A stretch of DNA of 64,000 nucleotides. Source: a phage. The notes under the pieces were generated by a model that was not told the origin of the DNA, did not search any database, and was given only the letters and a program-made list of their open reading frames with translations. Positions 1-64,000 of the stretch are shown here, piece after piece. Within the stretch, counting starts at the first letter, position 1, and each line of letters starts with the position of its first letter. The DNA lies in the NCBI GenBank assembly GCA_022520065.1, contig GCA_022520065.1_3942.1. The stretch is one strand, 5' to 3'. The position numbers were made by a program, and so were the translations under genes.

Positions 1-5660: not shown

Positions 5661-7262
5661 ATGGACTTAAATGCTGTTAAGCAGAAGCGAGTGGAAGATG
5701 TTAGGAAAGTCCTAGCTGGAGAGTTGGGGCTTTCTGATGAAGTAAAAGAAATTATCAAATCATTCGGTAAAGACCCCTCTAAATTCCTTCCAACTCAAAT
5801 TCTGACTTTATTAAGATACACACCAGACCAAGTTCGCCTTATCTTTAAATTGATGACTGATAAGAACTATGTAGCCCCTCAACCGGGTTCTCAAGAGGTC
5901 TTTTTAAATACTAATGCTGACTTGGTTCTCTATGGTGGTGCTGCTGGTGCTGGTAAGACTGCCGCATTGTTAATGGACTCTTTAAGATTTATTGAAGACC
6001 CTAACTATAATGCTGTATATTTCCGTCGAAATACAACACAGTTACAAGGTGGTTTATGGCCTGCTGCAAAGAAACTATTTGGTAAGTTTGGTGGGATTCC
6101 TCACGAGCAGAAAATGACTATCACATTCCCTTCTGGGGCAACTATCAAGTTTACCTACCTAGAACTTGAAAAGCACGCTGAAGGTCATCAGGGTATTGAA
6201 TACTCAGCTATTTACTTTGACGAAGGTACACACTTCTCTGCTTCACAGATTTCATACCTACAAACCCGTCTACGTTCTGGTGCTGAAGGCGATTCATACA
6301 TGAAGATTTCCATGAACCCAGATAGAGACCACTTTATTTACGATTGGGTAGAACCATTCTTAGACGAAGAAGGTTATCCAGACCCTGAAAAGTGTGGTCG
6401 TATTCGTTGGTATGTAATGAATGATGGTGTGATGGTTTCTGATTGGGAGAGAGACAAGATTCTTGAAATGTTCCCTCTTGAGATTCCTCAAACATACACC
6501 TTCATCTCTGGTACGATTGATGATAACCCAATCCTTGACTTCTTAGAGCCTAAGTACCGTGGTAAGTTGGAAAACAACACTCCTGTAAACGTTGCAAGAC
6601 TTCGTTTCGGTAACTGGAAGGCTCGTGCAGAAGGTTCAAACTATTGGCAAAGACAATGGTGTGAAATTGTTGATTCACTCCCAGAAGATGTATTTGATGT
6701 TAGAGCATGGGACTTAGCAGCAACTTTACCATCTGAGATTAACCCTAATCCAGACTGGACAGCAGGTGTTAAGATGGGTAAATCTAAAAAAGACGGTTGC
6801 TATTATATCATTGATGTAGTAAGATTTAGAGATAGACCCTCTGGAGTCGAAACACAAATTAATTTGACTGCTGAAAGTGACGGTAAGCGAACTGGTATTT
6901 TTATCCCTCAAGACCCAGGCGCTGCTGGTAAATCCTACGCAACATCCCTCATCAGGAAACTTGCCGAGAAAGGTTATCGAGCAAGAGCCAAACCAACAAA
7001 TAAAGATAAAGTTACCCGCTTTGCGGGATTTTCTGCTGCTTCTGAAGCTGGACTTGTAAAAGTCTTGAGAGGTAGTTGGAATGAAGCTTACTTTCAAGAA
7101 CTTGAAGGCTTTTGTGGTGACGGTAAAACTAAAGATGACCAAGTGGATGCTACCAGTGATGCTTTCAACAGTCTTAACGAAGTTAAATTATTCAAGCCAC
7201 CATCAATGGGTGCTCACACAGATTTAGTGAGAGGAAACCCATATGAGGGGCTTAGACGTTGA
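5661..7262 (+). CDS. terminase large subunit
   Basis: Walker A-like LYGGAAGAGKT near N-terminus, about 534 aa, precedes portal; start set to ATG 5661 rather than track TTG 5646. Confidence 0.85.
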   Translation: MDLNAVKQKRVEDVRKVLAGELGLSDEVKEIIKSFGKDPSKFLPTQILTLLRYTPDQVRLIFKLMTDKNYVAPQPGSQEVFLNTNADLVLYGGAAGAGKTAALLMDSLRFIEDPNYNAVYFRRNTTQLQGGLWPAAKKLFGKFGGIPHEQKMTITFPSGATIKFTYLELEKHAEGHQGIEYSAIYFDEGTHFSASQISYLQTRLRSGAEGDSYMKISMNPDRDHFIYDWVEPFLDEEGYPDPEKCGRIRWYVMNDGVMVSDWERDKILEMFPLEIPQTYTFISGTIDDNPILDFLEPKYRGKLENNTPVNVARLRFGNWKARAEGSNYWQRQWCEIVDSLPEDVFDVRAWDLAATLPSEINPNPDWTAGVKMGKSKKDGCYYIIDVVRFRDRPSGVETQINLTAESDGKRTGIFIPQDPGAAGKSYATSLIRKLAEKGYRARAKPTNKDKVTRFAGFSAASEAGLVKVLRGSWNEAYFQELEGFCGDGKTKDDQVDATSDAFNSLNEVKLFKPPSMGAHTDLVRGNPYEGLRR

Positions 7263-7278
7263 TAGCTAGGTGAGAAGA

Positions 7279-8745
7279 ATGGCAGATATTACAGAAACAC
7301 AAGAAAGCTTACCACCATTTAGAATGGGTGAAGTAGGTTCTTTGGGTCTGAAGGTTAAGAATGGAAGAATCTATGAAGAACCTCGTCAGGCACTAAGGTT
7401 CCCTGAAAGTATTAAAACTTTCCAATTAATGATGCGTGACCCTGCTGTAGCAGCATCTGTAAATATTATTAAGATGTTTGTCAGAAAAGTCAACTGGAGA
7501 TTCGTACCTCCAAAGGGAAAAGAGCAAGACCCTAAAATGCTTGAAAGAGCAGACTTCTTTAATTCTTTAATGGATGACATGGAGCATGATTGGGCAGATT
7601 TTATTAATTCTGTAATGTCATTCTGCACTTATGGGTTCTGTGTTAACGAGAAAGTTTATAAGAAGCGACAGGGTAAAAAAGGAAAGTACCAGTCAAAATT
7701 TGATGATGGTCTGATTGGATGGGCTAAATTACCAATCAGAAACCAATCAACACTTGATAAGTGGTATTTTGACGAAGACTTTAGAAAAGTTACTGGTGTT
7801 AGACAGAATCTGAGAAATGTTTCACATATTGCTGGGGCAATTAATCTCGGAGAAAGGCCACTAACAAGAAAACTTCCACGAGCTAAATTCATGCTGTTTA
7901 AGTATGATGATGAATATGGAAACCCAGAAGGTCGTTCACCATTACTTAATGCCTATGTACCGTGGAAGTATAAAGTTCAGATTGAAGAGTACGAAGCCGT
8001 TGGTGTTTCAAGAGACTTGGTAGGTATGCCAAAGATTGGTTTACCACCAGATTATCTGGATGAAAATGCAGAACCTGAAAAGAAAGCTTTCGTACAATAC
8101 TGCAAAACTGTTGTTAACGATATGATTGCTAATGATAGAGCAGGTTTAATCTGGCCTAGATATATCGACCCAGATACTAAAGAGGATATTTTCGAGTTCT
8201 CATTAGTATCTAGACAGGGTGCTAAAGCATACGATACAGGTTCTATTATTGACAGATATTCCAAGCAGATTATGATGGCATTTATGTCAGATGTTCTTGC
8301 TATGGGTCAGTCAAAATATGGTTCATTCTCTCTTGCAGATTCTAAGACAAGCTTACTAGCAATGTCGGTGGATATTCTGCTGAAGCAAATTAAGAACGTA
8401 ATTAACCGTGATTTAGTTGCACAGACTTATGCTCTTAATATGTGGGATGATGAAGAACATGTACAAATCACATATGATGATATCGAAACTCCAGACCTTG
8501 AAGCAATCGGTTCTTATATCCAGAAGACTGTTGCAGTAGGTGCTTTGGAAGTTGACAAAGAGCTATCTAACAAGCTTAGAGAGCATATTGGTCTTCCTCC
8601 TGCTGATGAGTCTCAGCCAGTATCTGAAAAGCTTTCTCCAAATAGTCAAAGCCGTTCAGGAGATGGTTATAAGACCGCTGGAGAAGGTACTGCAAAGACA
8701 CCTTCAGCGAAAGACCCAAGCACAGCAAATAAGGCAAATAAATAA
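7279..8745 (+). CDS. portal protein (probable)
   Basis: 489-aa protein directly downstream of terminase; start set to ATG 7279 (track GTG 7270); acidic/Gly-rich C-terminus. Confidence 0.7.
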   Translation: MADITETQESLPPFRMGEVGSLGLKVKNGRIYEEPRQALRFPESIKTFQLMMRDPAVAASVNIIKMFVRKVNWRFVPPKGKEQDPKMLERADFFNSLMDDMEHDWADFINSVMSFCTYGFCVNEKVYKKRQGKKGKYQSKFDDGLIGWAKLPIRNQSTLDKWYFDEDFRKVTGVRQNLRNVSHIAGAINLGERPLTRKLPRAKFMLFKYDDEYGNPEGRSPLLNAYVPWKYKVQIEEYEAVGVSRDLVGMPKIGLPPDYLDENAEPEKKAFVQYCKTVVNDMIANDRAGLIWPRYIDPDTKEDIFEFSLVSRQGAKAYDTGSIIDRYSKQIMMAFMSDVLAMGQSKYGSFSLADSKTSLLAMSVDILLKQIKNVINRDLVAQTYALNMWDDEEHVQITYDDIETPDLEAIGSYIQKTVAVGALEVDKELSNKLREHIGLPPADESQPVSEKLSPNSQSRSGDGYKTAGEGTAKTPSAKDPSTANKANK

Positions 8746-9245
8746 TGGCTGAAGTTATCTCTATTTCAAATGCTACACGAGTGCATTCGTATAGAGGTGT
8801 TCTTATTATCACTGACAAATTATCTGTAGAGGCTGGCTCAAGGGTCAGCCTTTCAGGTTATGTAAGTGATGGTGGAACCTCTGACGTTTTCACTATTTGC
8901 AGGTTACTTGATGCACCAATGAGTGGAAAACCGTTTATTTTAGGAAATTGTAGTGAAATTGTTAAAATTCCATTTGACAGTTCATGCCTTTTGGGTGTAA
9001 AGTTATATAACTGCGAGAATAAACGTATCAATGTTAATAGCATTGAAGCCGCTTTCATTACCCTCGACACTGCATTTCAATCTCCAATGACAGTTAATAA
9101 AGAAACAAACAGACTTGAATACATTTTTTCACAAAATGATTACAAAGTACTTGTCAAAGGCAAAGTATATGATATGATTGTAAATGTGGTAGATGAATCT
9201 GGTAACCATTCAACAGTCCTTAAACAAAAAGTAAGGTTTAATTAA
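8745..9245 (+). CDS. hypothetical head-associated protein
   Basis: ORF between portal and protease. Confidence 0.45.
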   Translation: MAEVISISNATRVHSYRGVLIITDKLSVEAGSRVSLSGYVSDGGTSDVFTICRLLDAPMSGKPFILGNCSEIVKIPFDSSCLLGVKLYNCENKRINVNSIEAAFITLDTAFQSPMTVNKETNRLEYIFSQNDYKVLVKGKVYDMIVNVVDESGNHSTVLKQKVRFN

Positions 9246-9577
9246 TGGGAACATTAACTATTGATGGTAAGAATAAAATCCTCGCCACGCTAACCCCAAC
9301 GACTATTATTTTACACAATGTAGACCCAACGGCAGACCCTACAGCAAATAAGGTTACTCAGCCAGTGGCTATTTATTTTTCTGAACCGGATAATGGCTTA
9401 ATTGCCTCAGAAGACACAGTTAATATCACTGTTCCAGCTTCTGCAACGGTCTCACACTATAGCTTGTGGGATGCTAACGATAAATGCGTGGCAACTGGTG
9501 CTCTTAGCAAACCTCAATTCTTTGCTGAAGAAGGTATCTATGTTATCTCTTCAGTCTCTGTAGATTTAAACAAATAG
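9245..9577 (+). CDS. hypothetical protein
   Basis: ORF, ATGA overlap with the previous gene. Confidence 0.45.
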   Translation: MGTLTIDGKNKILATLTPTTIILHNVDPTADPTANKVTQPVAIYFSEPDNGLIASEDTVNITVPASATVSHYSLWDANDKCVATGALSKPQFFAEEGIYVISSVSVDLNK

Positions 9578-9588
9578 GGTGAGTAAAA

Positions 9589-10935
9589 ATGAGTTCGAAT
9601 ATCTTCAGACTTGCTGATAGATTATTCAACCAACCTTTACTAGCCACTGAATCATTAGCTCACTCAGCAGCAACTTATGTGAATAACAGATTGCTGGGTG
9701 ATGTCCAAGCAGCAGTAAACTTTGATAAACCCAAAGGTGAAGCAAGAAGTCTTTTAAAAGTGAAAGATGACATTGCTATTATCCCTATTATGGGTGGTTT
9801 AACCCATCGTATGACATTCATTGATGCAATGTGTACAGGTGGATTAAGTTCTTATGAAGGTTTGCGTAGAGGCTTTGACGAAGCTTTAGCAGATGAGTCA
9901 ATCAAGACTATTGTTCTGCACATCGATTCTGGTGGTGGTGAAGCTTCAGGTTGCTTTGAATTAGCACGTCACATTATGGCTTCAAGAGGCCAAAAGAAAA
10001 TTATTGCTTATGTAGATGAGTTCGCTTGTTCCGCTGCATACGCTCTTGCATCTTCTGCTGAAGAAATTATTGCATCACCAGATGCAGATGTTGGTTCTAT
10101 TGGTGTAATCATGGTTCATCAGGAATTAACTAAGGCATTTGAAAAGAATGGCGTAACAATTAACGTCATCAAAGCTGGTGAGTTTAAAGGTATGGGTTCA
10201 CCATTCCAAGCACTCTCAGAAGAAAGCAAAGAAAGACTTCAAAAGAGAATTAATGATACCTACGCAACCTTTACAGGTTTTGTAGCCGAATCTCGTAATC
10301 TCTCTGAAGAAGCTGTAAAGAATACTGAGGCGAATGTTTATTCTGCTCAGGAAGCTCTTGAACTTGGTTTAATTAACTCAATCATGTCTCAAGATGATTT
10401 CTTAAATTACTTACAAGGTTCTGAAGAGGCTCCTGTAAGTTTAAACGTTAACAATTCAGGTGAAGAAATGACTGAACAAGAAAAGCAAGAACTAGAAGCT
10501 TTGCGTCTTCAGGTTGCTCAAATGAAAGCTAAAGAACAGGAAGCTGCTTTGTCAGATTTGACTAATAAGATTTCTGCTTCTGCTGAAGCTTTTGGATTTG
10601 ATGCAAAAGAAGCTGCAACGACTATTTTAGGTGCTGGTCTTGATAACCCTCTGAGTGTTCTGTTTATGAATGCTATGGAAGGTGCTAACCAGAAACTTAA
10701 TGAAACTATCGCGTCCCATGCTTCTGCAATGGAAGAAAAAGAATCAGAAATTACCAAGCTGAAAGAAACTGCTGGTGCTGTTCTTGAACATTCCAACGCT
10801 ATGGAAGAAATGGGTAATGACGGCGAAGCTGATTTGGTTGAAGAAGAAAGAGAACCAGCTAAGAATGCTTCCGAAGACACCGCTGAACAACGCAAACTGG
10901 CTCTCCAGAATGCTCTAAAATCTCTTATCAAATAA
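9589..10935 (+). CDS. prohead protease (ClpP/S49-like) fused to scaffold-like coiled-coil domain
   Basis: S49/ClpP-like core (IVLHIDSGGGE ... EFACSAAYALASSAEEIIASPDADVGSIGVIM) followed by Glu/Ala/Lys-rich coiled-coil C-terminus. Confidence 0.75.
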   Translation: MSSNIFRLADRLFNQPLLATESLAHSAATYVNNRLLGDVQAAVNFDKPKGEARSLLKVKDDIAIIPIMGGLTHRMTFIDAMCTGGLSSYEGLRRGFDEALADESIKTIVLHIDSGGGEASGCFELARHIMASRGQKKIIAYVDEFACSAAYALASSAEEIIASPDADVGSIGVIMVHQELTKAFEKNGVTINVIKAGEFKGMGSPFQALSEESKERLQKRINDTYATFTGFVAESRNLSEEAVKNTEANVYSAQEALELGLINSIMSQDDFLNYLQGSEEAPVSLNVNNSGEEMTEQEKQELEALRLQVAQMKAKEQEAALSDLTNKISASAEAFGFDAKEAATTILGAGLDNPLSVLFMNAMEGANQKLNETIASHASAMEEKESEITKLKETAGAVLEHSNAMEEMGNDGEADLVEEEREPAKNASEDTAEQRKLALQNALKSLIK

Positions 10936-10946
10936 GGAACACAATA

Positions 10947-11324
10947 ATGGCATATCAAGGTTTTACTAAGTTAGGTAAAAGAGAACCTCTGAATGATATC
11001 ATTCTTTGGGAACAGGTTACCCCAACAGGCCACTCTCGTAAAGAGTACACTCCACAGGCATCTACAGAATATCGTGTAGGTGAAGTTCTGAAGGAAGACG
11101 GTACTAAAGTCGCAGCAGGGGAAGAAGCTCAGGCTGATTCTGTATGTATCGTTAACTTTTATTCAGACCTGCAACTGTCTTACCACGGTCAGTTGAAAGT
11201 TGTTGGTATTTACCGTGACGCAGAACTGAAAGACATGCTTACTCTTGAGTCTGGTGTTAATGCTGAGAACGTCAAGAAAGCTCTGGCTGCTAAAGGTATT
11301 GATTTCGTACCAACTGGCCTGTAA
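10947..11324 (+). CDS. hypothetical head protein (possible decoration protein)
   Basis: 125 aa, host-like high-expression codon usage, adjacent to capsid gene. Confidence 0.45.
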   Translation: MAYQGFTKLGKREPLNDIILWEQVTPTGHSRKEYTPQASTEYRVGEVLKEDGTKVAAGEEAQADSVCIVNFYSDLQLSYHGQLKVVGIYRDAELKDMLTLESGVNAENVKKALAAKGIDFVPTGL

Positions 11325-11357
11325 TAACAATAATAAGACATTCTGGAGAATTTTACA

Positions 11358-12461
11358 ATGTTGACTAATTCTGAAAAAAGCAGATTTTTCCTTGCTGACC
11401 TGACTGGTGAAGTCCAGTCTATCCCAAATACTTATGGGTATATTTCCAACTTAGGTCTGTTCCGTTCAGCACCAATCACCCAAACTACTTTCCTTATGGA
11501 CTTGACTGATTGGGATGTTAGCTTGCTTGATGCGGTAGACCGTGATAGCCGTAAAGCAGAGACTAGCGCACCTGAGCGTGTTCGTCAAATCAGCTTCCCA
11601 ATGATGTACTTCAAAGAAGTTGAAAGCATCACTCCTGATGAAATTCAGGGTGTACGTCAGCCAGGCACTGCAAACGAACTGACTACTGAAGCTGTAGTAC
11701 GTGCTAAGAAGCTGATGAAGATTCGTACCAAGTTCGATATTACTCGTGAGTTCCTGTTTATGCAAGCTCTGAAGGGTAAAGTTGTTGATGCTCGTGGCAC
11801 TCTGTATGCTGACCTGTACAAGCAGTTCGACGTTGAGAAGAAAACTGTTTACTTCGACCTTGACAACCCTAATGCTGACATCGACGCTTCTATTGAAGAA
11901 CTGCGTATGCACATGGAAGACGAAGCTAAGACTGGCACTGTAATCAACGGTGAAGAAATTCACGTAGTTGTTGACCGTGTATTCTTCAGCAAACTGGTTA
12001 AGCATCCTAAGATTCGTGACGCTTATCTTGCACAGCAGACTCCGCTGGCTTGGCAACAGATTACTGGTTCTCTGAGAACTGGTGGTACTGACGGCGTTCA
12101 GGCTCACATGAACACCTTCTACTACGGTGGTGTTAAGTTTGTCCAGTACAACGGTAAGTTCAAAGACAAGCGTGGTAAGGTTCATACTCTGGTGAGCATT
12201 GATGGTGCTGGTGCAGAGGTTGGTGTAGGACACGCTTTCCCTAACGTTTCTATGCTTGGTGAAGCAAACAACATCTTCGAAGTGGCTTATGGTCCATGTC
12301 CTAAGATGGGTTACGCAAATACACTTGGTCAGGAACTGTACGTATTCGAATATGAAAAAGACCGTGACGAAGGTATTGACTTCGAAGCTCACTCTTACAT
12401 GCTGCCATACTGTACTCGTCCTCAGTTGCTGGTAGATGTTCGTGCTGACGCTAAAGACTAA
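11358..12461 (+). CDS. major capsid protein (probable)
   Basis: 367 aa, directly after protease/scaffold; strongly biased codon usage (CTG, CGT, GGT, AAC) typical of very highly expressed genes. Confidence 0.7.
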   Translation: MLTNSEKSRFFLADLTGEVQSIPNTYGYISNLGLFRSAPITQTTFLMDLTDWDVSLLDAVDRDSRKAETSAPERVRQISFPMMYFKEVESITPDEIQGVRQPGTANELTTEAVVRAKKLMKIRTKFDITREFLFMQALKGKVVDARGTLYADLYKQFDVEKKTVYFDLDNPNADIDASIEELRMHMEDEAKTGTVINGEEIHVVVDRVFFSKLVKHPKIRDAYLAQQTPLAWQQITGSLRTGGTDGVQAHMNTFYYGGVKFVQYNGKFKDKRGKVHTLVSIDGAGAEVGVGHAFPNVSMLGEANNIFEVAYGPCPKMGYANTLGQELYVFEYEKDRDEGIDFEAHSYMLPYCTRPQLLVDVRADAKD

Positions 12462-12482
12462 TATTCTTAAGGAGGGTTATGA

Positions 12483-12932
12483 ATGTGTTATACAGGCGAC
12501 CCAGCCAATAACCCTCTTGATAGAGTAAGAATCCTCTGCACAGACACCAATAATGATGAAATTCTTATTGAACAGTCTGTGCTAGAGTGGTTCTATCTAG
12601 AATCTGGAAAGGATGAAAAGAAAGCAGCCATCAAAGCTCTTAAATATTTACTCTTTCAAGTAGCCAAGATGGGAGATGAGAAGGTTGGTGGTGTTTATTT
12701 ACGTAACTCTTCCAGATTCAAATCTCTGAAAGCTGTTTATGACGACCTTGTTAAAAGCTCTGTTTCAGGACTACCCTATGCAGGTGGTATTAATCAGTGT
12801 GACATTGATATGCGTCGTCAGAATCCTTGCTCTGTCAAGAAATACACAGAATATGGTGATGCTGCCAGATACGAAGGCAGAGATTACTGCAACCGTGTTA
12901 ATGGCGTATTTATTATCGAGCGAGATGAATAA
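12483..12932 (+). CDS. hypothetical head-tail joining protein
   Basis: ORF with AAGGAGG RBS; position between capsid and tail genes. Confidence 0.45.
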   Translation: MCYTGDPANNPLDRVRILCTDTNNDEILIEQSVLEWFYLESGKDEKKAAIKALKYLLFQVAKMGDEKVGGVYLRNSSRFKSLKAVYDDLVKSSVSGLPYAGGINQCDIDMRRQNPCSVKKYTEYGDAARYEGRDYCNRVNGVFIIERDE

Positions 12933-13414
12933 TGGTTAAAAGGGTTATTCACCCCGCTAGAGCAAAATTAGTCGGGGCTATGAAGAACTTGCAAACGGCT
13001 AATGCTCAAGTTGGGTATTTTCAAGAACAAGGTCAACATAGCTCTGGTTTTTCTTATCCTGCTTTAATGTATTTACAAGAAGTTATTGGGGTTCCTTCAG
13101 CTTCTGGTAAAGTATATCGTAGGTTGTTTGAAATCACTATGATGCTAAACAGACAGACCTTGTTAGAGCAGACTAAGAAGAATCTATATAAGCAACTTAG
13201 CAGTCTCAACGTAGACCCCTCAGATACCTTAGAAGCATTTGCAAAGAATGCTCAAAAGGCAATTAAAAGAGGTTTTGGTAATTCTGCTATCCTCCCTCCT
13301 AACGCACCTTCCACAGTCAAGAAAAAAGGCTTTAATGCACCTCTTGTTGAGACAGGTGACTTAAGGGATAACCTTGCTTATAAAATTTCTACTAAGAAGG
13401 GTATTAAAAAATGA
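12932..13414 (+). CDS. hypothetical head-tail joining protein
   Basis: ORF, overlapping start/stop with neighbours. Confidence 0.45.
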   Translation: MVKRVIHPARAKLVGAMKNLQTANAQVGYFQEQGQHSSGFSYPALMYLQEVIGVPSASGKVYRRLFEITMMLNRQTLLEQTKKNLYKQLSSLNVDPSDTLEAFAKNAQKAIKRGFGNSAILPPNAPSTVKKKGFNAPLVETGDLRDNLAYKISTKKGIKK

Positions 13415-13812
13415 GGCTCTTAAACAGACACAGCTTTGTAGTAAAGCGTAAAGTCTCTGAAGACGGTTATTATAATGACGATGGTGATTGGGTAGCTTCA
13501 CAAGATATTGTAGAGGTTAACTGTAAAGGTAATATCCAGCCATATATCAAAGGTTCTGTAAAGAACGGTACACAGATTGCTTTACCGGAAGGTATTAGAC
13601 TAACCGATACAAGAATCCTGTATACTACATATAAACTTAGAACTTCAGATGATGTAGAGTGGAATGAGTCTGATATTGTTATGATTGATGGTCATGAGTA
13701 TGAAGTATTTATGACTATGGATTGGTCACAGCAATTAGCCCATACATCCCATTATGAATATATCATTATTAGAAGGGATAAAATGAATGCAGTTAGAAAC
13801 AGCAGAACTTGA
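13411..13812 (+). CDS. hypothetical protein
   Basis: ORF in structural operon. Confidence 0.45.
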   Translation: MRLLNRHSFVVKRKVSEDGYYNDDGDWVASQDIVEVNCKGNIQPYIKGSVKNGTQIALPEGIRLTDTRILYTTYKLRTSDDVEWNESDIVMIDGHEYEVFMTMDWSQQLAHTSHYEYIIIRRDKMNAVRNSRT

Positions 13813-14386
13813 AAAAGGTCTAGTTAGAACCTTAGTGGATGTTATTGGTCACAGATTAGCTCGTGATAAAAATAATAGACCAAACGTAATTAGAGCTTAC
13901 CCTTCTGATAACTCAAATGACAAAGGTTTAAAACCTGACCAGCCATTTATTACCGTATATTGTCAAGATGCTGCAACACCTTATGGTTGGGTTCTTGATA
14001 AGTTTGTTGAAGATGATGTAGTTTGTTACAGAATCGCTTTTCAGATTCCTGTATTGATTACGGTAAATGGTAAAGGTGCTCACAGTATTATGCTTGAGCT
14101 TAAACAAAGATTAGAGATGAGTTCAGTCAGAGATTTAATCCTTGAAGAAACAGGAGCTACAGTATTAGACACTGGAGCAATCCCTAACGATTACACTTAT
14201 CTCAATACAGATTTCGAAAATTCTGCGCCTCTTGTTGTAACTCTTGTAAAAAACTCAGTCCTGAAAGATGAACGTGGAAGTATTATTGAGCGTGTCATTG
14301 TTGATGGTGAGTTGGTTTATGAAGAAGGGCAAGAGCCACCAGAATATACTATCCATCTAGATGTAGACTCCAAAGGGGTAAAATAA
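13787..14386 (+). CDS. hypothetical tail completion-like protein
   Basis: ORF in structural operon upstream of sheath. Confidence 0.45.
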   Translation: MQLETAELEKGLVRTLVDVIGHRLARDKNNRPNVIRAYPSDNSNDKGLKPDQPFITVYCQDAATPYGWVLDKFVEDDVVCYRIAFQIPVLITVNGKGAHSIMLELKQRLEMSSVRDLILEETGATVLDTGAIPNDYTYLNTDFENSAPLVVTLVKNSVLKDERGSIIERVIVDGELVYEEGQEPPEYTIHLDVDSKGVK

Positions 14387-15739
14387 ATGTGGAATCCAAT
14401 TGTTAATGTAGATATTACATTGAACACCGCAGGAACTACAAGAGAAGGTTTTGGTTTGCCACTATTCTTAGCTTCAACAGATAACTTTGAAGAAAGAGTG
14501 CGTGGTTATACTTCCTTAACTGAAGTTGCTGAAGATTTCGATGAGAATACTGCTGCATATAAGGCTGCTAAACAACTTTGGAGTCAGACTCCTAAAGTAA
14601 CTCAGCTTTATATTGGTAGACGCGCTATGCAGTACACTGTATCAATTCCTGATGAGGTTACTGAGAGCACGGACTACTCAATTACTGTAGCTGTCGGTGG
14701 GGGAATGTCACAACCATTCCAGTACACCTCACAAGGTAAAGATACTGCCGAGAATGTATTACAACAGTTTAAAACACAGATTGAAGCTGACCAATCAATT
14801 AAAGATAAAGTTTCAGTCAATGTTACTGGTAGCAACGGTTCTGCCACAATGGTCATCTCCAAAGCTGGTGACAATGATTTCGTGAAGGTAACCACTACAG
14901 CACAAACTGTGTCTATTGCAAGCACAACTGCTGATACAGCGTCAACTGCTCTGGCAGCTATTGAAGCTTATTCTACCGACTGGTATTTCATTGCAGCAGA
15001 AGACAGAACTCAACAGTTTGTCTTAGCAATGGCTTCTGAGATTCAGGCTCGTAAGAAAATCTTCTTCACAGCTAACTCTGATGTAGCAGCACTACAAGGT
15101 ACAGAATTAAACAGTGCAAATGATGTTCCAGCACAGCTTGCTAAGAGTATGTATACTCGCACAGTTTGCTTGTGGCATCACACAGCGGCAGAAGATTATC
15201 CAGAGATGGCATATATTGCTTATGGTGCTCCATACGATGCAGGGTCAATTGCTTGGGGTAATGCTCAGTTGACTGGTGTAGCTGCTTCTTTACAGCCAGC
15301 TAATAAGAGACCTCTGACAAGCATTCAGAAGTCAGCTTTAGATGTACGTCACTGTAACTTTATCGACCTTGATGGTGGTGTTCCAGTGGTTCGTAGAGGG
15401 ATTACTTCTGGTGGGGAATGGATTGATATCGTCCGTGGTGTTGACTGGTTAGAATCAGACCTGAAAACTTCTCTGAGAGACTTGCTAATTAACCAGAAGG
15501 GTGGTAAGATTACTTATGATGATACTGGTATTACCCGTATTCGTCAAGTCATTGAAACCTCTCTACAAAGAGCAGTCAACAGAAACTTCCTGTCATCTTA
15601 CACAGTTAATGTTCCTAAAGCCTCTCAAGTTGCTTTGGCAGACAAGAAAGCTCGTATCCTGAAAGATGTTACCTTCGCAGGTATCTTAGCAGGGGCTATC
15701 TTGGATGTTGACTTGAAAGGTACAGTGGCTTACGAATAA
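14387..15739 (+). CDS. tail sheath protein (probable)
   Basis: 450 aa, immediately precedes a 148-aa tube-like gene, chaperone pair and tape measure: canonical contractile-tail order. Confidence 0.6.
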   Translation: MWNPIVNVDITLNTAGTTREGFGLPLFLASTDNFEERVRGYTSLTEVAEDFDENTAAYKAAKQLWSQTPKVTQLYIGRRAMQYTVSIPDEVTESTDYSITVAVGGGMSQPFQYTSQGKDTAENVLQQFKTQIEADQSIKDKVSVNVTGSNGSATMVISKAGDNDFVKVTTTAQTVSIASTTADTASTALAAIEAYSTDWYFIAAEDRTQQFVLAMASEIQARKKIFFTANSDVAALQGTELNSANDVPAQLAKSMYTRTVCLWHHTAAEDYPEMAYIAYGAPYDAGSIAWGNAQLTGVAASLQPANKRPLTSIQKSALDVRHCNFIDLDGGVPVVRRGITSGGEWIDIVRGVDWLESDLKTSLRDLLINQKGGKITYDDTGITRIRQVIETSLQRAVNRNFLSSYTVNVPKASQVALADKKARILKDVTFAGILAGAILDVDLKGTVAYE

Positions 15740-15754
15740 TAGAGGTAAATTGGA

Positions 15755-16201
15755 ATGGCTATGTATCAGCAATATTCCCCTAAAGACGTTGTATGTAGCT
15801 GGAATGGTATTGCCATTGAAGGCTTTGCCCCAGACTCATTTTTACGTCTACAGAGAACATCACCACTTATCACACCAGTTGTAGGTGCAGGTGGTCAGGT
15901 TGCTCTGACAAGAAATGCAGACAAGACAGGTACTATTGAGATTGAGCTAATGCAGACTTCTCTCTCTAACCAGATGCTTTCTGCAATTCAAGCTAAACAA
16001 GACAACATGGAACTTGAAGAAGATATCTCTTCTAACTTCGTAATCTACGACCCATCAGGCTCTGTTCTGGCAACTGGTATTAATGCTTGGTTGCAGGAAT
16101 TACCACAGATTGAACTTGGGCGTGACCAGAACTCTAAAACTTGGATTTTTGGTTGTGAGAAGCTAGACTACACTTCTACAATTCCAGCGTCAAGTGTTTA
16201 A
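15755..16201 (+). CDS. tail tube protein (probable)
   Basis: 148 aa after sheath, followed by strong terminator. Confidence 0.6.
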   Translation: MAMYQQYSPKDVVCSWNGIAIEGFAPDSFLRLQRTSPLITPVVGAGGQVALTRNADKTGTIEIELMQTSLSNQMLSAIQAKQDNMELEEDISSNFVIYDPSGSVLATGINAWLQELPQIELGRDQNSKTWIFGCEKLDYTSTIPASSV

Positions 16202-16213
16202 TAAATCCTATAA

Positions 16214-16246
16214 GGGGGAGACTTTAAAAGGTCTTCCCCTTTTTTG
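16214..16246 (+). terminator. Rho-independent terminator after tail tube gene
   Basis: 9-bp stem gggggagac/gtcttcccc with 8-nt loop, followed by ttttttt. Confidence 0.65.
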
Positions 16247-16274
16247 TTTCTTTTAAAAGTATTAAGGAATCACA

Positions 16275-16673
16275 ATGAAAACAGAATCTAAAGTAATTAA
16301 TGGTAAGAAAGTAAATATCGTTCTGCTTGGGGCAAGAGATGGGATTAAGATGTCTATGAAGCTGGGTAAAATTGTTGTTCCAACATTTGCACAGATGCTA
16401 TCAAGTCTGACTGATAAAGATAAGAAAGAAGCTCCAATGGTTCCATTTAAAGACCTTGTTGAAGCTTGTTTTGACAGAATTGAAGAAATTAACCTTGAAG
16501 AAATGGCTACCCTGTTATTTCAAGGGGCAACTGTTGATGACTTCCCACTCAATATTGATACATACTTCCAAGCAAACTACGGTGAGTTTATTGATTACTT
16601 AGCATTTGCGCTGGAGGCAAACTTCGGAAGTTTTTTCGAAGCAAGCATTTTCAAAAGCCTAACTTCTCAGTAA
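16275..16673 (+). CDS. tail assembly chaperone (G-like)
   Basis: 132 aa before tape measure; slippery heptamer T TTT TTC at 16631-16637 near its 3' end. Confidence 0.6.
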   Translation: MKTESKVINGKKVNIVLLGARDGIKMSMKLGKIVVPTFAQMLSSLTDKDKKEAPMVPFKDLVEACFDRIEEINLEEMATLLFQGATVDDFPLNIDTYFQANYGEFIDYLAFALEANFGSFFEASIFKSLTSQ

Positions 16674-16675
16674 AC

Positions 16676-16914
16676 ATGGGTAATACTCTACAGACACCAC
16701 TAACTGATGCTGCTGTAGAGGCAACCTATGAAGAAGCAGACGAGATGAAATTTGTGCTTGCTATTTATGGTATGGAAGGGTGTAAAGAAACACTTGACCA
16801 ACTCTTTGCTATGACATTCTCTGATTTATTATCATTGAGACAATTTCTTGAAATTCAGAGGTCGTATAAAGAGGAAATTGCTTACAACGAACTTAGAAGA
16901 GCAGGAAAAATGTA

Positions 16915-16915
<1 letters not shown>
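16676..16915 (+). CDS. tail assembly chaperone frameshift extension (T-like)
   Basis: In -1 frame relative to 16275 ORF; that frame is open from the slippery site into this ORF. Confidence 0.5.
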
Positions 16916-24934
<8,019 letters not shown>

Positions 24935-24936
24935 TA

Positions 24937-26109
24937 ATGGCAGTAGGTGAAATTCAAATTAGTGCCTTGCCTCAAGCATCCTTACCAATTGACCTTAGTG
25001 ATATCTTCCATCTTAAGCAGGGTATTGAGGATAAGAGGTGTACTCTTGAGCAATTACTTGCTCCACACGCAAGCCTAAGAAATAACCCTCATGGTGTTAC
25101 TAAAACACAAATTGGTTTAGATAATGTTATTAATGCTCTTCAGTTAGTCGCTGCAAATAACTTATCAGATATTGTTAATGTAGCTGAGGCAAGAGCAAAT
25201 CTACAGATTATGTCTTCAGAAGAGGTTAATAACCTTGTCCAGCAACATATCAAGGACAAGAGTAACCCACACAATACAACTAAGGCACAGGTTGGTTTAA
25301 GTAATGTTCAGAACTGGACAACATCTAATCTGTATAACGAAGATGCAGATAAGTATGCTACAGCAAGAGCAGTAAATAACTTGTACAAGGCTGTTCAGGC
25401 TTCTTATCCAGTAGGTGCTATCCATCTTTCTATGAACTCTGCAAACCCTTCCACATACTTAATTTGTGGAGGTACTTGGGAGTTAGTTTCAAAAGGCAGG
25501 GCATTGGTTGGCTATGACTCTGATACAAGACCAGCAGGTTCTGTATTTGGCGCTTCAACTGTCACTTTGTCAGTTAATAACATGCCTCAGCACTCCCACT
25601 CTGTGTCTCTTAGCGGTGGTGGTCACACTCATAATGCAACTGTGTCAATTTCAGCTTTTGATTATGGGACTAAGACTACAAACTCTTTTGACTATGGGAC
25701 AAAAGCTACTAACACAACTGGTAACCATACACACAGTGTGTCAGGTAACACTAGCACCAATGGTACTCACAACCATGATGTGTATCCTAGAGAAAATGAT
25801 GGCACTGGTAATGCTGTGGCTGACTCTGATGGTGGTGGTGCAAGAAGGACATCAAGGACTTCTAGTGATGGTGCGCACTCACACAGCTTTAACGTCACAT
25901 CTGGTGCATCAGGTGACCACAGCCACACGGTTGGTATTGGTGCTCACAGTCATACAGTTGGTATTGGTTCACATACGCATAGTGGCACTGTAACAGTTTC
26001 TTCTTCTGAACATACACATAGTGGCAATACAAATAGTGTTGGTGGAGGTCAGGCAGTTAATATTGAACAGCCATCCTTCGTACTGTATGTATGGCAGAGA
26101 ACAGCTTAA
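24937..26109 (+). CDS. tail fiber protein with His-rich (HxH) C-terminal tip
   Basis: Repeated H-x-H motifs (GHTHNAT, GNHTHSVSG, GAHSHTVGIG) and FDYGTK repeats; C-terminus shared with next gene. Confidence 0.7.
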   Translation: MAVGEIQISALPQASLPIDLSDIFHLKQGIEDKRCTLEQLLAPHASLRNNPHGVTKTQIGLDNVINALQLVAANNLSDIVNVAEARANLQIMSSEEVNNLVQQHIKDKSNPHNTTKAQVGLSNVQNWTTSNLYNEDADKYATARAVNNLYKAVQASYPVGAIHLSMNSANPSTYLICGGTWELVSKGRALVGYDSDTRPAGSVFGASTVTLSVNNMPQHSHSVSLSGGGHTHNATVSISAFDYGTKTTNSFDYGTKATNTTGNHTHSVSGNTSTNGTHNHDVYPRENDGTGNAVADSDGGGARRTSRTSSDGAHSHSFNVTSGASGDHSHTVGIGAHSHTVGIGSHTHSGTVTVSSSEHTHSGNTNSVGGGQAVNIEQPSFVLYVWQRTA

Positions 26110-26119
26110 TTTCTTTACA

Positions 26120-26140
26120 GGGGCTTTATAGCCCCTTTTA
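26120..26140 (+). terminator. Rho-independent terminator after first tail fiber gene
   Basis: Hairpin ggggc-tttata-gcccc followed by tttt. Confidence 0.55.
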
Positions 26141-26155
26141 AGAGGAAAATTTATA

Positions 26156-28510
26156 ATGGCAGATTACAAATTGAGTGAGCTAAACTCAATCGACACAATC
26201 CGTTCAGATGACCTTCTTCATGTCAGAGTTAAAAAGAGACCTGAAATGCTGGGTGATGAAGACCGTCGAATGACCTATCAAGATTTCTTAGCATCTTTTA
26301 AGCTTGAAAGATTTGTTCAGATTGCTGGTAGCACTATGACGGGTGACTTAGGAATTGTTAAGCTACTTTACGGTGGCAAGGCTGTATTCGACCCCACAGG
26401 CTCTTCTGAGATTACTGTTGGTGATGTTTTAAAGACTTTTAAAATCAACGCAAACGGCCTTAAACTAACTATTGCAGACGCTTCAAGGTCGGCAACTGTT
26501 TATCATACTTTGAATAAGCCAAGCCCTAATGAACTTGGGATGAGAACTAATGAAGAGAATGACGCAAGGTATGCAAGACTAGCCGTGAATAATACCTTTA
26601 GAGGTACTCAAGCTATCCTCTCTGACAATGAAGCGCTCATTATTAAAAATATCACTCAAGGTGCTCCACTCTATCTTCGTGGTCAAGATGCAGATGGTAC
26701 TAACAGATGGTATCTAGGTAATGATAATAGGGGTACAAATAATCTTGTATTGAAGAATGTAAAGTCTGACGTTTCAATTGCTATTTTAGAGAATTTGGTG
26801 ACAGTCAACAGAACTCTTCAAATTGCTGGCCAAGTTCAGCCTTCAAGTTTTGCTAACTTAGATGCTAGGTATTTTACCCAGACAGCAGCTAATCAGAGAT
26901 TTGCGCAGTTAGCTGGCAATAATACATTTAGTGGTTCTAATATTTTCACTAATTTTGTTATTAAGAAGAATGCTAATGCTATTACTATTCAAAATGTAGA
27001 TACAACTGCGGCTTTGTATATCCAAGCAAGGAAATCAGATGGAGCTAATAAGTGGTACATTGGTAATGATGGTGATGAAAACATTGTAAACATCTATAAC
27101 TATTTAGCAAAAACACAAATCTCATTAGGTAACACCATTACCATGAGCAGAACAGTCCAAATTGGTGGTCAAGTACAACCTTCTGATTGGACTAACATTG
27201 ATTCTAGATATATTCCGGCAGCCACTTTGAGTAATCTCCCTAAACTTAATGTGTCTAATACTTTTACAAATGTGCAAACTATTGTATCTAACAACGAGGG
27301 TTTGGTATTAAGGAACTTGACACAGGGGCAGCCACTATATATCCGTGGTGTTGATACTGAGAATGTTTCTAGATGGTGGTTAGGTGTAGGTGGTCCAAAC
27401 TCTAATGTGGTAACACTTAACAACAACTATTCTGACACTAAAATCTCACTTGGTGGCTCATCAGTAATGACTAATAAGAGCTTAGCTATTACTGGTCAAG
27501 TACAACCTTCTGACTTCTCTAACTTAGATGCTAGATACTATACCCAAGCTGCCGCAAACGCAAGATATATGCTTGCAAGCATCACTGGTTCGGCTTCTGA
27601 AGCAGATGGTGGTGATGGTGTTGCATGGGATGCAAAAACAGGTCTTTATAAGGTTACTAACACCACTGGACAGTCTTCTTCACTTGTATATCACATGTTT
27701 TTAGGGACTAGTTCTACACCATCTGCACAATTAAAGTTTTCGTTTAAAAATGGTGGGATGTGGTATAGAACATCAAGAGATGCCTATGGCTTCGAAGTTA
27801 ATTGGTCTAAAGTTTACACGGAAGCACAAAAACCAACCCCTTCAGAGATTGGTGCATACACTAAAGCTGAAACTGACCAGAAAATTGCAACAGCAATTAG
27901 TGACTCTACAGACCTTAACAAAATCTATCCAGTTGGTATTGTAACGTGGTTTAACAGTAATGTTAACCCTAATACAGCACTCCCTGGTCTAACTTGGACG
28001 TACCTGAATAATGGTGTTGGTAGAACTATCAGAATCGCAGCAGCAAACGGTTCAGATGTTGCTACAACTGGTGGTTCAGATTCTGTGACATTAGCTGTTG
28101 GTAACTTACCATCACACACTCACAGTTTCTCTGCTACCACTTCATCTTTTGATTATGGTACGAAGAACACTAACAGTACTGGTGCACATACCCATTCAGT
28201 TAGTGGTACTGCTGCATCTGCTGGGCAACACGCACACAGAATTTCACAGGGTGACAACGCTAACGTTTCATCAGGTAGAGTCGCATCTTCAAACTCTGCT
28301 CAGACCCATGTTGGTTGGACTGAAAATGATGGTGTTCACACCCACTCAGTTAGTGGTACTGCTGCATCTGCTGGTGGACATGCTCACTCTGTAGGTATTG
28401 GTGCTCATAGCCACACAGTTAGTGGTAACACTGGTGGTACAGGTTCTGGTTCAGCATTTAGTGTTACTAACCAGTTCTACAAGTTAATGGCTTGGGTAAG
28501 AACTGCTTAA
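26156..28510 (+). CDS. long tail fiber protein with internal repeats and His-rich C-terminal tip
   Basis: 784 aa; three internal repeats containing GQVQPS...NLDARY; C-terminal FDYGTKNTNSTGAHTHSVSG module homologous to previous gene. Confidence 0.75.
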   Translation: MADYKLSELNSIDTIRSDDLLHVRVKKRPEMLGDEDRRMTYQDFLASFKLERFVQIAGSTMTGDLGIVKLLYGGKAVFDPTGSSEITVGDVLKTFKINANGLKLTIADASRSATVYHTLNKPSPNELGMRTNEENDARYARLAVNNTFRGTQAILSDNEALIIKNITQGAPLYLRGQDADGTNRWYLGNDNRGTNNLVLKNVKSDVSIAILENLVTVNRTLQIAGQVQPSSFANLDARYFTQTAANQRFAQLAGNNTFSGSNIFTNFVIKKNANAITIQNVDTTAALYIQARKSDGANKWYIGNDGDENIVNIYNYLAKTQISLGNTITMSRTVQIGGQVQPSDWTNIDSRYIPAATLSNLPKLNVSNTFTNVQTIVSNNEGLVLRNLTQGQPLYIRGVDTENVSRWWLGVGGPNSNVVTLNNNYSDTKISLGGSSVMTNKSLAITGQVQPSDFSNLDARYYTQAAANARYMLASITGSASEADGGDGVAWDAKTGLYKVTNTTGQSSSLVYHMFLGTSSTPSAQLKFSFKNGGMWYRTSRDAYGFEVNWSKVYTEAQKPTPSEIGAYTKAETDQKIATAISDSTDLNKIYPVGIVTWFNSNVNPNTALPGLTWTYLNNGVGRTIRIAAANGSDVATTGGSDSVTLAVGNLPSHTHSFSATTSSFDYGTKNTNSTGAHTHSVSGTAASAGQHAHRISQGDNANVSSGRVASSNSAQTHVGWTENDGVHTHSVSGTAASAGGHAHSVGIGAHSHTVSGNTGGTGSGSAFSVTNQFYKLMAWVRTA

Positions 28511-28517
28511 TCCCTTG

Positions 28518-28575
28518 TTGACTGATTGTTAAGATGGTGTTAATATTCTTTATGGGTATTCTCACCATCTTGGCT
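28518..28575 (+). promoter_or_regulatory. Promoter TTGACT-N17-TAATAT with flanking 9-bp inverted repeat (operator-like)
   Basis: -35 at 28518-28523, -10 at 28541-28546; aagatggtg (28531-28539) and caccatctt (28567-28575) are inverted repeats. Confidence 0.45.
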
Positions 28576-28589
28576 GATGAGGTGATTAA

Positions 28590-28787
28590 ATGCCTACAAT
28601 CCTAGCAATTCTTCTAAAAAATCTAGGTAGCTTCTTCTGGAAACTCATTTTATCCCTTCTAAGTGAATACATGATTGAGAAAGTGTTCTTTAAGCTTGCA
28701 AGATACCTTGCGAGTAAAACAGACACACCTATTGATGATGAGTTCGTAGATAACTTAGAAAAAGCTTTTAAGGGGGAGAATAAATGA
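28590..28787 (+). CDS. hypothetical small protein with hydrophobic N-terminus
   Basis: 65 aa, downstream of promoter 28518-28546. Confidence 0.4.
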   Translation: MPTILAILLKNLGSFFWKLILSLLSEYMIEKVFFKLARYLASKTDTPIDDEFVDNLEKAFKGENK

Positions 28788-29155
28788 AGTGGCTAGAGGA
28801 AGCTTTTAAAAATAATATTGGTGCAATTGTAGTTGGTATTTTTAGTGTTATTGGGATGTATACCACCATGCAAGTTTCGGATGGTAAGCAAGAAGTGTCT
28901 GTCACAACAAAGTTACAGCAGCTAGATAATTACAGCAAAGCTAATTACTCAGCTATTCGTGATTTACAGTCTGACATGAGACTGATTCAGCTAGGGATGG
29001 AGAACCAGAAAGTTCAGTTAGAGAATGTTAAGGGCGAGAACGCAAAACTTACTAAAACCCTTGATAAATTCTCTGACAGCGTGAACAATCTGGCTCAATC
29101 AGTATCAGCCTTGCAAGCTATTACTGAAAAGAACACAAAGAATACTGAAAAATAA
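28784..29155 (+). CDS. hypothetical membrane-anchored coiled-coil protein
   Basis: N-terminal TM helix IGAIVVGIFSVIGMYTT then coiled coil; spanin- or holin-like architecture is speculative. Confidence 0.45.
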   Translation: MKWLEEAFKNNIGAIVVGIFSVIGMYTTMQVSDGKQEVSVTTKLQQLDNYSKANYSAIRDLQSDMRLIQLGMENQKVQLENVKGENAKLTKTLDKFSDSVNNLAQSVSALQAITEKNTKNTEK

Positions 29156-29160
29156 AATTT

Positions 29161-29189
29161 AAGGCTCCTTTTTTACGGGAGCCTTTTTT
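29161..29189 (+). terminator. Terminator at the convergence of plus-strand structural genes and minus-strand thyA
   Basis: Hairpin aaggctcc...ggagcctt followed by tttttt; sits between convergent genes. Confidence 0.6.
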
Positions 29190-29193
29190 GTTT

Positions 29194-30093
29194 TTACTTG
29201 CCTACTGACAGAGGTGCTTCAATCTTTCCTGCATGTTGGTAGTTGTTAATGCCACCAATAAAATCACTTGCAGTAAGATGTTTCAGGTCACTTAAAGTAT
29301 TAAGTGGTAGACCAATCTCAAAAGTTGGTGCATGGAACTCTTCATTGTTCAGTAGTTCATAAACCTGTTTCATGTGGTTCTGATAAATCTGAGTATCTCC
29401 AAAGACACCTATCAAGTACCGTGGAGTGTGTCCAGTCATCTTACAAAGAACTTCCAGAATAAAACCATAAGATGCAATATTAAACGGGAGTCCTAAAAAG
29501 GTGTCTACTGAACGCTGATACCATTGTAAGTCAACTTCACCCTCGTTAGTGATATAAATCTGAAACAGAACATGACAAGGTGCTAAAGCCATTGAGTTTG
29601 CTGCAATATCTGCTGCATTCCAAGCATTAACAAGCATGTAACGGTCTGTGATATCACCCTTCATCTTCGTTACTAAGGTCTCTAGTTGGTCTACAACACA
29701 ACCATTATGACCTTCAAAGTTTCTCCACTGAACCCCATAAATCCTTCCACCTGCATCATCTAACCAATCTTGTTCAGAAGAATAATTAGAGCTTAACCAG
29801 CGTTTAAAATCATCTGACCAGATAGTCCAGCGTTCTCCGTCATTTTCACCCCAAGTACGGTAACGAAGTTCGCCCAACTTATTCTCGCCATTCAGGAACC
29901 ATAAAGCTTCCCCAATAACTTGCCGTGTAAACACCTGTTTAGATGTTAAGAGCGGGAAACCAGTTCGCATATCAAAACGAAACTGAGGTGGAGCAAATGC
30001 AGATATAACATCTCCAGTTCGTGTAGTACGCAGTTCACCAACGGATAAAACATGGTTCAGGATATTTTTGTAACTTGTATCTGCTTGTGACAT
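29194..30093 (-). CDS. thyA: thymidylate synthase
   Basis: ThyA signature motifs including active-site region ALAPCHVLFQIYI and RTGDVISAFAPPQFRFDM. Confidence 0.9.
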   Translation of the reverse strand: MSQADTSYKNILNHVLSVGELRTTRTGDVISAFAPPQFRFDMRTGFPLLTSKQVFTRQVIGEALWFLNGENKLGELRYRTWGENDGERWTIWSDDFKRWLSSNYSSEQDWLDDAGGRIYGVQWRNFEGHNGCVVDQLETLVTKMKGDITDRYMLVNAWNAADIAANSMALAPCHVLFQIYITNEGEVDLQWYQRSVDTFLGLPFNIASYGFILEVLCKMTGHTPRYLIGVFGDTQIYQNHMKQVYELLNNEEFHAPTFEIGLPLNTLSDLKHLTASDFIGGINNYQHAGKIEAPLSVGK

Positions 30094-30094
30094 A

Positions 30095-30640
30095 TCAAAA
30101 GTGTCCTTTCACTTGTGGAACATAAATTTCAAAAGTTGCTTTACCATCCTCTGATGGTTTTGACTGTACCTTTGTAAATACACGGTTATCATACAGCTTC
30201 TCAAAGAAGTTTTCAAAAGGTAAATGCACAGTGGCCTCTTCAGTAACTTTATGGAAAACTGTATGGAAAACTACACCAGCATATGGTAAAGCATTGACAA
30301 GGACACCTGCACCACCAATTACAAAGACATCTTCATCAATAGAGCTATCAAGATAGTTCAAAAATGCTCCAAAGGATTCTTTACTGGCCTTAGCATACAT
30401 TACCTCATCTTTGCCAAAATCTATACCTAAGTATGGTACAGAATTTGTTAAGATGAGGTTTGCACGTTCTGGTAAAGGTTTACTACCCAGAGTCTTGAAA
30501 GTCTCATTCCCCATCACTACTAAGTTGTTTTTAGTAAGTCTCTTAAACTCTTGCATATCCTGTTTATGTCGAGGCCACGGCATACCAGTTGGAGTACCAA
30601 ACTCACCATTTTCACCACTTGCAAAGATTAATTTAATCAT
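30095..30640 (-). CDS. folA: dihydrofolate reductase
   Basis: N-terminal DHFR motif MIKLIFASGENGEFGTPTGMPW; adjacent to thyA. Confidence 0.85.
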   Translation of the reverse strand: MIKLIFASGENGEFGTPTGMPWPRHKQDMQEFKRLTKNNLVVMGNETFKTLGSKPLPERANLILTNSVPYLGIDFGKDEVMYAKASKESFGAFLNYLDSSIDEDVFVIGGAGVLVNALPYAGVVFHTVFHKVTEEATVHLPFENFFEKLYDNRVFTKVQSKPSEDGKATFEIYVPQVKGHF

Positions 30641-30897
30641 TTTGTAAACCCTTTCTTAATGAACCAGTTGATAACATTTTTCACAGCTTTATTGCTATGG
30701 TAGATTAAGTGTGGTGCTGGTTGGTATGAACCATAAGCCCAGAAAGCAATAATTTCACTACACCCTGTACACCTTGTACTCTCTTCAGCAATATGACCGT
30801 TGACTATTTCACTTACCTCACCTTGTAAGTCTGTACACCCACAATGTGGACAACGGATAGGTGCTCCATCAGACTCATAGCAGTGTTCAATTTTCAT
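30637..30897 (-). CDS. hypothetical zinc-ribbon protein
   Basis: CPHCGC ... CTGC cysteine pairs. Confidence 0.45.
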   Translation of the reverse strand: MKIEHCYESDGAPIRCPHCGCTDLQGEVSEIVNGHIAEESTRCTGCSEIIAFWAYGSYQPAPHLIYHSNKAVKNVINWFIKKGFTK

Positions 30898-31413
30898 CTA
30901 TTTAACCTCAAAAACTGGCTCAAGAACCAATATAAAGTCTACACAGTCATCTTCTTCATCAAGAATACCATCAAAGTTCTTAGGAACGAAGTCGAAGAGA
31001 CTCATAGAGTAGCGGTTAGAAGTAATCCTGATAGTTCCTCCGATATTCTCTACAGTTAATATTGTACGGCTTTCTGTTACCTCACTAAGAAGATTACTCA
31101 CAAAGTCATCTAAGAAGTGCTTCATCAGTGACTTAAAACCTTTAGGGTAATCTGTACCAGAGTATGTTTCAATCTGAGGTACAAGCTTAACATTTATACT
31201 AGTCTTTGTTAAGAATGTGTTAGAGAACATACTATCAGGTAACTTGCAAACAGTCTTTCCAGTACCTTCATGCTCAATCTCAACAAAACCAGCTTCGTCG
31301 CCACATGTGACTATTTTAAAAGATGCTTCATTCTCATACTGTGAAGCCATAAACTTTTTAAGCATCTCTTTAAGGAAATCTGCATGAGCATCTTGTAAGT
31401 AGATATCAATCAT
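30898..31413 (-). CDS. hypothetical protein
   Basis: 171-aa ORF in minus-strand operon. Confidence 0.45.
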   Translation of the reverse strand: MIDIYLQDAHADFLKEMLKKFMASQYENEASFKIVTCGDEAGFVEIEHEGTGKTVCKLPDSMFSNTFLTKTSINVKLVPQIETYSGTDYPKGFKSLMKHFLDDFVSNLLSEVTESRTILTVENIGGTIRITSNRYSMSLFDFVPKNFDGILDEEDDCVDFILVLEPVFEVK

Positions 31414-31426
31414 AGTTAATCACCTA

Positions 31427-31786
31427 TTATGGGAACAAACACTTAATGTCGTCGTTTTTGAAAACGAAGCTTGTGTAGTTGTGACCGTCAACATCCAGCC
31501 AAACAGCCTGAACATCTACACCATCAAGATTGTGGTAAAGTTCTTTGATGAAGTGGTCTTTCACAATCTGGCTGCTAGTTGTCTCCAGCTTAATGTTTGA
31601 GATTGCTGAACCTACAGCCATATAACCCATGACACGTTTCTTCTCAGTGTGCTTAATCTTACCATCTTTGTAAGCCATAATGAGATTGGAAAGAATCTTC
31701 ACACCATAATACTTTTCAAGGTGAGTAGGTACACCATAAAAGCCTAATGCAAAGTTTTCAGAGTGGATAATGTTTTCACGTTTCAT
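31427..31786 (-). CDS. hypothetical protein
   Basis: 119-aa ORF. Confidence 0.45.
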   Translation of the reverse strand: MKRENIIHSENFALGFYGVPTHLEKYYGVKILSNLIMAYKDGKIKHTEKKRVMGYMAVGSAISNIKLETTSSQIVKDHFIKELYHNLDGVDVQAVWLDVDGHNYTSFVFKNDDIKCLFP

Positions 31787-31787
31787 A

Positions 31788-32087
31788 TTAATCTGCCAAC
31801 CTTAAATTAAAATTTACACCAAATTTTTCGCATACTTCCAACATATACTCAAGCGAGACATTACCAGTAAGGTGGATTATGTTGGACACACGAGCCTGAG
31901 AGATACCACAAATTTTAGCAACTTGCTCTTGAGAAAGACCTCTGGATTTAATCTCTCTCTTAAAACGATGTGCAACGAAGTCTCTCATTTCGTCTACATC
32001 CATTGGACAAATATAACTCTCCATTTCAGCCTCTCTGTCAGCCTCCCAATCATCTTGTGGAGCATAAGGGTCAAAAACCTCATTCAT
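31788..32087 (-). CDS. helix-turn-helix DNA-binding protein (XRE/Cro-like)
   Basis: HTH-like segment LSQEQVAKICGISQARVSNIIH; start moved to ATG 32087 to reduce overlap. Confidence 0.45.
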   Translation of the reverse strand: MNEVFDPYAPQDDWEADREAEMESYICPMDVDEMRDFVAHRFKREIKSRGLSQEQVAKICGISQARVSNIIHLTGNVSLEYMLEVCEKFGVNFNLRLAD

Positions 32088-32292
32088 CTTTCTTCTTCCG
32101 TTTGCGTGAAGTGTCAATCAATGAATCTATGTTTGTAGCCCTAACCTTTTCACGTTCATCGTTAAGATAATCATCAAGAGCCTTTTCAATCTGTGAATCA
32201 TCTTGACAGATAACTGTAAAGACTGTAAAGCCGTCTGTATCGTCAATTATCTTACCATAACCGCCTCTGGGATGTAACTTTTTAAGAGCCAT
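32080..32292 (-). CDS. hypothetical protein
   Basis: 70-aa ORF, Lys-rich C-terminus. Confidence 0.35.
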   Translation of the reverse strand: MALKKLHPRGGYGKIIDDTDGFTVFTVICQDDSQIEKALDDYLNDEREKVRATNIDSLIDTSRKRKKKDE

Positions 32293-32293
32293 A

Positions 32294-32677
32294 TCAAATA
32301 CCTGTGCAGCTTCTGTTTTCTAAGAAATATTCAACACCGTACATAGCTTTTTGCATCAAATCTTCTTTAAACTGGATACGGTGGTTGAGCATCGCCTGTA
32401 CATCAATATCGTCATGGTGTTTCTCTTTAATGTTTGCAGATTGCAGGAAATACTCTGCAAGAACACGATACTGGTAGTCAGTCACCTTATCAGTCATCTC
32501 TGTCAAAGACTCTTCAGAGATGGGTTTAAGTAACTCACCATTAGCTAGAGCAACACCTTTTACAATCTGGCAAGTGTCTACTGGAACACCTGATAAATCC
32601 ACATTTGGAAGTTCTGTTGCATTAACTGGTAAATTCATTGCCATAACCATTGCAGCAGCTAATAAAACCTTTTTCAT
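32294..32677 (-). CDS. secreted/periplasmic protein with signal peptide
   Basis: N-terminal MKKVLLAAAMVMAMNLPVNA signal-peptide-like sequence. Confidence 0.5.
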   Translation of the reverse strand: MKKVLLAAAMVMAMNLPVNATELPNVDLSGVPVDTCQIVKGVALANGELLKPISEESLTEMTDKVTDYQYRVLAEYFLQSANIKEKHHDDIDVQAMLNHRIQFKEDLMQKAMYGVEYFLENRSCTGI

Positions 32678-32721
32678 AATGACCTCAAAGTTATATTAAA
32701 TTTTGTATTACATTGAGTATA

Positions 32722-32768
32722 AAAATAAGCTATAACACCTGACTTGTCAACAGATTTTATAGCTTATT
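32722..32768. promoter_or_regulatory. 13-bp perfect inverted repeat flanking a TTGACA-like hexamer (operator- or origin-like)
   Basis: aaataagctataa (32722-32734) and ttatagcttattt (32756-32768) separated by 21 nt. Confidence 0.4.
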
Positions 32769-32796
32769 TGGCAGATTTTTTATAAGGCTACTGCCA

Positions 32797-32865
32797 TCCT
32801 TCCATACCCTACCTTACCACACCCAACCATACCTAACCAAACTACACCATACAATACCTTATTAA
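32797..32865. repeat. Degenerate pentamer repeat array (CCNWA)n, G-rich on the minus strand
   Basis: About 12 tandem units ccata/cccta/cctta/ccaca/cccaa ...; second less regular C/A-rich block near 32923-32999. Confidence 0.5.
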
Positions 32866-33246
32866 AAGACCCTCTTAAAGACCTTTTAAAAAGGTAAGTC
32901 TCATTTTAATGTAGCTGAGACTAACTACCCATACATTACCGCACCATATTATACCCTACCCCACCATACTTCACTGCACCGAGCCACGCATTACATCACT
33001 TAAAAACCCTTTTCAAAGACTCTTAAGTGATGCTGGTGAGTACCCGTTGGTTTATGATGCTCAGTATACTCACCAAATTTTCTATGTCAACAACTTTTAT
33101 AAAAAAGTTCTGATAGCTATATGCGTCACGAAACAAAAGATTGTAAACAAGACACCCATTGCAAAAGATGTGTCCAAAAGCTTACTTGCAACGTATGACA
33201 ATACAAAGACAACCAGTATAAATAGAATGACTGTACTGAACATAGT

Positions 33247-34350
33247 TTACTCATAATCCCTAATAACTAGCCCTACAGGAAACTGTAAAGAACCTTTACG
33301 AGTCATCTTCTGGAACTGAACAGTTAAAGGTTTCCCGATAAACTCTTCAGGATGTTCAGCAAGATACTGTTTCTTCTCGTGTGTAGTTTTCCATGAAACA
33401 TCTACAAAGACGTTAGGAAGAGTCTCTACAACGAACTTACCATGACCACGCTTATCGGTCTTTACACCAGTCACTTTAAACTCTTCAGTGTGCATCTTCT
33501 TGTGCTTAATCAAGAAGTATGAACGGTGACAACACTCATAGAAGGAGTCTTCAGAGATTGAACGGTACATTGCACCTTCAAACTTAGCTTCAACCCACTT
33601 ATCATGAGCTTCATCAAACTCTTCCCAAGAATTTACACGACGAGATTTAACAGGAACAACTTTACAGCCGTCTCTAAAGTCATTCAATGGTGAAGTCTCA
33701 ATAATATCTCTACGCTCAGGCCACGTTTTAGTACTGTCACAGATATCATACCAGTAGAACTTAAGTGAGTGTCTGTCAGGATTGTCTTCATTTTTAATCA
33801 TAGAGACAATATCTTCTAAGTCCCACCCATGAGCATAAATCTCACCATCAAATTCATCAACATCTTTATGGAGCCTCAACATTGCCATAATGTCAGGTAT
33901 TAGCTCAGTAGGAATTTTATAAATAGTGTTCTCACGAGAATATGCTGTAAATACACTGCCAATACTCAAGTGTCTTGAAATTCTACAACGGACACCATCA
34001 AGTTTTGGTTGAGCATCAGCAGGGAACTTCAGATACTTTGCATGGCTAACCTTTGCAGCATCATGAGCAAGCTGTACACCTACCTTCTCAGTGTTCTGTG
34101 CAGACTCTTTTGTGTAAGCATAACCTTTGCGGTCTACTTGCTTTTTATACTTAGCAGCAACTTCAAAGAGAGCTTGCTGTTCAGCATTACGCTCATTCTT
34201 TTTACCGATGTTCTTAGGCTCTGCTGTGTACTCTTCAAACATCATCTTGCCATTTTCTTTACCGTAGGTTGTAATAACTTTGTCACCTACAGCAACGCAT
34301 GACCAGACGTTGAAGGAACCGTCTTTATTTTGTTTGTACAGAATTGTCAT
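33247..34350 (-). CDS. ATP-dependent DNA ligase
   Basis: Adenylation motif KLDGVRC (KxDG); start set to ATG 34350 with AGAGG RBS (track start 34386 also possible). Confidence 0.85.
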   Translation of the reverse strand: MTILYKQNKDGSFNVWSCVAVGDKVITTYGKENGKMMFEEYTAEPKNIGKKNERNAEQQALFEVAAKYKKQVDRKGYAYTKESAQNTEKVGVQLAHDAAKVSHAKYLKFPADAQPKLDGVRCRISRHLSIGSVFTAYSRENTIYKIPTELIPDIMAMLRLHKDVDEFDGEIYAHGWDLEDIVSMIKNEDNPDRHSLKFYWYDICDSTKTWPERRDIIETSPLNDFRDGCKVVPVKSRRVNSWEEFDEAHDKWVEAKFEGAMYRSISEDSFYECCHRSYFLIKHKKMHTEEFKVTGVKTDKRGHGKFVVETLPNVFVDVSWKTTHEKKQYLAEHPEEFIGKPLTVQFQKMTRKGSLQFPVGLVIRDYE

Positions 34351-34555
34351 TTTTAACCTCTGAGTGATACCAAGTGTCACAAGCATTACATGCGTAAAGC
34401 TCTAAGTCGTTTTTATCTGGTTTATGGAAACAGTTTGACCCACAACGACACCGGAATAACTTACCATCAACACGAAGAATGAATGTTTCAAGCTCACCCT
34501 CTTCTGTAAGGACGGCGTTATTATATTTGTTATCTTTATCCATTTGTACTCTCAC
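34325..34555 (-). CDS. hypothetical zinc-binding protein
   Basis: CRCGSNC ... CNAC cysteine clusters; overlaps ligase start. Confidence 0.4.
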   Translation of the reverse strand: MRVQMDKDNKYNNAVLTEEGELETFILRVDGKLFRCRCGSNCFHKPDKNDLELYACNACDTWYHSEVKNDNSVQTK

Positions 34556-34699
34556 CTGTGTCAGATTTCATATAAGACCTGTCGCTAAACCTTTTAATGA
34601 AATGTACAACGCATTTCGGTGTATCTTTTGCATCTTTGATGTGCGACCTTTCGAAACTGCGCACTGTGAAGGTTGCATCTGTCATTGTTTGCTTAGATT

Positions 34700-34906
34700 T
34701 CATTTTCTCTTACCACCAATTTCTACGTCAATAACTTGAACATCACCAGCAACATCAAACTTATGAATGATGCTTTCCACAGTGTAAGTCCAACCATCAA
34801 TGCGAACCAACTCACCTTCTCGTGGGACGATTGGGTTACGTTGAGCTACCGTTGTAGTAGAGTGAACAACATCATAACAATAGATATAGTTTACTAGGAC
34901 TTCCAT
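34700..34906 (-). CDS. hypothetical protein
   Basis: Start set to internal ATG 34906 with GAGGG RBS to avoid overlap with lipoprotein gene. Confidence 0.4.
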   Translation of the reverse strand: MEVLVNYIYCYDVVHSTTTVAQRNPIVPREGELVRIDGWTYTVESIIHKFDVAGDVQVIDVEIGGKRK

Positions 34907-34916
34907 CGTGAAACCC

Positions 34917-35186
34917 TCACTCAATAACCGTAGTGTGTGATTGACCATTTTTGCCATAGCTATAAGATGTTGTTGTTTGGGAGTTTGGACATCTGACAAC
35001 AACAATATCTCTGCTTATAGCATCACCATGTAACTTGTATACTCTGCAATCTTGCATCTCTGGTGGGAGACTGTAAGAAGCATTTTTATCTTCATAAGAA
35101 GGGTTGCAGCCAGATAGAAAAACAACACCAAGCGCAATTACTGCTTTCCACATAATACTTCCCCAGAGACTGTACATTTTCTTCAT
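34917..35186 (-). CDS. putative lipoprotein
   Basis: Signal peptide ending in lipobox LSGC (VVFLSGCNPS). Confidence 0.5.
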   Translation of the reverse strand: MKKMYSLWGSIMWKAVIALGVVFLSGCNPSYEDKNASYSLPPEMQDCRVYKLHGDAISRDIVVVRCPNSQTTTSYSYGKNGQSHTTVIE

Positions 35187-35416
35187 AGCAACTCCAGAAT
35201 ATCAATACGTTCACCTTTGAGTACTCCAGTACGGTCTTTTGCAATCTTACCGTCAACGATAAGGATGTGTGTAGACCTTAAAGCGTCGTTGTTAAAGGTT
35301 TTTACGAACTTGCTAGGCATGACTACAATGCACATCTCCTGAATCAGCTCTGGAGTGTAGCAGTTATCATGAAGTTGCTGAATAACGTCTGCAAGTGTCA
35401 TTTTTGATGTCTCCAA
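35183..35416 (-). CDS. hypothetical protein
   Basis: 77-aa ORF. Confidence 0.4.
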   Translation of the reverse strand: METSKMTLADVIQQLHDNCYTPELIQEMCIVVMPSKFVKTFNNDALRSTHILIVDGKIAKDRTGVLKGERIDILELL

Positions 35417-35613
35417 TATTCAATGTCTATAAGTTCTTGTGCAATGCTTTTAAGGTTACTTTTAAGGAAAACTTTCTCACCACCAGACAGGGAGGTATTA
35501 TCAATGAGTCTGTTCATTCTCTCAAACAACTTCTGTTTACGATTCTTGATGGTTTCCTTTGAAGCACCTTTCATCATTGCTGCATGGGTTCTTCCACGGT
35601 GGCTCATAATCAC
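35398..35613 (-). CDS. hypothetical protein
   Basis: 71-aa basic ORF. Confidence 0.4.
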   Translation of the reverse strand: MIMSHRGRTHAAMMKGASKETIKNRKQKLFERMNRLIDNTSLSGGEKVFLKSNLKSIAQELIDIEYWRHQK

Positions 35614-35668
35614 TCCTATATAAGATACAGTATAAGGTACTCTTCCATGAGCACCTTGTCAATACTAA

Positions 35669-38368
35669 TTAGTGAACCTCAAGCCAGCTTTTACCAACCT
35701 TACCAGTACCTGTAACAAGTGTTTCTTTCTTAAGACCTAAGTTCTTAGAAGCTTGCCCGTAATACCAATCAGTAACTGCTTTTACTTCTGCCGTCATACT
35801 CTCTGGACATTCCCAGCTTGTCTCATCGTGATATGCGCACAATAAGCGAGCACCTATAGCTGGTTTACGCCCATTTAGTTTCATCAACCCTTCGTCAATC
35901 ATGCGACGACAAGCAAGGTTAATTGCCTCATTTTGAATCTGGGCCTCTGAACCCATCAAAAGGTAGTTCAACAGTTTGTGTGGAGATTTACACCACAACC
36001 AAGCTCCAGCAACCTTTACAAAACCCCCTTTAGAAATTGCAGCAGTCTTACCAAACACCTCTTCAAGTACCTTTTTAGTTGCTTTGTAGTCAGCTTCCAA
36101 GTCATCTAACAGCTTCTTAATTTTAGGCAAACGTATAAAGTAAGTTTGTTTAGTCAGTGCACCTTCCTGAGTAGTTGCAGCTTTAATCGTCTTAGCAAAC
36201 TTCTCATCCCCTGCACCGAACAGCAGTGCATAGATACCATTCTTAGCTTTCTTACGACCCTTACTAATCTCATGGAGAAGATTCTCATCCTGAGTAGCTC
36301 GACAAGTCAAGATATCCTGCTCATCATTCAAGCTAAAGTAGATACTGTTCAGTGTATGTGCATCAGTCCCTGAATAGACAACGTACAGGTCATTCTCAGA
36401 GTCATAACGAAGGTACTTATCAATCTCTGGGTTTAGGTACTCATCAAAATGTTTGCAGTAATAGCGTCCATCTTCTTGACGAATAAACTCAATCTCTTCT
36501 TTACCTTGCGTTACCGCTTTGGTGAACTCTTTATCACCCATAAAGTTACAAAGAAGAACTAGCTGGGCTGAGTTCATATCTACAGAGACAACGTTAGTAC
36601 CTTCCTCACAAATCCACACTGCCCTCATTGGTTCCCCATAGACAGCAGCACCAGACGGTACGTTTACAATACCATATTGTGTCATACGTCCAGTTGAAGT
36701 ACCAAACACCATTGCGCCAGCACTAAGGCGACCATCAGGACGAATCTGGTTCAACCAACCTTTTTCATCATCCTTTGAGTTCTCAATAGTTCTGCGTCTG
36801 TGCATCAAAGTATAGTACTTAGCAATCTTCTGTCCAAGCTCACCTTCAATCGTATCATAAGATGATTCCGTAAGTTTTGGTGAAGTACGGATTAAGCAAG
36901 GTTCAAGCAAATCTGTGTACTTCTTCACAGACCAGTTATGCTCGATGTACTGGACGCCTTCATGCTCGACATAACTCAAACCACACCGTTCAACCATCTC
37001 CTGCCACTTAGGATGCTTTGTAATCATCTTTTTGTTGTCTTTGAAACGACAAACTTTGACAGGGCGACCATCTGAGTCTTTCTTGTAGTTCCAGTCATCT
37101 GGAATCCAACCAACTGATTTCAAGTAGTCTTTAACAACTGCTACCTGAGTCATACGAGAAACTTCAAACTCAATTGGTGTATATGGTGCATCAATCAATC
37201 CTGTGTAGCGACTTGAATCCAGTTCAAAGTGGTTAACAACATGGCTGTTATAGTACTTCACAGTCTTAACTGTCTTCACTGGCTTCCAGTCTTTGCATTT
37301 CTTACCAATCTTTGCATTCAACTCGTTGCAAATTGCACGAGCATCCTTCATTGCTACAAAACCTTCCTTGTACTCTTCACCAGTTACAGAGTTGGTTGGT
37401 GTATAGCAATTTCTCTTTTCAATGTTAAAAATCTTTGTAGTTGGCTTACCAAATGGCTTGATTTCATATGTCTGCATCTCACCGTTACGTACCTGCTGAC
37501 GGTACTTCGTCTTAGGGTACTTGGTAATTCTCTTCAGTCCATCTGCATGACCGAACGCTTCAACATACTCATTCCAAGCTTTTGCAAACTCTTCTCCAGT
37601 AACTTTACCTTTAGTCTTAATAGTTGGAGGAAGATGTGGTTCAACTTCTGAAGCAAGCTCATTAGTCAACTTGTCAAGTTCCTTCACATGGAACTCCATA
37701 AGCTCTTTATCAGCTTTCCAACCATTGATAGCTTGTTGACTCATCCAGAAAGATGTTTCTTTAGCTCGCATATAGGTTTCATAAGTGTCTATACCACACT
37801 TCTTTAACTTCAGGTATTCATTATCCAGTGCACATTTAGTTTTGGCGTTAATACGGATATCTTCTACAACACGAGTGAAGATTTCTGCATTCCATACACC
37901 CCAATGTTCAATCTCTGGTTTACGTACACCAACACGAGCACCCCATGCTGCCAAGCCATGAGCACCTTTATAGCCTTTTGGAGTTGGTCTATCCATCCAC
38001 TGAACACGAGATTGGATAAGAGAATCCTGAAAGAAATTACTCCACGGCTTACACTTTGGATTATCAAAGTTCCATAAATCAGGTGCAATGTGATTGAAAA
38101 CCCACCAGTCATAACCCAGACCATTATGGATGCAAAGTCGTTTCGCCTTTAATGCAAACTCAATACCTTCACGCAAACCACCCTTAATGTACTTGGTGTA
38201 CTTGTGACCGAGGATAGGCTCATCTGTAAAAACCCATACAGGTGGCTCTTCATCATCAGATTTATAGTCTGCGAAAGCCATTACGTGCACTTTAGTGAAC
38301 TCAAGGAGTAAACCATCAGTTTCTGTATCACCAACTAAATGTAAGTTTTTAAAATCTACGTTTTCCAT
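35669..38368 (-). CDS. DNA polymerase, family A, with 3'-5' exonuclease domain
   Basis: Exo motif VGDTETDGL, polymerase motifs (VSVDMNSAQLVLL, KNGIYALLFGAG, CAYHDE); start set to ATG 38368 with AGAGGGA RBS. Confidence 0.85.
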   Translation of the reverse strand: MENVDFKNLHLVGDTETDGLLLEFTKVHVMAFADYKSDDEEPPVWVFTDEPILGHKYTKYIKGGLREGIEFALKAKRLCIHNGLGYDWWVFNHIAPDLWNFDNPKCKPWSNFFQDSLIQSRVQWMDRPTPKGYKGAHGLAAWGARVGVRKPEIEHWGVWNAEIFTRVVEDIRINAKTKCALDNEYLKLKKCGIDTYETYMRAKETSFWMSQQAINGWKADKELMEFHVKELDKLTNELASEVEPHLPPTIKTKGKVTGEEFAKAWNEYVEAFGHADGLKRITKYPKTKYRQQVRNGEMQTYEIKPFGKPTTKIFNIEKRNCYTPTNSVTGEEYKEGFVAMKDARAICNELNAKIGKKCKDWKPVKTVKTVKYYNSHVVNHFELDSSRYTGLIDAPYTPIEFEVSRMTQVAVVKDYLKSVGWIPDDWNYKKDSDGRPVKVCRFKDNKKMITKHPKWQEMVERCGLSYVEHEGVQYIEHNWSVKKYTDLLEPCLIRTSPKLTESSYDTIEGELGQKIAKYYTLMHRRRTIENSKDDEKGWLNQIRPDGRLSAGAMVFGTSTGRMTQYGIVNVPSGAAVYGEPMRAVWICEEGTNVVSVDMNSAQLVLLCNFMGDKEFTKAVTQGKEEIEFIRQEDGRYYCKHFDEYLNPEIDKYLRYDSENDLYVVYSGTDAHTLNSIYFSLNDEQDILTCRATQDENLLHEISKGRKKAKNGIYALLFGAGDEKFAKTIKAATTQEGALTKQTYFIRLPKIKKLLDDLEADYKATKKVLEEVFGKTAAISKGGFVKVAGAWLWCKSPHKLLNYLLMGSEAQIQNEAINLACRRMIDEGLMKLNGRKPAIGARLLCAYHDETSWECPESMTAEVKAVTDWYYGQASKNLGLKKETLVTGTGKVGKSWLEVH

Positions 38369-38625
38369 TTTTACTCCCTCTAAAATCATTAACCTCATAC
38401 ATTACTGCAAAAAATTATAAAAAGCAAGTTGACAATGTACTTGACAAGGTGTTAATCTTTGCGAAGTGGGTTTTTACTTAAAAGGTTACTTAACAGTTTA
38501 ACTATACAGATACTTTAAAACTCTTAAAAGATTATTTAATAGCTTTTAAAAAGCTTTAAAGTATAACGTATAGAATACGTTAAGATAAAAGATTAAAACT
38601 TAATAGTTACTTAAAAGAGGCTTAC

Positions 38626-39048
38626 ATGCAGAAAATGTTTGTTCACCCAGACATAGCTGACTTTGTTAGAGCTTTGCAGAAGTTGGAAGAACTTGACATT
38701 GCTGCTCAACGGGAATATGCTCACCATCACAGGAGAATGGTTGATATACAACATGAAATAGAGTTGTCTGAAAACTATGAAGATGACTTAAAATGCTCTG
38801 TATTTGAGCATATGAAAGATGTTGCTACAGCTAGACGTAAAGCTAAAGACACAGTTGCTTTACTAGATTCTCTTAAAAAGAGGTTGCAAAGTGGTACAGA
38901 CCTGTGTAATCTAGCGTCACTGATTAATGATGTTGAAACTTCTTGGGATAGACATTACTATCCACGTTCTGAAAAGACACTTGACTTTTCTTCATCCGAA
39001 AACTTAAAATGTTCTAGAAAGAAACTTAACCAACTGAGAGAGAAATAA
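38626..39048 (+). CDS. hypothetical early protein
   Basis: First ORF of the plus-strand early block, AAAAGAGG RBS. Confidence 0.5.
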   Translation: MQKMFVHPDIADFVRALQKLEELDIAAQREYAHHHRRMVDIQHEIELSENYEDDLKCSVFEHMKDVATARRKAKDTVALLDSLKKRLQSGTDLCNLASLINDVETSWDRHYYPRSEKTLDFSSSENLKCSRKKLNQLREK

Positions 39049-39049
39049 T

Positions 39050-39862
39050 ATGAATATCAATGTAGAACAAATGCTTGAAGAAAAAGGTATTGACGAAGCA
39101 TTCTTAATCAATGCCGTAGAAAGCATGGCTATGATTCTTCGTGGAAACAACTATACAGAACAGTTTATGCCTGCAAGCTATAACCTGCCTAAAGACAAGT
39201 CTGATAACGGTGCTTTTGCAGAACAGGTTAATATGATGCTGTGTGACAAAACACTTGCTTTAGCATCTATTGTTGTAGGTGTTGATGCTCTTGCAGAGTT
39301 CATTTTTTATGAGATGCAGAAAAATGACTATATTGCCATGACCTCTGAAGAAAAAGACTCGCTACTGCTCTTAGGTTATGATGAGCTAGTTAACCTATTA
39401 ATTTCGTCAACGAGTGCTGTTATGGCTGCTCTTGAGAAGCGCATGGAAGAGAAGCTGTCACGATATGAAAAACTTGATTGGGGTGTAGAGGAATTAAACC
39501 CACGAATCAAAGAGATTATCCAGCAAACCAAAGATTCTTTGGAAGAAGCTGTAAAAAATGATTCTGTAGCTGACATAGAGCCACTTCAGGTGAAAGTTGC
39601 ATTGATGATTCCAGCCATCTCCACGATGATGAATATCGTTGCACTAATCCAGCTTTCACAGATGATGGGCACAAGCATTGAGTTCATTGAGAGTATGACT
39701 GGTGGTGTGAGTATGCAAGCAATCAATGATGTTCTGGTGAGCATTGGTGCTTCAATCATTGAAGAGAAGCTGCGCATTAACTTTGGTGATGATTTTGTGA
39801 AGCAAATCTCAGCTATGGCTGAAAAAGAGTATTCACAGACTAATACTGACCAACTGCACTAA
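39050..39862 (+). CDS. hypothetical early protein
   Basis: 270-aa ORF followed by terminator. Confidence 0.5.
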   Translation: MNINVEQMLEEKGIDEAFLINAVESMAMILRGNNYTEQFMPASYNLPKDKSDNGAFAEQVNMMLCDKTLALASIVVGVDALAEFIFYEMQKNDYIAMTSEEKDSLLLLGYDELVNLLISSTSAVMAALEKRMEEKLSRYEKLDWGVEELNPRIKEIIQQTKDSLEEAVKNDSVADIEPLQVKVALMIPAISTMMNIVALIQLSQMMGTSIEFIESMTGGVSMQAINDVLVSIGASIIEEKLRINFGDDFVKQISAMAEKEYSQTNTDQLH

Positions 39863-39880
39863 GTCTTTATAAACCTTACA

Positions 39881-39904
39881 AGCCTCCTTAGTTGGGGGCT
39901 TTTT
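39881..39904 (+). terminator. Rho-independent terminator
   Basis: Hairpin agcctcc-ttagtt-gggggct followed by tttt. Confidence 0.5.
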
Positions 39905-39923
39905 AGTAATTAAGGGAGATAGA

Positions 39924-40667
39924 ATGAGTAATATTATCGCATTTACTGGAAAGGCACGTTCTGGAAAAGACACCTCATGTTCTATTGTTAAGAATATCCT
40001 AGAAGATGAGTATGGCTACAATGTTGCAGTAATGGCCTATGCAGACAACCTTAAACTCTCTGCATCAAGGATATTTGACTTGACTTGGAATGACCTGTAC
40101 GGTGAAACTAAAGAGACTCCACAGGTTTTTGATTTATCATACTCTGAACTGATGTTCAAGGTCACAGAAGCTATGGAGTTTACCTTCAGAGGCGAACGTT
40201 ATCATACGGACTTCAAACTCATGTCAGAGTTAACCGGACGATTAATTATGGAACTAAAGAAGGTTGCTAAACCGACTCTATTAACACGTCTGGGATTTAG
40301 TAAAAAGTATAAATTTTCATCAAGACAGATTCAACAGATTTGGGGTACTGAAGTTATCCGTAAAGTTATGGGTGACAAATTCTGGGCTAAAGACCTCGAA
40401 AAACGAATGGTAAATTTCTTTGACGTTTGCTCACTTAAGAATCAGGACGGTGTTGTTTTAATCAGTGACTTAAGGTTTGACTCTGAAGCTGAGTGGCTGA
40501 GCAGATTTGCACACCAAACTATTGAAGTAAAAAGAGACAATGTGGATAAGGTTTCGTCACATGTTTCAGAAAATGGGATTTCTACCAAATATGCGCGTGA
40601 CATTATTCATAATAATGGTACTCTTGCAGACCTTGAAAGCAAGTTAAGAGCTATCCTGAAAATTTAA
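39924..40667 (+). CDS. deoxynucleoside monophosphate kinase-like P-loop protein
   Basis: N-terminal P-loop IIAFTGKARSGKDT resembling T4 gp1-type dNMP kinase. Confidence 0.55.
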   Translation: MSNIIAFTGKARSGKDTSCSIVKNILEDEYGYNVAVMAYADNLKLSASRIFDLTWNDLYGETKETPQVFDLSYSELMFKVTEAMEFTFRGERYHTDFKLMSELTGRLIMELKKVAKPTLLTRLGFSKKYKFSSRQIQQIWGTEVIRKVMGDKFWAKDLEKRMVNFFDVCSLKNQDGVVLISDLRFDSEAEWLSRFAHQTIEVKRDNVDKVSSHVSENGISTKYARDIIHNNGTLADLESKLRAILKI

Positions 40668-40675
40668 AAGAGAGA

Positions 40676-40876
40676 ATGAAGATGAGAGTAAAAGATAATT
40701 TTAAAGTTATTGACCATCGTTTAGTGGAACTCTCATCTCTTTCCAATGAGGTAATGATTGAACGTCTTAAGAGAGTTGAATCACGAAGGAAAGAGATTGC
40801 AGATGAGATTCATGAACTGGACAAGATTGAAAATGGATTGAAGGCAGAACTACAACGAAGAGGTGCTAATGTCTAA
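40676..40876 (+). CDS. hypothetical coiled-coil protein
   Basis: 66-aa ORF. Confidence 0.4.
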   Translation: MKMRVKDNFKVIDHRLVELSSLSNEVMIERLKRVESRRKEIADEIHELDKIENGLKAELQRRGANV

Positions 40877-42854
40877 AGGTCGTAAATTGAAAGAGGCTGG
40901 TCAGTTTGTTGGTCATTGTGCATGTCCACGTTGTGGTTCATCAGATGCTGGTTCAATCTACCATCACGACGATGATTCTTATTCAATGACTTGCTTTAGT
41001 TGTAATAAAGGTTTCCCAGAGTGGGATTTTGATAAAGGACAAATTGTGAGCACTTATTCTACTGGTTCAGATAATAAAAACCGTACTTTCCGTGGAATGG
41101 ATTTAGACGATGTAAAAGAAAACCTTGAAGCAATGGACTTGAAAGACAGGAAGATTCCTGCAAAAGTTCTTGAACGCTTAGGTATCAAGGTTGACATTGA
41201 CAGTGATGGTGAAATTGATGCACATTTCTATCCGACTTACAAACGTAATGAAGATGGCAAACTAGAACATGTTGGCTACCGTGTTCGTCACCGTTACCCA
41301 GAGGACCATCCAAAAGAACACCTACGTGGTAAGCTAAAAGACTTTTCAGGTGGTGTTGGAGACATTAAAGGTGAACTGGCAATGTTCGGTTCATGGATTG
41401 CTCCAGAAGGTGGCAACCGTCTATTCATCTGGGAAGGTGAGATGGAATGTGCTACGGCAATCTACATGACTTCTCTGGCAATTAAAGATAAGTCTCGTCG
41501 TAAGAACTACTGTCACGTATCTGTTCCATCTGGTGCAAACATTAAGTCTATCAAAGACAACTATCAGTACATCACATCATTTGATGAGATTTACTTGTGC
41601 TTTGATAACGATGAAGCAGGTGCTAAAGCTACCAAAGAGGCTGCTGGTATCCTTCCGATTGAGAAGGTTCGTTTATTCCAGTATCCAGAAGGTGTAAAAG
41701 ACCTTAATGAATGGTGGACAAAGTTCTATAAAGAGAAAGACACAGTTCTGGAAGGATTTAAGCAGCGTATCTACAATGCACCTCGTTACTGTCCTGCTGG
41801 TATCAAGAACTTTGCAGACGGTTTTGAGGCAATGAAGAATCGTGGTCAGATTCCATTGATTCCTTTCCCAGAATCTTTCGGGGATTTGAACAGATTGACT
41901 TATGGTGGTTACGGTTTAGGTGAGATTACGACTATTGCAGCCCCATCTTCGGTAGGTAAGTCAGCTTACACTCGTGAGATGATTTATTCAGCTTGGAAAG
42001 AAACTGATTATAATATCGGTGTAATTCCTGTAGAAGATACCTATGAAGAGTTGATGGAGATGCTCTGTGCAATCCACCTAAGCAAGCAGATTTCTGAGAT
42101 TCCTTATGATGAACGAGATTGGGATGAATTAAAGGGAGCACACGCCGAGCTTTCAAAAGGTCGTCGCATTCATATCGTTGACCATCAAGGGGCAATTGAC
42201 CAAGATAACCTGCTGGAGTTTGTTGACTATCTTGTTAATAGTTTAGACTGTAAGATTATCATTCTTGACCCTATTACGTTGGCTCTGTCACGTTCAGATA
42301 CGGATGAAGAGGAAGTTTTGTCTGAGCTATTACGTCGTTGCAAACGCTACCAGTATGCACAGGTAAACGTCTGCCACGTTCGTAAGAGTGCAGGTGGTCA
42401 GAAAGCCAACTCTGAAGGTGGAGATATCTCTGAAGAGGATATTAAGGGTTCTGGTGCGTATTTCCAGATTTCCATGAACAACATTCTGTTAATGCGTAAC
42501 AAGGTTGACCCAGACCCTGTTAAGAAAAACTTGACAAAAATCAAGTTAACTAAGTGTCGTCGTCATGGTAAGTCAACAGGTATTGCTGGTCATACTTGGT
42601 ACAATCCAGACACAGGACGTCTTATCAAAGCTTCTGGATGTGGTGTTGACATTGATGGTGCAGCAGAAAATATTCGTCAACAGTTTGGTATTGGTGAAGC
42701 TGAAGACCATTATGACGACTCTTTACCTCATTATGAAGATGAAGTGTTTGACCGTGAGACTGGTGAAGTCTATACTGAAGAACAGCGTCAAAGCTCAACG
42801 ATTCCACCTGTATTAAGTGAGGATGCAGATGACTGCCCGTTTGAAACTGAGTGA
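40869..42854 (+). CDS. bifunctional DNA primase / DnaB-like helicase (T7 gp4-like)
   Basis: N-terminal zinc ribbon CPRCGS...CFSCNKG, central TOPRIM-like region, C-terminal helicase with Walker A SSVGKSAYT; start set to ATG 40869. Confidence 0.8.
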   Translation: MSKGRKLKEAGQFVGHCACPRCGSSDAGSIYHHDDDSYSMTCFSCNKGFPEWDFDKGQIVSTYSTGSDNKNRTFRGMDLDDVKENLEAMDLKDRKIPAKVLERLGIKVDIDSDGEIDAHFYPTYKRNEDGKLEHVGYRVRHRYPEDHPKEHLRGKLKDFSGGVGDIKGELAMFGSWIAPEGGNRLFIWEGEMECATAIYMTSLAIKDKSRRKNYCHVSVPSGANIKSIKDNYQYITSFDEIYLCFDNDEAGAKATKEAAGILPIEKVRLFQYPEGVKDLNEWWTKFYKEKDTVLEGFKQRIYNAPRYCPAGIKNFADGFEAMKNRGQIPLIPFPESFGDLNRLTYGGYGLGEITTIAAPSSVGKSAYTREMIYSAWKETDYNIGVIPVEDTYEELMEMLCAIHLSKQISEIPYDERDWDELKGAHAELSKGRRIHIVDHQGAIDQDNLLEFVDYLVNSLDCKIIILDPITLALSRSDTDEEEVLSELLRRCKRYQYAQVNVCHVRKSAGGQKANSEGGDISEEDIKGSGAYFQISMNNILLMRNKVDPDPVKKNLTKIKLTKCRRHGKSTGIAGHTWYNPDTGRLIKASGCGVDIDGAAENIRQQFGIGEAEDHYDDSLPHYEDEVFDRETGEVYTEEQRQSSTIPPVLSEDADDCPFETE

Positions 42855-43110
42855 TAGTTATAAAAGAGAGGGGTTCATACCCTTCTTTGAAGAAAAAAGT
42901 TTAAATGAATTTCAGGAAGAGTGTTTGACAAAGGTTGATAGGTTCTATAGAATGCTCTACATGAAATGTGATGGAGGCGTTGAGGTAGAAGAAAAGTTCC
43001 ATCACAGTATGATAACAGTCACTATTACTATACCTCGACATAATATTGGTTGGCTGTTTATAATTAAAGAAAATGTGTTTGAATATCAAGTATATCGGAG
43101 AATATCATGA
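42829..43110 (+). CDS. hypothetical protein
   Basis: ORF overlapping primase-helicase 3' end; start uncertain. Confidence 0.3.
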   Translation: MTARLKLSDSYKREGFIPFFEEKSLNEFQEECLTKVDRFYRMLYMKCDGGVEVEEKFHHSMITVTITIPRHNIGWLFIIKENVFEYQVYRRIS

Positions 43111-43256
43111 AACACTCTAAAGCATTTGAACAAGTTTTTGGGGATTCCTTAAAAGCCACTGCTGGTAAACCAGCAAAATACTATGAAGAGAAGCGTGTAA
43201 GAACTGGAAAAACTGCACGTAAAACAGCTTCTAAAGATAAGCACAACTTCCAGTAA
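43107..43256 (+). CDS. hypothetical small basic protein (49 aa)
   Basis: Short ORF below the track cutoff, read manually; ATGA-coupled to upstream ORF. Confidence 0.25.
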   Translation: MKHSKAFEQVFGDSLKATAGKPAKYYEEKRVRTGKTARKTASKDKHNFQ

Positions 43257-43263
43257 TTAATGT

Positions 43264-43292
43264 TTGACAATAGAGTATCAACAAATTAGAAT
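43264..43292 (+). promoter_or_regulatory. sigma70-like promoter TTGACA-N17-TAGAAT upstream of the SSB-like gene
   Basis: Exact -35 at 43264-43269, 17-nt spacer, -10 TAGAAT at 43287-43292. Confidence 0.55.
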
Positions 43293-43328
43293 TGGTACTC
43301 TTCATAAATTGAGATAGAGGTTTAAATA

Positions 43329-44186
43329 ATGTCTAAAGTTGTTAAAATGAAAGCTCCGGTAGAGAAGTACAATGGTACTGAACGTCAAACTCTGCGTTAC
43401 CTTCTGAAAGATGTTTGGTTTTATTACCTGAACACTTCACCACGTCCGGGAAAAGGTAAATCTATTGATAAGAAATTCCCAGGCAAAGATTGTAACTACA
43501 GTGTTTCAATTCTGGCAGAAGATGGTAACAAGCTGTTTAAAGAGTTTACTAAGTCTAAGAAAAACCCAGAAGGTTGGGATAAAGTTACTACTGAAGCAGT
43601 TGATGCAGATGACTTCGAAGAGAAGTTTGGTTGCAAACCACCATTTGAAGCAGACACTTACTACATCTTGAAAGTAAGTCGTGCAGCAGCTTATAAAGAT
43701 GGTGCTGTGTGGACAGCTAAACAGTCATTCCCTGTAATGCTGATTGAAGAAGTAAATGGTAAGCGTGTAGCTGTTAAACAGCCGATGAAGAAAATCAAAG
43801 CTCAAGCATCCGATAAACATGAAGATGACAAGAACTATGATGTAATTCATCCAGATATTGCAGTTGGTAACGGTTCTTTTGGTAGTGTGATTCTTTCTAC
43901 TCACTTCTACACTTTTGAGAACAATGTTCTGACAAAACCTATTCAGGAACAGTTTATCATTGACACCCTTGTACCTTACACTGGTGGTAACGGTGCTAAC
44001 GGTGAACCTGAACTGGATGAAGACGAACTGGCTATGCTTGGTCTTGACGGTGTTGAAGATAACGGTGAAATCACTGAAGAAGACGCAAAAGACCACAAAC
44101 CTTCGAACAATTCTGATGATGGTGACGATGAAGACTTGCCAGACCCAGATGACGAAGAAGATGAAGACTTCGATACAGAAGACTAA
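43329..44186 (+). CDS. single-stranded DNA-binding protein (T7 gp2.5-like, probable)
   Basis: Extremely acidic C-terminal tail ending DEEDEDFDTED; between primase-helicase and exonuclease; strong promoter upstream. Confidence 0.55.
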   Translation: MSKVVKMKAPVEKYNGTERQTLRYLLKDVWFYYLNTSPRPGKGKSIDKKFPGKDCNYSVSILAEDGNKLFKEFTKSKKNPEGWDKVTTEAVDADDFEEKFGCKPPFEADTYYILKVSRAAAYKDGAVWTAKQSFPVMLIEEVNGKRVAVKQPMKKIKAQASDKHEDDKNYDVIHPDIAVGNGSFGSVILSTHFYTFENNVLTKPIQEQFIIDTLVPYTGGNGANGEPELDEDELAMLGLDGVEDNGEITEEDAKDHKPSNNSDDGDDEDLPDPDDEEDEDFDTED

Positions 44187-44205
44187 TCTCTAAAAGTTAC
44201 TTTAA

Positions 44206-44232
44206 AGCCCTGTACTTAGTATGGGGCTTTTT
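44206..44232 (+). terminator. Rho-independent terminator after SSB-like gene
   Basis: Short stem gccc/gggc with 13-nt loop followed by ttttt; weaker than the others. Confidence 0.4.
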
Positions 44233-44248
44233 CATATGGAGAGTCACA

Positions 44249-45295
44249 ATGGAGAAGTACACATTAAAAAAACTTCCCGATTCAGTTACACATGTCTTTA
44301 TTGACTCTGACAGTATTGCCTATAAAGGTGCTTGTGTAGTTGAGAAAGCAAAATATAAATATGTCAATAAACTCACAGCAGAAGAATCTGAATCATTTGA
44401 TAATGCAAAAGATGCTGCAAGATGGTTAGCAGACCAGAGAATCCTTGTAGAAGAGCTTGGCCTAGCATTTGATGAAGATGAATGGGAAAGACAGACTTGG
44501 AAAGAAGCTAAGAGTGAAAAAGAAGCTATCATGGCTACTCAGCAGGTTCTTCAGGAATGGCTTAAGGTTGTTGGTAAAGAAAGAACTTGGGTAGGTTATT
44601 TAACAGAGAAGGGTGTACATAAACATAAAGACATTAAAGGTCTTGAGCACCAATATCAAGGTAACCGTAAAGAGGCTGTCACACCAACACACTTAGTTGC
44701 TTGTCGTGAATATCTTTTATCCAGACCAGAGTTCAAGCTTTTAAAGGGTGGCTTCGAAGCTGATTCAATTGTAATTGCTAAAGCTGAAAAGATGGGTAAG
44801 AAAGCTGCTCTTATGAGTATTGACAAAGACCTTCGACAAGCTGAAGGAACTTATTGTATTGATATGACTTATGAAAAATCACCACTAATTTTTATTGCTG
44901 ATAATAATGTTGGTGATATCTGGGATTGTCCTATCAAATCAAAACCAAAAGCTGCAAAAACAGTTGGTGTAGGTTTTAAATTCTTGTGTTATCAGGCTGT
45001 TGCTGGAGATAATGCAGACAACTACTTCGGCCTAAAAGGTGCTGGTAAAGTAGCTGTGATGAATGCTTTAGAGGGTAAAGAGACCTATAAAGAGTGTCTT
45101 GATGCTATCTATGAACTCTATGCTAAAAAAGAGTCTTACACCTATGTGTCATGGGATGGACAGACTGTTACAAAGACACCGTTAGAGTTAATGGAACAGC
45201 ATTTCTTCCTAGCTTATCAAGAGCGAAATAAATCAGATATTTTTTCATTTGAAAAGTATGGTTGGACTCCAAATGTTGACTCAGCAGATACTTAA
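44249..45295 (+). CDS. 5'-3' exonuclease (T7 gp6-like, probable)
   Basis: Resemblance to T7 gene 6 exonuclease regions (SIDKD, AVAGDNADNYFGLKGAG). Confidence 0.55.
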   Translation: MEKYTLKKLPDSVTHVFIDSDSIAYKGACVVEKAKYKYVNKLTAEESESFDNAKDAARWLADQRILVEELGLAFDEDEWERQTWKEAKSEKEAIMATQQVLQEWLKVVGKERTWVGYLTEKGVHKHKDIKGLEHQYQGNRKEAVTPTHLVACREYLLSRPEFKLLKGGFEADSIVIAKAEKMGKKAALMSIDKDLRQAEGTYCIDMTYEKSPLIFIADNNVGDIWDCPIKSKPKAAKTVGVGFKFLCYQAVAGDNADNYFGLKGAGKVAVMNALEGKETYKECLDAIYELYAKKESYTYVSWDGQTVTKTPLELMEQHFFLAYQERNKSDIFSFEKYGWTPNVDSADT

Positions 45296-45773
45296 AGAAT
45301 ATCTACACTATGACCCCGAAACAGGGGTCTTTACGTGGATAAAGAAATCAGCTAACAGAACAGTTATAGGTTCCATTGCAGGTACACCACATAAGCGAGG
45401 TTATATTAGGATAAAAATTAAAAGAAAACCCTATATGGCTCATGATTTAGCAATCCTGTACACAGATGGTTTCCTACCTAACAGAGTAGACCATCGCAAC
45501 GGCATTACTAATGATAATCGGAGATTAAATCTAAGGGTTTGCACACAAGCTGAAAACTCTTGGAATAGAAGAACACACTCCAACAACACATCTGGAGTTA
45601 AGGGTGTATCTTTCTATAAGGCTAACCAAAAATGGAAGGCCAGAGTTATGACACACGGAGTATCTCACTTTCTGGGGTATTTTGACAGTATTGAAGATGC
45701 CAAAGATGCAGTCACAAAGAAAAGAGAAGAACTACATAAAGAGTTTTCAAATCACGGAGAAGCTTATGAATGA
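45273..45773 (+). CDS. HNH homing endonuclease with AP2-like DNA-binding domain
   Basis: HNH core VDHRNGITNDNRRLNLRVCTQAENSWN and YKANQKWKAR AP2-like segment; start uncertain (45258 or 45273). Confidence 0.65.
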   Translation: MLTQQILKEYLHYDPETGVFTWIKKSANRTVIGSIAGTPHKRGYIRIKIKRKPYMAHDLAILYTDGFLPNRVDHRNGITNDNRRLNLRVCTQAENSWNRRTHSNNTSGVKGVSFYKANQKWKARVMTHGVSHFLGYFDSIEDAKDAVTKKREELHKEFSNHGEAYE

Positions 45774-46267
45774 AGATTAAAGGATTTGGCAATTGCCCCA
45801 CCTATGGTCATTGGGTATCTTTATGTGGGGAAGTTGACCCCACTAAACATTTTGGCTTTGTCTATTTAGTACACTGTAAGAAGACTGGACAATATTATAT
45901 AGGAAAGAAACAGCTTAACAGTGTGACCAAAAGAAAAGTTGCTGGGAAGACTCGGAAGAAGGTAGTCACTAAGGAAAGTGATTGGATGACTTACGAAACC
46001 TCTTCTGAGTATATTAAAAAAGATATTGAGAGCTTTGGAAAAGAATTTTTTGACTTTTACATTATCCAAACCTACTACACAAAAGGTGGCCTAGTCTATG
46101 GTGAAGCAAACCTTCAACATAAATTCGATGTAATGACAAAAAGGATTGACTCGAAGCTCAGACTCTTCTACAATGCCAATATTGCAGCAATTAAGTTTAT
46201 TACTAAAGAAACTTATGAAGATGCTGAAAAAAGAATCCATAAGGTAATGAAAGCAAATTGTGCTTGA
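45770..46267 (+). CDS. GIY-YIG-like endonuclease (putative)
   Basis: GFVYLV ... GQYYIGKK resembles GIY-YIG motifs. Confidence 0.45.
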   Translation: MKIKGFGNCPTYGHWVSLCGEVDPTKHFGFVYLVHCKKTGQYYIGKKQLNSVTKRKVAGKTRKKVVTKESDWMTYETSSEYIKKDIESFGKEFFDFYIIQTYYTKGGLVYGEANLQHKFDVMTKRIDSKLRLFYNANIAAIKFITKETYEDAEKRIHKVMKANCA

Positions 46268-46288
46268 TAACTATTGAGAGAGAATAAA

Positions 46289-46519
46289 ATGTTTAACAAA
46301 AGCAAAGCTGTGAGTCATGTAGCAAAAGTTGACAGTAAGATTGAAGAACTTGAGCGCATTCTTGCAAATGCTAGAGAGTCAATAATTAAAGAAGTTGAAG
46401 CTGTTGAATCACAAATGCAGCATCTAATACTTAAACGCCAAGAGCTACGTGAGCATCTGGAATATATTGAAACACGAGAGCTAAAGGTTAACAGATTTTT
46501 AAGGAGTCCAAATGTTTAA
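46289..46519 (+). CDS. hypothetical coiled-coil protein
   Basis: Start set to ATG 46289 (track TTG 46274). Confidence 0.4.
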   Translation: MFNKSKAVSHVAKVDSKIEELERILANARESIIKEVEAVESQMQHLILKRQELREHLEYIETRELKVNRFLRSPNV

Positions 46520-47267
46520 CTCAAGAGAAGCAGTAAAAAACTGGAATCTTCGTTGTGGAAACACTCAAAAGCAACCTTACAGTGATGAGTATTGGGAATC
46601 TTTAAAATCCCAGTCTCTGTGTATGCTGGAAGAAGCAAAAGAGCTTGTAAAAGCAATTGAAGAGAAAGACCCCATTGAGACACTGGATGCTCAGGCAGAT
46701 TTGCAATATGTTCTTGACGGTTTGATTTACCTGTCACAACATGACCATAACGGTGCTATGAAAGCTGTTTGCCGTAATAATGACCTGAAGTACACAGATG
46801 ACTATGAAGAAGCTTTAAAACGTCTTGCAGATATTGAGAAGCGTACTGGTCAAGAGTGTATTATCAGAATGTCAGTAGTTGATGGTAAAGAGTGGTATGC
46901 CATTGTTCGTGCAGCAGATGGGAAGATTATGAAGCAATCGAATCTCCCTAAAGTACAGCTTGGTGAATACATTGTAGAACTTGAAAGCCAAGAACTTTTT
47001 GTGGTAGTATCTGAGACATGCGTTATCTGCAAAGGTATTGTAGATAGTTTAAAGGATTTGGGTGTAGATGGTTTTGTAGAAGTTAATCCAATTACCTCTA
47101 AAGCAGATAAAGACTTCTGTAAAGAGAATGGACTATGGATTGCAGACATTATCTACTATGATGGTGAGCAGTTCCATGTAACCTCATACCCGAAACTGAA
47201 TTATGATGCTAATAACCTGAAGTGCTGGTTAAAAGGGGTTGGTTATAATGGATTCACAGAACATTAA
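46512..47267 (+). CDS. hypothetical protein (possibly MazG-like nucleotide pyrophosphohydrolase)
   Basis: Strong AAGGAG RBS; EEAKELVKAIEE ... DAQADLQYVLDGL loosely resembles MazG EExxE/DxxD motifs. Confidence 0.35.
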   Translation: MFNSREAVKNWNLRCGNTQKQPYSDEYWESLKSQSLCMLEEAKELVKAIEEKDPIETLDAQADLQYVLDGLIYLSQHDHNGAMKAVCRNNDLKYTDDYEEALKRLADIEKRTGQECIIRMSVVDGKEWYAIVRAADGKIMKQSNLPKVQLGEYIVELESQELFVVVSETCVICKGIVDSLKDLGVDGFVEVNPITSKADKDFCKENGLWIADIIYYDGEQFHVTSYPKLNYDANNLKCWLKGVGYNGFTEH

Positions 47268-47571
47268 TAAAGAGGGTGTGGCTCAGAAGAGCCACTTCTC
47301 AAACTACAATATTTCTATGACGGTGTTTATGAATGACCCGTTACTAGAAAAATATGGTGAGACTCCAGATACACTTCTGGACAATGAACAAGTTTTAAAA
47401 GCAGTCCTGTACAAATACGGGATTGATATTGAGAAAGAATATTCCTTTGAAATCTGCCAACACAGGAATACTTTCGGTAAAGTTGTGATGGCTCCACTCT
47501 TTATGGGTGTAGAAAGGACTGACTATGGTTGGTTGTATCTAAAAAGAAACTTGGAGAAATACCGTGTCTAA
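47247..47571 (+). CDS. hypothetical protein
   Basis: ORF, start set to ATG 47247. Confidence 0.4.
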
Positions 47572-47902
47572 AGCAAAAAAGCTATCTTATGATGATATTG
47601 TCTCAGGTGCTAAGTTAGGCGTTGACAGCCTCGGACAAGATGTTAAGCACGGGGACACAGTTATGTACTGTGATGACCGAAGAGGTAGAAGTGCAATCTT
47701 GTTTGGAAGAATTGTTTGCAAGATGCGAGGCAATTACGTTGTTGCAGACATGGATGTGAACGTTACACAAAAACTTGAAACACTTATGGATGATAATACA
47801 TCATCATGGTTCTCCCTGAATTGTATGCACACTTCTTCAGTCACAAAAGTAAGTGATAAGTTTTACGATATGTGGCAGAATGAGCAAATTTTCAAGATTT
47901 AA
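47564..47902 (+). CDS. hypothetical protein
   Basis: ORF with putative GTG start and GGAG RBS; followed by terminator. Confidence 0.4.
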   Translation: MSKAKKLSYDDIVSGAKLGVDSLGQDVKHGDTVMYCDDRRGRSAILFGRIVCKMRGNYVVADMDVNVTQKLETLMDDNTSSWFSLNCMHTSSVTKVSDKFYDMWQNEQIFKI

Positions 47903-47908
47903 ACTAGG

Positions 47909-47930
47909 GAGCCTCTTCGGAGGCTCTTTT
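47909..47930 (+). terminator. Rho-independent terminator
   Basis: Hairpin gagcctc-ttcg-gaggctc followed by tttt. Confidence 0.65.
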
Positions 47931-47948
47931 CATCTGTAGGATTCAAAA

Positions 47949-50183
47949 ATGATTAAGACAATTAAAAAATCAAACGGTACAGTAGTAAGCTTTGACCCAG
48001 AAAGACTGAATAAGTGGGCATCATGGGCAGATAAACGTGGAATTATCTGGTCAGAAGTCACTATGGAAGCTATGAAACGTGTCTATGAGGGTTGCACTAC
48101 AAAAGAGATGCACCAAGCCATGATTGATGTTTGTGTTGATAAACAAACTCAAGAGTACTCAGATATGGCTGGACGACTGCTTTTGGGTATTATCTACAAA
48201 GAAGCCTTTGGAGGCTTTACTAAGGTTCCTACGCTGGTTACCTTCGTTAAAAATATGGAGAGAGCAGGACTTTGGGAGAAGATGGACTACTCACAGGAAG
48301 AGCTTGAATACCTGCAAGGTTACATTGTGCACTCAAAAGATATCTCTTACGGTTATGCAGTCTTGAAACAGTTCAGAGACAAGTATGGTATCCGTGATAT
48401 TAAAACGGGAAGACTTTTTGAGTCACCACAATTTATGTTTATGGGTATGGCTATGAAAGCCTTTGAGAAGCAACCAAAGCACCGTAGATTACAAGATGTT
48501 ATCAAGCTGTACACTTACCTATCTGACCTGAAGATTAACGCTCCTACACCTTATTTAAACGGTTTAAGAGCCACCAAGTCAGGTTATGCGTCATGTTGTT
48601 TGATTAAGGCGAACGATACTGCTGAGTCTCTAGGTATTGCTGCAAAGGTTGCTTATGACATGACTACAAAGCAAGCTGGCATTGGTATGCTGATGGAGAC
48701 TCGCACTATTGGTGATGGTATCCGTCAAAACACGATTGAGCACATGGGTAAGCTGCCTTATTATAAGCTTGTACGTTCATCTGTAGAGGCAAACAAACAG
48801 AAGAGTCGTGGTGGTTCAGCTAATAACTTCTACACTGCTCTAGACCCGCAGATTGAAGATTTACTGCGTTTGAAGCACCCTACAACGGTTCCTTCTAAAC
48901 GTATTAACGAGATGGACTACTCATTCGGTACAAATGATTATTTCTGGCAGTGTGTTCAGTATGATACAGATTGGTTGCTATTCTCTTACAAAGATGCACC
49001 AAAACTCTATGACATGTTCTACACAGCATCTGCTGACGAGTTTGCTATGGCAGTTGGCCATGCAGTACATTCAGGTGTTAAGCACAGACGGGTAAAGGCT
49101 CGTGAAATTGCTAAGCTGTTTATTCAACAGCGTTATGCTACAGGTCGTGTGTATCCATTCTTCACTAACAATGCAAACACACATACACCATTTAAAGAAC
49201 CATTGAAGATGTCAAATCTTTGTATGGAAATTGTATTGCCAGTGTATGGTTTTGAGAAAGAGACAGACCTTTACAGAGACGATGCTGTGAAAGAGGATGG
49301 TGAGGTGGCTCTTTGCTTCCTAGCTAGTTTGGTTGCAGGGAGAATTTCAGAAGATGAATACGCTGACGTTGCTTATTATGCTCTTGCAATGGTTGACTCC
49401 GTTATTGACCTTATGGATTATCCGTATCCGTCGATGCGTAACCATGTTCAGAAGCGTCGTTCTGTTGGGATTGGCCTTACAAATGTGGCTCATTACCTTG
49501 CGAAGAACTACGTGAACTACTCTTCACGAGCAGGTAAAACGAAGCTTCATGAGCTTGCTGAAATGCACTCTTACTATCTGCATGAAGCCTCTCTGAGACT
49601 TGCTAAAGAGCGTGGTGTTCCAGAATACATGAAGTTCACTAAGTATCCTGAAGGCTGGGTTCCTCCAAAGACAGCTAACAAGAAGATTGATGAAAAGCAT
49701 GATGCAAAACTACGATATGATTGGGATGACTTAGCACAACGTATCAAAGAAAATGGTGGAATCCGAAACTCTGTATTAGAAGCTTACATGCCTAATGAGA
49801 GTTCTTCACTAGCAACTAATACGACAAATGGCTTGTACCCAATTCGTGACTTTATTTTAACTAAAAAGTCTGCAACTGGTAACGTACTGTTTATTGTTCC
49901 AGATTATGAAGAGTTGAAGTATGTATATGAAATTGCTTGGGGTATTGACACCTTTGACCTGATTGATTGTTATGCAATTGTTCAAAAGTTCACTGGTCAG
50001 GCTATCTCTTCAGACTTCTATGTTGACTATGCAAAGTCTAAGAAGGTATCATTGGCTCAAGCTCTGAAGTACATGATTTATGCCAACTCGGTAGGTATGA
50101 AAACCATGTACTACCTTAACAGTCGCATTGGTGTAGGTAAATCTGCACTGCAAGATGCTTATTGCGAGGGTTGTGGTGTTTAG
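47949..50183 (+). CDS. nrdA: ribonucleotide reductase class I large subunit
   Basis: N-terminal ATP-cone-like region, catalytic NLCMEIVLP motif, C-terminal cysteine pair CEGCGV. Confidence 0.9.
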   Translation: MIKTIKKSNGTVVSFDPERLNKWASWADKRGIIWSEVTMEAMKRVYEGCTTKEMHQAMIDVCVDKQTQEYSDMAGRLLLGIIYKEAFGGFTKVPTLVTFVKNMERAGLWEKMDYSQEELEYLQGYIVHSKDISYGYAVLKQFRDKYGIRDIKTGRLFESPQFMFMGMAMKAFEKQPKHRRLQDVIKLYTYLSDLKINAPTPYLNGLRATKSGYASCCLIKANDTAESLGIAAKVAYDMTTKQAGIGMLMETRTIGDGIRQNTIEHMGKLPYYKLVRSSVEANKQKSRGGSANNFYTALDPQIEDLLRLKHPTTVPSKRINEMDYSFGTNDYFWQCVQYDTDWLLFSYKDAPKLYDMFYTASADEFAMAVGHAVHSGVKHRRVKAREIAKLFIQQRYATGRVYPFFTNNANTHTPFKEPLKMSNLCMEIVLPVYGFEKETDLYRDDAVKEDGEVALCFLASLVAGRISEDEYADVAYYALAMVDSVIDLMDYPYPSMRNHVQKRRSVGIGLTNVAHYLAKNYVNYSSRAGKTKLHELAEMHSYYLHEASLRLAKERGVPEYMKFTKYPEGWVPPKTANKKIDEKHDAKLRYDWDDLAQRIKENGGIRNSVLEAYMPNESSSLATNTTNGLYPIRDFILTKKSATGNVLFIVPDYEELKYVYEIAWGIDTFDLIDCYAIVQKFTGQAISSDFYVDYAKSKKVSLAQALKYMIYANSVGMKTMYYLNSRIGVGKSALQDAYCEGCGV

Positions 50184-50238
50184 TTTTAACAACTATGAGG
50201 GTCGTAAAAGACCCTCTAAAATTAACTTTGGAGAGACT

Positions 50239-50496
50239 ATGAAAGACTTAATAGCAAATCACGAGTGGCCTATATACTTGCTCCACAAACCTCGAAAAAC
50301 GCTGTACTATGTGAGTAGCACAGATATGATGATAAAACAAAAGGATGACTCATGGGTTGCTGGTATCTCTTACATCTCTACAGCAGATGGTAAAATCTAC
50401 GCAAGACCTTATGAGATGTTCAACAAAGAAAATTGGGAAGTTTTAGACAGAAAACAAGCCTTAGAAATGATAAAGAAAGGAGAAATCACGCTATGA
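50239..50496 (+). CDS. hypothetical protein
   Basis: ORF between nrdA and nrdB; ATG 50239 with GGAGAG RBS (upstream ATG 50155 also possible). Confidence 0.4.
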   Translation: MKDLIANHEWPIYLLHKPRKTLYYVSSTDMMIKQKDDSWVAGISYISTADGKIYARPYEMFNKENWEVLDRKQALEMIKKGEITL

Positions 50497-51566
50497 TTAA
50501 CCAGCACCCAATCTTTTTAGGTGGTGAGAGAAAAACTTTTGACTCACTTAATAAACACTACCCAAAAATCTTTGAACTTTATAAACAACAAAAAGCACAA
50601 GACTGGTCAGAAGATGAGTTTCCTTTTGAACAATCACGTCTTGATTTTGAGAGTGTTCCAGCATCAATGTCAGGTGTAATGCTTGAGATTCTTAAGTGGC
50701 AATGGGAAGCAGACACTCAAGTTGCTAAGAGCTTGGCATTTGCCTTTGCACCTTTTATCTCTGATGACATTTATGCAACTGCAATTATGAAGCAGTCTGA
50801 GATTGAAAACCTACATGCCCTTACTTACTCAGAGATTGTAAGGCAATGTATTAAAAACCCTGAAACAATCTTAGATGAGATTAACCAGAATGTTGCTGTG
50901 CAAGACCGATTAAAAACTGTGAATCGTGTTCTTGAAGAATTACTGGATGAAGGTATAAACTATCGTCTGAGTTATGTGCGTGATTCACTTCTGGACAAAG
51001 ACCCTTTACACTTCCATAAAGTGATTCTGAAAGGGCTGTTTGCAGTGACTGCACTTGAAGGTATATCTTTTATGGCATCCTTTGCATGTACTTTTGCACT
51101 TGATGCTCAAGATAAATTTCAGGGTATTGCTCAAGCTGTGCAGAAGATTATGCTTGATGAAATCCTTCACACTAAAATTGATATTGAAGTTTTAAAAGAA
51201 ACTTTAAGAGATGATGAGTGGCAGAAAGCTTTTCAACAAATTCTTCCAGAGATTAAAGTAATCTTAGATGAAGTAGTTGAAAGTGAAGAGAAATGGTCGT
51301 ATTATATCTTCTCCGAAGGACGTGCTGTAGTTGGCCTAAATACAAAGCTTCTTCATGAGTGGGTTTACTATAATGCTGCCCCACTGTATGATATGTTTGG
51401 CATTCCCAGAGATTTTGTAGCTCCTAAAGAACCACCTTTGAAGTATATGATTAAGAAGATGGAAATTGATAAAGAGCAGAATGCTAATCAGGAGCAACAG
51501 AACGGTGCGTACTTATTGAATACTGTTGTAGATGATTTGAATAGTGGATTTTTAGAGGTTCCTTAA
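50493..51566 (+). CDS. nrdB: ribonucleotide reductase class I small subunit
   Basis: Di-iron/tyrosyl radical region LEGISFMASFACTFAL and EILHTKIDIE; start set to ATG 50493. Confidence 0.85.
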   Translation: MINQHPIFLGGERKTFDSLNKHYPKIFELYKQQKAQDWSEDEFPFEQSRLDFESVPASMSGVMLEILKWQWEADTQVAKSLAFAFAPFISDDIYATAIMKQSEIENLHALTYSEIVRQCIKNPETILDEINQNVAVQDRLKTVNRVLEELLDEGINYRLSYVRDSLLDKDPLHFHKVILKGLFAVTALEGISFMASFACTFALDAQDKFQGIAQAVQKIMLDEILHTKIDIEVLKETLRDDEWQKAFQQILPEIKVILDEVVESEEKWSYYIFSEGRAVVGLNTKLLHEWVYYNAAPLYDMFGIPRDFVAPKEPPLKYMIKKMEIDKEQNANQEQQNGAYLLNTVVDDLNSGFLEVP

Positions 51567-51808
51567 TGACTTATGTAATTTACTCCAAAACTGGATGCCC
51601 TCAGTGTGAGACTGCAAAGAATTTTGCAAAAGCTCGTGGTATTGACCATGTTGTGAGAATGTTAGGGCAGGATTATGAACTGTCAGACCTGATGGATATT
51701 GCACAGATGCCAGTTCGTCAGATGCCATTCATCATGAAGACTGATGGTCAAAATCTAAAACCTGTTGGGACGCTACAGAATTTTATGGCAGAGGTGAATA
51801 ATGCTTAA
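51566..51808 (+). CDS. glutaredoxin-like protein (NrdH-like)
   Basis: CPQC redox motif in SKTGCPQCETAK; ATGA-coupled to nrdB. Confidence 0.75.
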   Translation: MTYVIYSKTGCPQCETAKNFAKARGIDHVVRMLGQDYELSDLMDIAQMPVRQMPFIMKTDGQNLKPVGTLQNFMAEVNNA

Positions 51809-52007
51809 ACGCCTTTGGGAAGGTTTGGTTGTTGATGCACCAGCCATTGTGATTGGTATGCTTGTTGTTAACCTATTTACTGATTTTGAACAAGGTTCAT
51901 TGTTTGGAGCCATGCTATTATGGGTTATCTTTGAAATATTAGAGATACAGCTAGGCATCACTGAAAAACTAAGAAAACTCGTTTCAAAGTTTTCTAAAAA
52001 GATTTAA
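51801..52007 (+). CDS. hypothetical small membrane protein
   Basis: 68 aa with two hydrophobic segments. Confidence 0.4.
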   Translation: MLKRLWEGLVVDAPAIVIGMLVVNLFTDFEQGSLFGAMLLWVIFEILEIQLGITEKLRKLVSKFSKKI

Positions 52008-52013
52008 AATGAA

Positions 52014-52036
52014 AGGGTCTCTTCGGAGACCTTTTT
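52014..52036 (+). terminator. Rho-independent terminator before nrdD
   Basis: Hairpin gggtctc-ttcg-gagacct followed by ttttt. Confidence 0.6.
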
Positions 52037-52055
52037 AGCATGTAAAGGGGCAATA

Positions 52056-54200
52056 ATGAACAAAGTACAGATTATTAAAAAGAATGGCTCACTTGAAGAA
52101 CCTGATATCAAAAAAGTTTTAGCAGCAGTAACTAAGTCAGCTAACAGAGTTGGTTATAAAGAGCTTCCACCAGATGTTACTCAAGCTCTTGAGTCAGCAT
52201 TTATGAGGATTCTGGTAAAGTCCACTAAACAGAATAATTTGCTAATTTCTGTAAATGATATTCACAGTATTGTTGAGGGTGCTTTGGCAGAAGTCAATCA
52301 CGAGATTTATGAGTCTTACTCAACATATAGAAATTACCGTAAAGAAGTTGCTCAAAATTGGGATGAGCTTTACCAGAAGACCAAAGATACACTCTTCTTA
52401 GGTGACCGAGAAAACGCTAATTTTGACAGCAGTTTAATTTCTACAAAAGGTTCAATTATTCGTGGTTATCTGACTAAAGAAATCTTTAAACAGTACCACT
52501 TAACACCAGAGGAACTTGAAGCCATTGAAAAAGGGTTTATCTATATCCATGATTTAAGAGACCTAATTTTTGGTGGTATCAACTGTTGCCTGTTTGACAT
52601 TGGTAAAGTCCTGAAAGGTGGCTTTGAAATGTCTGGCATCGAATATTGTGAACCGAAGTCTGTACTGTCAGCCTTACAGGTTATTGGTGATGTAGTTCTT
52701 TCAGCAACTGCACAGCAATTTGGTGGCTTTACTTTAGCAGAGATTGATAAGGTACTCATACCGTATGCTAAGAAGTCTCTACGCTATCATGCTGAGAAAG
52801 CAGCATCTTATGGTATTCCTAAAGAACATTACCACAATTATGTCATGGAGCAGCTACAGATTGAACTGACTCAAGGTTTCCAGTCACTTGAAATGAAACT
52901 AAACACTGTACCTTGTAGTCGTGGGGATTTTGCATTTACAACTTTAACATTTGGGTTGCTCGACTCAGATATGTCTAATGAAGACAACCGACTACAATAC
53001 ATGATTGCAAGTACTCTCCTAGATGTTCGTATGAATGGACAAGGTAAGAGCAAGAAGCCTGTTGTATTCCCTAAACTGGTTTATATTTATGACCAGAAGA
53101 GACACGATGAGAATATCTGTCAAGGACACCTGTACAGTAAAGCTATAGAGTGTTGCTCTAAAGCGATGTATCCAGATTTCTTAAGTGTATCTGGTCATGG
53201 TGCTGTAGCAGAAGCTTTTGAGCGTTCTGGCAAGGTTATTTCGCCGATGGGTTGCCGAGCGTTCTTATCTCCGTATCTTAACGAGAATGGGGAAGAGTTC
53301 TACGTTGGTCGTGCTAACATTGGTGCTGTATCTTTGAACTTACCAATGATTTACCAGTATTCTAAAGAGAACGGTTTAGATTTCTGGAAAGAGCTTGATA
53401 AGTACCTAGAAATGATTCGCAGCTTCCACAAGAAACGTTACGAAATGATTGCTAATATGCCAGCAAGTTCTAACCCTCTTGCATTTACACAAGGTGGTCT
53501 GTATAAAGGAACTAAGAAGCCTACTGACAGGGTTGGCTGGGATATTGTGAAGTCCTTCACAGCTTCTTTTGGGGTTACTGCGCTTGATGAGTTATCTGTT
53601 CTTGCTGAAGGTAAACGACTTCATGAAGTTGGAAGCTATAGTTTTGCATACGATGTTCTGGCGTACATCAACATGAAAACTGAAGAGTTTAAAAATGAAG
53701 ATGGTTTCTTATATGCAGTCTATGGCACTCCAGCAGAATCACTATGTGGGACTCAGCTAAAACAGTTCAGAGATATGTTTGGGGTTATCAAAGGTGTTTC
53801 CGATAAGGAATACTTTACAAACAGTTTCCATATGAATGTTGTAGCAGACATCTCACCATTTGAGAAGCAGGACTTAGAAGAGCCATTCTTCCATATCTGT
53901 AGAGGCGGTAGAATCCAGTATGTAAGAGTAGCTAACCCAGAAAACTTATCAGCACTTAAAAGTTGTATTACTAGAGGGATGTTGAAGGGTTTTTATCAGG
54001 GACTTAACTTTGACTTAGCAATCTGTGAGCATTGTGGTAACAGACCAAAGGCTGATGTTGAAGAATGTGAGGTTTGCCATTCACATGACATCTCTGTGAT
54101 TAACAGGGTGTGTGGTTATCTTGGATGGACTAAGATTAAAGGTGAATCACGAATGAATGATGCAAAAATCGCTGAGATTCGTGACAGAGTTTCTATGTAA
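52056..54200 (+). CDS. nrdD: anaerobic ribonucleotide reductase (class III)
   Basis: C-terminal glycyl-radical motif RVCGYLG and zinc ribbon CEHCG ... CEVCH. Confidence 0.9.
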   Translation: MNKVQIIKKNGSLEEPDIKKVLAAVTKSANRVGYKELPPDVTQALESAFMRILVKSTKQNNLLISVNDIHSIVEGALAEVNHEIYESYSTYRNYRKEVAQNWDELYQKTKDTLFLGDRENANFDSSLISTKGSIIRGYLTKEIFKQYHLTPEELEAIEKGFIYIHDLRDLIFGGINCCLFDIGKVLKGGFEMSGIEYCEPKSVLSALQVIGDVVLSATAQQFGGFTLAEIDKVLIPYAKKSLRYHAEKAASYGIPKEHYHNYVMEQLQIELTQGFQSLEMKLNTVPCSRGDFAFTTLTFGLLDSDMSNEDNRLQYMIASTLLDVRMNGQGKSKKPVVFPKLVYIYDQKRHDENICQGHLYSKAIECCSKAMYPDFLSVSGHGAVAEAFERSGKVISPMGCRAFLSPYLNENGEEFYVGRANIGAVSLNLPMIYQYSKENGLDFWKELDKYLEMIRSFHKKRYEMIANMPASSNPLAFTQGGLYKGTKKPTDRVGWDIVKSFTASFGVTALDELSVLAEGKRLHEVGSYSFAYDVLAYINMKTEEFKNEDGFLYAVYGTPAESLCGTQLKQFRDMFGVIKGVSDKEYFTNSFHMNVVADISPFEKQDLEEPFFHICRGGRIQYVRVANPENLSALKSCITRGMLKGFYQGLNFDLAICEHCGNRPKADVEECEVCHSHDISVINRVCGYLGWTKIKGESRMNDAKIAEIRDRVSM

Positions 54201-54353
54201 AACTTGACATGGTGGTGTGAGTCTTGATAGGCTTACATCACCTTTTTATTGGATGTTAGATATGGCAGAGAATATTATTGGGTTGTTCATAGGTTCTGTC
54301 TTACTAGGGTTCTTTTTAGGACTCTCTTATTGTGAATTAAGGGGCAAGTTAAA

Positions 54354-54554
54354 ATGTTTAAAATATCAAAAGCGTTGATATACATACTCCATATTCTAGT
54401 CTTCTTCTTTGGGGTTAGTGTTATGGTATGGGGTTTTTCAGACCCACAATGGGGTTTCTCATATCATGGTCAGATGGATTTATGGTCATGCTTCAAACCA
54501 TTTTTAGGGTTAGTCATAGCATTCAGTGCATTACCAACTAAGGTGAAATTATGA
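54354..54554 (+). CDS. hypothetical small membrane protein
   Basis: 66 aa, hydrophobic. Confidence 0.4.
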   Translation: MFKISKALIYILHILVFFFGVSVMVWGFSDPQWGFSYHGQMDLWSCFKPFLGLVIAFSALPTKVKL

Positions 54555-54946
54555 TTAAGTTGAGCCAAAAACAGTTAGAGTGGATTAAAGATTATGCCTT
54601 AGAGTGTGGCTCTTGTGAAAAGAATCACGTAAGATACTCAACATTCCACACGGTCTTCACATTGTATATCGGCGACAATGTTCTAAGTGATTCTGTAGAA
54701 GATGGTGTAGCATTGCCTAATGAATTGCTTGACAAATTAGCTGTAGTCACTGGAACTTGGTCTGAAGAAGATGGTCACGAACTATCTGATGATGTTGTCT
54801 TCTACAGTCTTGAAAACATCATGAATCCAGAGTACATTATGCTAATGACTTGCGCACAAGATTGTGTACCATTACAAAACTTCATTAAAGAGCACTGTGA
54901 AGAATTTATTACTAAACAGGTTCCTTGTCAGGTGGTGTTTGAATGA
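54551..54946 (+). CDS. hypothetical protein
   Basis: 131-aa ORF, translationally coupled. Confidence 0.4.
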   Translation: MIKLSQKQLEWIKDYALECGSCEKNHVRYSTFHTVFTLYIGDNVLSDSVEDGVALPNELLDKLAVVTGTWSEEDGHELSDDVVFYSLENIMNPEYIMLMTCAQDCVPLQNFIKEHCEEFITKQVPCQVVFE

Positions 54947-55242
54947 GTAAAACAATTCGAAGAAAAGGTTTAAAGAACGTTCATGGACTTTATGAGTGGA
55001 GAAATGAGGTACGTAACAGAGAAAATGCTTCAGATGTCTACTTCCATTCTGATATGATGTCCAGAAAAGGTGGCTCTTATGACTTTACAAGTCAGCCTTG
55101 TAGAGAGATTAAGAAGGCTACTAAACGTCTTACAAGAACACAAATAAGGCAGCTTTCTAAGACATCCTTCTTAGATGAAGACTTTGACATTGACAGTAAG
55201 TCTCCGAAGAAAGCTGCTAAGAACACTTATATGTATTGGTGA
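54943..55242 (+). CDS. hypothetical protein
   Basis: 99-aa ORF. Confidence 0.4.
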   Translation: MSKTIRRKGLKNVHGLYEWRNEVRNRENASDVYFHSDMMSRKGGSYDFTSQPCREIKKATKRLTRTQIRQLSKTSFLDEDFDIDSKSPKKAAKNTYMYW

Positions 55243-55251
55243 GGTAACTAG

Positions 55252-55737
55252 ATGAATTACATGGAGATTCGACCATTTGACACAGCTAATGGTGAAGGGG
55301 TTCGTGTAAGCCTCTTCGTAGCTGGTTGTAAGCATCACTGTGAAGGCTGCTTTAATAAGGAATCTTGGAAGTTTAATGCTGGTAAAGAGTTCACTTATGC
55401 AAACCTTTATGGCATCATTAAGTTAATGGATGATAATGCCATCAGTGGGCTGTCAATACTTGGTGGAGAACCTCTAGATGATAGAAATATTCAAGAGGTT
55501 ACCAACATATGCAAACGTATTAAAACCGTTTACCCAGAAAAATCTATCTGGCTCTGGACAGGTTTTCAGTTACATGAAAAAATTCACCTTGATGTGATGA
55601 AATATGTTGACGTGGTGATTGATGGTAAGTATGATTCATCTAAACCAACAGTTAAACCGTATCGTGGTTCAGATAACCAAAACCTCTGGAGAAAAGAGTA
55701 CGGATGGCAAGGTGATTGTCAGTGGAGAGCAGAGTGA
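55252..55737 (+). CDS. nrdG: anaerobic ribonucleotide reductase activating protein (radical SAM)
   Basis: Radical-SAM cysteine motif CKHHCEGC. Confidence 0.85.
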   Translation: MNYMEIRPFDTANGEGVRVSLFVAGCKHHCEGCFNKESWKFNAGKEFTYANLYGIIKLMDDNAISGLSILGGEPLDDRNIQEVTNICKRIKTVYPEKSIWLWTGFQLHEKIHLDVMKYVDVVIDGKYDSSKPTVKPYRGSDNQNLWRKEYGWQGDCQWRAE

Positions 55738-55833
55738 TTATTCTGGCAAATGGACTAAGGTATAACTCCAATTGGTATCACTGAAGAAGAACTTCATAAG
55801 TCCTGTATTAAACTTTAATGAGAGAGACTAAAA

Positions 55834-56100
55834 ATGGGAATTTTAGGTAATATGAAAGTTGGATTCTTGAAGGCACTGGAAAAAGCAGCAGCAATTGTTT
55901 CTATGACTGGAAAGCAGGTCGGTGTAGATGCTTCAGCGGTTGCACAGGTTCTTGCAAGCCAAATTGAACAGCAGCCTTACATCTACGTAGGACGTGGTAA
56001 AGGTGGTAAGAAACAAGCCCACCGCCAATCTGGTGCAGCAGCTATTAAACGAGCAGCTAAGAAAGCTCGTAACCGTAAACGTAACAAGAAGGTTAAATAA
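55834..56100 (+). CDS. hypothetical small basic protein
   Basis: 88 aa, C-terminus KRAAKKARNRKRNKKVK. Confidence 0.4.
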   Translation: MGILGNMKVGFLKALEKAAAIVSMTGKQVGVDASAVAQVLASQIEQQPYIYVGRGKGGKKQAHRQSGAAAIKRAAKKARNRKRNKKVK

Positions 56101-56102
56101 CC

Positions 56103-56423
56103 ATGAGCAAAGTTTATAACACTCGTAAATTACAGATTTTCGTACTGTGCCAGTTTATGGCTAAAGAATACAACTTCTACTATTGTGGTACAGGTTTTAT
56201 TAGCGATGATGATGGCTCATACCTCCCATTCAAAGAGGCTGTAAAACTCTTCAATGAAGAGAAAAGTTCTAAGAAAGATATTGAAAAGGTTAAGCTAACC
56301 TACAGCAAGAAAGATAAGAAGATTATCTGCCTAGATAACTTTGTGAAAGTTACTGGAGAAGCAAAAGAGTTTATGGATGAGAGTGAGATTTCATTCACAA
56401 GCATCTTGAAAGTAGCTCAGTAA
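56103..56423 (+). CDS. hypothetical protein
   Basis: 106-aa ORF followed by terminator. Confidence 0.4.
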   Translation: MSKVYNTRKLQIFVLCQFMAKEYNFYYCGTGFISDDDGSYLPFKEAVKLFNEEKSSKKDIEKVKLTYSKKDKKIICLDNFVKVTGEAKEFMDESEISFTSILKVAQ

Positions 56424-56474
56424 ACAGATACTATAAGGGGACTGTAAAGGTTCCCTTTTTATTTTGGAGGTAAA

Positions 56475-56990
56475 ATGTATCTGTCAAACCTGAAACGTTC
56501 GGTTGCAATGTCAGTTCTAAGACTCAGCTTTGATGAGCGTCAAGAGTTTATAGACTCCCACAAATATGACCCTTCAAATTCTAATCACATGGTTCTTTGG
56601 AATCGTGATAACTTCCGTGAAAGAGCACTTGTCCGTTATTACCCACACTACACAATAGATAACCTGTATGAATGGTGTGTTGTGAAGAACACCATTGCAA
56701 CACTGAACAATCTTTGCAGGTATACGGGTAAGCAAACATTTACATTAGGTCATCACAAACCTGTTACAAAAGGTGGTGAACATCACTGTGCAAACTGGTT
56801 TATCCAAACTAAAGCTGATAACCAGAAGCAAGGAGATAGCCTCCTAAGTATCCCTAAGATGACCTATGAAGAGCAAGAGAAATATATCAAAAATAATATG
56901 CCAGATGTGCTTGACAACAACTATACAGATTTGGCAATATCTCTCCTGTTGAAGTTCGAGACAGTTTATAGGGCAACTTATAATGGCTAA
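56475..56990 (+). CDS. HNH endonuclease-like protein (putative)
   Basis: GHHKPVTKGGEHHCANWFIQTKADNQKQG resembles an HNH motif. Confidence 0.45.
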   Translation: MYLSNLKRSVAMSVLRLSFDERQEFIDSHKYDPSNSNHMVLWNRDNFRERALVRYYPHYTIDNLYEWCVVKNTIATLNNLCRYTGKQTFTLGHHKPVTKGGEHHCANWFIQTKADNQKQGDSLLSIPKMTYEEQEKYIKNNMPDVLDNNYTDLAISLLLKFETVYRATYNG

Positions 56991-57261
56991 AGAAAAGTGG
57001 GAGATTTTACCATTAGTCAGTGAAGGAGGTAATGGTTGTGAAATGTACATGATACGTGGTCATGTTCCAGAGCCAATTGCACTTGAGATGGTAAACAACT
57101 TTACAGATGGTTCTTACAAAGACTTAGGCGAACCAACTGTCAAGCAACAATGGGTTAAACCTGTACCAGACAGCACAGGTAACTGTAGTGTACTTTATCA
57201 CGTTGTAGACCCTGCAAAATGCAAATCTGCAATGGCAGTAACAAACGTAACTTTTGATTGA
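56983..57261 (+). CDS. hypothetical protein
   Basis: 92-aa ORF. Confidence 0.4.
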   Translation: MAKEKWEILPLVSEGGNGCEMYMIRGHVPEPIALEMVNNFTDGSYKDLGEPTVKQQWVKPVPDSTGNCSVLYHVVDPAKCKSAMAVTNVTFD

Positions 57262-57272
57262 GAGAGAAAACT

Positions 57273-58154
57273 ATGAAAACATCTATCCGTGTTACAGTTC
57301 ATTCACCAACTAAAGGAACTCATGAAGAAGAGTTTAACATCATCCAATTTCCTTCTGGTGAGATTGGTGGACACTTTTCGCCAGAGTTTGTTGATTTCAC
57401 TGCTTATGCAGCATCATCCATCAACAATGTGATTATGATTGTAAAAGGTTATGATAAGGACACTTTGTTTGCTGTGGCACTTGCTAAAGAAGCAATTGAT
57501 GATTTAATTCCTCATGATTATGCTTTAAAGACTGTCATCTTTTACTACTTACCAAATGCACGTTATGACCGTCACATGTTTAAAGGCGACGCAGCAGCTT
57601 TAAAGGTTTTTGCTAAACAGATTAATGCAATGGGATTTGGCGCAGTCTGTGCAGTTGACCCTCACAGCTATGTACCAGATAACCTGTTTAACTGCTTCCA
57701 GAGTATTCCTCAAAAGGAAATTGCAGTCCACTATGCAAATGACCCACTGATTGATTACTTAGTAGCCCCAGATGCAGGTGCTGCTAAGAAGATTGCAGAG
57801 ACTGCTAAAGAGGTGGATAAACCATACATCACAATGTCTAAAGTGCGTAACCTTAAGACTGGTGAAATTACTGGTATGCGAATCCTTGATGATGTTGATT
57901 TGACAGATAAAACCGTCATGATTCTGGATGACATCTGTGATGGTGGTCGAACCTTCATAGAAGCAGCTAAGCATCTTCGTGAAGCAGGTGCAAAACGTGT
58001 GGAACTCTATGTAACACATGGTATCTTCTCTAAAGATGTTGAAAACCTTCTTGACAATGGCATTGACCACATCTACACTACAAACTCTTTAGGGGAAGCT
58101 AAAGACCGTGGCTTAACACATTATAGCCAAGTTACTGTAGCAAACCTTGATTAA
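57273..58154 (+). CDS. ribose-phosphate pyrophosphokinase (PRPP synthetase)-like protein; candidate ADP-ribose pyrophosphokinase (Adps)
   Basis: Phosphoribosyltransferase PRPP-binding motif VMILDDICDGGRT; about 294 aa; directly upstream of NAMPT-like gene; start set to ATG 57273. Confidence 0.7.
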   Translation: MKTSIRVTVHSPTKGTHEEEFNIIQFPSGEIGGHFSPEFVDFTAYAASSINNVIMIVKGYDKDTLFAVALAKEAIDDLIPHDYALKTVIFYYLPNARYDRHMFKGDAAALKVFAKQINAMGFGAVCAVDPHSYVPDNLFNCFQSIPQKEIAVHYANDPLIDYLVAPDAGAAKKIAETAKEVDKPYITMSKVRNLKTGEITGMRILDDVDLTDKTVMILDDICDGGRTFIEAAKHLREAGAKRVELYVTHGIFSKDVENLLDNGIDHIYTTNSLGEAKDRGLTHYSQVTVANLD

Positions 58155-58163
58155 AACTTTATA

Positions 58164-58184
58164 GGGGCTTAAAAGCCCCATTTT
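58164..58184 (+). terminator. Rho-independent terminator between the Prs-like and NAMPT-like genes
   Basis: Hairpin ggggc-ttaaaa-gcccc followed by a-tttt. Confidence 0.5.
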
Positions 58185-58199
58185 GAGAGAGATTAAAAG

Positions 58200-59981
58200 A
58201 TGACTAAATCACTTTATGCAGTACCAGCAGGTTTAAATGCAGATGCTTACAAATCTGGTCATGTTTACCAGTATCCTAGTGCAACAGAATATTTGATGTT
58301 CAACCTGACACCACGTAGCGACAAATGGTTTAACAGTCCATTAGCAATTGATGGTGTAGTCGCTTTTGGTATTCAACGTTTTGTTAAAGATTACTTGATA
58401 GACCACTGGAATGCTACGTTCTTTGAACGTGACAAAAAAGAAGCAATTGACGAAATCTTAGAAGTCATGAATGGTGTTCTGGGCAAAGATGCTATCGGTC
58501 GAGAGCATTGGGAAGCACTTCACGACTTAGGTTATCTACCAGTTGAAGTATACGCTGTAGAAGAAGGCACAGTTGTCCCTATGCGTGTTCCGATGATTGT
58601 TTTCCAGAACACTGTTTCAGGTTTCCATTGGGTAGCAGGTTATCTGGAAGATGCTTTCTCTGCTGAGATTTGGAAGGCTTGTACCATTGCAACTATTGCA
58701 TTGCACTACAAACGTATCTGTAAGAAGTGGGCTGACCTTACTTGTGACAACGACTTGCATTTGCCTTATCAGTGCCATGACTTTGCTATGCGTGGTATGT
58801 CCGGCTTTACTGATGACGCATTTAACGCTGTAGGCCACTTAACCAGCTTTAAAGGAACTGATAGCTTCCCTGCTGTGTATACGGCTAAACGAATCTATGG
58901 ACAGTCCTACCCAATCTCTGATATTGGTAGCTCTGTACCAGCCACTGAGCACTCTGTAATGTGTGCAAACATTGCTTGGGAAGGTGGTAATGAGTTGATT
59001 GAAGAAGAAAGACGCTTTAAAGGTGAGTTACAAACCTTCCGTCGTTTCTTAACAGAAACTTACCCAACTGGTATTGCAAGTATTGTTTCAGATACTTATA
59101 ACTTCTGGAGAACTGTGTCAGAAATCTTACCAGCACTCCGTAAAGAAATTATGGAACGTGACGGTAAACTGGTAATTCGTCCTGACTCTGGAGACCCTGT
59201 ACATATTGTCACAGGGTACAAAGCAATCCATTTAGAGTGTGCTAAAAAGTCTTATTACGAACACTTAAGCAAGCTTGAAGCCAGCGACACAATGTTGAAT
59301 GCTGTTCTGAACATGAAGCTTGAAAACATCAATTATGGTATTGCTGGATGGCTACTGTCAGAAGGCTACGAAATGGTTGTTGACAGAGAAGACTTTGAAG
59401 TTGCTGATACAGTGCTGTTGAAAAACGCATATATGGTTGGTTCTGCAAACGTTGTAACACGTCCTGTAGCAGAGATTGATGGAGCTATTAAGACCTTGTA
59501 TAACATCTTTGGAGGAACTATCAACTCTAAAGGTTTTAAGGTACTGGATGAACATATCGGCCTTATCTATGGTGACTCTATCACGTTGGAACGTGCAAAC
59601 GAAATCCTGAAGCGTCTGTATGAAATGGGGTTTGCAAGCTCTAACGTGGTGTTTGGTGTAGGCTCTTACACTTACCAGTACATGACTCGTGACACCTTTG
59701 CATTTGCTGTCAAAGCAACTCTTGCAAGCATTGGTGGCAAAGAGATTATGCTTGCAAAAGACCCTAAAACAGATAGTGGTGTTAAGAAATCTGCCTTTGG
59801 TGGTGTAGCGCCTATGTGGGATGGTGATAAGTTGAAAGCTGTAGATGGCTACGGATTCCAGAGTTTTGCAGATGTACTTGACCACCCAGCTTGTGCTTTA
59901 CGTTTAGTCTTTAGTGACTCTGAGCAGTTTGGTTACACAACTCTTGGTGATATTCGAAATAATATTGACAAGCAGCTTTAA
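58200..59981 (+). CDS. nadV: nicotinamide phosphoribosyltransferase-like protein (NadV/NAMPT family; candidate Namat)
   Basis: 593 aa; N-terminus NADAYKSGHVYQYP matches the NAMPT DSYK(V/S)xHxxQYP region. Confidence 0.75.
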   Translation: MTKSLYAVPAGLNADAYKSGHVYQYPSATEYLMFNLTPRSDKWFNSPLAIDGVVAFGIQRFVKDYLIDHWNATFFERDKKEAIDEILEVMNGVLGKDAIGREHWEALHDLGYLPVEVYAVEEGTVVPMRVPMIVFQNTVSGFHWVAGYLEDAFSAEIWKACTIATIALHYKRICKKWADLTCDNDLHLPYQCHDFAMRGMSGFTDDAFNAVGHLTSFKGTDSFPAVYTAKRIYGQSYPISDIGSSVPATEHSVMCANIAWEGGNELIEEERRFKGELQTFRRFLTETYPTGIASIVSDTYNFWRTVSEILPALRKEIMERDGKLVIRPDSGDPVHIVTGYKAIHLECAKKSYYEHLSKLEASDTMLNAVLNMKLENINYGIAGWLLSEGYEMVVDREDFEVADTVLLKNAYMVGSANVVTRPVAEIDGAIKTLYNIFGGTINSKGFKVLDEHIGLIYGDSITLERANEILKRLYEMGFASSNVVFGVGSYTYQYMTRDTFAFAVKATLASIGGKEIMLAKDPKTDSGVKKSAFGGVAPMWDGDKLKAVDGYGFQSFADVLDHPACALRLVFSDSEQFGYTTLGDIRNNIDKQL

Positions 59982-59995
59982 AAGTATATGATAAG

Positions 59996-60018
59996 AGGCT
60001 CCTACGGGAGCCTTTTTA
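59996..60018 (+). terminator. Rho-independent terminator after NAMPT-like gene
   Basis: Hairpin aggctcc-tacg-ggagcct followed by ttttt. Confidence 0.65.
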
Positions 60019-60034
60019 ATTTCTGGAGAAAACT

Positions 60035-60370
60035 ATGAAAATCAAAGAGATGAACATCAACATTGTCTTAGAAGAACGTTGGGAGAACATCAATAAGCCT
60101 GAAGATGGCCATAAGTTTCTTAACAAAATTTTAGTAGCAGCTAAAGAAGAACTGACTGGCAAGGTCGCAGCAGCAATTACAATAAAGGTCTGCGTAAAAG
60201 GTCTTCCAGACAATCACCAATTTGCGCTTGACGAGTTTAAAAAAAGCTTCTACAATCCAAACAAACAGATACTTGAAAGTAACTTTGCAGTATCTACAAG
60301 TATCGTCCATGACAGAAGCTTTATCCTTTACAAGAATATGAGAGGTGAGTCATGCAAGCATATTGGATAG
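60035..60370 (+). CDS. hypothetical protein
   Basis: 111-aa ORF. Confidence 0.4.
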   Translation: MKIKEMNINIVLEERWENINKPEDGHKFLNKILVAAKEELTGKVAAAITIKVCVKGLPDNHQFALDEFKKSFYNPNKQILESNFAVSTSIVHDRSFILYKNMRGESCKHIG

Positions 60371-60528
60371 AAATTTTACTGTCACTTGGTAGTGTAGCAG
60401 TATTTGTTTACCTCCTTTGTAAGTACTTTGCAGAGCACAAAAAATGTGACTACTGTAATGGAGAGGGGTACATAAGGGCAGGATGTTGCCCTATGTGTGG
60501 TGGTTCTGGTAAAATGTTTAACAAGTAA
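60352..60528 (+). CDS. hypothetical small membrane-anchored zinc-ribbon protein (58 aa)
   Basis: Short ORF read manually: hydrophobic N-terminus then CDYCNGEG ... CPMCGGSG. Confidence 0.35.
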   Translation: MQAYWIEILLSLGSVAVFVYLLCKYFAEHKKCDYCNGEGYIRAGCCPMCGGSGKMFNK

Positions 60529-60556
60529 TTTAACAGTAAACTAAGAGGAAAGTATT

Positions 60557-62923
60557 ATGCGCATGGTAAACGACCACGCAGAAGTGATTAAGAGTTCAAC
60601 TTCTTTAGAGACGTCTCAAGCACAGATTACAATGACACCTGAAATGTTCAGCCTTTTGAGTTCTGGTGTATATACCTTTAAAGAAAGGGCAGTGATTCGT
60701 GAACTGTCATGTAACGCAGTAGATGCTCAGAAAGAGGCTGGAAAAGAGAACATCCCGTTCCATGTGCATTTACCTACTCGTTTTGAGCCTTACTTTGAAG
60801 TTCGTGATTTTGGAACTGGATTGACTCATGATAAAGTTATGAGTTTGTACCTAAACTATGGGGCTTCTACGAAGAATGACTCTAATGACTACATTGGTGC
60901 AATGGGTATCGGCTCAAAATCACCATTTGCAATTGCTCAGTCATTCACAGTGTCTAGCTATGTTGACGGTGTTGTTAATAAGTACTCTGTTTATCTTGAG
61001 AATGGTATCCCTCAAGTAACTAAGCTGACCACTAACCCAACAAAAGAACCTAATGGTTTAGCTGTACGTGTGGCAGTTGCTGACCACCGTATTTCAAAGT
61101 TCTTTGAAGAGGCTGGTAATGTATACTCATACTTTGCTGTAAAACCAGAGAGTAATGTGGAGTATAATGATATATTAGCAGATATGGATGTGATTGCTCG
61201 TGAAGAAGGTGTCTATGATGCCATGACTCATAAGCATAGCTGGCGTTCAAGCAGCAATAGAACAGAGTTTAACGTGGTTATGGGTAATATTGCCTACCCA
61301 GTTAATATGGAGGCATTACTTGGTGATGATTTCTTCAAAGTATTACCAGAATTTTTCCGCAGGAGCATAGACCTTGTAAACATCTACATGCCTATTGGTT
61401 CAGTTGCTATTGCAGCTTCTCGTGAAGCATTGCAGATGAATGACACGACAAAAAATGTTATCATCGAGGCTACTAAAAAGATAACTGAAGCAATTACAAA
61501 GGATGTTATCAAGAAAGTTAATAGTCAACCTACACTCATGGATGCTGCACAGGCTTATGCTGAGTTACGCTTGAACTCACGAGAGATGTTTAATGTTGTG
61601 TGTCCAAAGCTAGAGTGGGGAGGTGTTAAGCTTGATTCTCTGGAAGAAGAATTACTAAACATTCGTCGTGGAATTATCTACGCAGAAGACGGCTCAGTCA
61701 TTTACGAACGTGACGGTAAAGGTAATATTAAGGTTGATAGGAACGGGAACAATATCCCTAAAGTAGATTATCTTTATGACCCAGTTGCTTATGTCAAGTT
61801 CAACTCTTTAGAGAGTAAGATTCGTGCAACATCGCTTTCCTACACTCAAGAGGCAAGTATGTTCAATATCTTTGGCGCAATGCGTAAAAGCCAAATTGAA
61901 CAGTTTTTGTTTGTTATAAATGACCGTCGCAATAAAAACGGTACTGAGAAGACTGTAGGACGCAATCAAATCTTGCGTGGTGCATGTCGAGACTATGCCA
62001 GTGAGTCGAACCTGTTTCACAGATACAATGGTATTGTCTTTGTATTCTCGACTGAAAAAGAGCTAGATGACTTAATCAATCTACACAAACTTGATAAAAG
62101 CTTGTTAAAGATTGTGAAGATGTCTGATAAGGAACACCATTATCAGCGTAAAGAAGCTGTAAGAGGTGTTGTAAAACTCTGGAAAGCTGTTCCAGCAGAA
62201 GGTGTAGCTTCCTATAAAGAGGTTTCAGAGGACTTTGATACAATTGAAGAGCCTCAACTTTATATCAAGGCAGTAGGCGACACTGTTGATGGCGAATGTT
62301 TTTGCTCATCTCCAGAAGATGTAGCTAAGTCAGTTGCCAATGTCATTGGGAAGACAGTCTATGTTTTCCGAAAAGCAAATTGGAAAAAGATACCAGAAGA
62401 CTGGATTGAAGTAGATGAGAAACTCTTGAACGACAGTTTAACTGATGTTCATTGGATTAATCATAACAGGTATATGACACGTATCTATATGAATGGTGTC
62501 CTTGACCTTACAAGCAGTTGGATTATTGCCAGAAACTTTACGTTCAATAACAGGAAGATTTCTCGTGGCTATTGTTATTCACGGGATACAAACAAAACTA
62601 TCTTCTTAGAAGGTAATGAAGATGCTGTAGAGGCAATGTTTGGTAAAATCCAATACGTTGCTGCACCGTTTGCATATACTTACACTATTAGTAGGTTGCA
62701 AACTTTGAAAGACTGCCTTGACAATGATACAAAGCTGTACAAGAAAATTAAGAAAGCTGGTGACCGCATGGTCATTAAGGTGACAAACTACCTTTCAAAA
62801 AGAAAACAAGAAAACTTCTTGCTTTCTCATTTAGATTGGAATAAAGTGTCACCCATCGAAGTGAGTAAGTTCTTAGGCTTTGATGTGAAGTGTGTTCCAG
62901 AAGGGACTACAATTTACGATTAA
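60557..62923 (+). CDS. rIIA: rIIA-like protein with N-terminal GHKL-type ATPase domain
   Basis: Bergerat-fold motifs RELSCNAVDA, VRDFGTGL, GAMGIGSKSPFA; 788 aa; assignment to rIIA is from memory of T4 rIIA. Confidence 0.55.
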   Translation: MRMVNDHAEVIKSSTSLETSQAQITMTPEMFSLLSSGVYTFKERAVIRELSCNAVDAQKEAGKENIPFHVHLPTRFEPYFEVRDFGTGLTHDKVMSLYLNYGASTKNDSNDYIGAMGIGSKSPFAIAQSFTVSSYVDGVVNKYSVYLENGIPQVTKLTTNPTKEPNGLAVRVAVADHRISKFFEEAGNVYSYFAVKPESNVEYNDILADMDVIAREEGVYDAMTHKHSWRSSSNRTEFNVVMGNIAYPVNMEALLGDDFFKVLPEFFRRSIDLVNIYMPIGSVAIAASREALQMNDTTKNVIIEATKKITEAITKDVIKKVNSQPTLMDAAQAYAELRLNSREMFNVVCPKLEWGGVKLDSLEEELLNIRRGIIYAEDGSVIYERDGKGNIKVDRNGNNIPKVDYLYDPVAYVKFNSLESKIRATSLSYTQEASMFNIFGAMRKSQIEQFLFVINDRRNKNGTEKTVGRNQILRGACRDYASESNLFHRYNGIVFVFSTEKELDDLINLHKLDKSLLKIVKMSDKEHHYQRKEAVRGVVKLWKAVPAEGVASYKEVSEDFDTIEEPQLYIKAVGDTVDGECFCSSPEDVAKSVANVIGKTVYVFRKANWKKIPEDWIEVDEKLLNDSLTDVHWINHNRYMTRIYMNGVLDLTSSWIIARNFTFNNRKISRGYCYSRDTNKTIFLEGNEDAVEAMFGKIQYVAAPFAYTYTISRLQTLKDCLDNDTKLYKKIKKAGDRMVIKVTNYLSKRKQENFLLSHLDWNKVSPIEVSKFLGFDVKCVPEGTTIYD

Positions 62924-62928
62924 AGTGT

Positions 62929-62958
62929 TTGACAAGGGGCTTTGAAGCCCCTTAGAAT
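62929..62958 (+). promoter_or_regulatory. Promoter TTGACA-N18-TAGAAT with GC hairpin in spacer, downstream of the rIIA-like gene
   Basis: -35 at 62929-62934, hairpin ggggc-tttgaa-gcccc at 62936-62951, -10 TAGAAT at 62953-62958. Confidence 0.4.
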
Positions 62959-63003
62959 AGCCTTACAAAATGATTTATTAACTAACAAGAGAGAGTAATA
63001 AGA

Positions 63004-64000
63004 TGACTACTAAAACTAAAGCACAGATTGACGCAGAAATTTACGAACTGGTTAAAGAAGGTAAGCTGACTAAAACAGCTATTGCACAGAAGTTCAATAC
63101 CTCAACCCGTTCAGTTGGTCGTGCTGTAGAGCGTCATGAAGCAACCTTAAAAGGGAATAAGAAGGCAACTGCTGCACCAGCTACGAAGACTTTGAAACAA
63201 GTTGCTAAGACTTTTAAAAAGAAAGCTGGCAAACCAGTTGAAAAGGTTGTTAAAGATGCTGTACAGAAAGCTCCAGTAAATAAACTGCATGAAGCTATGC
63301 AGAAAGATGACAAGATTGAGTACATGATTACTGGCGACTCTGTAATTATGACTTACGGTTCAGAGTCTGAAATTGTTGAATCTACTCATCCGAACTATCA
63401 AGAGATTGTAGTTCATGTTGTGAAAGGTGAGTTTAAGAAAGCCTTTGAACTGATGAACATTCGTAAGTCTATCGAAAACTTCACTCAGGGTGCTATCACA
63501 ATCAAAGGTGACAAACTATTCTACGGTGCTGTTGAGATGCGTTCTACTCTGGTTGACCGTATTCTTCACATGATGAAGACTGGAGATAAAGGTTTTGAAC
63601 GCCTTGTAATGTTCTTTGAAAAACTGATGGAAAACCCATCTAAAGATTCTGTAGAACAACTTTGGGGCTTCGTATCTCACCTTGATGTTGAAATTGATGA
63701 AGAAGGTTACATCATCGGTTGGAAGAAAGTCTCTACTCGTGAAGGCAAGCTGGTTGACTCTCACACCTACAAAGTACCTAATGATTTGGGTAACATTGTA
63801 GAAATGCCACGTTGGATGGTTGATAATAACCGTAACGTAACTTGCTCTCAAGGTCTTCATGTTGGTGCTTGGGATTACGTTCGTTGCTTCTCAGGTGATA
63901 CAATCCTGAAGGTTCGTGTCCATCCACGAGATGTTGTATCTGTTCCAACTGATTACAACGATATGAAGATGCGCTCATCCCGTTATGAAGTTGCAGCAAT
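63004..64000 (+). CDS. rIIB: rIIB-like protein (partial, 3' end beyond window)
   Basis: Open frame from ATG 63004 to window end; follows rIIA-like gene; N-terminal HTH-like segment; identity by synteny only. Confidence 0.35.

Follow-up and report, generated by a model that had tools for sequence, protein, structure and literature searches.

Three nuclease-like ORFs of a Felix O1-like phage: a putative mobile HNH-AP2 homing endonuclease gene and two conserved core genes

We found that three nuclease-like ORFs in the genome of a Felix O1-like phage (Felixounavirus; ~98% identity to LF82P1) are probably three different things: a mobile HNH-AP2 homing endonuclease gene, a GIY-YIG-like gene (GIY-like, below) encoding a core nuclease, and a gene near nrdG encoding a core counter-defence nuclease. 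The analysis covered a stretch of 64,000 nucleotides, referred to here as the window. An earlier note had described the first two ORFs as putative tandem homing endonucleases following a 5'-3' exonuclease gene, and the third as another HNH-like ORF. All three ORFs were confirmed at the coordinates given in Table 1, with overlaps of 23 nt between the exonuclease gene and the HNH-AP2 ORF and of 4 nt (ATGA) between the stop of the HNH-AP2 ORF and the start of the GIY-like ORF. Judged from sequence comparisons, the behaviour of a mobile homing endonuclease is confined to the HNH-AP2 gene. Otherwise the locus is mostly ordinary, with genes that already have annotations in GenBank relatives.

Table 1. 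Features of the exonuclease locus and of the ORF near nrdG (positions in the window)
Feature	Coordinates	Strand	Details
5'-3' exonuclease gene (T7 gp6-like)	44249..45295	+	PHROG 107 exonuclease, E 5.1e-62
HNH-linked variant tract, exonuclease 3' end	45207..45265	+	FLAYQERNKSDIFSFEKYGW here; WIAYQERNPKDNFSFKKYNW in empty-site genomes
Inserted HNH cassette, ~490 bp	45266..45755	+	Clean junctions in Shigella phage vB_SflM_004
HNH-AP2 gene, 166 aa	45273..45773	+	ATG 45273, stop 45771-45773
23-nt stretch within the HNH-AP2 gene	45309..45331	+	Conserved at the nucleotide level; encodes YDPETGVF
Ancestral exonuclease tail relic	45756..45780	+	GGAGAAGCTTATGAATGAAGATTAA here; GGAGCCGTGTATGAATGAAGATTAA in empty alleles; right-junction comparison
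GIY-YIG-like gene, SegE-type nuclease domain only, 165 aa	45770..46267	+	Pfam SegE_GIY-YIG
Gene for conserved 171-aa protein, HNH-like motif (ORF 56475)	56475..56990	+	PHROG 3500; Bas63 gp77 ortholog

The ORF lister placed the start of the HNH-AP2 ORF at a TTG (45249). We preferred ATG 45273 because the N-terminus that it gives, MLTQQ, is common to all alleles. Paralogs of the three ORFs were not found elsewhere in the 64-kb window, and an NCBIfam search returned no significant names. A promoter and terminator scan of positions 43000-48000 gave sites no more frequent than in shuffled sequence, and nothing was found in the interval from the exonuclease gene to the GIY-like gene.

We found support for the HNH-AP2 ORF as a free-standing homing endonuclease gene of the I-HmuI type (Pfam HNH_3) whose predicted product ends in an AP2-like, putative DNA-binding tail. 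The protein matched Pfam HNH_3 with 31.2 bits (cut-off 24.8; E 1.6e-7) and PHROG 99 with E 3.6e-70. The Pfam AP2 match (17.7 bits, E 0.0044) was below the 33.3-bit cut-off. The HNH_3 motif residues are D73-H74...N86...N95, and the motif (D-H...N...N) is kept in four allele types and a paralog. Across alleles the AP2-like segment (residues ~107-146; SGVKGV...KW.A......LG.FD..E.A) is conserved, and in O157 typing phages it carries an AP2 annotation. All four lineages have an intact ORF; a 112-aa "truncated" HNH in phage Moogle was an annotation artefact, and the full 166-aa frame is open there. Between allele types A and A2, dN/dS was 0.059 over a dS of 1.5, indicating that the gene is maintained.

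In architecture and setting the HNH-AP2 gene resembles known homing endonuclease genes. I-HmuI and the HNH_3-plus-AP2 enzymes of phages and cyanobacteria have the same order of parts, an N-terminal HNH_3 domain and then an AP2-like segment, and VDHRNG...NLR...AEN of the window protein aligns to VDHKDG...NLR...KIN of I-HmuI (PDB 1u3e), although the similarity is weak (E 0.064) and I-HmuI, unlike the window protein, is intron-encoded. HNH-AP2 homing endonuclease genes, of which an "IPA-HNH" class has been described (Barth et al. 2023, PMC10448857), are likewise free-standing between essential replication genes, with presence/absence polymorphism and divergent flank tracts. Unlike I-HmuI-type systems, the cassette in the window lies inside the 3' end of a coding sequence, supplies a replacement tail, and contains a conserved 23-nt stretch. 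The genes for SegF, SegG and MobE of phage T4 also occupy gene ends or intergenic positions in the DNA-metabolism module and are optional among relatives. However, the Seg proteins of T4 combine a GIY-YIG nuclease with DNA-binding domains, whereas in the window the HNH gene is the mobile one and the adjoining GIY-YIG gene is immobile. Existing annotations of wV8, ekra, BPS15Q2 and others name an identical HNH-AP2 gene "HNH homing endonuclease" or "AP2 domain protein", and six HNH homing-endonuclease-like genes were reported in Felix O1 in 2010 (PMC3185647).

The HNH-AP2 gene was polymorphic at a fixed site. Approximately 80-90 related genomes, about one third of the relatives, had an HNH gene at the exonuclease site, and ~165 had an empty site. 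These values come from junction counts: the empty-site junction was found in 168 records at ≥80% coverage, and the HNH-plus left junction in 77 at the same coverage, with several Felix-type records slightly below it (77-78%). The allele type of the window itself was found in only 28 records. The four HNH lineages are 53-79% identical in amino acid sequence, and the flanking genes are 93-100% identical within a genus. vB_SflM_004 (SflM004) is a hybrid, with Felixounavirus flanks (exonuclease 98.8% and GIY-like gene 100% identical to the window) around a Mooglevirus-type HNH gene. These comparisons are evidence that the cassette has had a history independent of its flanks and has crossed genera. 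Variation of this kind among related phages, which the earlier note had anticipated, was also apparent from a comparison with Bas63 (Escherichia phage JohannRWettstein). Two elements of Bas63 are missing from the window, a homing endonuclease gene that follows the DNA polymerase gene and an nrdD intron carrying another; the exonuclease-site HNH gene is present in the window and absent from Bas63. Relatives carry several HNH-AP2 paralogs per genome.

The junctions of the cassette are precise. The insertion point follows a Trp codon and is 7 codons short of the exonuclease gene's end. In the empty allele the sequence is ...AATTGG/GAGCCGTGTATGAATGAAG (the slash marks the junction), and in SflM004 it is ...AATTGG/ACTCCAAATG...AATCAG/GAGCCGTGTATGAATGAAG; the boundaries in Table 1 were placed from the SflM004 junctions and are ambiguous by 1-2 nt. 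The last 10 codons and stop of the exonuclease gene in the window (45266-45295; TPNVDSADT and TAA) come from the cassette, and the exonuclease C-terminus differs between HNH-plus and HNH-less alleles. The HNH-AP2 gene now takes its C-terminus and stop from the duplicated relic of the ancestral tail, which also provides the GIY-like gene with its ATG and GGAG Shine-Dalgarno sequence. Because the cassette brings an exonuclease tail and stop and keeps the downstream ribosome binding site and ATG, neither neighbour is damaged.

We found that divergence around the insertion is sharply local. In a comparison with the empty-site phage VpaE1_ev78 in bins of 50 nt, the two bins closest to the insertion had 16 and 7 mismatches, those of the following 350 nt had 0-3 each, and the two farthest (500-600 nt out) had 7 and 4. 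Divergent tracts extend ~70 nt to the left in type A and ~150 nt to the right in types B and C, and their end points differ between genomes. Across genera (Moogle compared with Michonne), the HNH-linked tract in the exonuclease 3' end segregates with the presence of HNH. LF82P5 and SLAM_phiST56, considered as flank recombinants, were rejected as such since both are Felix O1-type alleles; their right-flank haplotypes differ, indicating that tract end points vary. In SflM004 the HNH gene adjoins an "empty-type" exonuclease flank, so the variant flank is not required for self-immunity. Self-immunity may instead arise because the insertion splits the site, or the tract may simply hitch-hike.

These features suggest a homing cycle. 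During co-infection with an empty-site relative, the HNH-AP2 enzyme would nick or cut at or near the empty exonuclease/GIY junction, a target placed from the junctions and flanking tracts only. Recombinational repair from the HNH-plus genome would then copy the cassette, with a variable length of flank, into the empty allele. Co-conversion of flanking markers is known for the free-standing homing endonucleases of T4.

The 23-nt stretch within the HNH-AP2 gene, TATGACCCCGAAACAGGGGTCTT, contains a 6-bp hairpin (stem 45312-45317 / 45324-45329, loop GAAACA), and its predicted fold has a z of -3.08. All 8 of its 8 codons are identical across four allele types and the paralog; elsewhere in the gene, in the same comparison, only 4 of 45 degenerate codons for identical amino acids share the codon. 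Nine of the 16 loci fetched contain it exactly, as do 18 IMG/VR stretches, which all lie on contigs of Ounavirinae size. We found no mention of this stretch in the literature searched.

The GIY-like gene is an Ounavirinae core gene, at a fixed position and under strong purifying selection. DNA searches found it in 298 records, near full length in 284, and it was syntenic in 13 of the 13 loci inspected, from six host genera. Felixounavirus, Mooglevirus, Suspvirus and phages of Erwinia, Hafnia and Yersinia share one gene order: exonuclease, GIY-like gene, small ORF, MazG. Empty sites were not found among ~280-300 related records or across the six host genera. The dN/dS of the GIY-like gene was 0.035-0.065, compared with 0.04-0.09 for the exonuclease gene, and the gene is equally conserved in the ~2/3 of genomes without the exonuclease-site HNH gene. 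Its homologues are single-copy and conserved in hundreds of cyanomyophages. The gene may be translationally coupled to the exonuclease gene.

The GIY-like protein has a nuclease domain of the SegE type. It matched Pfam SegE_GIY-YIG (PF19835, E 9.4e-28), has the catalytic Tyr, Tyr, Arg, Glu and Asn, which are at invariant positions in the family, and aligned with T4 SegE by hhalign (E 3.4e-4). The top fold match of its structural model was the I-TevI catalytic domain, and hhalign gave no match to I-TevI (E 0.23). The model itself is moderate (pLDDT 70.6, falling below 50 around E112-N135), and a single-sequence PDB search gave nothing useful. The nuclease domain, at residues 21-138 of 165, was the only domain detected, and a profile search found no NUMOD or HTH DNA-binding module. 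In contrast, 10 of 10 longer relatives (267-393 aa) carry NUMOD3, NUMOD1 or HTH modules. T4 SegE (205 aa) shares the catalytic domain but differs from the window protein, which lacks the C-terminal DNA-binding region, carries an extra basic beta-hairpin of 19 residues following its YIG motif, and is fixed in the whole subfamily rather than optional. A possible zinc knuckle in the N-terminus (C9..H14..C19) was rejected, as the cysteines are not conserved, though H14 and W15 are.

T4 endonuclease II (DenA) is a small GIY-YIG enzyme that nicks host DNA. Like the GIY-like protein, it is small, consists of a nuclease domain only, and is encoded by a core gene near nucleotide-metabolism genes. The likeness is a functional analogy; there is no detectable sequence relationship, and a direct relationship was rejected (hhalign E 0.12, probability 0.5%). 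From these comparisons, the GIY-like protein is most likely a housekeeping or counter-defence nuclease descended from a homing-endonuclease nuclease family. In GenBank the ORF is often labelled "GIY-YIG homing endonuclease" and is widely mislabelled "NAD synthetase".

The third ORF, ORF 56475, is also conserved throughout. It lies downstream of nrdG (55252-55737) and two small ORFs, and upstream of a ribose-phosphate pyrophosphokinase-like gene (57258-58154) and a nicotinamide phosphoribosyltransferase gene (58200-59981). DNA searches located it in 278 records and tblastn in 429, with one copy per genome at the same position and no empty sites among ~280-300 related records, and its homologues reach rV5-like 150-kb phages. 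Annotations carry it as a "hypothetical protein". Its best profile match was PHROG 3500 (category "unknown function", E 4.4e-93).

ORF 56475 probably carries an HNH (beta-beta-alpha-metal) motif, as indicated by several weak signals. There were weak matches to HNH PHROGs (2.3e-6 for PHROG 2214, and 8e-3). In Pfam, the window protein matched no nuclease, and one of the 11 family members matched HNH (E 0.0085). Foldseek ranked the Gme HNH nickase first, at a weak E 1.5, and hhalign against an approximate Cas9 HNH segment gave E 0.42 in the expected register. The motif is G92-H93..P96..N107..N116, in which H93, P96, N107 and N116 are invariant, and the AlphaFold2 model (pLDDT 82.9) has a strand-strand-helix arrangement around it. 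Single-sequence and profile PDB searches gave nothing useful. In the profile search, residues 11-57 repeatedly gave a weak match with the B-domain motif of protein A (each repeat E 2-12), which was set aside as chance or a shared helical motif.

We found that ORF 56475 is the ortholog of Bas63 gp77. The two proteins are 89% identical over 171/171 residues (bas63_0077), and both genes lie between nrdG and the NAD-reconstitution genes, in the common order nrdG, small ORFs, ORF 56475, small ORF, prs-like gene, nadV. Deletion of Bas63 gp77 lowered plating ~10-fold on cells with retron Ec67 (PhageMaP preprint, PMC11482910), a phenotype reported for Bas63 only. By analogy, the most likely role of ORF 56475 is that of a counter-defence nuclease and not, as in the earlier note, that of a homing endonuclease. 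The same preprint (PMC11482910) calls gp77 a GIY-YIG protein, at odds with the weak HNH signals in ORF 56475, and GIY-YIG models matched none of 11 family members at E≤10. Either the domain label or the gene number in the preprint could be wrong.

If the number is wrong and the label right, the Bas63 anti-retron Ec67 gene would be the GIY-YIG ORF bas63_0057, which is 100% identical to window positions 45770-46267, and ORF 56475 would have no known function. Consistent with this, bas63_0057 was the only Bas63 gene among those examined to yield a GIY-YIG profile match, all 11 of the ORF 56475 family members failed to do so, and at least one preprint gene number is offset from the GenBank tags (gene 74, the RNR activator, by one). 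However, preprint genes 65, 79, 80, 84 and 85 agree with the locus tags on both sides of gene 77, an error of 20 used consistently in the text and a figure legend is improbable, and domain labels assigned by automated tools, whether structural or sequence-based, go wrong more easily. We consider this assignment unlikely. Another alternative is that all three ORFs are homing endonuclease genes, and that the GIY-like gene and ORF 56475 swept to fixation and persist as selfish elements. A fixed element without sites to invade is expected, under the homing-cycle model, to decay and not to stay tightly constrained, whereas dN/dS is as low as for the exonuclease gene. Both have nuclease-type motifs and lie among genes of DNA and nucleotide metabolism, longer members of the SegE family resemble classical homing endonucleases, and annotators often use that name for the GIY ORF; against this, both are single-copy and syntenic, here and in the cyanomyophages (GIY) or rV5-like phages (56475), they lack empty sites in the related records and six host genera, and the GIY protein is without a DNA-binding module. 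We regard this alternative as quite unlikely, and from its sequence there is likewise a small chance that the GIY-like gene by itself is a fixed but still selfish endonuclease gene. The proposal of the earlier note is partly supported: homing endonuclease status has support for the HNH-AP2 gene (polymorphic fixed site, divergent lineages, independent movement) and lacks it for the GIY-like gene and ORF 56475, which are present throughout the relatives but do have nuclease motifs.

Two further alternatives concern the HNH-AP2 gene. HNH_3 enzymes such as I-HmuI are nickases that cut one strand only, which is compatible with both. The gene might no longer be active, as a decaying remnant or an AP2 DNA-binding regulator, its patchiness being due to ordinary recombination and deletion. 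The scan detected no promoter of its own, and AP2 is a domain that can also serve in transcription factors (Magnani et al. 2004, cited in PMC10448857). However, the intact ORF with its D-H...N...N motif in all four lineages, the dN/dS of 0.06, the precise junctions, the genus crossing independent of flanks and the local divergent tracts fit active homing, making an inactive gene very unlikely. The HNH-AP2 and GIY-like proteins might also form a two-component homing system serving all genomic HNH-AP2 paralogs, in which HNH-AP2 recognises and nicks the site and the GIY protein cuts the second strand. The genes are adjacent and overlap, the GIY protein lacks a targeting module of its own, and relatives have several paralogs that it could serve; but the GIY-like gene is conserved equally in genomes without HNH here, in the Erwinia, Hafnia and Yersinia phages and in cyanomyophages, and nothing links the two proteins physically. 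Such a system seems highly improbable.

A more novel reading is possible but doubtful. The GIY-like gene would be a domesticated homing-endonuclease module with a core function, the HNH-AP2 cassettes would home to its 5' junction, and the 23-nt hairpin would be cis-acting. If so, the module would, in its core function, degrade host DNA jointly with the neighbouring exonuclease or destroy nucleic acids of defence systems, for example retron msDNA; the domesticated module would be conserved from Ounavirinae to marine cyanomyophages; and the hairpin would be a control or recombination element common to all HNH-AP2 paralogs.

The value of these results is mostly annotation correction, and the current understanding of homing endonucleases is unchanged. 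The precise insertion site and the empty-site alleles are a ready substrate for tests of the HNH-AP2 enzyme. For Felix O1-like phages used in therapy and biocontrol, the HNH-AP2 gene indicates a hot spot of recombination at which the local phylogeny is distorted. The GIY-like gene and ORF 56475 probably encode conserved core nucleases, one of which appears, by analogy with Bas63, to be a retron counter-defence factor, and neither should be regarded as expendable selfish DNA when such phages are engineered.

A 4.7-kb query around the exonuclease locus matched 259 phage records, with Felixounavirus LF82P1 as the top match (98.1% identity), which identifies the window as DNA of a Felix O1-like myovirus (subfamily Ounavirinae). 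The earlier note had placed three ORFs between DNA-metabolism genes and proposed all three as free-standing homing endonucleases. We confirmed the observation, and the coordinates agree (see table). The interpretation was right for one ORF of the three, the mobile HNH-AP2 gene; the other two, the GIY-YIG-like ORF and the one near nrdG, belong to the conserved core. No paralogs of any of the three were found within the window. Felixounavirus sequence, 94-97% identical across the locus, was also present in GU169904.1 (Staphylococcus phage SA1), MG065664.1 and MG065668.1 (Campylobacter phages A132 and A126), which are likely mixed or contaminated assemblies.

Features of the window discussed in the text
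Feature	Position (nt)	Remarks
Exonuclease gene	44249-45295	
HNH-AP2 cassette	45266-45755	~490 bp
HNH ORF	45273-45773	ATG at 45273, 23 nt within the exonuclease gene; stop 45771-45773
Hairpin-forming stretch	45309-45331	within the HNH gene
Relic of ancestral exonuclease tail	45756-45780	four positions changed
GIY-YIG-like ORF	45770-46267	ATGA overlap with the HNH ORF
nrdD	52056-54200	uninterrupted
nrdG	55252-55737	
ORF near nrdG	56475-56990	3' of nrdG, 5' of two NAD-related genes

In sequence comparisons, the HNH-AP2 locus bears the hallmarks of a free-standing, active homing endonuclease gene with a putative cleavage step. This reading is based on a split of relatives into two classes, exact junctions, independent movement, localized flank divergence, the catalytic motif and dN/dS. 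The HNH domain is well supported (Pfam HNH_3, 31.2 bits against a cut-off of 24.8; PHROG 99, E 3.6e-70), and Pfam AP2 gave a sub-threshold match (E 0.0044). HNH plus AP2 is a recognized homing endonuclease architecture (PMC10448857), and six HNH homing-endonuclease-like genes were reported in Felix O1 in 2010 (PMC3185647). Several GenBank records label the identical gene "HNH homing endonuclease" or "AP2 domain protein". The mobile gene is a known kind of element, and its position has been annotated before.

Relatives fall into two classes. In the empty-site class (among many others, VpaE1_ev78, Bas63, Michonne and SUSP2), the GIY-YIG-like gene follows the exonuclease gene directly, with an 11-nt overlap. 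In the HNH-plus class (including wV8, ekra, HY02, Felix O1 and Moogle), an HNH gene of ~500 bp lies between them. Class frequencies were estimated with two 120-nt junction queries. The empty junction was matched by 168 records at ≥80% coverage, and the HNH-plus left junction by 77 at that threshold, with a few more, Felix-type, at 77-78%. By these counts, roughly one third of genomes carry an HNH gene at this site. The allele type of the window was found in only 28 records.

The insertion point was resolved to 1-2 nt using Shigella phage vB_SflM_004 (SflM004). The empty allele reads ...AATTGG/GAGCCGTGTATGAATGAAG (slash, junction), and SflM004 reads ...AATTGG/ACTCCAAATGTTGAC...AATCAG/GAGCCGTGTATGAATGAAG, which delimits the cassette. 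It is inserted after a Trp codon, seven codons ahead of the original exonuclease stop, and supplies a new exonuclease tail (TPNVDSADT and a stop codon) within which the HNH start codon lies. The ancestral tail persists downstream as a relic that still supplies the GGAG and ATG of the GIY-YIG-like gene.

The cassette has moved independently of its surroundings, since SflM004 has exonuclease and GIY-YIG-like proteins 98.8% and 100% identical to those of the window, yet an HNH gene of the Mooglevirus type. In a comparison of the window with an empty-site phage, the two 50-nt bins nearest the insertion on its left held 16 and 7 mismatches; the following 350 nt had 0-3 per bin, and the two most distant bins (500-600 nt out) had 7 and 4. 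Mismatches on the right were almost nil. The left-flank variant tracks presence of the HNH gene rather than genus (Moogle versus Michonne), and the end points of the divergent tract vary between genomes. The variant flank is not required for the HNH-plus state, as SflM004 lacks it, so that splitting of the site by the insertion may be all that self-immunity needs.

Four HNH lineages were distinguished: A (window, ekra), A2 (Moogle, SflM004), B (HY02, VpaE1) and C (Felix O1). Their proteins are 53-79% identical, compared with 93-100% for the exonuclease and GIY-YIG-like proteins within Felixounavirus, and all keep the D-H...N...N catalytic motif. Between types A and A2, dN/dS was 0.059 (dS 1.5), indicating that the gene is maintained and not decaying. 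In Moogle (1474-1974 of the fetched locus), the annotated 112-aa HNH gene begins at an internal Met; the full 166-aa frame is open, starts MLTQQ and overlaps the exonuclease gene. A ~150-nt variant at the 5' end of the GIY-YIG-like gene accompanies types B and C, which may mean that target or cleavage position differs between HNH lineages. When window positions 45770-45920 were compared with three fetched loci (L002, L005 and L007), this variant read MRKIKGFGNCPEYGHW... or MIKVKGFGSCPTYGHWI...; the other haplotype is common to type A and empty-site genomes.

A 23-nt stretch of the HNH gene (TATGACCCCGAAACAGGGGTCTT) encodes YDPETGVF and could form a hairpin, GACCCC-GAAACA-GGGGTC. The four allele types and bas63_0046, a paralog encoded elsewhere in the genome, agree at every synonymous site in it. 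All eight of its codons are identical at the nucleotide level, compared with 4 of 45 degenerate, amino-acid-identical codons elsewhere. The exact 23-mer was present in 9 of 16 loci fetched, and 18 stretches in IMG/VR contain it; all are on Ounavirinae-size contigs, sometimes with two copies per contig. RNA folding of 45250-45350 predicted the hairpin (z -3.08). Two roles are possible for the stretch: control at the RNA level, or anchoring gene conversion between paralogs.

The GIY-YIG-like label given to the second ORF was correct (Pfam SegE_GIY-YIG, E 9.4e-28), but its reading as an optional homing endonuclease is contradicted by its conservation. By DNA search the gene occurs in 298 records (near full length in 284), among them Ounavirinae of Erwinia, Hafnia and Yersinia (66-70% nucleotide identity). 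The order exonuclease, GIY, small ORF, MazG-like was the same in 13 of 13 inspected loci, and the protein is 100% identical across the window, Bas63, ekra, VpaE1_ev78 and SflM004. Its dN/dS (0.035-0.065) is comparable to that of the exonuclease gene (0.04-0.09). Profile searching across 1.84 billion representative proteins placed 2266 clusters in the family (E ≤ 0.001), with members of about 130 to nearly 400 aa. In all 10 long members scanned, the nuclease domain is followed by NUMOD3, NUMOD1 or HTH modules; a Pfam profile search found no DNA-binding module in the 165-aa window protein. Hundreds of T4-like cyanophages, as well as members of other groups, have a single-copy homologue (tblastn). 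With no targeting module, and fixed at one position across the subfamily under tight constraint, the gene departs from a homing endonuclease gene in two defining respects; it is probably a housekeeping or counter-defence nuclease. A reasonable idea is that it acts on host DNA with the adjacent exonuclease. The SegE-type family is mislabelled "NAD synthetase" in GenBank and PHROGs (phrog_447), and hundreds of cyanomyophage records carry this name; an NAD-synthetase signal was absent from every search run.

The ORF near nrdG was also found to be a core gene, not a mobile homing endonuclease. It occurs once per genome in 278 records by DNA search and 429 by tblastn, the tblastn matches including Erwinia phiEa21-4 and 150-kb rV5-like coliphages (38-44% identity). 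Its best profile match was PHROG 3500, of unknown function (E 4.4e-93). Several searches consistently but weakly suggest a putative HNH fold: PHROG 2214 (HNH; E 2.3e-6), a second HNH PHROG (E 8e-3), Pfam HNH in 1 of 11 family members (E 0.0085), NCBIfam IscB (E 0.035), Foldseek (top match an HNH nickase, E 1.5) and hhalign against an approximate Cas9 HNH segment (expected register, E 0.42). G92, H93, P96, G100, G101, N107 and N116 are invariant in the family alignment, and the AlphaFold2 model (pLDDT 82.9) places a strand, a strand and a helix around them. The N-terminal helices (residues 11-57, window 56505-56645; RLSFDERQEFIDSHKYDPSNSNHMVL) resemble the B-domain repeat motif of staphylococcal protein A. 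This is probably chance: the summed E of 5.7e-9 arises because the target is repetitive, and single repeats gave E 2-12.

The syntenic gene in Escherichia phage JohannRWettstein (Bas63; MZ501086) is bas63_0077 (21949-22464 of the 32 kb fetched), which is 89% identical. According to the PhageMaP preprint, plating on cells that carry retron Ec67 drops ~10-fold when "gp77" is deleted and recovers when the gene is supplied on a plasmid; its authors proposed msDNA cleavage as the activity (PMC11482910). The preprint describes gene 77 as GIY-YIG-containing (PMC11482910). We found no GIY-YIG match among members of the bas63_0077 family, only weak HNH signals; the real GIY-YIG gene of Bas63 is bas63_0057. 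The preprint's domain label or its gene number may be wrong. Its "gene 74", the RNR activator, is one off the GenBank locus tag; however, its numbers 65, 79, 80, 84 and 85 agree with the tags. Because of this discrepancy we keep the alternative that the anti-retron gene is really the GIY-YIG ORF, although we consider it improbable. One of the two core genes probably has a counter-defence role.

Aligning the window to the 32 kb of Bas63 revealed three homing endonuclease differences. The window has no such gene 3' of the DNA polymerase gene (gap 35662-35690 versus a putative endonuclease at 211-767 of the Bas63 stretch) and is missing the nrdD intron that carries a homing endonuclease gene in Bas63 (53253-53257 versus 17828-18574 of that stretch). 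Conversely, the HNH gene at the exonuclease site is present in the window and absent from Bas63. These genes thus vary among relatives, as the earlier note had said. The window also lacks ~158 nt after nrdG (bas63_0074) and ~341 nt after nadV (bas63_0081) relative to Bas63.

Our results call for corrected annotation of two genes. Both the gene called "GIY-YIG homing endonuclease" or "NAD synthetase" and the ORF near nrdG are core genes; the first encodes a nuclease and the second, whose HNH signal is weak, a probable one.

Follow-up and report, generated by a model that had tools for sequence, protein, structure and literature searches.

A two-gene locus of a Felixounavirus that very probably encodes the NARP1 pathway of NAD+ resynthesis

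The stretch of phage DNA analysed here (64,000 nucleotides, referred to below as the window) contains a pair of co-directional + strand genes that very probably constitutes the minimal two-gene NARP1 operon of Felixounavirus. The first, adps (57273..58154; 293 aa, PRPP-synthetase-like, ATG start), would encode an ADP-ribose pyrophosphokinase (ADPR-PP synthetase), and the second, namat (58200..59981; 593 aa, NAMPT-like, ATG start), a nicotinamide ADP-ribose transferase; according to the list of open reading frames and the sequence itself, the gap between them is 45 nt. What the present analysis contributes to this assignment is orthology to characterised genes, retention of catalytic and specificity residues, and fold, while the chemistry and the anti-defence phenotype would be those described in published work on Bas63, SPbetaL1 and ICP1, and the allele pair of the window probably behaves as the published pairs do. 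On that model Adps would convert ADPR and ATP to ADPR-PP and AMP, and nicotinamide would then displace the pyrophosphate of ADPR-PP, under the action of Namat, to give NAD+ directly; neither NMN nor the host salvage enzymes would be needed.

NARP1 was discovered in phage Bas63 (JohannRWettstein) using a combination of deletion and metabolomics (Osterman et al. 2024, bioRxiv 10.1101/2024.02.11.579819), and the first-pass annotation of the window had described this work accurately as a 2024 study of Adps and Namat. Bas63 without genes 79-80 was sensitised to SIR2-HerA and caused deeper NAD+ depletion, ADPR-PP was seen only with wild-type phage in defence-carrying cells, and the host genes pncC and nadR were dispensable for the anti-defence effect (bioRxiv 10.1101/2024.02.11.579819). 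The homologues from SPbetaL1 and ICP1 convert ADPR and ATP to ADPR-PP, and ADPR-PP and nicotinamide to NAD+ (bioRxiv 10.1101/2024.02.11.579819; PMC13586617). SPbetaL1 Adps made no PRPP from ribose-5-phosphate, SPbetaL1 Namat, the one enzyme with a published preference for ADPR-PP over PRPP, made NAD+ only when given both donors, and Namat enzymes keep some activity in vitro for making NMN from PRPP (bioRxiv 10.1101/2024.02.11.579819). Since Bas63 Adps purified poorly (bioRxiv 10.1101/2024.02.11.579819), the NARP1 chemistry is here carried over from homologues with 31-46% identity.

The window belongs to Felixounavirus (252 phage records match it, the best at 97%), and its gene order in this region, nrdD, nrdG, four small genes, adps, namat, rIIA, is common to it and Bas63 (MZ501086). 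The likeness to the Bas63 NARP1 locus extends from genus, neighbours and protein lengths (293 and 593 aa) to the two selectivity-clamp elements of Namat (SCL and SCH, discussed below), an insertion subdomain and the stem of the intergenic hairpin; the differences are that the N-terminal domain of Adps is another allele in Bas63 (~68% identical to the window over codons 4-180) and that one further small gene, bas63_0081, closely follows namat in Bas63 but not in the window. As computed, the adps reading frame opens at an upstream TTG (57258), and the ATG at 57273 is preceded by the ribosome-binding-like sequence GAGAGAGA and agrees with the Bas63 annotation. Three minus-strand ORFs inside the pair (57759-58070, 58617-58838 and 59358-59885) gave no family matches and were taken as spurious.

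The core Adps+Namat pair is also present in the NARP1-AP loci, which have a Macro-domain Adpp (Vibrio phage Gary), and in the RyDEP loci of mycobacteriophages, from which the window differs in that no further NARP1 gene accompanies the two: the gap is 45 nt, and Pfam and PHROG scans of the four small ORFs upstream and the two downstream found neither a Macro-domain Adpp nor an RyR-domain RyDEP. Two of the upstream genes were considered as conserved NARP1 partners. One of these (171 aa) has a counterpart, 51% identical and in the same position, in Erwinia phage Coenus, while the other (92 aa) shows no conservation in that phage; the Coenus match represents subfamily synteny and carries no functional evidence, and both candidates were set aside.

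The family matches of the two proteins (PF00156 and PF14572 for the first, PF04095 for the second), together with the ORFs, bear out the first-pass description of a PRPP-synthetase-like gene directly upstream of a 593-aa NAMPT-like gene. They also speak for a different reading, namely that this is classical NAD+ salvage, in which a true PRPP synthetase and a true NAMPT (NadV) would make NMN, to be converted to NAD+ via host NadR/PncC-linked enzymes. The Pfam, PHROG and NCBIfam names all agree with such a scheme, as do nearly all of the GenBank annotations compared, and Namat homologues do form NMN from PRPP in vitro if ADPR-PP is absent. However, closer placement of protein 1 argues against it. 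Its matches to PF00156 (E 1.2e-11), PF14572 (E 4.4e-10) and the subfamily model TIGR01251 (124.8 bits against a cut-off of 113) are above the cut-offs, and it matches phrog_619 with E 1.7e-97, but it falls below every NCBIfam equivalog cut-off for Prs, and by far (e.g. 104.7 against 296 bits). Over its full length it is identical to Bas63 gp79 at 229 of 293 positions (78%), and it is 99.7% identical to a protein of phage HY02 that appears in Osterman Table S1 under ‘Adps homologs’. BLASTP bit scores fall from 479 for Bas63 through 166 (Coenus), 116 (ICP1), 100 (SPbetaL1) and 68 (FADO Adps) to 61.6 for E. coli Prs, which is 23% identical to the window protein in the alignment and 29% identical over 195 aligned residues. 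These bit scores, the equivalog cut-offs and the HY02 listing speak for membership in the clade of phage Adps proteins and against a canonical Prs. In the PDB, the sequence matches of window Adps are all PRPP synthetases (the best being 4TWB, E 2.8e-18), with no solved Adps structure among them; the ICP1 Adps entries are evidently missing from that PDB set. As to genomic neighbourhood, namat starts 45 nt downstream of adps on the same strand, and for 97% of the Adps clade a Namat gene lies in the immediate vicinity (bioRxiv 10.1101/2024.02.11.579819).

Alignment maps Lys190 (codon 57840..57842, + strand) onto the catalytic Lys of Adps, which is K162 in SPbetaL1 and K185 in ICP1, and the mutations K162A and K185A abolished activity in the respective enzymes (bioRxiv 10.1101/2024.02.11.579819; PMC13586617). 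ICP1 Adps, from a Vibrio phage (PMC13586617), is 32% identical to the window protein in the alignment (37% over the BLASTP-aligned stretch) and, besides K185, its R87, H121, D161, D212 and D213 are all kept, as acceptor residues R97, H131, D167, D219 and D220; F26, equivalent to ICP1 F18, is also kept. Because most of these residues are retained in genuine Prs as well, their conservation is on its own non-discriminating. ICP1 F92 and F223 are replaced by Met102 and Glu230 respectively, F92 being missing from SPbetaL1 and FADO too. The PP loop, DDICDGGRT (residues 219-227; 57927..57953, + strand), which is one of the two motifs quoted in the first-pass annotation, aligns with D212-S220 of ICP1 Adps (DDICDGAAS), so that DDICDG is common to the two and the remainder reads GGRT in one and GAAS in the other; elsewhere the loop is DDLSS(F/Y)GGT (SPbetaL1, DDLSSFGGT, and FADO) or DDMIDTGGT (E. 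coli Prs). At its C-terminus (...VTVANLD) the window protein falls some 22 residues short of the end of E. coli Prs and lacks the alpha11-alpha12 module, i.e. the C-terminal helices that the E. coli enzyme has, and its alignment with PRPS1 ends at residue 290/318; a PRPS-like fold without alpha11-alpha12 is also what is seen in ICP1 Adps. Archaeal class III PRPS likewise lack this module, and its absence is not exclusive to Adps.

Namat is 99% identical to Bas63 gp80 (587 of 593 residues) and matches PF04095 (E 6.5e-35), NF006629 (468.5 bits) and, weakly, PF18127; the second quoted motif, YKSGHVYQYP, is present at residues 17-26. Ranked by sequence, its PDB matches begin with SPbetaL1 Namat (9W5W/9W5X, E ~2e-128), followed by H. 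ducreyi NadV (2.5e-104) and then by Xanthomonas and mammalian NAMPTs (7.5e-52 to 1e-37). An AF2 model (mean pLDDT 93.5) has Namat chains as its best Foldseek PDB matches and superposes on 9W5X with a TM-score of 0.95, normalised to the target; sequence and fold searches give one and the same order, Namat before bacterial NadV before mammalian NAMPT. SPbetaL1 NARP1 (Adps WIT26982, Namat WIT26983; 9W5X/9W5W, PMC12774641) is likewise a two-gene operon with adps upstream, and its catalytic Lys, NAD+-contact residues and SCH motif are kept in the window, although the identities are only 31% for Adps and 46% for Namat. The contact positions of SPbetaL1 Namat are all conserved or conservatively replaced in the window protein (D15, Y17, F195, R198, D221, H251, R327, D329, G458, D459, G488, S489, Y490, Y494, T496, R497 and D498), and seven of them, Y17, F195, R198, D221, H251, R327 and D329, represent the NAMPT-like catalytic core, which comprises a Phe/Tyr pair sandwiching the nicotinamide, a catalytic His, and Asp215, Arg306 and Asp308. 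Catalytic cores are indeed shared, as are superfamilies, with canonical Prs + NadV/NAMPT pairs (E. coli Prs, H. ducreyi NadV 9KE8, human NAMPT) and with KVP40 NARP2.

What distinguishes the window protein from NAMPTs is the adenine clamp that the latter lack. The selectivity-clamp helix (SCH) motif, the published Namat-specific adenine clamp, reads GSYTYQYMTRD (residues 488-498; 59661..59693, + strand), to be compared with GSFTYQYNTRD in SPbetaL1 Namat, GAQTYQRNTRD in H. ducreyi NadV (identified as 9KE8 in the Foldseek table and used as the NAMPT-type control) and GGALLQKVDRD in Xanthomonas (Xcc) Nampt. The window sequence carries the signature and both controls fail it, positions 3 and 7 of the SCH being non-aromatic in NAMPT/NadV; position phi3 is Met in the window and in Bas63, where Asn or Val is usual. 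The selectivity-clamp loop (SCL), TPRSDKWFNS (58308..58337, + strand), is the same as that of Bas63, and includes Lys42 followed by Trp43 where SPbetaL1 has Arg40 as its stacking residue. According to the published rule, the third position of the SCL is occupied by R, K or Y, and with K or Y there it is the fourth residue that stacks on the adenine, Bas63 being the example of the Lys type (PMC12774641); the Lys42-Trp43 pair of the window would be expected to provide adenine stacking in this way. Finally, adps lies directly upstream of namat, and the Namat orthologues of HY02, FelixO1 and wV8, the last of them nearly identical to the window protein, are tagged ‘Adps-associated’ in Osterman Table S2.

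Returning to classical salvage, the results published for Bas63 refute most of that reading, as an operon 99% (Namat) and 78% (Adps) identical to the present one acted independently of pncC/nadR, with ADPR-PP accumulating in vivo; the donor and acceptor preferences of the SPbetaL1 enzymes tell against it too. NARP1 is very probably the correct reading, and we would give Prs+NadV only a very slight chance. The first-pass annotation had stated that the sequence alone could not tell these apart; comparison decides for NARP1, through orthology and synteny with Bas63 79-80 and through the selectivity-clamp motif of Namat. The HMM and structure comparison that it had suggested as a check gave the same answer, with Namat nearest to SPbetaL1 Namat and protein 1 under the Prs equivalog cut-offs.

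Two parts of the proteins are less uniform. Within adps, codons 4-180 (57282..57812, + strand) form a divergent, sharply mosaic block covering the N-terminal domain that is 69% identical to Bas63 in nucleotides and about 67-68% in amino acids, set between an upstream flank that is 95.5% identical and a C-terminal part at 89% (nt) or 95% (aa), with namat at 95.7% (nt); several alleles of this domain occur across Ounavirinae, the FelixO1 form being chimeric. Window Namat has two insertions, both missing from the 491-aa SPbetaL1 protein. The smaller, at about residues 258-272 (58971..59015, + strand), was defined by alignment against SPbetaL1, FADO and ICP1 Namat, and its site varies in length from 7 to 45 aa across Namat homologues. 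The larger is a subdomain of ~90 aa (residues ~340-427; 59217..59480, + strand) following the RPDSGDP strand, which is Ounavirinae-specific, is predicted with confidence to be folded, and has no recognisable relative in sequence or fold.

These features raise the question of whether the locus might encode a functionally shifted variant of NARP1, in which the N-terminal domain of Adps, the insertion subdomain of Namat, or both, would alter acceptor specificity, regulation or partner binding. In its favour are the 68% identity of the Adps N-terminal domain to Bas63 between flanks of about 95%, and the confidently folded insertion confined to one lineage and without a fold relative. However, Bas63, whose 99% identical Namat includes this insertion, shows ordinary NARP1 behaviour, ligand-contacting residues are all kept in both Adps alleles, and the insertion falls at a hot spot of length variation in the family, where a tolerated decoration seems likelier than new chemistry; such a shift seems to us highly improbable. 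It is a somewhat less remote, but still doubtful, proposition that the mosaic domain and the insertion subdomain are not neutral decoration but adaptations of NARP1, whether as an Adps-Namat docking surface that would channel labile ADPR-PP or as surfaces that would diversify against a host factor sensing or inhibiting NARP1; SPbetaL1 Namat, which is without the insertion subdomain, shows no binding to its Adps. There is practically no prospect that the locus is of the NARP2 type, in which NAD+ would be remade via NMN by NAMPT and an NMN adenylyltransferase (Nmnat), from PRPP provided by the Prs-like protein, since, even though window protein 2 and KVP40 Nampt belong to one superfamily, published NARP2 Nampts form a separate clade, occur in phages without Adps and accompany the Nmnat that the pathway needs (no phage having been found with both pathways), while here adps lies 45 nt upstream of namat, the SCH motif is that of a Namat, and Nmnat is absent both from the annotation of Bas63 genes 31-116, with which the greater part of the window is collinear, and from the Pfam and PHROG matches of the small genes flanking the operon.

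Between the two genes of this NARP1 operon lies a + strand stem-loop, GGGGCT-TAAA-AGCCCC (58164-58179), which with its ATTTT tail occupies 58164..58184 and which the first-pass annotation had remarked on as an oddity. The hairpin itself is real (folding energy -14.8 kcal/mol, z = -2.3), although its tail, with only 4 T, does not satisfy the simple rule by which the scan calls terminators. It is, however, no oddity but ordinary for the window, being one of six intergenic hairpins found on the + strand by a perfect-stem scan. Its stem is invariant and its loop variable in Bas63, DE7, Maleficent and Silverhawkium, and it is missing from Erwinia phage Coenus. A role as an operon-specific regulator was considered and rejected, as the stem shows no covariation and similar hairpins occur in five other short gaps, one of them with an identical stem. 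A second, terminator-like hairpin, AAGAGGCTCC-TACG-GGAGCCTTTT followed by TAATTT (59993..60016, + strand), was found by both the terminator and the perfect-stem scans and closes the operon; an Rfam scan of 56000-61000 gave one sub-threshold chance match only, at this terminator after namat.

All this confirms published NARP1 in a Felix-O1-type phage and is conceptually nothing new: the pathway, its discovery in the same genus, the structures and the specificity determinants have all been published already, while the cited NARP1 papers do not deal with the insertion subdomain of Namat or with the mosaic alleles of the N-terminal domain of Adps. Its practical consequence is to relabel genes that are mostly annotated in GenBank as ‘ribose-phosphate pyrophosphokinase’ and ‘nicotinamide phosphoribosyltransferase’. 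The prediction that follows is that this phage is able to evade defences that deplete NAD+ by means of SIR2, TIR or SEFIR; on published logic it would probably still be sensitive to aRES, which produces ADPR-1''-phosphate, because the operon is without the Adpp phosphatase. This may be of use both for annotation and in choosing Felix-O1-like phages for therapy.

The two genes of the module lie co-directionally on the plus strand, each with an ATG start: adps at 57273-58154 (293 aa) and namat at 58200-59981 (593 aa). Together they form a Felixounavirus NARP1 operon, of the same genus as the phage in which the pathway was discovered. The first-pass annotation had described such a two-gene module on the strength of two motifs, both of which are present (DDICDGGRT, residues 219-227 of protein 1; YKSGHVYQYP, residues 17-26 of protein 2), and had held that sequence alone could not decide between classical Prs plus NadV salvage and NARP1, in which an ADPR-PP synthetase (Adps) and a nicotinamide ADPR transferase (Namat) rebuild NAD+. 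The second of these options is borne out by orthology with Escherichia phage JohannRWettstein (Bas63; MZ501086, itself a Felixounavirus), by the clamp residues of Namat, and by the failure of protein 1 against Prs equivalog models.

The 2024 study to which the annotation referred, correctly, is that of Osterman et al. (bioRxiv 10.1101/2024.02.11.579819), who spotted among the BASEL phages the very same operon of a Prs-like and a Nampt-like gene. In their work, deletion of genes 79-80 from Bas63 left the mutant sensitive to SIR2-HerA with deeper NAD+ depletion, host pncC and nadR being dispensable for the effect, and ADPR-PP, a previously undescribed metabolite, was detected only when wild-type Bas63 infected defence-carrying cells; SPbetaL1 Adps converted ADPR and ATP to ADPR-PP without forming PRPP, and SPbetaL1 Namat converted ADPR-PP and nicotinamide to NAD+, preferring ADPR-PP over PRPP. 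The chemistry and phenotype used here are taken from cited papers on homologues or on Bas63, and orthology together with residue conservation suggests that the allele pair in the window would act like the published pairs. On this scheme, NAD+-depleting effectors release ADPR and nicotinamide, Adps would use ATP to pyrophosphorylate the terminal ribose of ADPR, and Namat would substitute nicotinamide for the pyrophosphate, so restoring NAD+. The operon is of the minimal two-gene form; because a domain search found neither a Macro-domain phosphatase (NARP1-AP) nor a RyR-domain protein within or adjoining it, it should, by the published logic, give no protection against aRES, whose product is ADPR-1''-phosphate.

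For protein 2, profile searches give matches to PF04095 and NF006629, and weakly to PF18127. The solved structures closest in sequence are 9W5W/9W5X (E about 2e-128), which the depositors identify as SPbetaL1 Namat, followed by H. ducreyi NadV (2.5e-104), Xanthomonas Nampt (7.5e-52) and mammalian NAMPT (about 1e-40); Foldseek ranks them in the same order (Namat, NadV, Nampt/NAMPT) when given an AlphaFold2 model that drew on 55 homologues (mean pLDDT 93.5), so that the structure comparison proposed in the first-pass annotation places Namat ahead of NadV and NAMPT by both sequence and fold. What sets Namat apart from Nampt is a "selectivity clamp" in which a helix motif and a loop take part (PMC12774641): the third loop residue is R, K or Y, and with K or Y there, as in Bas63, the residue after it stacks. 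In the window protein the helix reads GSYTYQYMTRD and the loop TPR-SDK-W, whereas the aromatic residues of the helix motif are missing from the controls (GAQTYQRNTRD in H. ducreyi NadV, GGALLQKVDRD in Xanthomonas Nampt), and all NAD+-contacting residues of SPbetaL1 Namat are conserved or conservatively replaced. Elsewhere, chromosomal 496-aa homologues (Klebsiella, Cronobacter, Erwinia, Kosakonia and others) annotated as nicotinate phosphoribosyltransferase carry the full Namat helix motif, GS[FY]TYQYNTRD, which fits with reported bacterial NARP1 modules. In the record of Vibrio phage ICP1 (MW794166, 3853-5202) the Namat gene appears as a "hypothetical protein" of 449 aa, which begins past the N-terminal ~55 residues of other Namats and hence lacks the D13/Y15/clamp-loop region; the start may be mis-called. 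Its clamp helix has TCD in place of TRD.

For protein 1 the profile matches are PF00156, PF14572 and, for the PRPP-synthetase subfamily, TIGR01251. In an alignment that also contains E. coli Prs and four characterised Adps (those of Bas63, ICP1, SPbetaL1 and FADO), the catalytic lysine is kept (K190, equivalent to SPbetaL1 K162 and ICP1 K185; PMC13586617), as are F26, R97, H131, D167, D219 and D220, and the DDICDG stretch of the loop also occurs in ICP1 Adps; most of these residues, however, are common to true Prs as well, and for this reason the decisive points are orthology with Bas63 gp79, adjacency to Namat, and the HMM comparison, in which protein 1 scores far too low for any of the Prs "equivalog" models (e.g. 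104.7 bits against a cut-off of 296). BLASTP scores are 479, 116, 100 and 68 bits to the characterised Adps against 61.6 to E. coli Prs. The C-terminus also falls ~22 residues short of that of Prs, and the protein therefore lacks the alpha11-alpha12 module, an absence regarded as a family signature in the Adps structure paper (PMC13586617). On these sequence grounds protein 1 is assigned as Adps.

For the 2.7-kb region, 252 phage records give a match, nearly all Felix-O1-like (Escherichia, Salmonella, Shigella and Citrobacter phages), the closest being Felixounavirus LF82P2 (97%); where the records are annotated, the genes almost always go by "ribose-phosphate pyrophosphokinase" and "nicotinamide/nicotinate phosphoribosyltransferase". 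The Adps of phage HY02 is 99.7% identical to that of the window; this phage is entered together with wV8 and FelixO1 in Table S1 ("Adps homologs") of Osterman et al., and all three are tagged "Adps-associated" in their Table S2. Genes 79 and 80 of Bas63 equal the window genes exactly in length and share their neighbours (nrdD, nrdG and small genes upstream, rIIA downstream). The genomes differ in that Bas63 nrdD is split (a joined CDS) by ~745 bp with the homing endonuclease bas63_0068 (22828-23574 of the Bas63 sequence), whereas window nrdD (52056-54200) is a single uninterrupted 714-aa ORF; Bas63 lacks ~500 bp (45249-45773) encoding a 174-aa HNH_3 homing-endonuclease-like protein with an additional weak AP2 match, and the window lacks the homing endonuclease bas63_0046 and the small gene bas63_0081. 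Two genes upstream of adps, 56475-56990 encodes a phrog_3500 protein (171 aa, function unknown) that is weakly similar to an HNH endonuclease PHROG. Its identically placed counterpart in Erwinia phage Coenus is 51% identical, and the intervening 92-aa gene is not conserved in that phage.

Window Namat is identical to Bas63 gp80 at 587/593 positions, and Adps to gp79 at 229/293. Identity to Bas63 is about 95% in the flanking DNA and in namat, drops exactly at adps codons 4-180 (57282-57812; 69% nt, 67% aa) and then recovers. Ounavirinae have at least three allele types of the Adps N-terminal domain, that of FelixO1 being a chimeric form, next to a conserved C-terminal domain and a conserved Namat; the simplest reading of these alignments is that the mosaic arose by recombination.

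A hairpin at 58164-58184 (plus strand; GGGGCT-TAAA-AGCCCC, then ATTTT) within the 45-nt adps-namat spacer had been called an oddity. The hairpin is real, but a scan of the plus strand across the 64 kb for perfectly paired, GC-rich stems followed by a T-rich tail finds six of the kind (26120-26135, 45312-45329, 47909-47926, 52016-52031, 58164-58179 and 59996-60013). All are at gene junctions, where they occupy a short gap between genes or come soon after the stop codon of the gene before, and the stem at 58164 is identical to that at 26120. Such hairpins are normal punctuation of this genome, with leaky termination or RNA-end protection as their most likely role, and nothing special to the NAD+ module. 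The 6-bp stem is unchanged in Bas63, DE7 and two Moogleviruses, with variable loop and flanks, and is missing from the more distant Coenus. Having just four T past the stem, it fails a simple terminator rule, and a terminator scan places a stronger terminator-like hairpin at the end of the operon (59993-60016).

Felix-O1-type Namat exceeds its SPbetaL1, FADO and bacterial counterparts by ~100 aa. The alignment shows two insertions, the small one around residues 258-272 (58971-59015) and the large one, of ~90 aa, around residues 340-427 (59217-59480), directly after the RPDSGDP strand, both sites being length-variable across the family. The large insertion occurs in only 254 records of the phage collection, by name overwhelmingly Felix-O1-like, and the protein database has homologues of ~590-610 aa, likewise enlarged at both sites, at identities as low as 46%. 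The large insertion is predicted to be a compact alpha/beta unit (pLDDT 93-97 in context, 92.7 alone); searches of Pfam, PDB and BFVD returned no relatives, and the text of the Namat structure paper (PMC12774641) makes no mention of it. The Felixounavirus NARP1 operon was already known, and flagging it was correct and well reasoned; the modest interest that remains lies in this uncharacterised Namat insertion subdomain and in the mosaic N-terminal domain of Adps.

What the first reader, a model, noticed from the sequence alone, without database searches (positions are those of the whole stretch)
60352..64000. rIIA-like GHKL ATPase with a preceding small zinc-ribbon membrane protein and a partial rIIB-like gene
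The 788-aa protein has three Bergerat-fold ATPase motifs (E-x-x-x-N-A-x-D-A; D-F-G-x-G; G-x-x-G-I-G-x-K-S), which I recall as the N-terminal signature of T4 rIIA. rII proteins protect against prophage-encoded exclusion (RexAB-type abortive infection). Just upstream is an unannotated 58-aa ORF with a TM helix and two CxxC pairs. Downstream a long ORF runs off the window end and is rIIB-like by synteny only.
Basis: partly seen in the sequence, partly recalled or inferred. Interest (0 to 1): 0.4.

Follow-up and report, generated by a model that had tools for sequence, protein, structure and literature searches.

The report
Felix O1-type phage rIIA–rIIB counter-defence genes
This is the well-known rIIA/rIIB gene pair of a Felix O1-like coliphage, preceded by a small conserved membrane zinc-finger gene of unknown role; it is correctly read by the first stage, already annotated in hundreds of public phage genomes, and therefore ordinary.

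Summary
ORFs lie at 60352-60528 (58 aa), 60557-62923 (788 aa) and 63003 to the window end (332 of about 369 codons).

**Identity.** The window is a Felixounavirus, 97% identical to phages LMP34 and EcoM2.
- The downstream gene is rIIB by sequence, not only by synteny: 44% identical to T4 rIIB, E=2e-60. It has an N-terminal HTH and a conserved C-terminal domain with no solved relative.

**Published function in relatives.**
- Deleting rIIA or rIIB in Bas63 (rIIA 97% identical) lowers plating on QatABCD hosts 10^4-10^5-fold.
- Knock-down in SUSP1 sensitises it to lambda RexAB.
- The GHKL domain of rIIA was described in 2021.

**The 58-aa gene.** It encodes a TM helix plus two CxxCxGxG motifs. It precedes rIIA in four Ounavirinae genera but lies elsewhere in RB49-like phages. 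Its Bas63 orthologue is dispensable against QatABCD. A functional link to rII is therefore unsupported.

**Verdict:** already known; low interest.

The parts
60035..60370 (+). 111-aa ORF of unknown function (PHROG 4262). It overlaps the start of the small ORF by 19 nt. It is context, not shown to be part of the rII module.
   Evidence: phrog_4262, E=8e-68, full length. The same 19-nt overlap is present in EcoM2, UAB_Phi87, Bas63, Moogle and SUSP1.
60352..60528 (+). 58-aa small membrane protein: an N-terminal TM helix (about residues 5-24) followed by two CxxCxGxG motifs (C32/C35 and C46/C49), i.e. one DnaJ-type zinc centre. The zinc finger is predicted cytoplasmic by the positive-inside rule (KYFAEHKK follows the helix). 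Function unknown.
   Evidence: phrog_3931, E=1.5e-33, unknown function. Weak DnaJ zinc-finger similarity below the family cut-offs. The four Cys and the Gly residues are invariant across Felixounavirus, Suspvirus, Mooglevirus, Kolesnikvirus and Krischvirus members.
60557..61606 (+). rIIA N-terminal module (residues 1-350): GHKL (Bergerat-fold) ATPase domain plus a second, transducer-like domain. This is the part conserved with T4 rIIA.
60701..60724 (+). GHKL motif I (N box): E49-L-S-C-N53-A-V-D56
   Evidence: E49, N53 and D56 are invariant in 68 homologues.
60806..60820 (+). GHKL motif II (G1 box): D84-F-G-T-G88
   Evidence: D84 and G86 are invariant; G88 is conserved in at least 90%.
60896..60922 (+). 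GHKL motif III (G2 box / ATP lid): G114-A-M-G-I-G-S-K-S122
   Evidence: G114, G117, G119 and K121 are invariant.
61607..62923 (+). rIIA C-terminal half (residues 351-788 plus the stop codon): confidently folded but lineage-variable, with no detectable similarity to the T4 rIIA C-terminal half in pairwise or profile-sequence comparison.
   Evidence: the alignment ends near residue 350; identity to homologues 0.14-0.27 against 0.5-0.65 in the N-terminal part; pLDDT mostly above 90. Iyer et al. 2021 describe this region as 'highly variable' (PMC7824862).
62929..62958 (+). rIIA-rIIB intergenic element: TTGACA-[AGGGGCT TTGA AGCCCCT]-TAGAAT. It is a near-consensus sigma-70-like promoter whose 18-nt spacer is a perfect 7-bp hairpin. 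Function untested.
   Evidence: The stem and -10 hexamer are invariant, and the loop variable, in EcoM2, UAB_Phi87, Bas63 and the divergent SUSP1.
63003..64000 (+). rIIB, truncated by the window end (332 of about 369 codons). Domains: N-terminal three-helix HTH (residues 6-51; nt 63018-63155), disordered Lys/Ala-rich linker (53-89), conserved C-terminal rIIB domain (from about residue 94).

Best explanation
The region is the rII counter-defence module of a Felixounavirus (Ounavirinae) phage: rIIA (788 aa) followed by rIIB (about 369 aa, cut by the window end).

**Architecture.** rIIA is a soluble protein. Its first 330-350 residues form a GHKL ATPase plus transducer-like domain of the Hsp90/MORC/Topo VI-B/MutL type with all nucleotide-binding residues intact. 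A lineage-specific C-terminal half follows. rIIB has an N-terminal helix-turn-helix, a disordered linker, and a C-terminal domain found only in phage rIIB proteins.

**Most likely mode of action.** The two proteins work as one unit. An ATP-driven conformational or dimerisation cycle of the rIIA GHKL module (inferred from the fold) lets the rIIA-rIIB complex stop host or prophage abortive-infection systems from firing. Those systems are lambda RexAB and QatABCD, shown in close relatives. My preferred, unproven mechanism is that the complex acts upstream of the effectors, on the phage DNA-protein intermediates those systems sense. This would fit the HTH in rIIB and the DNA-handling relatives of the rIIA ATPase. 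The alternative is direct plugging of a membrane channel.

**The 58-aa ORF.** The membrane zinc-finger ORF immediately upstream is a conserved Ounavirinae gene of unknown function. It is most probably not an obligatory part of the module.
For: **Identity**
- Family matches: phrog_612 E=1.7e-189 and phrog_609 E=1.1e-88.
- Homology to T4: rIIA E=1e-36 and hhalign E=1.4e-56; rIIB E=2e-60.
- The region is 92-97% identical at the DNA level to more than 200 Felixounavirus records annotated rIIA/rIIB.

**ATPase**
- The catalytic and nucleotide-binding residues are invariant.
- A homologue passes Pfam HATPase_c_3.
- The domain has been published: PMC7824862.

**Working as a pair**
- The gene order is conserved in all Ounavirinae checked.
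- A natural RIIA-RIIB fusion of 1049 aa exists in phage RB43, and phrog_609 (profile length 1055) matches both window proteins.
- Bas63 g84 and g85 are both depleted on qatABCD: -1.26/-1.30/-1.61 and -1.05/-2.46/-2.45.

**Function in relatives**
- Deleting Bas63 rIIA or rIIB lowers plating efficiency 10^4-10^5-fold on qatABCD, and complementation restores it. Window rIIA is 96.8% and rIIB 86.9% identical to Bas63.
- SUSP1 rIIA/rIIB knock-down lowers plating efficiency on lambda RexAB hosts. Window rIIA is 63.6% and rIIB 83% identical to SUSP1.

**HTH in rIIB**.

**Small ORF not required**: Bas63 g83 fitness on qatABCD is +0.77/+0.66/+0.81.
Against: - Nothing was tested on this phage itself. 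The function is transferred from relatives.
- The molecular mechanism of rII proteins is unknown in the literature read here.
- ATPase activity, complex formation and DNA binding are inferences from fold and motifs.
- Classical work (my own knowledge, not checked here) places T4 rIIA/rIIB in the membrane fraction, and RexB is a membrane channel. This favours a membrane site of action over my DNA-level proposal.
- Neither rIIA nor rIIB has a predicted TM segment. A membrane anchor such as the small ORF cannot therefore be excluded on sequence grounds alone.
- The window's own Pfam HATPase_c match is weak (E=0.12).
Confidence: 0.9

Rival explanations
1. The 58-aa TM/zinc-finger protein is a third, so far unrecognised component of the Ounavirinae rII module, for example a membrane anchor or assembly factor that recruits the TM-less rIIA/rIIB to the inner membrane.
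For: - It sits immediately upstream of rIIA in four Ounavirinae genera, even where rIIA has diverged to 35% identity.
- The zinc finger is predicted cytoplasmic.
- rIIA and rIIB have no TM segment of their own.
- The ORF sits among counter-defence genes: NAMPT and PRPP synthetase upstream, polynucleotide kinase downstream in relatives.
Against: - Whole-region collinearity in Ounavirinae (NAMPT ... rIIA-rIIB ... PseT) explains the synteny without any functional link.
- In RB49-like Krischvirus the homologue lies between nrdG and gene 55, not at rII.
- The family has only 12 clusters in 5.8 billion proteins, whereas rIIA occurs in 2915 phage records. Most rII modules therefore work without it.
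- T4's upstream rIIA.1 is unrelated.
- Bas63 g83 insertions are neutral on qatABCD, where g84 and g85 are strongly depleted.
Confidence: 0.08
2. The module is primarily a lysis-timing ('lysis inhibitor') function, as the database label 'RIIA/RIIB lysis inhibitor' says, rather than a counter-defence function.
For: The PHROG and GenBank product names say so. The T4 r mutants were named for rapid lysis (established knowledge).
Against: - Knock-down of rIIA/B in five phages, including the Ounavirinae phage SUSP1, does not impair infection without Rex but does with RexAB.
- Bas63 g84 and g85 are non-essential on laboratory hosts and conditionally essential on qatABCD.
- The spanin genes lie separately downstream in relatives.
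Confidence: 0.05
3. The 788-aa GHKL protein belongs to another GHKL family (MORC, type II topoisomerase B subunit, Hsp90 chaperone or MutL) and only resembles rIIA.
Against: - Sequence identity to those structures is only 11-15%.
- The HSP90 score is 42.7 bits against a 455-bit cut-off and covers only residues 30-134.
- No Toprim, MutL C-terminal, CW or Hsp90 C-terminal domains were found.
- The full-length match is to the rIIA PHROG.
- There is direct homology to T4 rIIA, and rIIB lies downstream.
Confidence: 0.02

Closest known systems
rIIA/rIIB of Escherichia phage JohannRWettstein (Bas63; bas63_0084/0085) and other Felixounavirus phages (LMP34, EcoM2, UAB_Phi87, Felix O1)
   Same: The gene order is the same: 111-aa ORF, 58-aa ORF, rIIA, rIIB. 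rIIA is 96.8-99.5% and rIIB 87-98% identical. The promoter-hairpin in the rIIA-rIIB spacer is identical. Bas63 rIIA and rIIB are experimentally required against QatABCD.
   Different: Only point differences. The window is not identical to any record in the phage collection (best 97.1% DNA identity over 4 kb). rIIB is truncated by the window end.
rIIA/rIIB of Escherichia phage SUSP1 (Suspvirus, Ounavirinae)
   Same: Same architecture and the same upstream small ORF. Knock-down sensitises the phage to lambda RexAB (PMC11879866).
   Different: rIIA is 63.6%, rIIB 83% and the small ORF 48% identical.
T4 rIIA (725 aa) and rIIB (312 aa), the classical rII locus
   Same: rIIA residues 1-350 are homologous (31% identity), with the same GHKL motifs. 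The rIIB C-terminal domain is 44% identical, and both rIIBs carry an N-terminal HTH. The rIIA-then-rIIB order is the same.
   Different: The rIIA C-terminal halves show no detectable similarity. The T4 upstream ORF rIIA.1 is unrelated to the 58-aa TM/zinc-finger ORF. The rIIB linker and length differ.
GHKL ATPase modules of Hsp90/TRAP1, MORC2/3, SMCHD1, Topo VI-B, MutL
   Different: Sequence identity is 11-15%. None of the partner domains that define those families is present. rIIA is a separate phage-specific branch.
DnaJ-type CxxCxGxG zinc-finger domain (for the 58-aa ORF)
   Same: Two CxxCxGxG repeats, enough for one zinc centre. There are weak matches to Pfam DnaJ_CXXCXGXG (E=0.003) and TIGR02349 (E=0.001).
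   Different: There is no J domain. It has only one of the two zinc centres of DnaJ. It is membrane-anchored. Its scores are below the family cut-offs.

Membership tests
rIIA (phage rII locus, A cistron) | Full-length sequence-profile match to the rIIA family | tested here: met
   phrog_612 'RIIA lysis inhibitor', E=1.7e-189, protein 1-770 against profile 1-716/725
rIIA (phage rII locus, A cistron) | Direct homology to the prototype, T4 rIIA | tested here: met
   BLASTP 31% identity over residues 24-317, E=1e-36. hhalign probability 100%, E=1.4e-56, 334 columns starting at residue 1 of both proteins. This covers the N-terminal half only.
rIIA (phage rII locus, A cistron) | N-terminal GHKL ATPase domain with intact nucleotide-binding motifs | tested here: met
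rIIA (phage rII locus, A cistron) | C-terminal half homologous to that of T4 rIIA | tested here: not met
   No significant alignment beyond about residue 350. This variability is a described property of the family (PMC7824862), so it does not argue against membership.
rIIA (phage rII locus, A cistron) | Encoded immediately upstream of rIIB on the same strand | tested here: met
   rIIA stop at 62923, rIIB start at 63003
rIIA/rIIB | Required for growth on hosts carrying Rex-type or other abortive-infection systems, dispensable otherwise | not testable with these tools
   Shown for relatives only: SUSP1 on lambda RexAB and Bas63 on QatABCD.
rIIB (phage rII locus, B cistron) | Homology to the conserved C-terminal domain of T4 rIIB | tested here: met
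   phrog_609 E=1.1e-88 for the window fragment. The 98%-identical complete orthologue against T4 rIIB gives 44% identity over 215 aa, E=2e-60. All homologues carry the precomputed Pfam family PF26926; that model is absent from the local Pfam copy.
rIIB (phage rII locus, B cistron) | N-terminal helix-turn-helix | tested here: met
rIIB (phage rII locus, B cistron) | Complete open reading frame | not testable with these tools
   The window ends after codon 332. Orthologues are 368-369 aa.
MORC / type II topoisomerase B / Hsp90 / MutL (other GHKL families) | Family-specific profile score and partner domains (Toprim, MutL C-terminal, CW zinc finger, Hsp90 middle and C-terminal domains) | tested here: not met
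   NCBIfam HSP90 42.7 bits against a 455-bit cut-off. No partner domains in Pfam or NCBIfam. Only fold-level similarity at 11-15% identity.
DnaJ zinc-finger domain (58-aa ORF) | CxxCxGxG repeats scoring above the family threshold, with a J domain | tested here: not met
   Two CxxCxGxG repeats are present, but Pfam DnaJ_CXXCXGXG scores 18.3 bits against a 32.7-bit cut-off, and a 58-aa protein has no room for a J domain. The 'heat shock protein' and 'chaperone' labels in some records over-interpret this.

The most novel reading that the evidence does not exclude
The conserved 58-aa membrane-anchored zinc-finger protein encoded directly upstream of rIIA in all Ounavirinae is a lineage-specific accessory of the rII system. 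For example, it could tether the TM-less rIIA-rIIB complex to the inner membrane, or counter a defence system not yet assayed. Its neutrality on QatABCD would then reflect context dependence rather than lack of linkage. A second untested novelty is that the invariant promoter-embedded hairpin between rIIA and rIIB sets the rIIA:rIIB expression ratio.
Probability: 0.08. Interest if true: 0.45.

Novelty: already known. Interest (0 to 1): 0.12.

Why it matters
rII genes are historically famous and widespread: rIIA homologues occur in 2915 of 50,697 phage records. Their mechanism is still unknown.

This locus adds no new information to that question. The genes, their GHKL and HTH domains and their counter-defence phenotypes in near-identical phages are already published or annotated.

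Its practical value is limited to two points.
- It confirms that the window is a Felixounavirus carrying an intact rII module next to an NAD+-salvage counter-defence pair.
- It flags one small conserved membrane zinc-finger gene and one conserved intergenic hairpin as cheap targets for follow-up in Bas63, where genetic tools exist.

Tried and rejected
1. **T4 rIIA.1 as a counterpart of the 58-aa ORF.** The T4 protein is a soluble, Cys-free 67-aa protein, so it is unrelated.
2. **Sequence search of rIIA and rIIB against PDB chains.** No hit for rIIA and only noise for rIIB. No solved structure of either protein exists in that copy.
3. **Pfam on the window proteins.** There was no above-threshold family. 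HATPase_c reached only E=0.12. The rIIB family PF26926 is missing from the local Pfam copy, so membership rests on PHROGs, on T4 comparisons and on precomputed tags.
4. **Wider search for the small ORF family with a five-member profile.** Only 12 clusters were found, all Ounavirinae- or Krischvirus-like. No new contexts were gained.
5. **Rfam scan of 56000-64000 at E<=0.1.** Nothing found.
6. **PADLOC.** rIIA's GHKL domain weakly resembles Tiamat TmtA (E=1.2e-8). I treat this as superfamily-level similarity, not as evidence of a defence gene.
7. **Foldseek against afdb50 for the rIIB C-terminal domain.** The library was unavailable. The BFVD search returned only rIIB proteins.
8. **PhageMaP main text for g81-g83 and g86-g87.** They are not discussed. 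I read only the qatABCD and TerY-P sheets of the fitness tables, so g83 phenotypes on the other defence systems were not checked.
9. **Literature search for rIIA together with GHKL, Bergerat or HATPase.** No paper with both terms was found in that search. The statement was found through a second search.


Full report
**1. Observation**

The mechanical ORF list and the sequence itself show three same-strand ORFs exactly as described.
- 60352-60528: 58 aa.
- 60557-62923: 788 aa, with the strong Shine-Dalgarno AAGAGGA 8 nt upstream.
- An ORF starting at ATG 63003 that runs to the end of the window without a stop: 332 codons.

The three Bergerat-fold motifs are at E49-x3-N53-x2-D56, D84-x-G-x-G88 and G114-x2-G-x-G-x-K-S122. 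The small protein has one strongly hydrophobic segment at about residues 5-24. It also has two CxxCxGxG motifs, C32/C35 and C46/C49.

**2. Which genome this is**

The 4-kb stretch 60000-64000 is 95-97% identical to many Felixounavirus genomes (Ounavirinae), for example LMP34/33/25, EcoM2 and UAB_Phi87. It is 92-94% identical to Felix O1 and wV8.

In those records the two large genes are annotated rIIA and rIIB. The small ORF is annotated as hypothetical protein, putative membrane protein or 'heat shock protein'.

The local gene order in relatives is as follows:
- PRPP synthetase
- NAMPT
- (hypothetical ORFs)
- 111-aa ORF
- 58-aa ORF
- rIIA
- rIIB
- hypothetical ORF
- polynucleotide kinase
- spanins

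The window matches this order as far as it reaches. Complete rIIB orthologues are 368-369 aa, so about 37 codons are missing.

**3. rIIA**

*Sequence evidence*
- PHROG 612 ('RIIA lysis inhibitor') matches the whole protein at E=1.7e-189.
- T4 rIIA aligns at 31% identity over residues 24-317, E=1e-36.
- A profile of 68 homologues aligns to T4 rIIA from residue 1 to about 350 at E=1.4e-56.
- Beyond residue 350 there is no detectable similarity to T4. [quoted passage not shown]
- In the 68-sequence alignment, E49, N53, D56, D84, G86, G114, G117, G119 and K121 are invariant. So are R289 and E290, in an 'ASRE' motif of the second domain.
- Pfam HATPase_c is only marginal for the window protein (E=0.12).
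- NCBIfam HSP90 family (E=2.6e-11) and the sacsin N-terminal ATP-binding domain (E=4.8e-7) match residues 30-134.
- A 65%-identical homologue passes the HATPase_c_3 gathering score, and T4 rIIA reaches E=1.6e-4.

*Structural evidence*
- An AlphaFold2 model built on the alignment has mean pLDDT 87.6.

rIIA therefore carries a GHKL ATPase plus a transducer-like second domain of the gyrase/Hsp90/MutL/MORC type. It has no predicted TM segment.

This domain assignment is not new. Iyer et al. 2021 state that rIIA orthologues combine an N-terminal GHKL ATPase with a variable C-terminal domain.

**4. rIIB**

The sequence evidence is in fact strong.
- phrog_609 matches at E=1.1e-88.
- The complete EcoM2 orthologue is 98% identical to the window fragment. 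It is 44% identical to T4 rIIB over 215 residues, E=2e-60.
- All database homologues carry the precomputed Pfam family PF26926. That model is not in the local Pfam copy.

The AF2 model (pLDDT 85.7) shows three parts:
- a three-helix N-terminal domain, residues 6-51;
- a disordered Lys/Ala-rich linker, residues 53-89;
- a mixed alpha/beta C-terminal domain.

The C-terminal domain matches only other phage rIIB proteins in BFVD. One of these is a natural 1049-aa RIIA-RIIB fusion in phage RB43. That fusion explains why phrog_609 (profile length 1055) matches both window proteins. It also argues that the two proteins act together.

**5. Function**

None of this can be tested on the window itself, but close relatives have been tested.
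- **Bas63 on QatABCD.** PhageMaP (bioRxiv 10.1101/2024.10.10.617714) found that deleting Bas63 g84 or g85 lowers plating efficiency 10^4-10^5-fold on qatABCD hosts, and complementation restores it. In the GenBank record bas63_0084 is rIIA and bas63_0085 is rIIB. They are 96.8% and 86.9% identical to the window proteins.
- **SUSP1 on RexAB.** CRISPRi-ART (PMC11879866) showed that knock-down of rIIA or rIIB in SUSP1, another Ounavirinae phage, lowers plating efficiency only on hosts expressing lambda RexAB. SUSP1 rIIA is 63.6% and rIIB 83% identical to the window proteins.
- **T6 rIIB as a trigger.** Wein et al. (bioRxiv 10.1101/2023.05.28.542683) showed that T6 RIIB is itself the trigger of a CARD-gasdermin defence system and is toxic when expressed alone.

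The best-supported reading is therefore an early counter-defence pair that neutralises abortive-infection systems.

How it does so is unknown. From the anatomy I infer an ATP-driven conformational or dimerisation cycle in rIIA coupled to rIIB. I favour action on the nucleoprotein signal that the defence systems sense. The reasons are the HTH in rIIB and the fact that most structural relatives of the rIIA ATPase handle DNA. The classical membrane-level model is not excluded.

**6. The small ORF**

*Where it occurs*
- The protein (PHROG 3931, unknown function) is found in 264 phage records, essentially all Ounavirinae.
- It lies directly upstream of rIIA in Felixounavirus, Mooglevirus and Suspvirus.
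- It also does so in the distant Kolesnikvirus phiEa21-4 (gp117), whose rIIA is only 35% identical.
- The four Cys and the Gly residues of the two CxxCxGxG motifs are invariant.

*Why a functional link to rII is unlikely*
- The whole region is collinear in this subfamily, which explains the synteny.
- In RB49-like Krischvirus phages the homologue sits between nrdG and gene 55, away from rII.
- The family comprises only 12 clusters in a 5.8-billion-protein database, whereas rIIA is present in 2915 phage records.
- T4's upstream ORF rIIA.1 is unrelated.
- In the PhageMaP qatABCD table the Bas63 orthologue g83 has fitness +0.77/+0.66/+0.81. By contrast g84 scores -1.26/-1.30/-1.61 and g85 scores -1.05/-2.46/-2.45.

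I conclude that a functional link to rII is unsupported, though it is not excluded for other defence systems.

The 'heat shock protein' and 'chaperone' annotations rest only on the sub-threshold DnaJ zinc-finger similarity.

**7. Verdict**

- Everything of substance is already annotated or published: gene identities, the GHKL domain, the HTH and the counter-defence phenotypes in near-identical phages.
- Novelty: already known. Interest: low.
- The only loose ends are the function of the 58-aa membrane zinc-finger protein and a conserved promoter-embedded hairpin between rIIA and rIIB.

Noticed in passing
window 62929-62958: The rIIA-rIIB spacer holds TTGACA-[AGGGGCT TTGA AGCCCCT]-TAGAAT, a near-consensus promoter whose 18-nt spacer is a perfect 7-bp GC-rich hairpin. 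It is the only one of 17 TTGACA-N16-19-TAnnnT sites in the window with such a hairpin. The stem and -10 hexamer are invariant in EcoM2, UAB_Phi87, Bas63 and the divergent SUSP1, while the loop varies (TTGA, TCAA, GAAA). Its function is unknown: rIIB promoter, processing site or attenuator.
   Followed up: partly
window 57258-59981 (PRPP synthetase 57258-58154; NAMPT 58200-59981): An NAD+-salvage gene pair lies just upstream of the rII module. Its Bas63 orthologues g79 and g80 are reported to counter Sir2-HerA. In relatives a polynucleotide kinase (PseT-like) lies two genes downstream of rIIB. The region looks like a cluster of counter-defence genes, which makes the intervening unknown ORFs (111 aa at 60035-60370; 58 aa) candidates by association.
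   Followed up: partly
window 59965-60016: TTGACA-16-TATGAT (11 of 12 matches) overlaps the NAMPT stop codon. It is immediately followed by a terminator-like hairpin, GGCTCC-TACG-GGAGCC plus TTTT. This is probably the transcript boundary ahead of the 111-aa, 58-aa and rIIA genes.
   Followed up: no
window 60557-60631 (rIIA codons 1-25); records NC_005282.1, EU877232.1, MZ726792.1: Felix O1, wV8 and some other records start both the genome and rIIA 75 nt later, at Met26. The longer N-terminus is conserved in homologues: M1 is present in at least 90%. It also aligns with T4 rIIA from residue 1. The short starts are therefore probably mis-annotations. Because many records are cut at rIIA, the small ORF ends up at the far end of the linear record.
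   Followed up: partly
literature: bioRxiv 10.1101/2024.10.10.617714: The paper states that Bas63 g84 and g85 share 'high sequence homology (>80%)' with T4 RIIA/B. Direct comparison of the near-identical window and EcoM2 proteins with T4 gives 31% identity for rIIA (N-terminal half only) and 44% for the rIIB C-terminal domain.
   Followed up: yes
public records MG065668.1 (Campylobacter phage A126), GU169904.1 (Staphylococcus phage SA1): Records labelled as Campylobacter and Staphylococcus phages contain this Felixounavirus small ORF at 91-97% amino-acid identity, and for A126 the small ORF-rIIA DNA at 94% identity. They are probably contaminated, chimeric or mislabelled.
   Followed up: no
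window 69-5216: There is a cluster of 26 tRNA genes at the start of the window, typical of Felixounavirus genomes.
   Followed up: no
window 28000-38000: GC skew turns negative here. This indicates a block of genes transcribed from the minus strand in an otherwise plus-strand window.
   Followed up: no
rIIA residues 20-134 (window 60614-60958): The GHKL domain gives a significant match (E=1.2e-8) to TmtA of the Tiamat anti-phage system in PADLOC. A phage counter-defence ATPase and a host defence ATPase thus share a GHKL branch. The meaning was not explored.
   Followed up: no
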